Shown here piece by piece: positions 1 through 32,000 of a DNA stretch of 32,000 bases. Below the pieces are notes generated by a model. It was not told where the DNA came from. It made no database searches and saw nothing but the letters and a program-made list of their open reading frames with translations. The position numbers and the translations under genes were made by a program. Within the stretch, counting starts at the first letter, position 1; each line of letters starts with the position of its first letter. The stretch comes from Erysipelothrix larvae. GTDB taxonomy: Bacteria; Bacillota_I; Bacilli_A; Erysipelotrichales; Erysipelotrichaceae. The stretch covers positions 630,001-662,000 of the forward strand of contig NZ_CP013213.1 of the NCBI RefSeq assembly GCF_001545095.1, given 5' to 3'.

Positions 1-756
1 TATCCTTACTTTTATGAGGTTGAATACGTACTCTGACAAATCCCTTGCTACACCATAGTTGACGACTTGTAACGGCTCGTCTTCAGGGTTATGGTTCCAT
101 GGTGTTGATAGATGGATTATGGTTTGCATCATATCGCGTGTATCATTGAGTTCAGCGTAATTCATGGTTAAGTTATTTCGACGTAAGACATGAATTAATG
201 CTTGTTCTAAATCCTTGAAGATTGATTTATCAACGGATGGCTCATGTTTTTCATACAGATCAAGGTATTGACTCCTTAGTTCGTTATATGTTTCTATCCG
301 AGCTTTTGTTGATACGATGAGTTTTAATCCATAATGTGCACGTCTTAACAATTGAATATCTCTTTGTCTTAAATACGCTTCTACATTATCAATATCGTTT
401 TTTATACCAAAGCGACTCATATTAAATTGATTTGCGATTGATTCGATGGTAACAAAAGATTCATTTGACAAAAGTATTTGAAGAATCAAAGCTTCCCTTT
501 GCTTTGGAGCGTATACAGGAGCGATTGCAATTTGTTTAAGATATACATGGTACTTACCTTTATCATTGATTTGTAAGTAATACCCTTTACCCCTTTGGAG
601 TTTAAGGTCAAATCCATGTTGCAGACCATCTTCACTCAATTCTTTGATCTCATTTCTTACTGTTCGATTGCTGACAGTCAACAACGATTCAAAATAAGAA
701 ATATCTAGAAATCCGTGTGCTGTTGCTAATGCTTCTAAGATTACGCTTTTTCTCAT
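1..756 (-). CDS. Transcriptional regulator, N-terminal part (Mga-type HTH / PRD-regulator class such as LicR/MtlR/BglG); the 3' end lies outside the window
   Basis: This frame is absent from the ORF track because it runs off the window. A reverse-strand ATG at 754-756 opens a frame that stays open to base 1. Hand translation reads MRKSVILEALATAHGFLDISYFESLLTVSNRTVRNEIKELSEDGLQHGFDLKLQRGKGYYLQINDKG...FVTIESIANQFNMSRFGIKNDIDNVEAYL. Two successive HTH-like modules resemble the N-terminus of PRD-containing activators. The family assignment is from memory only. Confidence 0.5.
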   Translation of the reverse strand, partial: MRKSVILEALATAHGFLDISYFESLLTVSNRTVRNEIKELSEDGLQHGFDLKLQRGKGYYLQINDKGKYHVYLKQIAIAPVYAPKQREALILQILLSNESFVTIESIANQFNMSRFGIKNDIDNVEAYLRQRDIQLLRRAHYGLKLIVSTKARIETYNELRSQYLDLYEKHEPSVDKSIFKDLEQALIHVLRRNNLTMNYAELNDTRDMMQTIIHLSTPWNHNPEDEPLQVVNYGVARDLSEYVFNLIKVRI

Positions 757-995
757 TTACTCATCGTCCTTTCTTTCATTGATTTTCAAAAGCGTTAACA
801 ACTACATGTTAATTATAAAATGGAGACTAACACTTATAAAAGATTTGGTTTTTCAATCCTTTTTGGCAAAAACTTGGCTAATTAATTGTTCCTATAATAA
901 TAAATAATCATATTCGTGTTTAAAATCCTAAATATATTAAAAAAATCGTTGAAAAGTGCAATTATATTGTTAGAAGGGATAAAGAAATACAAATA

Positions 996-1814
996 TCAAG
1001 CCAATTCTTGAAGTAATTCTGCTACCTCATCGTCTTTATGAGGATACATATGTCCATAGGTATCAAGCGTGGTTTGGATCTTCTCATGACCCAAACGTTT
1101 TGCTATCACAATGGGTTGAATCCCTTGTTCAATGAGTAGAGATGCGTGAGAGTGTCGTAGATCATGAACACGAATCCGTTACAGTTTCGCCTTCTCACAA
1201 TAGGTAGGCATTGAATGTTCGAACTTGTGTTTGGTAAATGGAAAGATTCTCTGTGACGGTTTGATTTTATAATGAAGTTTCAGGTATTCCTGAATGTGTA
1301 TGATTAATGAGGAATGGACTTTGATTTTGCGCTTTCCTTTTTCAGTCTTGGGTTCTGTAATGATATCCTCTCCATTGATTCTCTGATAAGAATGATTGAT
1401 TGAAATGACATTATTTTCAAAGTCAATATCATTTGGAGTTAAAGCTAAGAGCTCACCAATGCGGATGCCTGTCCAATACAAAAGCATGTAACCGATACAA
1501 TCAGTTGGATCATCAATGACATTCATGAACTGATTGAATTCATCTTTGGTAAAGAATGACATCTCCGTTGCATGCTTTTTGCCCATGGAACCTGCTTTAT
1601 GACAAGGGTTATCAGAGAGATTGTAGAAACGAACGGCATAGTTGAAGAGTGCGACGAGCTGATTATTGATACATTTCAAATACGTGGGCTTGTAACCCGA
1701 TTGTAAGAGCTTGTTCTGCCATCTTCGAATGTCGTGTGGCTTGATTTGATTGATCGGCTTAGAAGCGAAGTGTGGCAGGATTTTCGATTTGAAAATATGT
1801 TTCTTACTTTCCAA
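996..1814 (-). pseudogene. Tyrosine recombinase / phage-type integrase interrupted by an in-frame TAA
   Basis: The track ORF 1179-1814 (211 aa) has the core-binding region and the start of the catalytic domain (LLYWTGIRIGELLAL carries the catalytic Arg box). It stops at a TAA (reverse complement of 1179-1181). The same frame continues as RIRVHDLRHSHASLLIEQGIQPIVIAKRLGHEKIQTTLDTYGHMYP...ELA* down to the TGA at 996-998. That stretch supplies the HxxR box and the catalytic Tyr. 996-1181 is 186 nt, so it is in frame. The only start is a TTG, and the upstream open frame ends at a stop near 1905 with no ATG. Confidence 0.8.
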
Positions 1815-1882
1815 TGTGCTTAAACGAATCCAATCACAATCAAAACGGATTATCTGTTTATCTGTTACAGAGGAACATGAGT

Positions 1883-2126
1883 AAAAGCGACGATGTAATT
1901 TTCACTGGGATAAAAACATCGTCCAAACGTCGCTTTTCAATTTTATTTGCCTGAAATTATGTACACAAATAATTTCATGCTGTTCATGAAGTCCTTTAAA
2001 TACTGGATACTATGCATGTCATGATATTAAATCATCTCTGTTGTTATTTCTAAAAAGCAGCGATGATGCTGGGCGTTTATGGTCAGAAAGCGACGCTAAA
2101 AATATGAAGAAGCGACGATGAAAAGA
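1883..2126. repeat. Cluster of five copies of an AAAGCGACG(A/C)T-like motif (four direct, one inverted)
   Basis: Copies read by eye: AAAAGCGACGATG at 1883-1895; ACGTCGCTTTT at 1927-1937 (inverted); AAAAAGCAGCGATGATG at 2052-2068 (with an insertion); GAAAGCGACGCT at 2086-2097; GAAGAAGCGACGATG at 2107-2121. They lie in non-coding DNA between the integrase 5' end and the IS21 element. Confidence 0.5.
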
Positions 2127-2210
2127 GAGGTCACATTTATCCGGATAGAGAATAATAGTTGTAGTCTGGCAAGTTTAAGGAATTAGCGCTTTGTGTGGCT
2201 CGTGTGCGAT

Positions 2211-2263
2211 TGTATTTGTCAACTGAATAATGGTCCAAATCTCAATTGAAAACTGGTCCACTA
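2211..2263. repeat. IS21 terminal inverted repeat (istB-proximal end)
   Basis: Sequence tgtatttgtcaactgaataatggtccaaatctcaattgaaaactggtccacta. It matches the reverse complement of 4538-4590 at about 45 of 53 positions by hand alignment, and the inner 24 nt are identical. It contains an internal TGGTCCA direct repeat (2231-2237 and 2254-2260), like the multi-site IstA-binding ends of IS21 elements. Confidence 0.8.
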
Positions 2264-2270
2264 CCGTTTG

Positions 2271-3017
2271 TCATTCTTTGCTCTTTAGCCAAGCAATTGT
2301 TTCTTCAACACGATAACTCTCTCCACTCATATTTAATAGATGTGATTTATAGGTTAAGCGGTCGACTAGAGCAGTTGTTAGAATGGGGTCTTTGAATATT
2401 TCTTCCCATCTATCGAACATTAAATTTGTTGTAATAATCATAGAGCCCACTGTTATTCTATTTGAGATTAGATTGAATAGAATTTCACTTCCTTCTTTAT
2501 CAAATGATACATAGCCGAGTTCATCAAGAATTACTAGATCAAATTTTTCAAACTTCTTTTTGTATTGCGTAATTTGATTTTTTGACATAGCTTCTTTTAA
2601 CTCTATAATTAGATTAGGAACGCTGATAAATAGCACTTTTTTATTTTCTAGACAAGCTTTGATTCCAAGTGCGGTCGCATAATGTGTTTTTCCCATTCCA
2701 GGATTACTCATTAAGATAATGTTTTCTTTATTTTCTATAAAGTTCAATGTTTCCAGTTCTTTAAACTTTCGTTTTAATTCTGAATTAAATTTTACAGTCG
2801 TAAAATCCTCCAATGTCTTGTTTTGAGGAAATCGAGCAGCACGAATGCGTTGTTTTATTCCGTTGTCACGACGATTGTTTCGTTCGCAATAAAGCAGTTC
2901 GTTAAGAAATTCTTGAAAATCCAATCCTTTGTGTTTCGCTTCCTGTATTGCTGCTTCATAGTGTGTTTTTATGAATGAAAGTTTTAATTCTTTTGACAAT
3001 TGTTCAATTGTTTCCAT
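2271..3017 (-). CDS. istB: IS21-family helper ATPase IstB
   Basis: 248 aa with Walker A (MSNPGMGKTHYATALG) and Walker B (LVILDELGY). It sits 11 nt downstream of istA, the typical IS21 arrangement. Confidence 0.9.
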   Translation of the reverse strand: METIEQLSKELKLSFIKTHYEAAIQEAKHKGLDFQEFLNELLYCERNNRRDNGIKQRIRAARFPQNKTLEDFTTVKFNSELKRKFKELETLNFIENKENIILMSNPGMGKTHYATALGIKACLENKKVLFISVPNLIIELKEAMSKNQITQYKKKFEKFDLVILDELGYVSFDKEGSEILFNLISNRITVGSMIITTNLMFDRWEEIFKDPILTTALVDRLTYKSHLLNMSGESYRVEETIAWLKSKE

Positions 3018-3028
3018 TAATTTATCTC

Positions 3029-4477
3029 CTAGTGCATTAATTGGCTTATTTTCTTAAGTTGTTTACGTGATTGTTCTTGTATGCTGTCATCATACTCAAC
3101 GGTGTCAATTGTATTTGAAACCAACCGATACTTTAAAGCATCTTTGAGCGTTTTATACGTTTCATTCCTGTTTTCTTGAAGAATTTCTATGAACTCTTTA
3201 GTTCTTGTTTTATAATGATTATGGTAGATGTTATAAAGCTCAGGATGTTGTTTTAGGACAAGTGAATTCTTTACAGATCCCGGCTTAGTCATCATTGTAT
3301 TCAGATAGTGGTCCAACACAAGCTGATATTGATGATGACCATCTATCTTTTTATGTTCGTACACAAATGTGTGATTTGAATAGATGCGTATCGAATTTAC
3401 GGTGTTTTTGACCGTAACTCTTTTGTGTTGGAGATAGTCTGGGACTGAATAAAAATTATTTTCAACGTGTATACAACCATACTTGTCAACACTATATACT
3501 TCGATATCAGCGAATTCATAAGGAATTCTGTAAGGTTGAAGTTCTTTCTTTTCATCTTCGATTGAACTCTTTATATTGATTTCATCAAGAGTCTGTTCAA
3601 GATGAACACATGCCTCTTCAAATGTTTCAAACTTATAGTCCTTTGCGAATACACGATTTCGAATTACCTTAACACTGTTTTCTACACTTCCTTTTTCATG
3701 ACCACTTCGTATATTAGTCAGGTTAATTTCAAAATTATAATAGAGTGCCAGTTTGAGGCAATCATCATTAATTTCTTTTTCATAAGGCGTTATAAAGCGC
3801 TTCACGACGTTTCTCATATTGTCATATACAACTTCACCCCAAGAGCCTTTAGAATGCTCAAAGAAGCGAACATGTGCATCTATGAATACTTGTTTGCGTT
3901 GGTTTGGATATAAATATGCATACCGATATCCGCTTGCTGGTGATGAGAAAACAGCGAGATAATATGTTCTTGGTTCACCATTAATTAAAAGCTTTACTTC
4001 TCCAAAGTCAAACTCTAACCGCTCACCATATCGATAATCTTGTCGAATAAATGTTTCTCGTGAAGCTTGAATTTCATGCACAAAATTTCGTATGGTTGTC
4101 TGACCAATATCATGTCCCTCGCTTTTGATAATTTCAAAAATTTGAGTGACTGTTAACTTTTGCTTATGATGTCTTCCTAGTAACATATCTTTATCTTTTT
4201 CTGAATCCATAATTTCAATGATGCGTGCTTGAATTTCTTGCGTTAACTTGCGCTTACCTCGTTTGCTTGCATCATAGTGACGGTCCCCAACAATTTGATC
4301 AATGACTTCTACTTTTCTTTCGTCTGATAAATCATGATTATCAATCAATTGTATTTGACATTTATTATATTCCTGAAGATACCGTGCGACCGTCTTTCGG
4401 TCTATACCCAATTCAAGGGCAATCTTTCTGTTGGACCATCCTTTCTTTTTTAATGTGATAATTGAATATTTGCTCAT
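3029..4477 (-). CDS. istA: IS21-family transposase IstA (DDE)
   Basis: The N-terminal HTH is KKKGWSNRKIALELGIDRKTVARYL, followed by a long catalytic core. The track starts at a GTG (4516). The ATG at 4475-4477 (MSKYSIITLKK...) has AGAGGTGA 8 nt upstream and is the likelier start. Confidence 0.9.
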   Translation of the reverse strand: MSKYSIITLKKKGWSNRKIALELGIDRKTVARYLQEYNKCQIQLIDNHDLSDERKVEVIDQIVGDRHYDASKRGKRKLTQEIQARIIEIMDSEKDKDMLLGRHHKQKLTVTQIFEIIKSEGHDIGQTTIRNFVHEIQASRETFIRQDYRYGERLEFDFGEVKLLINGEPRTYYLAVFSSPASGYRYAYLYPNQRKQVFIDAHVRFFEHSKGSWGEVVYDNMRNVVKRFITPYEKEINDDCLKLALYYNFEINLTNIRSGHEKGSVENSVKVIRNRVFAKDYKFETFEEACVHLEQTLDEINIKSSIEDEKKELQPYRIPYEFADIEVYSVDKYGCIHVENNFYSVPDYLQHKRVTVKNTVNSIRIYSNHTFVYEHKKIDGHHQYQLVLDHYLNTMMTKPGSVKNSLVLKQHPELYNIYHNHYKTRTKEFIEILQENRNETYKTLKDALKYRLVSNTIDTVEYDDSIQEQSRKQLKKISQLMH

Positions 4478-4537
4478 TTGTGATATCACCTCTTTCACCT
4501 CCAAAAGCATTATCACACACTTCTGAAGTTATAAAAA

Positions 4538-4590
4538 TAGTGGACCAGTTTTCAATTGAGAATTGGCCCACTTTTAGATTAACAAATACA
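4538..4590. repeat. IS21 terminal inverted repeat (istA-proximal end)
   Basis: Sequence tagtggaccagttttcaattgagaattggcccacttttagattaacaaataca, the inverted partner of 2211-2263. The element ends in CA at 4589-4590. Confidence 0.8.
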
Positions 4591-4799
4591 GCGATTTTTG
4601 TCATTTTCTGGGATAAAGGGGCAGACTTCATATGTTTACGCCACTTGAAGCCTGTGTAAGGGCAGAAAGTCCATAAATCAAGAGAACATACCTTCAAACA
4701 ATCAAAAATTATGATTTTATGGGTTATTTATGAAGTAAGACCTGAACGATAGCAGGTTAAAGTAAAGGGGGCACATCAGCGAGCAACGCTCGCTGAAAG

Positions 4800-5316
4800 A
4801 AGTATATTTTTAAGGAAATCTTGACATTAATATTTCAAGATATTAGCAAGCCATGTTACATATAAGTCACTGCGTTAAGATAGTGATGTTAAGAAAAATA
4901 TTTTGCGTAAAATCTATGATCTTTTTTCGGATCCAATAGAATAAGGTAACACGCCCGGAAATAAAATTAGTATTAAGAGATAAATTCCTATTACTACAAC
5001 AATGAATTTCGATGTGTGTTTCATCATGTTTTAAATGCTTTAAAACGATTCAATAACTGCGTTATCCTATGAGTATGGTTTTTGCTAAAAGAATTGTACA
5101 ATATGCTATTCAACGATTACTGCTCTCACTTTGAATGAGTAATACAGCGAGCCACAATCGCTGTATTTCGATATCGGCATAATAACGGGCAAGGTAACCA
5201 ATTTACCTCGTATGATCTCACAGAATATTGTCTTGAAAACGAAAAGCATGAACAAAGATGGATGTCAGTATGATAGTACAGTGATAGAATGTTTCTCTAG
5301 TACTGTGAAATTTTAG
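4800..5316 (+). pseudogene. Decayed IS3-family transposase (orfB) relic
   Basis: Hand translations in shifting plus-strand frames resemble conserved IS3 OrfB blocks. HNNGQGNQFTSYDLTEYCLENEKHEQ (5178-5255) resembles the HSDxGSQYTS...F...C block. MNKDGCQYDSTVIECFSSTVKF* (5248-5316) resembles MSRKGNCYDNAxxESFFxxLK. Weaker echoes lie upstream (IFQDISKPCYI*VTALR, KIYDLFSDPIE). There are multiple stops and frameshifts. The extent is approximate. Confidence 0.45.
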
Positions 5317-5483
5317 ACTGATAAATCGATGCTTTTTCAAAGGGGACAAAAAAATTTGGAAACTCCAGTATCATAATATTTGCTTGGTTGGTATATCCAA
5401 GTAAGCTGCATGTGTCAAAAGGGTAAAAGACCCCCAATAAGAATAAACCAATATCTAAAGTAAACTAAGTGTAATTGTTCGTA

Positions 5484-6293
5484 TTAAGTAATATCGTGCT
5501 CTTTTTGAAGGGTACACATCCAGTATCCAAATCCTGAGCCTGCAAACAATAGCACAAGACTTTCTAAGCAAAGCGTGCTAAAGCCCTGGGGCATAATCAT
5601 TAGGGTAGAAGCCAAAATGATACCCAATATACAATGAAATAACACAGTATGCGCGTTATTGAAAGCAAAATTCATCATTTTCGACAGCAATAACACCGTG
5701 CATATGGTTCCAATTAAAATAGGAATGATAATCATTAAATCAAAGTTGATTAATCCATCAGTCATATGCTTATACAATCCCAGATACACAATTAAATTTG
5801 TTGGGCTAAGTCCTGGTATAATTAACCCAAGCCCAATCAAAACACCCACAATTATCCATGTACTGAATTTTGGGTGTGGATTTAGATAAAGTAGAGTTTC
5901 CCCAAACACCATAAGCATCAAACTTATCAAAAACACTAAAATGAGTATGATAATGTGCTTTTTCTCTCGTCCCTTTGCGCCTGCTTGCTTCCAAAGGGAA
6001 GGTACAGTACCGAGAATACAGCCTACAAATAACCATAAAATTTGAGTTTCATACCTGCTTAAGAAAAAGCTCATGAGGTACGAAAAAAAGATCACACCTG
6101 AAATACCACCAAGTCCAAGTGGAATAAAGTAAATGATATTACTTTTGAAATTATGGGTTATATGTGCTAAAAAAGTAATGATTTGTTGGTATACGCCAAA
6201 AACGGCAGCTAAAGCGCCTCCGCTGACTCCAGGTAAGATAAAACCAGATCCGATCAAAACGCCTTTTATAAATCTCAAAATCCAATCAATCAT
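5484..6293 (-). CDS. DUF368-family polytopic membrane protein (the family implicated in undecaprenyl-phosphate recycling)
   Basis: The N-terminal motif is FIKGVLIGSGFILPGVSGGALAAVFGVY, and a second copy of the motif reads LIGLGLIIPGLSPTN. That is the characteristic DUF368 internal duplication. The protein is hydrophobic throughout. I prefer the ATG at 6291-6293 (AAGGAG 10 nt upstream) over the track start at 6320, which has no RBS. Confidence 0.7.
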   Translation of the reverse strand: MIDWILRFIKGVLIGSGFILPGVSGGALAAVFGVYQQIITFLAHITHNFKSNIIYFIPLGLGGISGVIFFSYLMSFFLSRYETQILWLFVGCILGTVPSLWKQAGAKGREKKHIIILILVFLISLMLMVFGETLLYLNPHPKFSTWIIVGVLIGLGLIIPGLSPTNLIVYLGLYKHMTDGLINFDLMIIIPILIGTICTVLLLSKMMNFAFNNAHTVLFHCILGIILASTLMIMPQGFSTLCLESLVLLFAGSGFGYWMCTLQKEHDIT

Positions 6294-6365
6294 GGGTAAT
6301 TTACTCCTTTTTAAGATCATACTACTAACTGATTCTGTATACTAAATATAATTAAGTACAAGCCA

Positions 6366-6401
6366 ATAAAGAAAGGCAACTTATCAGAAGATAGATTGCC
6401 T
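6366..6401 (-). terminator. Probable intrinsic terminator of the PadR operon
   Basis: On the minus strand, the hairpin aggcaatctatc-ttct-gataagttgcct has two central mismatches. It is followed by the T-rich run ttctttatt, directly after the stop at 6410. Confidence 0.5.
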
Positions 6402-6409
6402 ATTTGATG

Positions 6410-7027
6410 TCATTTCTTTGTAATCAAATTGTCAATGAGTTGATAAAGAAAGAACAAGCAGAATAAACCGATGCTATACAGCGCAAGTGTTAAACTGAGT
6501 GCAGAGAGTATAAATGTAATGTGTAGCAGTGAATCCAAGAAATGAATGATAAGGAATACGAAAGCGAAAATGGAAGCATATCCTAATAAATAATAGTGTG
6601 TTGTTTTCTCGAGTAAATCAACGCCGTTTGCTTCTGTAAACTCCGCAACTTGGAAATGACTGATTGCCTTTTTTACCGCAAGTTCGTGTGTTTCGCCTTG
6701 ACTTATTAAGTCCAAAACAATATCATTCAAATACTGTTCAAGCTCTTCCTTTTCATCGTTACTTACAGTCATATGATCAACGAAATGATGAATGTCGTCG
6801 AACTTTTTATACATCGTCTTAATCTTTAAATGACTCATATAATTCAGTATACTCCATATCAAAGCAACTGCAAATCCTACACCATACATCACTGTTTCGG
6901 TTGTTGGGGCAAGATTGCCAAAATATCGTCCGATGTAAAATGATGCAATAAATGCTGCGATGGAGAGACAAAGAACCCATGGGTATTGCATCTTAGATAG
7001 ATTAAAAACTTTTTTGATAATGTTCAC
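6410..7027 (-). CDS. PadR-associated membrane protein (function unknown)
   Basis: 205 aa. It uses a GTG start with AAGGAGG 7 nt upstream, overlapping the PadR stop. It has N- and C-terminal TM segments. The central soluble segment EKEELEQYLNDIVLDLISQGETHELAVKKAISHF resembles the helper domains commonly encoded after padR genes. Confidence 0.55.
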   Translation of the reverse strand: MNIIKKVFNLSKMQYPWVLCLSIAAFIASFYIGRYFGNLAPTTETVMYGVGFAVALIWSILNYMSHLKIKTMYKKFDDIHHFVDHMTVSNDEKEELEQYLNDIVLDLISQGETHELAVKKAISHFQVAEFTEANGVDLLEKTTHYYLLGYASIFAFVFLIIHFLDSLLHITFILSALSLTLALYSIGLFCLFFLYQLIDNLITKK

Positions 7028-7039
7028 TACGAAACCTCC

Positions 7040-7354
7040 TTAAATGAATTTGTTCACTAATTGGACAGTTTGCTCCCAATCAGCGCTCAGAATTTTTAGT
7101 TGCTCTTTTCCAAGATCGGTTATTTTGAAATACCTACGCCGACCTCCACCCGTCTCATTTCCCCAATAAGCTTCAATAAACTGATTTTTTTCAAGACGCT
7201 TCAATGCAATATACATGGTAGCTTCTAAGATTTCAAACAGGTCATCGGATCTTGCTTTGATCCTTTTTGAGATTTCATAACCATAATTATCCCCACTCAA
7301 CAACACGCTCAATATGAGAATATCAATTGTACCTTTTAGCATTTCTTTATTCAA
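7040..7354 (-). CDS. PadR-family transcriptional regulator
   Basis: 104 aa with a PadR winged-HTH pattern (ILILSVLLSGDNYGYEISKRIK...YIALKRLEKNQFIEAYW...GGRRRYFKITDLGK). It uses a TTG start with GAGGAGG 7 nt upstream. Confidence 0.85.
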   Translation of the reverse strand: MNKEMLKGTIDILILSVLLSGDNYGYEISKRIKARSDDLFEILEATMYIALKRLEKNQFIEAYWGNETGGGRRRYFKITDLGKEQLKILSADWEQTVQLVNKFI

Positions 7355-7404
7355 AGACGCACCTCCTCAACTACTCAAAACTATTATGTATTGAATATGA
7401 ACTT

Positions 7405-7433
7405 AGTATAATGTGAGTACTTAAAAATGTCAA
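7405..7433 (-). promoter_or_regulatory. Sigma-A-type promoter of the PadR operon, bracketed by AGTACTTAA repeats
   Basis: The minus strand reads TTGACA (7428-7433), 17 nt, then TATACT (7405-7410). Two AGTACTTAA copies (7416-7424 and 7433-7441) sit 17 bp apart, and their core AGTACT is palindromic. They overlap the spacer and the -35 box. Confidence 0.55.
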
Positions 7434-7675
7434 GTACTTAATAAACTTTTTATATTTTGCTTTTATTGCACTATAGATAAGATGATACGCCGATTCTGTA
7501 GAAAGGTAGTGATATCCTTTTTGTTACCGTAACATTGATATATATGGATTTGATTTTGATATGCTGACTGTGCTTTAAAAAAAACGGGTCAAACACCTTT
7601 GTTTGCGATTGATCGAGAATCACATTAGTTGATCAATAAAATAGAGAAACGAGCAGGTAAATCCTATCAGAGGTT

Positions 7676-7705
7676 TTGTGCAAAGAATATATGGATTACT
7701 ATAAG
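7676..7705 (+). promoter_or_regulatory. Candidate promoter for the jet operon
   Basis: TTGTGC (7676-7681), 18 nt, then TATAAG (7700-7705), about 75 nt upstream of the jetA ATG. The match is weak and not unique within the 7355-7781 intergenic region. Confidence 0.25.
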
Positions 7706-7781
7706 TGAGAGTACTTTCGAAATCAGGGGGTTCAACGGTGTTTTATTGTGATTAAATTAATGTATTCACAAGGAGGTGCCC

Positions 7782-9122
7782 ATGGTTAACAGAATCTTTG
7801 AATCAATCCAACCGAATTTCTTTCGTATTCTTTCCAATGCTTCAAAGTTTGAGTACGCAGAGTGCTTAGCACTGTTGTATGAATCCCTCTCAGAATCTAA
7901 TGAGTATACCATGCTCAGACACGATGCTGTTTTAATCTTACAAAACTACTTCGAACAGATTCGCCTTAAATCAGATGAGACTTTGGTTCAAACAAGTCGA
8001 GATCGTGCGAATAATTATTTGCGTGAAATGAAGGAAACCGGATGGGTTGAAGAAGATATCGGCGCAAACTATCAACAAATGCTCTCCCTATCAGAAACCG
8101 CAGTCCAGTTTCTGATTTTTATCGATACCTTGAAGTATGATACAGAGCTCAAATACTCCAGTCAAATTTATGCCATTTACCGCAGTTTTAAACCATTTGA
8201 TCTTGAGAAAGGGGAGCTTGTACTTGAAGAAGCCTACAAAAATACCGTCTCTTTTTTTGATAGTTTAAGACGACTCAATACAAGTATCAAGAAATACATT
8301 CAAAAAATCTTTGATGAATCCATCACCAATGACTTATCAGAACTGTTTCAACTGCTGACGGGAGAGTATCAATTGAAAATTGTGGATGCAGCCTATTACC
8401 ATTTATTAACGAAGGATAATCCAAGTCAATATACCTTTACAATAACCGATAGCATTGAACGCATTCTTTCAGATTATGATGCAATGCATGAAATGAGCCT
8501 CAGAAATGCAGTAGATAATGAAAGTTATGAACGGAATTACCAAGACCTTCAACTAAAACTGACCTATATGTTGGAGAAATTCTTAAACATCCAAACATTG
8601 ATCCATGAAATCAACAAGAAGAATCAAGCCTTTGTGACCTCGGCAATTGGCCGTATCTATTTTTTAATGAACGAATCAACCGATATCACGGGGAGTATCA
8701 ATGAACTGATTAAAAACATGGCACTATATCCAGACTTTGAAGTGGAAGGCTTATTAAGTGATGTCAGTATTCTCGATGATGCCTCCTTGGCTTCACCGCG
8801 TAAACGCACCCTGAAAGAATCGTCCTATATTGAAGAAATGGATGAAACACAACGGGATATCAGTGGAATCCAAGATAAACTGGTTGAATTAAGCAAATAC
8901 TCGAAACAACAAGTCGATCGGATTGTGCTTGAACTCCTAAAAGGGAAGCAGTGGATCCATGTTAAGGAGTATGACACCCTTGACGTCACCATGGTTACGC
9001 TCATCTTCTTATATGGGTACGCATATGATGCGTCCTACACGATTGAACAAACACCCGACACCTACATCAACCAAGAAGGCAAAGTACTGGGGAATTATAT
9101 TATCAGAAGGAGACCTGTATGA
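7782..9122 (+). CDS. jetA: Wadjet JetA-like subunit (kleisin-like, MksF/DUF3375-type)
   Basis: 446 aa from the ATG at 7782 (AAGGAGG 5 nt upstream). The track start at 7776 is a GTG inside the RBS spacing. It is the first gene of a four-gene operon, with the size and position expected for JetA. Its N-terminus (FFRILSNASKFEYAECLALLYESL) resembles MksF/JetA N-termini. The call rests mainly on context. Confidence 0.7.
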   Translation: MVNRIFESIQPNFFRILSNASKFEYAECLALLYESLSESNEYTMLRHDAVLILQNYFEQIRLKSDETLVQTSRDRANNYLREMKETGWVEEDIGANYQQMLSLSETAVQFLIFIDTLKYDTELKYSSQIYAIYRSFKPFDLEKGELVLEEAYKNTVSFFDSLRRLNTSIKKYIQKIFDESITNDLSELFQLLTGEYQLKIVDAAYYHLLTKDNPSQYTFTITDSIERILSDYDAMHEMSLRNAVDNESYERNYQDLQLKLTYMLEKFLNIQTLIHEINKKNQAFVTSAIGRIYFLMNESTDITGSINELIKNMALYPDFEVEGLLSDVSILDDASLASPRKRTLKESSYIEEMDETQRDISGIQDKLVELSKYSKQQVDRIVLELLKGKQWIHVKEYDTLDVTMVTLIFLYGYAYDASYTIEQTPDTYINQEGKVLGNYIIRRRPV

Positions 9123-9757
9123 ACAAAGCAGAAGAACTCAAGAACTTTTCAATGAAGTTCTCACGACAAACCGAAAAGGAACAAGAACAGTTTTCTGAAA
9201 TCGTCAACAAACTGTTACGCTGTAATTATCTATGTCGCGATAATCCGTCCGATCGCTCCCACTATTTTGACGCTCTGATTATCCGTGAAGACATGCGTGC
9301 TTATTTATCCATCATAGATACCGATATCATCATCGATGAACTCAATGGTGTAATCGGACTTAAAGTCAACGGTGAATCCAGTCACCACCGATTAAGACTG
9401 CGTGAAACGATTATTCTTCTGTGCTTGCGTAAACTTTTCTTCATTAAGAAACAATCCGTGTCGATGATTGATACGATCGCGGTAACCCTTGAAGAAATCA
9501 TGCAAGAACTCCTCAATACGGGATACTTTGAAAAAGGGGTTGGGAAAACAGAATTTGAAACCACCCTTAGAAAACTTAAATCCTATCATCTCATCGACTA
9601 CTCATTCACCCAATCACCCGATGTCATTATCCTATGGCCATCCTTGCTGCATGCAGTAAATGCCAATACCTTAGAAGAAATCCAAAAGAAACTCGATGTA
9701 TACAAAGACAATATGGAGGTAGACGATGAAAATACTGAAGAAGATAAAGCTGATTAA
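9119..9757 (+). CDS. jetB: Wadjet JetB-like subunit (KITE-like, MksE/DUF4194-type)
   Basis: 212 aa. Its start overlaps the jetA stop as ATGA (9119-9122). The pattern MRAYLSIIDTDIIIDELNGVIGLK...HHRLRLRETIILLCLRKLF matches my memory of MksE/DUF4194 proteins. It has an acidic C-terminal tail. Confidence 0.7.
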   Translation: MNKAEELKNFSMKFSRQTEKEQEQFSEIVNKLLRCNYLCRDNPSDRSHYFDALIIREDMRAYLSIIDTDIIIDELNGVIGLKVNGESSHHRLRLRETIILLCLRKLFFIKKQSVSMIDTIAVTLEEIMQELLNTGYFEKGVGKTEFETTLRKLKSYHLIDYSFTQSPDVIILWPSLLHAVNANTLEEIQKKLDVYKDNMEVDDENTEEDKAD

Positions 9758-12700
9758 TTGGCATATTTTTTCCAATGAAACCATTGAATTATCGGGGAAT
9801 ACGTTAATCACGGGTGAAAATGGCAGTGGGAAGTCAACCATCCTGGATGCCATGCAATACATCCTTACGGCAGGCTCAACGAAATTCAATATGGCAGCCA
9901 ATGAAAGCAGCACTCGAACTTTAGTCTCTTATGTCCGTGGAAAACTCGGGGTAGAAGGCAAGGAATTCATTCGAAGTGGTGATGTAGTCAGTCACATTGC
10001 CTTGGAATTCTATAACGAAGAATCCGATGTAATTCAAGTGTTGGGTGTGGTCCTTGAAGTTGGTGCACAATCAATGGCAAAACCCCACTTCTATAAAGTT
10101 GATCAACCTTTTGAAGATGCATGGTTCCTAGAAGATCGAAAAGTCCGGAATTATGCGGAGTTCAAACAAACCCTAAAAGGCCTTCAAATCGAGTTGGATA
10201 CACCCACTACCGCTACCCAAAGACGCACTCTATTTATGAACACAATGGGTTTAGATCTAAAATACCGTGAACTCATACCCAGAGCCTTAGCCTTTCGCCC
10301 CGTCAATGATATCCAAGACTTTATCTACCGCTATCTTCTGAATGAACAAAACATCGACATTGATGCTTTACGAGATAGCATTCGCGAGTACCGCCGCTTA
10401 GAGAAACAATTGGAACATGAACAACGTTACTTCCAAAAACTTGAAATTATTGATGCGAAATACACACAATTAAAAAAACAGGAATATGAAGTTTCGGTCA
10501 ATGAAAGTGCGATTCAATTGTTAAGGTTGAATCTATATAAGAACACCATTGAAGTAAATGAGAAACAGATCTATGGGGACCAACAACGCTTAAAACAACT
10601 TGCCAAGTCAAAAGAGCAAGCCAATGAGCGTTTGGGAATCTATCAAGAAGCCCTGGCGGATATGCGAAAGAATCCAACTCTAGAGCGCTTAGAAAAACTT
10701 AAACTCGCACTGGCTCACGCTAAAAAAGAATATGAATCAAATGAAGCAATCTTAAAACATGTCGAAACTGAATATCATCGGTTAATAAAAACACTGAAGT
10801 CCGTGGATTTTAAAGAAACCATTCATGATGGTAATGATGTTCAAGCAATCCAAAACCAACTTGCATCCATTAAGAAAGCAGTGGATCAAAAACTAAAGAC
10901 GACCTATCTTCAAAAAATTAAATATGAGGAAGAGATCGAAGCGACGCATCGCACACGCTTGGAACTCGAACATGACATTGAACGGCTCAAACGCCAACAA
11001 CAAGTTTATCCAGAGAACGTCAAAAAACTCATTGTCGTCTTAAAAGAACGCTTGAGTGAGTTTTACCATGAAAGTGTTGAAGTCCGTCCACTTTTTGAAT
11101 ACCTTGAAATCAAGGATGAATCATGGCGTAACGCCATTGAAGGGTATTTGAATACACAACGCTTTAATATCATTGTGGAGCCTCGCTATTTTGATATGGC
11201 AGTCAAAATATATGACCAAATCAAACACGACATGAATATTTATGGTGTACGAGTTGTGGACGTTTTAAAAACACATGGCAAAAAAGCTCTGGAAGGTTCC
11301 TTAGCACAACACCTTACAGTCATGGACGAATATGTGTTGGGTTATATGAACTATTTATTAGGGTCAGTAATCTGTGTTGATTCAGTATCAAACTTGAAAG
11401 AACATCCCATTTCCATAACTCAAGAAGCCATGGTTTACAAAGGCTATGCCGTGTTTGCCATTCGACCTGAGATTTATAAACGCCCTTACATAGGTCAAGC
11501 TGCGATCCAGATACAACTGACTCAACGTCAAGAAGAACACAAAGCGCTTATGCAAACCTTGATTGAAAAACGGCAACACAAAGATGCTCTTGAAGTTGTT
11601 GAAAACACGCTAGAGTCCATTAATATCTTAAATCTTGAAGTCAGCATCTCAGGTTTAAAGGATCGAAAAACACTCTTTGAAACTTATAAACTGAATGAAG
11701 ATGCCGTGAATCAAATCCAAAGTAATCCGAATCTCACACTTCAACTTCAAAAAGCACAAGAGCTTGAAGTCAACATCAAGACCTTACAACAAGAGATATC
11801 AAGAAGTGATCAAGCAATCGGGGGACTGAACAGGAATATTGCTGCCACAACTGAAAAGAATGAAGATGTTAAGGCAACCTATGAAATCCTTTATGATGCG
11901 TATGAGCGTACCAAAGATGACAATCCAAGCCTTCTATTTGATGCAGAAGCCACCATGAAATCCAGTTTAGATGCGTCAAGTCACAATCACCAACGTGCCA
12001 TGGATACGCTTCAGACACAAAACAAAGCCTTGAGTGCGAACTTTGTAGATCAAAAATTGTCTTTACAACAAGATATGAGTGAGTATAACCACATGAGTAA
12101 CAGTGGCTATGGTGTGGGTCTTGAATGCATTGATCAATACCTTACACGATATTATAAACTTCGTGATGTTGATTTGATTGCATCACGCAACAGTTGTCGG
12201 CAAGCACGAGAAAAAAGTGAACAACAATTCCATGACAGCTTCATTCACCAGCTCTCACAAAATATCAAACAAGCACGCAGAAATATTGATCTTCTAAATC
12301 GCCAATTGCGTAAGCATACCTTTAGGGATGAGCAATATCGCTTTGACATCTCAGCCAGCAAATCACCGCACTTTGCACAATACTATAAGATCATAACCTC
12401 TGATAAAGAAGCATTCCCAAGTAATCTGTTTATGCAAATGCTGTCGCAACAAGAAAGTGAAGTCATGAAGGAACTATTCAGACGCATTACTGCCTTTGAT
12501 GATGATGGTAAAAATGAACAAGAACTCAGACGCTATACGGATTATCGAAACTACATGAGTTACGATATTATCACAACCAAGGAGAATGGTGATATTACCC
12601 GCTTATCCACAGTGATTAAAGAGAAATCAGGGGGTGAAACCCAAACGCCATTTTATGTGACGATTGCTGCATCCTTTGAACAACTTATCTCAAAGATATC

Positions 12701-12938
12701 AATGGTTGATTCAGGGTGTGTCGTGCTTTTTGATGAAGCCTTCAACAATATGGACTCTCAACGCATTCGTGCCATGTTAGAGTTCTACAATAACCTCAAT
12801 ATTCAAATTGTGATTGCAGTACCACCCGATCGCATCGCATCAATCAGTGAACATGTGGATACGGTCCTTGCAGTAGGACGCAGTGGAAACAGCGGATTCA
12901 CGCAAAGGATTCAATATGGAAAAAACGACACCCAATAG
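9726..12938 (+). CDS. jetC: Wadjet JetC-like SMC-family ATPase (MksB/MukB-like)
   Basis: 1070 aa with GGAGG 6 nt upstream. Walker A is GENGSGKST (9813-9839). About 850 aa of heptad-rich, coiled-coil-like sequence follow. The ABC signature-like SGGE is at 12627-12638 and Walker B VVLFDE at 12720-12737. The start overlaps jetB by 32 nt. Confidence 0.9.
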   Translation: MKILKKIKLINWHIFSNETIELSGNTLITGENGSGKSTILDAMQYILTAGSTKFNMAANESSTRTLVSYVRGKLGVEGKEFIRSGDVVSHIALEFYNEESDVIQVLGVVLEVGAQSMAKPHFYKVDQPFEDAWFLEDRKVRNYAEFKQTLKGLQIELDTPTTATQRRTLFMNTMGLDLKYRELIPRALAFRPVNDIQDFIYRYLLNEQNIDIDALRDSIREYRRLEKQLEHEQRYFQKLEIIDAKYTQLKKQEYEVSVNESAIQLLRLNLYKNTIEVNEKQIYGDQQRLKQLAKSKEQANERLGIYQEALADMRKNPTLERLEKLKLALAHAKKEYESNEAILKHVETEYHRLIKTLKSVDFKETIHDGNDVQAIQNQLASIKKAVDQKLKTTYLQKIKYEEEIEATHRTRLELEHDIERLKRQQQVYPENVKKLIVVLKERLSEFYHESVEVRPLFEYLEIKDESWRNAIEGYLNTQRFNIIVEPRYFDMAVKIYDQIKHDMNIYGVRVVDVLKTHGKKALEGSLAQHLTVMDEYVLGYMNYLLGSVICVDSVSNLKEHPISITQEAMVYKGYAVFAIRPEIYKRPYIGQAAIQIQLTQRQEEHKALMQTLIEKRQHKDALEVVENTLESINILNLEVSISGLKDRKTLFETYKLNEDAVNQIQSNPNLTLQLQKAQELEVNIKTLQQEISRSDQAIGGLNRNIAATTEKNEDVKATYEILYDAYERTKDDNPSLLFDAEATMKSSLDASSHNHQRAMDTLQTQNKALSANFVDQKLSLQQDMSEYNHMSNSGYGVGLECIDQYLTRYYKLRDVDLIASRNSCRQAREKSEQQFHDSFIHQLSQNIKQARRNIDLLNRQLRKHTFRDEQYRFDISASKSPHFAQYYKIITSDKEAFPSNLFMQMLSQQESEVMKELFRRITAFDDDGKNEQELRRYTDYRNYMSYDIITTKENGDITRLSTVIKEKSGGETQTPFYVTIAASFEQLISKISMVDSGCVVLFDEAFNNMDSQRIRAMLEFYNNLNIQIVIAVPPDRIASISEHVDTVLAVGRSGNSGFTQRIQYGKNDTQ

Positions 12939-14127
12939 CATACTTAACGTGCTTGTGGATAAGTACGAAAGCTCTGAAATCTCAAAAAAGAAATCCAACC
13001 GTAACATCGCCATCAAGATAAAGATGGTAAACTACGACGAAGAATACTATGATTCACGCGCGTTTAAACGGTACCAAGCATATCAAGATACCTTCAACTT
13101 ACTCACGAGCCTTGATTTTGTGAGTGTTGAATCTGAAGGGGAATACGTCCTTTCAATCATGCTCAATCTCAACAAAATTGACGCGATTTATGAATGGTTA
13201 GGACGTACGAACATCAAAGTATTCCGACAGGAACGCTTAGAAATCCTCAGAAACCACAACACACACCGTGAACTAGCACCCGTCTGTACCTTTCTCATCG
13301 AGCGTGAAATGAGCTTTAAATCCAACAAGCAATACTTTAAAGATGCTCATGAGCTCAAAGAAATCTTAAAAGCTATCGCTTACTTAGAAACACAAAGAGA
13401 TTTTGAATGTACGCTTCGCCAAGCATCACAGATTATCTATGGCAATACCAAACGACTGGAAGCACTTCAAGGAAAAGTCAGTAAACTGTTGCGTGCAGTG
13501 GAACCAACACTTGAAGGGCAAACCGATCAATCCATATTTGAGTTGTATGGCATTGTAAGAAATCCAACATATATCTATCTAAAAGGGTCTATGAACTTAA
13601 CCATTAAAAACCAAGTCATTCAATTAGGTACATTGGGAGGAAGTCTGGGATTTTCATCCGATCTTCTTCAAGATTTATCCATCAGTGGTGAAGGACCACG
13701 GTATTTGATCACGGTGGAGAACCTTGACACCTTTCACAAAATCCAGCCAACACAGGGTGTGATTGTATACTTAGGCGGGTTTCACAATGCAGCAAAACGA
13801 AGTTTTCTACAACGAATTTATACACACTCCCCAAACATTCACTATTATCACTTTGGGGATATTGATGCAGGCGGATTCTCGATTTTTCAAGACCTTATCA
13901 AAAAGACAACCATCCCATTTGAACCCATGTTGATGGATGTAGAATGCTTACACACCTATCATAACTTCACACGCCCCTTAACACAAAATGACAAGACTGC
14001 ACTTGAAGCAATGCGAAATACGTCATTTTGCGCAGTCATTGATTATATGTTACGTGAAAACGTTAAACTTGAACAAGAAATCGTGGATGCTAGTGTGTTT
14101 ATCTCAAATCTTGATAATCATCAATAA
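12916..14127 (+). CDS. jetD: Wadjet JetD-like Toprim nuclease (MksG-like; DUF3322 plus DUF2220-type C-terminus)
   Basis: 403 aa from the ATG at 12916 (AAAGGA 6 nt upstream). The track start at 12883 has no RBS. The C-terminal half carries Toprim-like motifs: LITVENLDTF (VEN at 13714-13722) and HFGDIDAGGFSIF (GDIDAGG at 13855-13875). It overlaps the jetC end by 23 nt. Confidence 0.85.
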   Translation: MEKTTPNSILNVLVDKYESSEISKKKSNRNIAIKIKMVNYDEEYYDSRAFKRYQAYQDTFNLLTSLDFVSVESEGEYVLSIMLNLNKIDAIYEWLGRTNIKVFRQERLEILRNHNTHRELAPVCTFLIEREMSFKSNKQYFKDAHELKEILKAIAYLETQRDFECTLRQASQIIYGNTKRLEALQGKVSKLLRAVEPTLEGQTDQSIFELYGIVRNPTYIYLKGSMNLTIKNQVIQLGTLGGSLGFSSDLLQDLSISGEGPRYLITVENLDTFHKIQPTQGVIVYLGGFHNAAKRSFLQRIYTHSPNIHYYHFGDIDAGGFSIFQDLIKKTTIPFEPMLMDVECLHTYHNFTRPLTQNDKTALEAMRNTSFCAVIDYMLRENVKLEQEIVDASVFISNLDNHQ

Positions 14128-14153
14128 AATAACGGGCTCTAATTTGAAATAAT

Positions 14154-14193
14154 TAAAAAAAGGTCCAGAGGATTTAAGTCTTCTGGACCTTTA
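14154..14193. terminator. Hairpin terminator between the convergent jetD and EIIC genes
   Basis: AGGTCCAGA...TCTGGACCT is a 9-bp stem at 14161-14190. The A-run at 14155-14160 upstream gives a strong T-run for the minus-strand gene. Only TTAT follows on the plus strand. Confidence 0.6.
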
Positions 14194-14220
14194 TGTTACA
14201 ACGTGAATAATAATGGATAT

Positions 14221-15300
14221 TTACATACCACCCTTATTTTCAAAGACACTTGCATCATAGAGCTTAAACACCTTGCGATAGAGCATATCGCTAAAAAGGG
14301 CACTGACTACGGGGACGATAAAGAAACATAAGCAGACAATTCCCAGTTGAAGTAAGCTAGAAGTACCATTTGAAACACCTGCTTCAAAGGCAGCAAGTGG
14401 ACCTACTAAACCTACAATACCAAATCCTGAAGATTGCGCCGTTCCCGCGATGTTAAAGAGTGATGCAACAAGACCACTGATTGCTGAAGTGGTGATAATC
14501 GGAAGGCAAATGATTGGATGTTTCACAAGATTTGGAATCATCATTTTCATTGCACCTAAGAAAACAGCAAGTGTCACACCTTTTTCATTGTTCGCACGGA
14601 TTGATCCAACAACAAGCATGATTGCACAAGCACCCACACCAATTGCTGCAGCTCCAGCTGATAGACCGTTTAGCCCAACTGCAAGCCCAATCGCAACGGT
14701 TGATATTGGTGTGATGATAATAATTGAAAACGATATTGCAATTAACACACACATTAAGATGACTTGCATATTTGTAAAGGTGTTAATGAGTGTACCAATT
14801 TGACTGGTAATACTACTTACATAAGGTAGGATTAATACCCCGATAAATCCTGGTAATGCACCACCTAGAATTGGAAGCAATACTACCGTAAGTGATCCAA
14901 GTTTATCCTTGAAGAGATCAATGAGGATGACTGCAAAAAACGCAGTAAACATAACATTGAACAGATCTCCGGTTCCCGCAATTTTCCAATAGTTATCTGC
15001 TACTTGATAGGTAACAACCCCTGACCCAATAAATGTCGCCGCAGATAGGCATGCGCTTTGGATGCCATTATAGCCAAACTGAAGCCCAATCAACGCTCCA
15101 ATAACAAGTGGGACTGTAAATTGAATTGCATATACGACTTCCCATAATGTTTGGAAAATATCCATATTTGTTGACTTGTATAAGACTGAAAAGACTTGGC
15201 CAAGTATTGCATTTGGAATCAGTGCGACAACAATCCCTGTCGCAACACCCCCTAATATTTTATTCAGATACTCATTCGGTTTATGTCTAAAGATTGACAT
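14221..15300 (-). CDS. Polytopic membrane transporter, probably the PTS EIIC_2-type sugar permease family
   Basis: About 359 aa, highly hydrophobic and Gly/Ala-rich. The N-terminus YLNKILGGVATGIVVALIPNAILGQVF resembles PTS_EIIC_2 proteins as I recall them. I prefer the ATG at 15298-15300 (GGGAGGA 9 nt upstream) over the track start at 15318. Confidence 0.55.
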   Translation of the reverse strand: MSIFRHKPNEYLNKILGGVATGIVVALIPNAILGQVFSVLYKSTNMDIFQTLWEVVYAIQFTVPLVIGALIGLQFGYNGIQSACLSAATFIGSGVVTYQVADNYWKIAGTGDLFNVMFTAFFAVILIDLFKDKLGSLTVVLLPILGGALPGFIGVLILPYVSSITSQIGTLINTFTNMQVILMCVLIAISFSIIIITPISTVAIGLAVGLNGLSAGAAAIGVGACAIMLVVGSIRANNEKGVTLAVFLGAMKMMIPNLVKHPIICLPIITTSAISGLVASLFNIAGTAQSSGFGIVGLVGPLAAFEAGVSNGTSSLLQLGIVCLCFFIVPVVSALFSDMLYRKVFKLYDASVFENKGGM

Positions 15301-15530
15301 TATTAATTTCCTCCCCATTTATATATCTAAAAAACACTTAAAAAACACTAACATGCACAGAATTATGTGTCAATGTGTGATAAACGCAATATTAGAAAGG
15401 ATAAATCAGTATAACTGAATAAAATGAGCATATAATGTATTGAATGTGAATGATAACGTTATTGATGAGTATTGATAAATTTGATAACGCGAAAAATAAG
15501 ATGTATGAGTGAAGCACAAAAAAAACACAA

Positions 15531-15571
15531 AAAAAACCAAAGTACTCAATCACGTGAAGCACTTTGGTTTT
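15531..15571 (-). terminator. Intrinsic terminator after the oxidoreductase gene
   Basis: AACCAAAGT (15535-15543) pairs with ACTTTGGTT (15561-15569). The long A-run upstream on the plus strand becomes a T-run on the minus strand. Confidence 0.55.
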
Positions 15572-15586
15572 GAATCGATGGTTGAT

Positions 15587-16603
15587 TTAATACCATTCCA
15601 TTGGATAGGTTAAGTATTCAATCGGTAATAGTTTTTCTGCTGTGATGAATCCTGCAGGAGCTTTTAATACTGAAGGAATCCGATTCACAATTGTTGCACA
15701 GGTATGTGCTACTGTATCTGGTTTCTCAACTGAGAATACCATATCAGGTTCACCAAAGAACTTCCAATCACATTGGTCACCTTGGTCAGGTAGGTAAACT
15801 TTACCCACACATTGCACAACGAGTTCAACCCCTTGATAGGTCTTGATGGTTGTGACTGCAGACATACCTACAGCATTGCCTTTAGGAATGGTTTCACCCA
15901 ATGTTTCTGAATAAATGTCTTCATCAAGGATGATCGGAACACTCTTTTGTGAGATATCTTTAATCACCCAACCCATTTTAGCACAAATGCCTTCACCTGC
16001 ATTCCACATATAGGATGGGAAGGATTCTTGTGAAGCAATTTCTTGATCAAATGCTTCAGGTGTGAGTCCAACACCATGTGCTTTCGCAAGTGCTAATCCA
16101 TAGTCTTCAACATTATAGCTCACAATGCCTTCCATACGATCAATGCGATTAACACCACCCGCTACAAGACATGGCATGTTGATCCAATAGATATCTTGCA
16201 TACCAGAACCTGTAATCGTGATGCCGTGTTCTTTCGCAAGACGATCCAATTTATTGGTTTGTGCAGGGGATGTGTTCCATGGATAGATTGCTTCTTCGCA
16301 TGTTGTTACAACATTCACCCCATTCTTTGCACACATTTCAAAGAATTCGTACATTTCTGGCATGTAACTAAAGATTGTGACAAGTGCCACATCTGCATCA
16401 CAGTTATCAAACACAGCTTGTGCATCAGCTGTAATGGTTATCCCTGTTTTATACCCAAAGTTGGCATAATCACCAATATCCATGCCTTGGAGTTCAGGAT
16501 TATTATCAATGGCACCGACAATCTCTGCACCATGATCCTTAAGATATCGAAGTGCAACCTGAGACATCTTACCACAACCATACTGTATAACTTTAATTTT
16601 CAT
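15587..16603 (-). CDS. NAD(P)-binding DapB-like oxidoreductase (2,4-diaminopentanoate / amine dehydrogenase-like family)
   Basis: The start [21 protein letters not shown] is a Rossmann N-terminus. The ATG at 16601-16603 follows AAAAGGAGGAAAATTGCT. The track GTG at 16642 is a spurious extension. The substrate is unknown. Confidence 0.55.
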
Positions 16604-16689
16604 AGCAATTTTCCTCCTTTTCTTATTTGCTAATCTTTTCACTAATAGTATAATGTCTATAGTAAGTATAGAGTCAAGGGGGCGAAATT

Positions 16690-17505
16690 ATGAACATCAA
16701 AATTGGTGATTTTTCGAAGATGAATGACATTTCTATACAGACCTTACGCTATTACGATAAGATTGGACTTTTGAAACCAGCAACTATTGATTCTGAGACG
16801 GGGTATCGTTATTATAATGTTGGCCAATGCAGCCTAGTGGATACCATTCTCTATTTGAGATCGCTTGATTTCTCACTGAAAGATATTCGACAATTCTTAA
16901 CGCAATCAGGCAGCAAGGTTGAACAAATCCTCTTAGATAAACAAGAAGCCTTAATTGAGGAGCGACAACGGATTGATGAGCAAATCTTTTTGATGCGACA
17001 TTACACACAAGCGTATCAGTGTTTTGAAACCAACCAGGAACTGTATCAATTCGCAATTGAAACATTCCCCAAACGCTATGCATATCAAGAAACCATTGAA
17101 GGTTCGATCTATGCAATGGATGATGATGCCTATGAGCTTTGTCTTCGACAATTTAAAAAACAAATGAAAAACTCTAATCTCAATCGTATGTATTTCAACC
17201 GGATAGGTACAATAATCCAATATGATGATTTTAAAAACCAACAGTTTTTTTCAAATCAAATGTTTGTATTTGTACCCAAGCACCTCGCCAATGTCGTCTT
17301 CCCAAAAGGGGACTATGCAGTCACTTATGTCTATGAGTTTGAAAGTGAAAAAAACACCCTGTCTTCGTTTTATAAAAGCATCAAAGATCATGGCTATAAA
17401 CCAAGTGGGGATTATTATTGTGAGGTCGTGATGGAAAAACCATACCTAAACCTCGAACAACGCTCGATGTTTATTCGAATGCAGGTGCCCGTTGGGCTTA
17501 TTTAA
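16690..17505 (+). CDS. MerR-family regulator with a C-terminal effector-binding (GyrI/BmrR-like) domain
   Basis: The N-terminal MerR HTH is IGDFSKMNDISIQTLRYYDKIGLLKP...GYRYY, followed by a coiled-coil linker. At 271 aa its length is similar to BmrR-type proteins. It is divergent from the oxidoreductase gene. The intergenic region holds the inverted repeat TCTATA-N5-TATAGA at about 16653-16669. Confidence 0.8.
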   Translation: MNIKIGDFSKMNDISIQTLRYYDKIGLLKPATIDSETGYRYYNVGQCSLVDTILYLRSLDFSLKDIRQFLTQSGSKVEQILLDKQEALIEERQRIDEQIFLMRHYTQAYQCFETNQELYQFAIETFPKRYAYQETIEGSIYAMDDDAYELCLRQFKKQMKNSNLNRMYFNRIGTIIQYDDFKNQQFFSNQMFVFVPKHLANVVFPKGDYAVTYVYEFESEKNTLSSFYKSIKDHGYKPSGDYYCEVVMEKPYLNLEQRSMFIRMQVPVGLI

Positions 17506-17677
17506 ACAATACCCATGCTCTTTTTTAAAGCAGTCTTTCACACAGGTTCCACGCTACTGAAAGGGTTTAATGAACGTATTTTTTTCTGTAAGATCTTTAG
17601 AAAATAAGTATACTTTATGAGTATCATGATATATGATGAATATAAAGTAAGGATTCAAAAGACCATGGAGGAACCTA

Positions 17678-18154
17678 ATGACAAAGTATGAAAAAGCAAT
17701 TAAGTTAATGAATGATTATTGTGGTAAAGGGAAAGACAATGTAATTGCCCTTGCGACCATTGCATGTGATGAAAACAGTGATGGGAAACTTCGTCCTTCT
17801 GTAAGAATGGTTGATGCCTATTATGAAGAAGGCGTGTTTTACATCTCAACCAGTGCATCCAAAAAGAAAATGAAAGAAATTGAAGCGAACCCAGAGGTAT
17901 GTGTGAGTGGATTGGATTTATTTTCAGTTCACGGTTTTGCGGAAAACCTGGGGTGGGTTAAGGATGAAAAGAATGCTGAAATCAGAGCTAAAATGACGAA
18001 GTATTTTGATTGGTTTACCATTCATGCAGATGAAAATAACCCGGATTCAATCGTATTAAAGGTAACCTTGACAGATGGTGTCTTGACGGATAATGAACGC
18101 ACCTATGATGACTTGATGTATCATGTAGATTTCATAAAGAAAGAAGCAGTGTAA
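17678..18154 (+). CDS. Pyridoxamine 5'-phosphate oxidase-like (FMN-binding split-barrel) family protein
   Basis: 158 aa. The pattern ALATI...G.PSVRMVDAYYEEGVFYISTSASKKKMKEIEANPEV is typical of the PNPOx / general-stress-26-like fold. GGAGGA sits 6 nt upstream. Confidence 0.55.
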   Translation: MTKYEKAIKLMNDYCGKGKDNVIALATIACDENSDGKLRPSVRMVDAYYEEGVFYISTSASKKKMKEIEANPEVCVSGLDLFSVHGFAENLGWVKDEKNAEIRAKMTKYFDWFTIHADENNPDSIVLKVTLTDGVLTDNERTYDDLMYHVDFIKKEAV

Positions 18155-18261
18155 CGTTAAGTCAAGTGCTGATCACATGATGCGTATGCATTCAAGTGGT
18201 GGCACTTTTTTTACCTTTAACTGATACACCCAACAACGATAAACGGAAAGGTAACGTATTG

Positions 18262-18900
18262 ATGACACAACATAAAAGAAAACAGTATAAAACGATGATT
18301 TATGATATCGATGGAACCTTAATCAATACCCTTGATATGAATATGCGACCGTTACAAAAAATCATTGAAGAAGAAACCGGTGAAGCTTGGCCCTATGAAA
18401 AAGTGCTTCAGTTTGCATCGCTACCAGGTATGAAGGTGATGGAGATTTTTGACTTTAAACATAAAGACACAGTGTACCAAAGATGGGTTGAAGCTGTGAA
18501 TGCATATGAAGGGGGTGCAACTGTGTATGATGGCATCCGTGATGTTCTTGATGCATATCAGAACAAAGGGGTCATACAAGCGGTTGTATCGTCAAAAACC
18601 AAAGCACAATATGACATTGATGTGGTTCAAAAAGGGTTGGGTCATTATTTTGAAACAGCTGTCCTTGCGGAAGATACAGACCAACACAAACCCCATCCAC
18701 AACCCATTTTGGAGTGTTTAAAGCGGTTGGGTATTTCGCATAAAGATGCCCTATATATCGGTGATACCCTATCCGATTATCAAGCAGCACAAGCCGCTCA
18801 CGTTGACTTTGGATATGCTGTGTGGGGAAGTGTTTCAAGTGTTGGTATTGATAATCCAACCTATGTATTTCACAGCGTTGATGAACTCACTCCCGATTAA
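18262..18900 (+). CDS. HAD-superfamily hydrolase (phosphatase, PGP/PGM-like subfamily)
   Basis: Motif I is MIYDIDGTLINT, motif II VVSSKT and motif IV GDTLSDYQAA. I prefer the ATG at 18262 over the track GTG at 18196. Confidence 0.8.
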   Translation: MTQHKRKQYKTMIYDIDGTLINTLDMNMRPLQKIIEEETGEAWPYEKVLQFASLPGMKVMEIFDFKHKDTVYQRWVEAVNAYEGGATVYDGIRDVLDAYQNKGVIQAVVSSKTKAQYDIDVVQKGLGHYFETAVLAEDTDQHKPHPQPILECLKRLGISHKDALYIGDTLSDYQAAQAAHVDFGYAVWGSVSSVGIDNPTYVFHSVDELTPD

Positions 18901-19035
18901 AATAACGTTTCGTCAACAATTTTTTAGTTTTTTTGTTTCCTAAGTGGTTTATTAGTCCGGAAACAGGTGTCTTCATGATTCTTACGTTTAGCTTCTATAA
19001 TAGAAATAAGCTATAAAAACGTGAAGGAGATAATT

Positions 19036-19953
19036 ATGAAACGACTCTTAGATTGTACGGCTTCAGATTTTAGAAAGATGAATAAAGAAGAAAGAATCCA
19101 ATCCATTGCCTTGAGTGAAGGACGGGTAATTGTGTCGGAAATGACCTTACTCAATCATCCTTTATCGCTGTCATGTGCATCCATGGGTGAGTTGTATGCG
19201 GCATTTGGAACAGATATATTGTTGTTGAATATGTTTGATGTATTCAATCCTGAAATTAATGGAGTGTCTGTTAAGAATCCAAACGATGTCATCCGTGAAC
19301 TCAAACGATTGACGGGGAAATTGGTGGGGATAAATTTAGAACCGGTTGATGAAACCAAACCTGTAATTGGTAAAACCTTTGAGGTACCACAAGGACGACA
19401 AGGAACGAAAGCGTGTGCTCTAAAGGCCAAAGAATTAGGGGTTGATTTGATTGTGTTGACGGGGAATCCAGGAACAGGCGTGAGTAATGATTCCATTCTT
19501 TCCAGTATCAAAGTGCTCAAGGAAACAGTGGGAGACGATATCATTCTTGTTGCGGGGAAAATGCATGGTGCAGGCAGTCTTAATGAAGCGGGTGAAAACA
19601 TCATCAATCAAGAAACCATTCAACACTTTGTACAAGCGGGGGCGGATATTATCTTGCTTCCAGCACCCGGGACCGTACCTGGAATTGGCTTTGAGTTTGT
19701 GAAGGCCATGGTTCACGTTGCGCACACGTTAGGTGCTTTAACACTGACTGCGATTGGAACCTCTCAAGAGGAATCCACAACCGGTACGATTGAGCGTATT
19801 GCCTTAATGTGCAAAATGGCAGGCACGGATATTCACCATATTGGGGATGCGGGGTATGCATCAACAGTTCCAGAAACCATTATGACCTACAGTAAGGTGA
19901 TTCGAGGCAAACGTCATACCTATAATCGGATGGCAACCTCACCCATGCGTTAA
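19036..19953 (+). CDS. Conserved hypothetical protein, possibly an alpha/beta (TIM-barrel-like) enzyme
   Basis: 305 aa from the ATG at 19036 (GAAGGAG upstream). The track start at 19021 is a GTG inside the RBS. Alternating hydrophobic-strand and helix patterns (DLIVLTGNPGTG, DIILLPAPGT) suggest a barrel enzyme. I do not recognise the family. Confidence 0.45.
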   Translation: MKRLLDCTASDFRKMNKEERIQSIALSEGRVIVSEMTLLNHPLSLSCASMGELYAAFGTDILLLNMFDVFNPEINGVSVKNPNDVIRELKRLTGKLVGINLEPVDETKPVIGKTFEVPQGRQGTKACALKAKELGVDLIVLTGNPGTGVSNDSILSSIKVLKETVGDDIILVAGKMHGAGSLNEAGENIINQETIQHFVQAGADIILLPAPGTVPGIGFEFVKAMVHVAHTLGALTLTAIGTSQEESTTGTIERIALMCKMAGTDIHHIGDAGYASTVPETIMTYSKVIRGKRHTYNRMATSPMR

Positions 19954-19995
19954 AAAACTTCGACGTGATCCATTGCGGATTAGTCGAAGTTTTTT
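19952..19995. terminator. Bidirectional intrinsic terminator
   Basis: AAAAAACTTCGAC (19952-19964) pairs perfectly with GTCGAAGTTTTTT (19983-19995). This gives U-runs in both orientations. It overlaps the scrK stop codon. Confidence 0.65.
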
Positions 19996-20891
19996 ACTTC
20001 ATAATCAATATCAGGAATTGCGCCATGTTGACTGACAACACGGGCACTAATCTGACGTGCATAGTCCAGTGCAAAAGGGAGTGTGCTGTGTTGCCATCTT
20101 TCAAAGGATTCATGTGAGTTTGAAAGCGATGCGAGCACCATTGCGATAAAACTATCGCCTGCACCGGTTGTATCGACTTGAGGTACATTGAGTGAGTCGG
20201 TATGAATATAGGTACCGTCTTGTGTGAGTGTAATGGAACCGTCCTTTCCCATCGTACAAATCACAAGTTGTTGATGTGTTTGAAGCTGTTTAAGTCCCGC
20301 TTTGATATCCTGTGTGCCACATAACCACTTAAGCTCTTCTTCATTAACTTTGATGATGTCACACAAGGGAATACATTTCATAACCGTTTCATAGGCAAGG
20401 TCTACGTTTTCCCAAAGTTTTTCACGAAGATTGACATCAAAACTGATAATCCCCCCAAGTGCTTTGCATTTGTTGATTGCATGGAGATGTGCGCTCAGTG
20501 TTGTTTCATAAGGCACCAGTCCCAAGGAACAAAAATGAAGAATGTCACGGGGTTTAAAAGGGATGCGGTCAATATCTTCAATGCTTAAAAATAAATCTGA
20601 ACTTCGATCACGATAAAACTGGAAACTGCGATCACCTTCAGTGTGTGACACCAGTGCGAGTGCTGTTTTATGAGGGCTCTTTGTTAAGGGAAAGTAGATA
20701 TCATTATCTATGAGAAATTGATGCATGGATGATCCAAAGGCATCTTCGCTTATTTTCCCTACAAACAGTGCAGGGGTGTTACTGCGTCGTATATGACACG
20801 CGACATTGGCGGGTGCGCCTCCAATATAAGGAACATATGCATCGCCTTCTTGCATTAAATCAATAAGCATTTCTCCAATACTATAGATCAT
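19980..20891 (-). CDS. scrK: Fructokinase (PfkB/ribokinase family)
   Basis: 303 aa. The N-terminus reads GEMLIDL...GGAPANVA, and the C-terminal PfkB signature is DTTGAGDSFIA. It overlaps the scrB end by 11 nt, and a GGAGGA RBS lies inside scrB. Confidence 0.85.
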   Translation of the reverse strand: MIYSIGEMLIDLMQEGDAYVPYIGGAPANVACHIRRSNTPALFVGKISEDAFGSSMHQFLIDNDIYFPLTKSPHKTALALVSHTEGDRSFQFYRDRSSDLFLSIEDIDRIPFKPRDILHFCSLGLVPYETTLSAHLHAINKCKALGGIISFDVNLREKLWENVDLAYETVMKCIPLCDIIKVNEEELKWLCGTQDIKAGLKQLQTHQQLVICTMGKDGSITLTQDGTYIHTDSLNVPQVDTTGAGDSFIAMVLASLSNSHESFERWQHSTLPFALDYARQISARVVSQHGAIPDIDYEVKNFD

Positions 20892-22281
20892 GGTTTATGT
20901 CCTCCAGTTCATAATAGGTGATTTCGAGATCTTTGGTGGGTGTGTGAATCACAACACTCCCTTCAGTTTCCTGAGGGAAGAACCGGGAAGTCATTGTGAA
21001 TTTTCCTGAATTAATGAAAATTTCAATTGTAGATGTATCTCTGAAAACGTGTATATTTTTGAGTCCTTCTTCTATGTTTAACGTTCGTATTTCCCCAAAC
21101 TCGATTGCGAAACGATTGTTAAAGTTGCTCCGGTCTAAAGTTAGCATCTTTGATGTTTCGTTATAGTGTAGGACTAACGATTCTCCATTATCATTATGAT
21201 ACAATTCAATCTTAAAGTCACCATTAATTTTATCTATGTAAAGTTCATATATCTTAAGAAGTTTTGATAATTCGGAAGGGCACTTTCTTAATTTATGTAG
21301 GTTGGGGTGGGGGGTTTGATATAAAAACCCTTCTTGAACATGAAGGCGTCGTGGTAATGAAAGAACGTGTGCCCAACCATGTTTGTCGCTGGGATAATTA
21401 TCTACTGCTGAGCCAACCCATGCAAATAGTACGCGTTCTTCTTCTTCATCAAGGAATGTTTGAGCTGCATAAAAATCAAACCCATGATCAATTAAATGGG
21501 GTTCGATATCATCGACAAATTCATTCGTTTTGAAGTTGTATTGCCCAATACAATATACATTCGGATAAATATTAAACATATTTTTTGGTGAATTAAAAGC
21601 ACCTTGCGGGCAGAATAGAAGGACATCGCTCCCGTCTATAGAAAATAGATCTGGACACTCCCACATATATCCGAAATCATTGTATCGCGTTTTTATCTCA
21701 CCCACGAAGGACCAAGACATAGGGTTGTTTGAAGTATACATAAGCGCAGTTCCACTTAAGTTTTCTCGTTGTGCCCCGATGATCATATAATATTGAGACC
21801 CTTTTTTGAATACTTTTGGATCTCTGAAGTGGTCCGTATATCCAGTTGGGACTGAGTCAATCAAAACTTTCTTCTCAGTGATTCTATGTTCACCTACTAT
21901 AGCATGCATTTGATATGAGTTTCGATGATTGTCATCATCACGCTGATTTCCTGTGTAAAATAAATGAATTTGGTCATCGATTTCTATTGCAGAACCAGAG
22001 TACGCACCATTTTTATCGTACTGGGTGTCAGGGGACAAAATTCGGTTATCAGGAATCCAGTGAATTAAGTCTGTGGAGGTAACGTGATTCCAATATTTTA
22101 GGCCATGTTTGGGTTCGTGTGGATGCCATTGATAAAAGACATGGTACACACCGTTGTGATAGATAAGGCCATTTGGATCGTTTAATAATCCAGTTGGTGG
22201 TTGTATATGAAATAGATTTCGCCAAATATCACGCTTGACGTAATCTTTATTGTTATTGATTTTATTATTTTTTTTGTTCAT
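20881..22281 (-). CDS. scrB: Sucrose-6-phosphate hydrolase (GH32)
   Basis: GH32 catalytic motifs are present: LNDPNGLIYHNGVYHVFYQWHP, FRDPKVF and WECPDLF. It is 466 aa with a GGAGGTG RBS. Confidence 0.9.
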   Translation of the reverse strand: MNKKNNKINNNKDYVKRDIWRNLFHIQPPTGLLNDPNGLIYHNGVYHVFYQWHPHEPKHGLKYWNHVTSTDLIHWIPDNRILSPDTQYDKNGAYSGSAIEIDDQIHLFYTGNQRDDDNHRNSYQMHAIVGEHRITEKKVLIDSVPTGYTDHFRDPKVFKKGSQYYMIIGAQRENLSGTALMYTSNNPMSWSFVGEIKTRYNDFGYMWECPDLFSIDGSDVLLFCPQGAFNSPKNMFNIYPNVYCIGQYNFKTNEFVDDIEPHLIDHGFDFYAAQTFLDEEEERVLFAWVGSAVDNYPSDKHGWAHVLSLPRRLHVQEGFLYQTPHPNLHKLRKCPSELSKLLKIYELYIDKINGDFKIELYHNDNGESLVLHYNETSKMLTLDRSNFNNRFAIEFGEIRTLNIEEGLKNIHVFRDTSTIEIFINSGKFTMTSRFFPQETEGSVVIHTPTKDLEITYYELEDINHDL

Positions 22282-22300
22282 TTAAGGCACCTCCAATTAA

Positions 22301-22316
22301 GTGGCAACGATACCAC
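22301..22316. promoter_or_regulatory. LacI-type operator copy 1 (scrB-proximal)
   Basis: GTGGCAACGATACCAC is a near-palindromic 16-mer 20 nt upstream of the scrB start. It differs by one base from the copy at 22419-22434. Confidence 0.55.
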
Positions 22317-22418
22317 ATAAAAAGCATAACACAATCAAGTAAAACACGCAATAATTGAAATAAATTTTGTGAAAGGGGTTGCTTTTTAGGAAATGTAGTG
22401 ATAATCTAGATGCATGAC

Positions 22419-22434
22419 GTGGTAACGATACCAC
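22419..22434. promoter_or_regulatory. LacI-type operator copy 2 (scrA-proximal)
   Basis: GTGGTAACGATACCAC has outer arms GTGGTA and TACCAC that are perfectly inverted. It lies just downstream of a possible -10 box, GATAAT (22400-22405), and 32 nt upstream of the scrA ATG. Confidence 0.55.
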
Positions 22435-22465
22435 ATTTCATCAAAAAATAGAGGAGGAAACAGTT

Positions 22466-23839
22466 ATGGATTACAAGGTTATTGCACATCGAATTCTTTC
22501 TGCCGTTGGTGGGAAAGATAATCTTCAAAACTTTGAGCATTGCGCGACACGATTAAGAATCATAGTAGTGGATGACTCTCGTGTAGACTCAATGCAGATT
22601 GAGGCGCTCAAAGAAGAAATTGGAGGATACTTTTATCAAACAGGTCAACACCAATTTATTATTGGAACTGGGAAAGTAAATTATGTTTATGAAGCGTTTA
22701 AGGAGTTAAGTGGGGATTCCCAAAATGAAATGTCAGATTTTAAGAAAGATGCATATTCGAATCTAAAACCAATGCAAAAATTAATGCGAATATTTGCGGA
22801 TGTACTTGTTCCACTAATCCCCGCGCTTGTTACTACGGGGCTTCTTATGGGGATTCGAGGGCTCATCACAAATCTAGGGGTTGAAATGACACCAGAGTTC
22901 CTAACACTGTTTGAAATGGTGACTGATGTTGCGTTCGCGTTTCTACCTGTGTTGATTACATATTCTGCAACCAAACGATTCGGTGGAAATCCAATATTAG
23001 GGATTGTTGTGGGTCTTATGATGGTTGCTCCACAACTTCCAAACGCTTGGGCGGTTGCATCGGGTGATGCCAATCCTCTAGTAATAAGTATTTTTGGACT
23101 ATCCATAAACATTGTTGGGTATCAAGGTTCAGTACTTCCTGGTATTTTTGCTGGATGGTTAATTGCATATGTGGAGCGAAATGTACGTAAAGTAGTGCCT
23201 TCAATGATGGATTTGATCATCACACCATTTACATCAATCCTTGTATCAATTACCGTTATTTTATTTGTAGTCGGACCGATTCTCCATGGAGTAGAGAATT
23301 TCTCAACACAAGGTGTTTTGGCTCTTACGCAAATGCCGTTTGGAATTGGCCACATCATTTATGCAGCATTCCAACAGATCATCGTGATTACAGGATTGCA
23401 TCATGCATTAAGTATGATTGAAATCCAATTGATTACAGAAACAGGTGTTAACATTCTTCAACCACTAGGTACAGCTTCGATGGCGGGGCAGTTTGGAGCT
23501 GCGATTGCTGTCGCAACTTTAATTCGCAACAATAAACAAAGATCGAATGCAGTATCTGCATCTATATCTACATTATTCGGAATTACAGAGCCATTACTCT
23601 TTGGTGTTACTTTACCTAATCCAAAAGCATTCGTAATGGGTATGATTGGTGGAGCAGTTGGAGGGGTTGTGACATTCTTGCTAAATGTTGCTCCAGCAGG
23701 GATGGGAATCACCTTTATACCGGGATTATTACTCTATACTGATTCGTTTGGATCGCTTATTGGATATGTTTTGGTAATTCTGAGTGCATTTACCGCAGCA
23801 TTTGTCTTAACACGGCTTTTTGTTAAAGTAGAAGCATAA
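22466..23839 (+). CDS. scrA: PTS sucrose-specific EIIBC component (no fused EIIA)
   Basis: The N-terminal EIIB carries the phospho-Cys motif NFEHCATRLRI, followed by a polytopic EIIC. It is 457 aa with an AGGAGGA RBS. It sits in scr gene context. Confidence 0.9.
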   Translation: MDYKVIAHRILSAVGGKDNLQNFEHCATRLRIIVVDDSRVDSMQIEALKEEIGGYFYQTGQHQFIIGTGKVNYVYEAFKELSGDSQNEMSDFKKDAYSNLKPMQKLMRIFADVLVPLIPALVTTGLLMGIRGLITNLGVEMTPEFLTLFEMVTDVAFAFLPVLITYSATKRFGGNPILGIVVGLMMVAPQLPNAWAVASGDANPLVISIFGLSINIVGYQGSVLPGIFAGWLIAYVERNVRKVVPSMMDLIITPFTSILVSITVILFVVGPILHGVENFSTQGVLALTQMPFGIGHIIYAAFQQIIVITGLHHALSMIEIQLITETGVNILQPLGTASMAGQFGAAIAVATLIRNNKQRSNAVSASISTLFGITEPLLFGVTLPNPKAFVMGMIGGAVGGVVTFLLNVAPAGMGITFIPGLLLYTDSFGSLIGYVLVILSAFTAAFVLTRLFVKVEA

Positions 23840-23841
23840 AT

Positions 23842-23889
23842 AAAACCTCCGTCTCAGATCATATTGATTGATCTTAAAACGGAGGTTTT
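23842..23889. terminator. Bidirectional terminator between scrA and scrR
   Basis: AAAACCTCCGT (23842-23852) pairs with ACGGAGGTTTT (23879-23889). There are A- and T-runs on both sides. It overlaps the scrR stop. Confidence 0.65.
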
Positions 23890-24847
23890 ATTGTGTTGAA
23901 CTGCGTTGAATAATTGATAGTTCGATATCCTGTGATTCAAATGTATAATCAGGAACTAAATAGCTCATCATTTTGTGAGCTGCATTTTGTCCAAAAGCTT
24001 GATAGTCAATATTTAGTGTTGTTAGTGTTGGGTGGATAAATTGACTTAGATCATAGTTTCCAATCCCCATAATTTTTACATCGTCTGGGACTAAGATATT
24101 GTTTTCTTGTAAGTATTTTAACGCACCAATTGATATATTATCAGTAGCCCCAACAATGATGTCGAACTTAATCGTCGACGATTCCCGATCCATTATATGG
24201 TAAGCTTCTTCTTGGCTAAATCCAGAAATAAGGGTTCTGACCGATTTGTTTATAGAATCAAGGAATCCTTTTTTTCTGTTAACTCCCACTGCGCAATCAC
24301 TTTCAGAGACAGATAAGTATAAAATGTTATCAACATCTAGTTCATTTACATATTGTCCGGCTAGAAATCCGATTTTATAGTCGTCCAAAGTAATACTGTC
24401 TATTTGAGGGTGGGATTGTCCGGTAAATAATATTGGTGTTCTTGAAGATTTTGCTAAGAGTACATGCTCATCTGTAATGGCGTGGGCCATTACGATGATT
24501 CCATCAAATCCTTGACCAGCGATTCGTCGGATTGAACCAATTTCATCTTCTTCAATCGTATTCTTGGGGACCACAACCATTTGATACCCTAATTTTGATA
24601 AAACTGAGTTCATCCCTTTTAGTGATTGTATTGCGGTAAATGAATCAAGCCGAGGAATAATGATTGCGATGAGTTTACTTTTATTGGTCTTCAAACCACG
24701 TGCGAAAACATTCACTTGATACCCTGTGGACTCAATGGCGTTTTTTATCTTCGCTTTATTTTCGTCGCTGACATACCCATTATTAAAATACCGTGACACG
24801 GTACTTATTGAAACACCTGCAGCTTCTGCAACATCTTTGATTGTCAT
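23888..24847 (-). CDS. scrR: LacI-family sucrose operon repressor
   Basis: The N-terminal HTH is MTIKDVAEAAGVSISTVSRYFNN, followed by a periplasmic-binding-protein-like core. It is 319 aa and adjacent to scrA. Confidence 0.85.
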   Translation of the reverse strand: MTIKDVAEAAGVSISTVSRYFNNGYVSDENKAKIKNAIESTGYQVNVFARGLKTNKSKLIAIIIPRLDSFTAIQSLKGMNSVLSKLGYQMVVVPKNTIEEDEIGSIRRIAGQGFDGIIVMAHAITDEHVLLAKSSRTPILFTGQSHPQIDSITLDDYKIGFLAGQYVNELDVDNILYLSVSESDCAVGVNRKKGFLDSINKSVRTLISGFSQEEAYHIMDRESSTIKFDIIVGATDNISIGALKYLQENNILVPDDVKIMGIGNYDLSQFIHPTLTTLNIDYQAFGQNAAHKMMSYLVPDYTFESQDIELSIIQRSSTQ

Positions 24848-25101
24848 ACCATCACCTCAGCTCTATTGTATCACAACATCGAAACCTCAGGTTCACAAAA
24901 AATACTTGAGGTTTTTTGTGGAAAGTGAGCGGTGTGAAATGGCTGTACATGTGATCCTTATTTTGTGAATCATTATTCTATCAACCTAAAGATTCACGAT
25001 AAGTGATGTGTATTGTGGTTTAGTTATGCTCTATAAAAAAGATAAATTAAGAGTGGTGTCACTTTTGCAAGGTTTTATTTGTAATAAGTGTAGGAGGGTA
25101 G

Positions 25102-25404
25102 ATGATGAGAGACGATTTATTTTTAAAGGTTTTGAATCAAAACAAAGATCCGATGTTTCGCTATTGTGTTTCAATCACACATAATTTTCATGATGCAGAG
25201 GATTTGGTTCAAGAAGCATTTATAAAATTATATGAATTAGAAATTGACGATGAAACGCATGCCAAAAATTGGCTGTATAAAGTCTGCCATAATGCAGGGG
25301 TACTTGAATACGCAGTCCCTATGTATCGCTTCCATGTTTATGTTGAAGGTGTTGCGATTGATGGGGAGGAACTCCTGGTTGAGCTCTTTGTTCCTGCGCT
25401 TTAA
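25102..25404 (+). CDS. Sigma-70/ECF-like region-2-only ORF (probably a truncated sigma factor remnant)
   Basis: The stretch FRYCVSITHNFHDAEDLVQEAFIKLYE...AKNWLYKVCHNA matches sigma-70 regions 2.1-2.4. The sequence then diverges and stops after 100 aa. No region 4 appears in any frame. An AGGAGGG RBS is present. Confidence 0.5.
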   Translation: MMRDDLFLKVLNQNKDPMFRYCVSITHNFHDAEDLVQEAFIKLYELEIDDETHAKNWLYKVCHNAGVLEYAVPMYRFHVYVEGVAIDGEELLVELFVPAL

Positions 25405-25428
25405 AATCATGGGATTTTACGTCAAAAC

Positions 25429-25449
25429 AAAAGACCTTCGGGTCTTTTT
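25429..25449 (+). terminator. Intrinsic terminator
   Basis: AAAAGACC-TTCG-GGTCTTTT is followed by T. Confidence 0.65.
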
Positions 25450-25584
25450 GTGTGTGAACTTTTGGTGAACACCCTTTTTCACATAAAATTATCATCAAAA
25501 ACACAAAGAATATCACGTAAAATTCAAGGATAATCATATTAAGAAAAAGGTTTATATGGTAAAATAGACTATGAAAGGAATCGT

Positions 25585-26220
25585 ATGACTAACTATTATA
25601 TAGAATGCCTTGAGACATTAGAGACCCTAATGGAAGCGGGGAAATTGGAAGAAGTAAATCGAATTTTAATTCAAGAATTAAACATGCCCTATGTGCCAGA
25701 ACCATACTTAACGAAATTTAACGAGCTTAAATCACGTGTTCATGAGTCAAGGGGAGGTTCACGTAAATCATTGTGTTTTGATGAAATCATTGACCTACTA
25801 CAAAAAGACACAACGTCGCAAATGGTCGCCTTGAGTTCACTGGAATCGATGAATTTGCACCGGTATCAAGGGGATATCAAAGAACTTCTTGAATTAAACA
25901 CGCTCGATGATGTTGTGAAAAAACATATCCTGATTTGTTGTAAAGAACAGAATTTGGATATGACTGTGAAAATTCAAATGAATGGAAGCGAAGTGAGTGT
26001 TGATATAGCACAGCTTCAAGATCCATTCACCAATCCAAAGTATCTTGAAATCTATCAAGCACTCAGTGAAACATTTGAAGTAAATAACCCATCAATGTTC
26101 GCAATTAGTCTTGAAGTGCTCAATGGACGTGTCTTTGAAGCATACCCATTTTGGGATGATTCACTGGATGCTACGTCGATTGAAAAGCAAGTAAATACGT
26201 TTTTTGGAATTGATGTATAG
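25585..26220 (+). CDS. Hypothetical protein (helical, acidic)
   Basis: 211 aa with AAAGGA upstream. I recognise no motif with confidence. It sits immediately upstream of tig. Confidence 0.45.
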   Translation: MTNYYIECLETLETLMEAGKLEEVNRILIQELNMPYVPEPYLTKFNELKSRVHESRGGSRKSLCFDEIIDLLQKDTTSQMVALSSLESMNLHRYQGDIKELLELNTLDDVVKKHILICCKEQNLDMTVKIQMNGSEVSVDIAQLQDPFTNPKYLEIYQALSETFEVNNPSMFAISLEVLNGRVFEAYPFWDDSLDATSIEKQVNTFFGIDV

Positions 26221-26283
26221 TTAATGCGCAGTTATTTTATTTTTGATAAAATATAGATGAATCAATGTTTTAGCACTCATTTG

Positions 26284-26311
26284 TTGACAGTGCTAATTAT
26301 TATGTTATAAT
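26284..26311 (+). promoter_or_regulatory. Sigma-A promoter of tig
   Basis: TTGACA (26284-26289), 16 nt, then TATAAT (26306-26311), preceded by TGT. It lies 22 nt upstream of the tig ATG region, which has a GGAGGA RBS. Confidence 0.6.
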
Positions 26312-26333
26312 AGTTTCGTACCAGGAGGAATAT

Positions 26334-27608
26334 ATGAAATCTACATGGACTTTAAATGAAAACTCAACAGGGAAATTGATCGTTGAGGTTGAACCAAAAG
26401 CGTGGCAAGAAGCGCAAGAAAAAGCGATGGATGCTTTAATTAAGAATGTTGAAATTGAAGGATTCCGTAAGGGCCATGCACCTAAGAAATTGGCTGCAAA
26501 ACAAGTAAATCCACAAAGTGTAATGCTTGATGCGGTAAACGTTGTCGCAAATGATGCATTTGTTGCAGGGATTGTTGAACACAAATTAGAACCTGTATCA
26601 CAACCTGCTTTAGACATTCAAGCAATGACACAAGAAGCATTAACACTTACATTTGATATCACCATTAAACCAGAAGTTGAATTGGGTGAATACAAAGGGA
26701 TTAAAGTTAAAGCTGAAGAAATCGTAGTAACTGATGAAGAAGTTGAACACGAATTAACACACATCCAAGAAGAAAACGCAGAATTTGTTGTCGTTGAAGA
26801 AGGCGTTGTTGAAGATGGTAACACAGTTGTTATCGACTTTGAAGGATTCAAAGACGGTGAAGCATTCGAGGGTGGTAAAGGTGAGAACTATTCATTAGAA
26901 ATCGGTTCAAACTCATTCATTCCTGGATTTGAAGAAGCATTAATTGGATTAAAATCTGGTGAGGAAAAAGATATTGAATTATCATTCCCAGAAGGCTATC
27001 ATGTTGAAGAACTTGCTGGACAACCTGTTGTATTCCATGTGGTACTGCATGAAGTAAAAGTGCGTGAGTTACCTGAAATCAATGATGACTTAGTAGCATT
27101 ATTAGAAGACGAAAGCATTTCAACACTTGATGAGTTGAAAGCGAAGATCAAACATGATCTTGAACACCAACGTGAACACCAAGAAGAAGATCGCGTGAAC
27201 GATGTATTGGTTAACACAATCATTGAAAATGCGAAGGTTGATGTCCCTGAAGTAATGATTACTGAAGAACTTGACCAAATGTTTAACGAATTCAATCAAC
27301 GTCTTGCCCAACAAGGTATGAACTTTGAACTTTATTCACAAATCTTAAATCAAACTGAAGAAGATGTTAAAGAACAAATGAAGGAAGATGCTGACAAGCG
27401 TGTTCGTACACGTTTAGTTCTTGAAAAGATCGCAGATGTAGAAGGCTTAAAAGCTGAAGAAGAAGATGTTGAAAAAGAATATGAGTCAATTTCACAAATG
27501 TATGGCATTGAACTTGATCAAGTAAAACAAATTGTCTCAGTTGAAGCAGTAACTTATGAATTGTTATTGCGTAAAGCGATTGAGCTCGTACAAAGTACGC
27601 GAGTTTAA
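26334..27608 (+). CDS. tig: Trigger factor
   Basis: 424 aa. The N-terminal ribosome-binding signature is GFRKGHAPKKL. A central FKBP-type PPIase reads VVIDFEGFKDGEAFEGGKGENYSLEIGSNSFIPGFEEAL. The C-terminus is acidic. Confidence 0.95.
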   Translation: MKSTWTLNENSTGKLIVEVEPKAWQEAQEKAMDALIKNVEIEGFRKGHAPKKLAAKQVNPQSVMLDAVNVVANDAFVAGIVEHKLEPVSQPALDIQAMTQEALTLTFDITIKPEVELGEYKGIKVKAEEIVVTDEEVEHELTHIQEENAEFVVVEEGVVEDGNTVVIDFEGFKDGEAFEGGKGENYSLEIGSNSFIPGFEEALIGLKSGEEKDIELSFPEGYHVEELAGQPVVFHVVLHEVKVRELPEINDDLVALLEDESISTLDELKAKIKHDLEHQREHQEEDRVNDVLVNTIIENAKVDVPEVMITEELDQMFNEFNQRLAQQGMNFELYSQILNQTEEDVKEQMKEDADKRVRTRLVLEKIADVEGLKAEEEDVEKEYESISQMYGIELDQVKQIVSVEAVTYELLLRKAIELVQSTRV

Positions 27609-27633
27609 AAAAAGGACGCGTTGCGTCTTTTTT
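27606..27633 (+). terminator. Terminator or attenuator hairpin between tig and lon
   Basis: AAAGGACGC-GTT-GCGTCTTT is followed by TTT. The stem is short, so read-through into lon is plausible. Confidence 0.45.
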
Positions 27634-27655
27634 AACCTAAAAAGGAGGGACCGCA

Positions 27656-29971
27656 ATGAGCGAAATGAATACAATGAATGTTCCTGTTGTCGCAACAAGA
27701 GGGATTATTCTATTCCCAAACCAAGAAATATTAATTGAAGTAGGACGCGATAAGAGCATGAATGCAGTTGAAGAAGCCGAAAAATTCTTCAATGGTCATG
27801 TACTTTTAGTCAGCCAAACGGATATTATGGTCGATGAACCCCATGAACAAGATTTGTTCAAATATGGTACATTGGTTCAAATTAAAAATGTAAAACGCAA
27901 AACAGGATTCTTACGTGTAACCTTTGGCGGATTACAACGCGCACGCATTGATTCATTAAATGAAGACAGTCAAATGTTCTTTGCGAGTGTTACACTTCTT
28001 GAAGATGAGATGGGTGACCACGATGAAGAAGTTGCATTAATTCGTACGATTACCAATGAAATTCAAAAAATGTCACCACAAAATGTCAGCATTCCACGTG
28101 AGATTGTCAATCAATTTACGATGGGAATTTCTTCAACACAGCTTGCAGATCAATTCTCACAATACTTCCCATTACAATTGGATCGTAAACAACAATTGCT
28201 TGAAACTTTAAATGTGAATGAACGTTTAATGATGATTATTCAAGAAATTCAACGTGAGAAAACACTCACAACCATTGAATCGGATATTAACGAACGTGTT
28301 AAAGGACGCATTGAAGAAAATCAACGTGAATACTATTTGCGTGAAAAGATGCGTGCGATTCGTGAAGAATTGGGTGATGTGGCTGATGTGGGTGAAGATA
28401 CCGATGAATTCCGTCAGTTAATCGAAAACAACCCATATCCTGAAAACATTAAACAAAAAGCACTTGAAGAACTTCAACGTTATGAAATGTTACCGCAGGC
28501 ATCCGGTGAATCGGGTGTGGTGCGTTCTTACTTAGAATGGCTCTTAAAAACACCATGGTGGCAAGAAACCAACGATGATGAAGATCTCAACAAAGTGCGT
28601 AATGTCTTAGATTCTGATCATTATGGACTTGAAAAAGTCAAAGATCGTATTATGGAATACCTTGCTGTGAAGCAAATGACGGGTACCCTTGATGCACCAA
28701 TTCTATGTCTTGTAGGGCCTCCAGGGGTAGGGAAAACATCCCTTGCAACCTCAATCTCACATGCACTCAACCGTAAGTTTGTGAAAGCATCTTTAGGTGG
28801 AGTTCGTGATGAAGCAGAAATCCGTGGACACCGTCGTACTTACTTAGGATCAATGCCAGGTCGTATTATTCAAGGGATGAAAAAAGCAGGTGTTGTTAAC
28901 CCTGTATTCCTTCTTGATGAAATTGACAAAATGGCATCCGACTACAAAGGCGATCCATCAAGTGCAATGCTTGAAGTCTTGGATCCAGAACAAAACAAAC
29001 TCTTTAGCGATCACTACTTAGAAGAACCTTATGATCTTTCGAAAGTAATGTTTGTCGCAACCGCAAACTACTTAGGTGATATTCCTGAGGCCCTTCGTGA
29101 CCGATTGGAAATCATTCAACTCAGCTCATATACTGAAGATGAGAAAGTAAATATTGCCCGTAAGCACTTAGTACCAAAACAACTTCGTGTTAATGGATTA
29201 AATGAAACACAATTCACACTCAGTGATGACATGCTTCGTTACCTAATCCGTCACTACACACGTGAAGCAGGGGTACGTCAATTAGAACGTGTCATCGCAT
29301 CACTATGCCGTAAGACGGTACTTGCGATTCTTAAAGATTCAAAAGCATCCATCGATGTAACCGAAGCCATGATTACTGAATGGCTTGGTAAGACAATCTT
29401 TGAGTATGGTCAAAAAGAACAAAAGAATCAAGTCGGTGTTGTGACTGGACTTGCGTATACCTCATTTGGTGGTGATGTACTTCCAGTTGAAGTAACCTAC
29501 TTTGACGGTAAAGGTCGCCTTATTGTTACAGGACAATTGGGTGATGTGATGAAGGAATCTGCAGAGATTGCCTTTGGATTTGTGAAGAGCCATGCGAAAC
29601 AACTTGAAATCGAATCCGATTTCTTTGAAAAACATGACATCCACATTCACGTTCCTGAAGGAGCGGTACCTAAAGATGGTCCATCTGCAGGAATTACCCT
29701 TACAACCGCATTGATTAGTGCCATTACAAATCGTGAAGTTTATTCAGATATCGCAATGACGGGTGAAGTTACCCTTCGTGGTAATGTTCTTCCTATTGGT
29801 GGTCTCAAAGAGAAATCTCTTGCAGCACATCGTGTGGGGATTAACCGCATTGTGATTCCAAAGATGAACATGAAAGATATGGATGACATTCCTCAAGTTG
29901 TGAAGGATAGTGTCAAATTTATTCCGGTTGAATCCATGGAACAAGTGCTCAAGGAAGCACTCGTTCAATAA
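27656..29971 (+). CDS. lon: ATP-dependent Lon protease (LonA)
   Basis: 771 aa with a Lon N-terminal domain, Walker A GPPGVGKTS, Walker B FLLDEIDK and the protease Ser motif PKDGPSAG. Confidence 0.95.
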   Translation: MSEMNTMNVPVVATRGIILFPNQEILIEVGRDKSMNAVEEAEKFFNGHVLLVSQTDIMVDEPHEQDLFKYGTLVQIKNVKRKTGFLRVTFGGLQRARIDSLNEDSQMFFASVTLLEDEMGDHDEEVALIRTITNEIQKMSPQNVSIPREIVNQFTMGISSTQLADQFSQYFPLQLDRKQQLLETLNVNERLMMIIQEIQREKTLTTIESDINERVKGRIEENQREYYLREKMRAIREELGDVADVGEDTDEFRQLIENNPYPENIKQKALEELQRYEMLPQASGESGVVRSYLEWLLKTPWWQETNDDEDLNKVRNVLDSDHYGLEKVKDRIMEYLAVKQMTGTLDAPILCLVGPPGVGKTSLATSISHALNRKFVKASLGGVRDEAEIRGHRRTYLGSMPGRIIQGMKKAGVVNPVFLLDEIDKMASDYKGDPSSAMLEVLDPEQNKLFSDHYLEEPYDLSKVMFVATANYLGDIPEALRDRLEIIQLSSYTEDEKVNIARKHLVPKQLRVNGLNETQFTLSDDMLRYLIRHYTREAGVRQLERVIASLCRKTVLAILKDSKASIDVTEAMITEWLGKTIFEYGQKEQKNQVGVVTGLAYTSFGGDVLPVEVTYFDGKGRLIVTGQLGDVMKESAEIAFGFVKSHAKQLEIESDFFEKHDIHIHVPEGAVPKDGPSAGITLTTALISAITNREVYSDIAMTGEVTLRGNVLPIGGLKEKSLAAHRVGINRIVIPKMNMKDMDDIPQVVKDSVKFIPVESMEQVLKEALVQ

Positions 29972-29972
29972 G

Positions 29973-30545
29973 ATGCTCCAAGCACAAAATGCGCAGCTGA
30001 TTCTTTCTGCTGCGCATTCTTCTCAATTCCCCGAAACTACAAAACCGGAAGTTGTAATGGTAGGGAAATCAAATGTTGGGAAATCATCCTTGATCAATGC
30101 ACTGACTAACCGAAAACGTTTAGCTTATGTGGGTCAAAGACCTGGGAAAACACGACTCATTAATTTCTTTGATATTAATGAAGATTTATTGCTTGTGGAC
30201 GTTCCAGGATATGGCTTTGCCAACCGTTCGAAACAAGAACAAATCGACTATGGAAAACTCATGGACTCCTACTATCAACTCAGACATCCAGCCTTAATGC
30301 TTTTACTGGTAGATTGTAGACGAGGGATGGCAGATGAAGATTATTTAATGCTTGAGTTTGCCTTTCACCATGACATTGATACCGCAATTGTACTCACAAA
30401 AACAGACAAATTATCACGTTCAAAAGTGGTTTCACTGCAACGCAACATCGAACGGGATACGGATCTTGAAGTGTTTTTATTCAGTGCAATTGGTCCCAAT
30501 CAAGTTGATAAAATAACAAACCGAATCCAAAAGGTCTGTCGCTGA
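29973..30545 (+). CDS. engB: Ribosome-biogenesis GTPase EngB/YsxC (YihA)
   Basis: G1 is GKSNVGKSSLINAL, G3 DVPGYG and G4 TKTDK. The ATG at 29973 lies 1 nt after the lon stop. The track start at 29910 lies inside lon. Confidence 0.9.
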   Translation: MLQAQNAQLILSAAHSSQFPETTKPEVVMVGKSNVGKSSLINALTNRKRLAYVGQRPGKTRLINFFDINEDLLLVDVPGYGFANRSKQEQIDYGKLMDSYYQLRHPALMLLLVDCRRGMADEDYLMLEFAFHHDIDTAIVLTKTDKLSRSKVVSLQRNIERDTDLEVFLFSAIGPNQVDKITNRIQKVCR

Positions 30546-30557
30546 CAGCCCTTTTTT
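30533..30557 (+). terminator. Intrinsic terminator after engB
   Basis: GGTCTGTC-GCT-GACAGCC (one bulge) is followed by TTTTTT (30552-30557). It overlaps the engB stop. Confidence 0.5.
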
Positions 30558-30587
30558 ATTGCTGAAACATCTGTTTATCACTGAGTA

Positions 30588-30616
30588 TTGAAGAGTCCAT
30601 CCAAATGTGGTATTAT
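30588..30616 (+). promoter_or_regulatory. Candidate promoter of the T-box leader
   Basis: TTGAAG (30588-30593), 17 nt, then TATTAT (30611-30616), with TGG immediately upstream of the -10 box. Confidence 0.45.
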
Positions 30617-30622
30617 AACTTC

Positions 30623-30851
30623 AACGTCGATGAACAAGAGGTTTCGTAACAAACCATAGACAAAGCGAGCTGGCACAGGTGAAAGACAGCCTATGTGAGG
30701 GTATGAAATGTAGCTTGGGAGACGATATACAGAAAAAACGAAACATACAAGTATGTATATCCGTAATCTTGCGTTAAAAGAACGAAAGGCATCACAGGAT
30801 GCAAATTAAGGTGGTACCGCGATAACATCGTCCTTTGGAGGGTGTTTTTTT
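30623..30851 (+). ncRNA. T-box riboswitch leader (tRNA-sensing transcription attenuator), presumably tRNA-Val specific
   Basis: The canonical T-box sequence AAATTAAGGTGGTACCGCG is at 30803-30821. A terminator helix (CATCGTCC...GGAGGGTG) plus a T-run at 30845-30851 follows. Stem I distal elements AGCGAG...GGTGAAAG are at about 30664-30685. A candidate GUA specifier lies at 30710-30712, but this is uncertain. valS is downstream. Confidence 0.8.
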
Positions 30852-30873
30852 ATGTTTAAAAAGGAGACTTAGT

Positions 30874-31416
30874 ATGAAACATTGGATTGAAACTGAACGT
30901 ATAATCCTAAGACCAATTACCCTTGAGGATGCGCGTGATATGTTTGAGTATGCACACGATCACGAAGTGTGTCGCTATGTAACCTGGGATGCGCATCAAT
31001 CGGTGGAACAAACTCAAGCCATTATTCGTGATTTCTTTTTACCAAAAGAATCCAATGAAGCATGGATTCCCACTTTTGCGGTAGTCCTTAAAGACACCCA
31101 TAAAATGATTGGAACCTGTGATACTGTGGCACCAATAACGATCGATGGTAACGTAGAAATTGGCTATTCGCTAAACAGAACATATTGGAATCATGGCTAT
31201 GCGACGGAAAGCTGTAAAGCTTTATGTGCCTATCTCTTTAATGAAGAGGGTGTCCGTCGCATCAAAATACGACACCATGTAGATAACATTGGGTCACGAC
31301 GTGTTATTGAGAAATGTGGGTTTATTAAAGAAGGCGTCGAAAGACAACTGGTGAAATTTGAAGATGGCTATGCTGATATTGCCATTTACAGCATGTTTAA
31401 GGAGGAATTAAAATGA
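30874..31416 (+). CDS. GNAT-family N-acetyltransferase (RimJ/RimL-like)
   Basis: 180 aa from the ATG at 30874 (AAGGAG 7 nt upstream). The track TTG at 30835 lies inside the T-box terminator. The N-terminal pattern [14 protein letters not shown] and the acetyl-CoA region WNHGYATES are typical of this subfamily. Confidence 0.85.
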
Positions 31417-32000
31417 GCGACTTATCAAAAAAATATGAACATAAACAAGTAGAAGAAGGGAAGTATCAAACCTGGGTTGAAAAGGGATATTTCACTGCAG
31501 GTGATTCATCAAAAAAACCATATTCATTAGTAATACCACCTCCAAATGTAACGGGTAAATTACACTTAGGGCATGCGTGGGATACAACCCTACAAGACAT
31601 CATCATGCGTTATCAACGCTTGTTAGGTAAAGATGTCTTGTATCTTCCAGGTATGGATCATGCAGGCATCGCAACGCAAGCAAAGGTTGAAGAAAAACTT
31701 CGCGGCCAAGGCATTTCACGCTATGACTTAGGTCGTGAAAAATTCTTAGAAGTATCCTGGGATTGGAAAGAAGAGTATGCAAGTCATATTCGTGAACAAT
31801 GGGCGAAAATGGGGCTCTCTTTAGACTACACACGTGAACGTTTCACACTTGACGATGGGCTAAGTGAAGCTGTTAAGAAAGTGTTTGTTGATTTATACAA
31901 TGACGGGTTAATATTTCAAGGATACCGAATCATTAACTGGGATGTAGAAGCACAAACCGCCCTTTCCAATATTGAGGTTATCCATAAAGAAGTCGAAGGC
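31413..32000 (+). CDS. valS: Valyl-tRNA synthetase, N-terminal 196 codons (continues beyond the window)
   Basis: This frame is absent from the track because it runs off the window. Hand translation reads [30 protein letters not shown]...[21 protein letters not shown] (HIGH motif)...[11 protein letters not shown]. The ATG overlaps the GNAT stop as ATGA (31413-31416), and AAGGAGG lies 7 nt upstream. Confidence 0.95.

What the first reader, a model, noticed from the sequence alone, without database searches (positions are those of the whole stretch)
7782..14127. Four-gene SMC-like operon matching the Wadjet (JetABCD / MksBEFG) anti-plasmid defence architecture
Seen in the sequence: four co-directional, overlapping genes of about 446, 212, 1070 and 403 aa. 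The third has an N-terminal Walker A (GENGSGKST), a very long heptad-rich middle, and a C-terminal SGGE signature plus Walker B (VVLFDE). That is a split ABC/SMC head joined by a coiled coil. The fourth ends in a Toprim-like domain (VEN ... GDIDAGG). Established knowledge: this order and these sizes (kleisin-like JetA, KITE-like JetB, SMC-like JetC, Toprim nuclease JetD) define Wadjet. Wadjet was first reported in the 2018 defence-island survey by Doron et al. It was later shown to sense and cleave small circular DNA by loop extrusion. Inference: this locus is a complete Wadjet system. By gene sizes it may be type I, but I cannot assign the subtype without HMMs. It is the best candidate for the notable system in this window. 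I regard it as a member of a described family, not a new system.
Basis: partly seen in the sequence, partly recalled or inferred. Interest (0 to 1): 0.88.

Follow-up and report, generated by a model that had tools for sequence, protein, structure and literature searches.

The report
Ordinary type I Wadjet anti-plasmid operon

Summary
Four co-directional, overlapping genes lie at 7782-14127 (+) and encode 446, 212, 1070 and 403 aa. Each has its own Shine-Dalgarno site, and every quoted motif is present.

All four proteins match PADLOC type I Wadjet profiles over their full length: JetA1 7e-67, JetB1 2e-40, JetC1 1031 bits, JetD1 3e-88. Type II and III models score only about 1e-6. Pfam agrees (JetA, DUF4194, AAA_29 plus SbcC_Walker_B, JetD_C).

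A confident JetD model (pLDDT 92.5) has as its best solved-structure matches MksG, P. aeruginosa JetD, topoisomerase VI-A and Spo11. The Toprim metal ligands E268 and D315xD317 and the C-terminal E386-Q-E388 are invariant in 30 homologues.

The window comes from the E. larvae chromosome. The nearest operon, on a metagenome contig, has the same four genes in unrelated flanks.

The system is very distant in sequence from every experimentally studied Wadjet, but it shows no architectural departure from them. The likely mechanism is inferred by homology: JetABC extrudes DNA loops using ATP, stalls on small circular DNA, and JetD then cleaves.

Novelty: already known. Interest is low.

The parts
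7355..7781 (+). 427-nt intergenic region between the divergent PadR operon and jetA. It presumably holds the jet promoter and 5' leader, and it includes the jetA Shine-Dalgarno AGGAGG at 7771-7776.
   Evidence: Sequence read. The promoter-like hexamers at 7427-7456 and 7613-7642 match only 9 of 12 positions, and such sites are no more frequent than in shuffles, so no promoter is assigned. There is no Rfam hit. The region shows no similarity to the upstream region of the closest operon, L001.
7782..9122 (+). jetA, 446 aa: the kleisin-like subunit of type I Wadjet.
   Evidence: PADLOC JetA1 7e-67, residues 6-446 against profile 4-466/467. Pfam PF18982 JetA 1e-86 over the whole profile, 1-434/434. 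70% identical to JetA of L001. No solved structure is reachable by pairwise sequence search.
9119..9757 (+). jetB, 212 aa: the KITE / MukE-like subunit. It overlaps jetA by 4 nt (ATGA).
   Evidence: PADLOC JetB1 2e-40, 12-208 against 2-201/202. Pfam DUF4194 3.2e-20, 1-165/165. The best PDB sequence match is E. coli JetB 8as8_C, at only E=0.056. 75% identical to JetB of L001.
9726..12938 (+). jetC, 1070 aa: the SMC-like ABC ATPase. Its N- and C-terminal half-heads are separated by about 700 residues of arms plus a central hinge region. Walker A is at nt 9813-9836, the signature at 12627-12638 and Walker B at 12720-12737, with the catalytic Glu at E1004.
   Evidence: PADLOC JetC1 E=0, 1031 bits, 1-1067 against 1-1090/1097. 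Pfam AAA_29 at residues 4-60 and SbcC_Walker_B at 936-1022. Motifs confirmed. The N-terminal head matches PA14 JetC 8dk1_C at 4.9e-9. Heptad signal is found only in 201-480 and 641-900. Against L001 the heads are 73% and 88% identical, the arms 49-54% and the centre 57%.
12916..14127 (+). [quoted passage not shown] E268 is in nt 13714-13722, D315xD317 in nt 13855-13875, and E386-Q-E388 in nt 14071-14079. It overlaps jetC by 23 nt.
   Evidence: PADLOC JetD1 3.4e-88, 17-402 against 5-406/409. Pfam JetD_C 1.9e-22. AlphaFold model with pLDDT 92.5. Foldseek against the PDB gives 8b7f MksG 3.6e-10, 1d3y topo VI-A 1.3e-8, 7til JetD 6e-8 and Spo11 8urq 1.5e-7. E268, D315, D317, E386 and E388 are invariant in 30 homologues. 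100% identical to E. larvae AOC36_02935.
14159..14192 (.). Terminator-like hairpin between jetD and the convergent PTS EIIC gene. It has a 15-bp stem and a 4-nt loop, an A-tract 5' and a T-tract 3', so it probably works in both directions.
   Evidence: RNA fold of 14128-14205: -23.7 kcal/mol, z = -5.47, and 0 of 200 shuffles fold as well. Sequence confirmed. The simple pattern scan did not call it.

Best explanation
The locus is a complete, apparently intact type I Wadjet (JetABCD, also called MksBEFG or EptABCD) system on the chromosome of Erysipelothrix larvae.

Shown here: the four genes, their order, their family membership, the intact ATPase and nuclease motifs, and the Toprim/topo VI-A-like fold of JetD.

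Inferred by homology from work on the E. coli GF4-3, P. aeruginosa PA14, B. cereus and C. glutamicum systems:
1. JetA (kleisin), JetB (KITE) and JetC (SMC ATPase) assemble into a dimer-of-dimers, JetA2B4C4.
2. This complex loads on DNA without sequence preference and extrudes a loop symmetrically, driven by ATP hydrolysis. The Walker B residue E1004 is the catalytic glutamate.
3. On a small closed circle, up to some tens of kb and at most about 100 kb, the two motors use up all the DNA and stall.
4. The stalled state activates the JetD dimer. Its Toprim site (E268, D315, D317 binding Mg2+, plus the C-terminal E386/E388) then cuts both strands and linearises the plasmid. The chromosome and linear DNA are spared.

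The expected phenotype is strong restriction of plasmid transformation and conjugation into E. larvae.
For: Anatomy: four overlapping, co-directional genes, each with its own Shine-Dalgarno site, one upstream intergenic region and one strong hairpin after jetD.

Family: full-length PADLOC type I hits for all four proteins, together with Pfam JetA, DUF4194, AAA_29 + SbcC_Walker_B and JetD_C.

Subtype: JetC2, JetD2 and JetD3 models reach only 1e-5 to 1e-6, and no JetA or JetB model of type II or III appears.

Catalytic competence: the JetC Walker A, signature and Walker B motifs are intact. JetD E268, D315, D317, E386 and E388 are invariant across 30 homologues. E268 and D315xD317 lie just after the first and third strands of the predicted C-terminal (Toprim) sheet, strands 263-267 and 309-313.

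Fold: MksG, JetD, topo VI-A and Spo11 are the only matches with E <= 0.001.

Self-contained cassette: the closest operon, L001, keeps the same four genes at 51-75% identity with nearly the same sizes (446/209/1069/413 aa), but its flanks are unrelated.

Mechanism from the literature:
- Cleavage of circular but not linear DNA, dependence on ATP, the JetC E1022Q and JetD E248A mutants, and the equivalence of JetD E248/D290/D292 to topo VI-A E197/D249/D251 (bioRxiv 10.1101/2022.10.04.510915).
- Symmetric loop extrusion, stalling and cleavage by JetA2B4C4 plus JetD, and the PA14 JetD E365A mutant (PMC10889018).
- MksG E236/D279 and E349/E351 (PMC10123090).
- Deletion of a native Bacillota Wadjet raised conjugation by about 5 logs (PMC12287153).
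Against: Nothing here tests activity or expression. No promoter could be assigned above chance.

The proteins are very distant from every studied system. Pairwise searches of the PDB find nothing for JetA or JetD. They find only E=0.056 for JetB, and only the first 110 residues of JetC. Details such as the plasmid size cut-off, the JetB-JetD docking and the auto-inhibition of JetD are therefore extrapolated.

The coiled coil and hinge of JetC are supported only by the full-length profile match, a crude heptad test and the pattern of conservation. The structure prediction failed.

Complex formation was not modelled.
Confidence: 0.92

Rival explanations
1. The operon looks intact but is silent or non-functional in this strain. 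It would be a resident cassette that is not expressed, or whose diverged subunits no longer assemble, so it gives no plasmid restriction.
For: No promoter is called above chance in the 427-nt upstream region. An IS21 element and a broken integrase lie 3-6 kb upstream, which shows some local genome flux. JetD has diverged more than JetABC from the nearest relative, 51% against 62-75%.
Against: All four reading frames are full length against their profiles. Every catalytic residue is kept and is invariant in the family. The Shine-Dalgarno sites and the overlapping stop/start arrangement are preserved. The L001 operon keeps the same gene order, near-identical sizes and every motif checked (JetC Walker A, signature and Walker B; JetD VEN, GDxD and EQE), which suggests the cassette is maintained rather than decaying.
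Confidence: 0.05
2. The locus is a housekeeping MksBEF/MukBEF-type condensin that organises the chromosome, and the fourth gene is an unrelated or accessory neighbour.
For: JetABC and MukBEF share their architecture (review PMC10586767). JetC gives a faint Pfam MukB N-terminal hit (E=0.0037, 17.5 bits, below the 23-bit cut-off) and weak SMC hits.
Against: The best profiles by hundreds of bits are the Wadjet-specific JetA1, JetB1 and JetC1, not MukF, MukE or MukB. The fourth gene overlaps jetC by 23 nt, which suggests translational coupling, and it is a full-length JetD1 with the MksG/JetD fold. All four genes travel together in L001. NCBIfam SMC equivalog scores (36 bits) are far below their cut-offs (567 bits).
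Confidence: 0.02
3. The locus is a different SMC-like or ABC-ATPase defence system: Wadjet type II or III, Lamassu, a Gabija/OLD-type system, or a Rad50-SbcCD-like nuclease.
For: The JetC P-loop region gives weak hits to AriA, PtuA, MAD3, NsnB, Rad50 and RecF models (1e-7 to 1e-12, N-terminal residues only). JetC2, JetD2 and JetD3 models hit at about 1e-6.
Against: Most of those hits (MAD3, PtuA, NsnB, Rad50, RecF) cover only the first 40-85 residues and score 44 bits or less, and even the longer AriA alignment (4-401) scores only 34 bits. JetC1 scores 1031 bits over the full length. A kleisin and a KITE subunit are present, which Lamassu and Rad50 systems lack (review PMC10586767). No Mre11/SbcD-type gene is present.
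Confidence: 0.01

Closest known systems
Type I Wadjet / JetABCD of Bacillota (Bacillus cereus Q1, the system tested by Doron et al. 2018; Clostridium cellulovorans 743B jetABCD, PMC12287153)
   Same: It has the same four genes in the same order and the same PADLOC type I profile families. It is chromosomal and in the same phylum. The expected anti-plasmid role matches: native deletion in C. cellulovorans raised conjugation by about 5 logs.
   Different: No direct sequence comparison with these two systems could be made here. This lineage is isolated: its nearest JetD is 51% identical and the rest are 30-37% identical. Nothing has been tested experimentally in Erysipelothrix.
E. coli GF4-3 JetABCD (PDB 8as8, 8bfn) and P. 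aeruginosa PA14 JetABCD (PDB 8dk1, 7til)
   Same: The subunit set and domain architecture are the same. The JetC Walker B glutamate (E1004 here, E1022 in E. coli) and the JetD Toprim E...DxD triad (E268/D315/D317 here, E248/D290/D292 in E. coli) are kept. The JetD model matches 7til at Foldseek probability 1.00.
   Different: Sequence similarity is close to the detection limit: JetB E=0.056, only the first 110 residues of JetC, and nothing for JetA or JetD. The TM-score to 7til is only 0.35, with an rmsd of 13 A. That is consistent with a different relative orientation of the N- and C-terminal domains, but it was not analysed. The PA14 JetB 'IFDR' docking motif is not literally present. A conserved N-terminal K-F-S-R is there instead, and its equivalence was not tested.
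Corynebacterium glutamicum MksBEFG (MksG nuclease, PDB 8b7f)
   Same: It is the best structural match to the JetD model (E=3.6e-10). It has the same Toprim metal-binding acidic residues and the same C-terminal ExE (MksG E236, D279, E349/E351; PMC10123090).
   Different: Sequence identity in the structural alignment is 14%. MksG cleaves DNA in vitro without MksBEF, whereas E. coli and PA14 JetD need JetABC and ATP. Which behaviour applies here is unknown.
MukBEF / MksBEF condensins
   Same: They share the SMC-kleisin-KITE architecture and a dimer-of-dimers assembled through the kleisin (PMC10586767).
   Different: They have no nuclease subunit and they organise the chromosome. The proteins here match Wadjet-specific profiles, not Muk profiles.
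Topoisomerase VI-A / Spo11
   Same: They share the CAP-like plus Toprim two-domain fold and the Mg2+-binding E...DxD triad.
   Different: The literature reports that JetD and MksG lack the catalytic tyrosine of the 5Y-CAP domain and hydrolyse DNA rather than forming a covalent intermediate. This was not tested on the present model.

Membership tests
Wadjet type I (JetABCD) | Four co-directional genes in the order jetA-jetB-jetC-jetD, forming one operon | tested here: met
   The genes lie at 7782-9122, 9119-9757, 9726-12938 and 12916-14127, all on the + strand, with overlaps of 4, 32 and 23 nt. There is one hairpin terminator after jetD. The same arrangement is found in L001.
Wadjet type I (JetABCD) | JetA: kleisin-like protein of the JetA family (Pfam PF18982; PADLOC JetA1, labelled DUF5716) | tested here: met
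   PF18982 1e-86, 291.7 bits against a cut-off of 26.2, covering profile 1-434/434. PADLOC JetA1 7e-67. The winged-helix/kleisin fold itself was not modelled.
Wadjet type I (JetABCD) | JetB: KITE / MukE-like protein (DUF4194) | tested here: met
   PF13835 3.2e-20, 72.9 bits against a cut-off of 32.7. PADLOC JetB1 2e-40 over the full length. The top PDB sequence match is E. coli JetB, weakly, at E=0.056.
Wadjet type I (JetABCD) | JetC: ABC-type ATPase head split into N- and C-terminal halves, with Walker A, signature and Walker B motifs | tested here: met
   G30ENGSGKS, S968GGE and V999VLFDE1004. AAA_29 at residues 4-60 and SbcC_Walker_B at 936-1022. JetC1 1031 bits over the full length.
Wadjet type I (JetABCD) | JetC: long antiparallel coiled-coil arms joined by a hinge dimerisation domain (a true SMC rather than a Rad50-like protein) | tested here: inconclusive
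   The support is indirect. The JetC1 profile aligns end to end. Heptad signal is confined to 201-480 and 641-900, at 9.5% of residues against 0.8% in shuffles. Heads are conserved, while arms and centre have diverged. The direct test failed: the single-sequence AlphaFold model has pLDDT 35.5.
Wadjet type I (JetABCD) | JetD: C-terminal Toprim domain with the conserved Glu and DxD metal ligands | tested here: met
   JetD_C 1.9e-22. Model with pLDDT 92.5. Foldseek matches MksG, JetD, topo VI-A and Spo11 at probability 1.00. E268, D315 and D317 are invariant in 30 homologues.
Wadjet type I (JetABCD) | JetD: N-terminal CAP-like/arm domain without the topoisomerase catalytic tyrosine | tested here: inconclusive
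   The full-length JetD1 models cover residues 17-402, and the structural alignments to topo VI-A span 283-321 columns, so an N-terminal domain of the right kind is present. No Pfam N-terminal family is hit. Absence of a catalytic tyrosine was not examined, and Y44 and Y92 are invariant in this clade.
Wadjet type I (JetABCD) | Subtype I rather than II or III | tested here: met
   The best type II and III hits are JetC2 1.5e-6, JetD3 8.9e-7 and JetD2 7.5e-6. The type I hits are E=0 and 3.4e-88. No JetA or JetB model of type II or III was hit.
Wadjet type I (JetABCD) | ATP-dependent, sequence-independent cleavage of small circular DNA, with plasmid restriction in vivo | not testable with these tools
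   This is known only for homologues. The plasmid content of this strain was not examined.
Wadjet type I (JetABCD) | Assembly into JetA2B4C4 with JetD dimers | not tested
   No multimer prediction was available. The stoichiometry comes from PMC10889018.
MukBEF / MksBEF condensin (no nuclease) | Three-gene SMC-kleisin-KITE operon with no Toprim nuclease gene, matching MukB/F/E-type profiles | tested here: not met
   A fourth gene, overlapping jetC and probably translationally coupled to it, encodes a JetD1 nuclease. The Pfam MukB hit (17.5 bits) is below its 23-bit cut-off, and there are no MukF or MukE hits.
Lamassu / Rad50-SbcCD-like SMC-like systems | Coiled-coil ABC ATPase without kleisin and KITE partners, paired with an LmuA-type effector or an Mre11/SbcD nuclease | tested here: not met
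   Kleisin (JetA) and KITE (JetB) partners are present. The Rad50 NCBIfam hits score 15-17 bits against cut-offs of 700-1087 and cover only the P-loop. No Mre11/SbcD-type neighbour is present.

The most novel reading that the evidence does not exclude
This operon and its single 51-75% identical metagenomic relative may form an isolated Erysipelotrichales-type branch of type I Wadjet. On this branch JetD evolves faster than JetABC (51% against 62-75% identity). The JetB N-terminal JetD-docking motif also differs from the PA14 'IFDR': it reads K-F-S-R-Q-T-E-K-E-Q-E-Q-F here. If that reflects selection from plasmid- or phage-encoded anti-Wadjet factors, or a different way of licensing JetD, the branch could differ from the studied systems in how the nuclease is recruited, or in its plasmid size cut-off or target range. 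The evidence does not exclude this and does not positively support it.
Probability: 0.07. Interest if true: 0.35.

Novelty: already known. Interest (0 to 1): 0.13.

Why it matters
It matters little for discovery. Wadjet type I is a described, structurally and mechanistically characterised defence, and a review puts Wadjet in roughly 5-10% of bacterial genomes (PMC10586767). Existing PADLOC and Pfam models already classify this locus, and UniRef already labels its JetD as a Wadjet protein.

There is some practical value. The GenBank record still calls JetD a 'hypothetical protein', so the annotation can be corrected. The system also predicts that E. larvae will be hard to transform with small replicative plasmids. 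Deleting 7782-14127 would be the obvious first step towards genetic tractability, as was shown for C. cellulovorans (PMC12287153).

As a very divergent type I member, it could also serve as an outgroup when asking which Wadjet interfaces are universally conserved.

Tried and rejected
1. Sequence searches of the PDB with JetD, alone and as a 30-sequence profile, with JetA and with JetB found no usable solved homologue. The one profile hit (2nbs, E=0.003) is a thioredoxin-like chance match. I therefore switched to a fold comparison, which worked.

3. Single-sequence AlphaFold of JetC gave pLDDT 35.5, and I discarded it as evidence. The JetC model used the last of the two structure jobs, so an alignment-based JetC model could not be run.

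4. Synteny test for insertion. A genome-contig scan with the downstream PTS EIIC protein returned 26 loci at 59% identity or less. None contained jet genes or the window's other flanking genes. Whether the operon was inserted here cannot be decided.

5. Composition test for recent transfer. The jet genes have GC 0.391 against 0.385 +/- 0.023 for their neighbours, and GC3 0.401 against 0.337 +/- 0.038. That is at most a mild signal, and I do not interpret it.

6. Megablast of 7000-15000 against plasmids and phages gave no match. The locus is not a known mobile element.

7. I looked for a conserved accessory gene or leader. The L001 upstream genes and intergenic DNA have no counterpart in the window, and there is no Rfam family in the leader.

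8. A PADLOC scan of ten neighbouring proteins found no second defence system. The only hit was an HTH-only match of the MerR regulator to mad1. This is not a defence island.

9. Deep et al. 2022 (PMC9637719) is not held in the library. The PA14 details come from the review and from PMC10889018.

Full report
OBSERVATION

Reading the start regions and re-translating fixes the genes as follows:
- jetA 7782-9122, 446 aa, ATG preceded by AGGAGG at 7771-7776
- jetB 9119-9757, 212 aa
- jetC 9726-12938, 1070 aa
- jetD 12916-14127, 403 aa, ATG preceded by AAAGGA

The longer GTG-initiated ORFs (448 and 414 aa) begin inside or upstream of these ribosome-binding sites. The deposited JetD protein is 403 aa. 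The genes overlap by 4, 32 and 23 nt.

A 15-bp hairpin at 14159-14192 follows jetD (-23.7 kcal/mol, z = -5.5). It separates jetD from a convergent PTS EIIC gene. The observation and its coordinates are therefore confirmed exactly.

WHAT IT IS

Against PADLOC-DB the four proteins match type I Wadjet models end to end:

| Protein | Model | E-value | Protein residues vs profile |
|---|---|---|---|
| JetA | JetA1 | 7e-67 | 6-446 vs 4-466/467 |
| JetB | JetB1 | 2e-40 | 12-208 vs 2-201/202 |
| JetC | JetC1 | 0 (1031 bits) | 1-1067 vs 1-1090/1097 |
| JetD | JetD1 | 3.4e-88 | 17-402 vs 5-406/409 |

Type II and III models reach only 1e-5 to 1e-6, and only for JetC and JetD. The subtype is therefore I.

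Pfam agrees: JetA PF18982 (1e-86, whole profile), DUF4194 (3e-20), AAA_29 plus SbcC_Walker_B at the two ends of JetC, and JetD_C PF09983 (2e-22). NCBIfam has no specific model. It gives only sub-threshold SMC, RecF and Rad50 P-loop hits.

JetD FOLD

Sequence searches of the PDB with JetD, alone or as a 30-homologue profile, found no solved relative. I therefore predicted the structure from the alignment (A1). The model is confident, with mean pLDDT 92.5 and no segment below 50.

Foldseek against the PDB returns nine matches with E <= 0.001, and no others:
- C. glutamicum MksG 8b7f (3.6e-10)
- M. jannaschii topoisomerase VI-A 1d3y, two chains (about 1e-8)
- P. aeruginosa JetD 7til (6e-8)
- Spo11 core complexes 8urq and 8uru
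- three further topo VI entries

That is the set of relatives the literature reports for JetD and MksG. The TM-scores are modest (0.35-0.42) and the rmsd values are large. This is what I would expect if the N- and C-terminal domains sit at different angles, but I did not analyse it further.

E268 and D315xD317 lie just after the first and third strands of the predicted C-terminal (Toprim) sheet, strands 263-267 and 309-313. They are invariant in 30 homologues, as are E386 and E388 near the C-terminus. These residues correspond in kind to three published sets:
- E. coli JetD E248/D290/D292, equivalent to topo VI-A E197/D249/D251
- MksG E236/D279 and E349/E351
- the nuclease-dead PA14 JetD E365A

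The exact equivalence of the C-terminal glutamates is my inference from their position, not from an alignment.

JetC ARCHITECTURE

The split ABC head is shown directly by the motifs and Pfam domains. The arms and hinge are supported only indirectly:
- The JetC1 profile aligns across the whole protein.
- A crude heptad score exceeds the 99th percentile of shuffles for 9.5% of residues, against 0.8% expected. These residues lie only within 201-480 and 641-900.
- Identity to the nearest relative is 73% and 88% in the heads, but 49-57% in the arms and centre. That is the usual SMC pattern.

A single-sequence AlphaFold run failed (pLDDT 35.5), so I do not use it.

ORIGIN AND CONTEXT

JetD is 100% identical to 'hypothetical protein AOC36_02935' of Erysipelothrix larvae, on a 2,495,108-bp contig. 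UniRef already names it a Wadjet JetD C-terminal domain protein. There is no near-identical DNA in the plasmid or phage collections.

The neighbours are ordinary chromosomal genes:
- Upstream, on the opposite strand: a PadR regulator, a 205-aa membrane protein and a DUF368-like membrane protein.
- Further upstream: an intact IS21-family element and a broken integrase.
- Downstream: a PTS EIIC gene, a DapB-like dehydrogenase, a MerR regulator, a sucrose/fructan utilisation cluster, trigger factor, Lon, a GTPase of the EngB/YsxC type (my reading of its MMR_HSR1 domain hit), and a T-box-GNAT-valS unit.

A PADLOC scan of ten neighbours found no second defence system, so this is not a defence island.

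The nearest relative of JetD is only 51% identical, and the rest are 30-37% identical. That relative lies on an 18-kb metagenome contig (L001). It carries the same four genes with sizes 446/209/1069/413 aa, at 70, 75, 62 and 51% identity, with the same motifs but with unrelated flanks and an unrelated upstream region. The conserved, portable unit is therefore exactly jetABCD.

Whether the operon was inserted at this site cannot be decided. No sufficiently close genome was found, since the flank scan gave 59% identity at best and no synteny. Base composition is unremarkable, with GC 0.391 against 0.385 +/- 0.023 and a mildly higher GC3.

MECHANISM

This section is inferred by homology.
- Wadjet JetABC is an SMC-kleisin-KITE complex that forms a JetA2B4C4 dimer-of-dimers. 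It extrudes DNA loops symmetrically at about 0.5-0.7 kb/s. On a closed circle it consumes the whole molecule and stalls, and JetD then cleaves (PMC10889018).
- Cleavage needs ATP and the JetC Walker B glutamate, and it is independent of sequence. It acts on circular DNA up to roughly 100 kb and spares linear DNA (bioRxiv 10.1101/2022.10.04.510915).
[quoted passage not shown] Across Bacillota genomes, Wadjet and plasmids under 40 kb are almost mutually exclusive (PMC12287153).

Every residue these activities depend on is intact here. I therefore expect the E. larvae operon to work the same way, with E1004 of JetC and E268, D315 and D317 of JetD as the key catalytic residues. Expression, assembly and activity were not and could not be tested. 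No promoter rose above chance in the 427-nt upstream region.

COMPARISON AND NOVELTY

All defining features that could be tested are met. The only gaps are direct structural confirmation of the JetC arms and hinge, and the nature of the JetD N-terminal domain.

The locus does differ from the studied systems in sequence distance. By pairwise search, JetA and JetD have no PDB hit, JetB reaches E. coli JetB only at E=0.056, and JetC matches PA14 JetC only over its first 110 residues. I found no architectural departure: no extra gene, no missing domain and no altered motif. No paper in the library links Wadjet to E. larvae. Wadjet has been noted in another member of the Erysipelotrichales, Bulleidia extructa.

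The system is an ordinary, already classifiable member of a known family, and interest is low.

Noticed in passing
window 2211-4590: An apparently intact IS21-family insertion sequence. It has istA (3029-4516, -) and istB (2271-3017, -; IstB_IS21 1.7e-64), bounded by 53-nt terminal inverted repeats at 2211-2263 and 4538-4590 that are 85% complementary. Its GC3 is lower (0.25-0.30) than that of its neighbours.
   Followed up: partly
window ~990-1814 (- strand): A tyrosine-integrase pseudogene. ORF 1179-1814 covers only positions 2-100 of 172 of the Phage_integrase domain. The C-terminal catalytic part (…HDLRHSHAS…LGH…Y…) continues in another frame below 1190. It lies about 400 nt from the IS21 end and may be the remnant of an integrative element.
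   Followed up: partly
window 30621-32000 (+): A T-box leader (RF00230, 101 bits) lies directly upstream of a GNAT acetyltransferase ORF (30835-31416, Acetyltransf_3 2.8e-35). That ORF is followed by what reads as the start of a valyl-tRNA synthetase gene (from about 31407), which runs off the window. My identification of valS is from the sequence, not from a profile hit. A GNAT gene placed between a T-box and its aminoacyl-tRNA synthetase is a little unusual.
   Followed up: partly
L001 3215-9553 compared with window 7782-14127: Identity to the closest operon falls along the operon: JetB 75%, JetA 70%, JetC 62%, JetD 51%. Within JetC the heads are 73% and 88% identical and the arms 49-54%. 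The nuclease is the fastest-evolving subunit in this pair.
   Followed up: partly
window 9119-9170 (JetB N-terminus): The JetB N-terminal segment NFSMKFSRQTEKEQEQF is nearly identical in L001 (DFSIKYSRQTEKEQEQF). It may be the counterpart of the 'IFDR' JetD-docking motif described for PA14 JetB. Most of it lies outside the Pfam DUF4194 match (residues 30-185). The equivalence was not tested.
   Followed up: no
window 12916-14127 (JetD), alignment A1: Besides the Toprim acidic residues, Y44, Y92, Y285, H290 and H312 are invariant in 30 JetD homologues. Y285 lies 17 residues after the catalytic E268, roughly where MksG has Y258 (22 residues after its E236), which has been proposed as a possible nucleophile. 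No structural superposition was done.
   Followed up: no
plasmid hits H1-H12: The plasmid-borne JetC relatives listed are only 21-30% identical. They sit mostly on large replicons of 174 kb to 2 Mb, apart from one partial match on a 59.8-kb plasmid. This is consistent with the published size limit for Wadjet targets.
   Followed up: no
window 7355-7781: An unusually long (427 nt) AT-rich intergenic region lies between the PadR operon and jetA. It has no Rfam family, no ORF, no convincing promoter, and no similarity to the upstream region of the L001 operon.
   Followed up: partly
window 5484-7354 (- strand): A three-gene unit runs divergently from jetA: a PadR regulator (7040-7354), a 205-aa predicted membrane protein with no Pfam or PADLOC family (6410-7027), and a DUF368/VCA0040-like membrane protein (5484-6320).
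   Followed up: partly
window 19980-24847: A sucrose/fructan utilisation cluster: PfkB kinase, GH32 hydrolase, PTS EIIBC and a LacI regulator. It is ordinary metabolism and unrelated to the finding.
   Followed up: no
window 25102-25404 (+): A 100-aa ORF that matches only sigma-70 region 2 (3.1e-9). It could be a very short sigma-like protein or a fragment.
   Followed up: no
L001 8312-9553: The called start of JetD in the metagenome contig (413 aa, MAIVVLLKGFNMEKTT…) is probably 11 codons too far upstream. The internal MEKTT start matches the window's 403-aa protein, and the same applies to the 414-aa GTG ORF listed for the window.
   Followed up: partly
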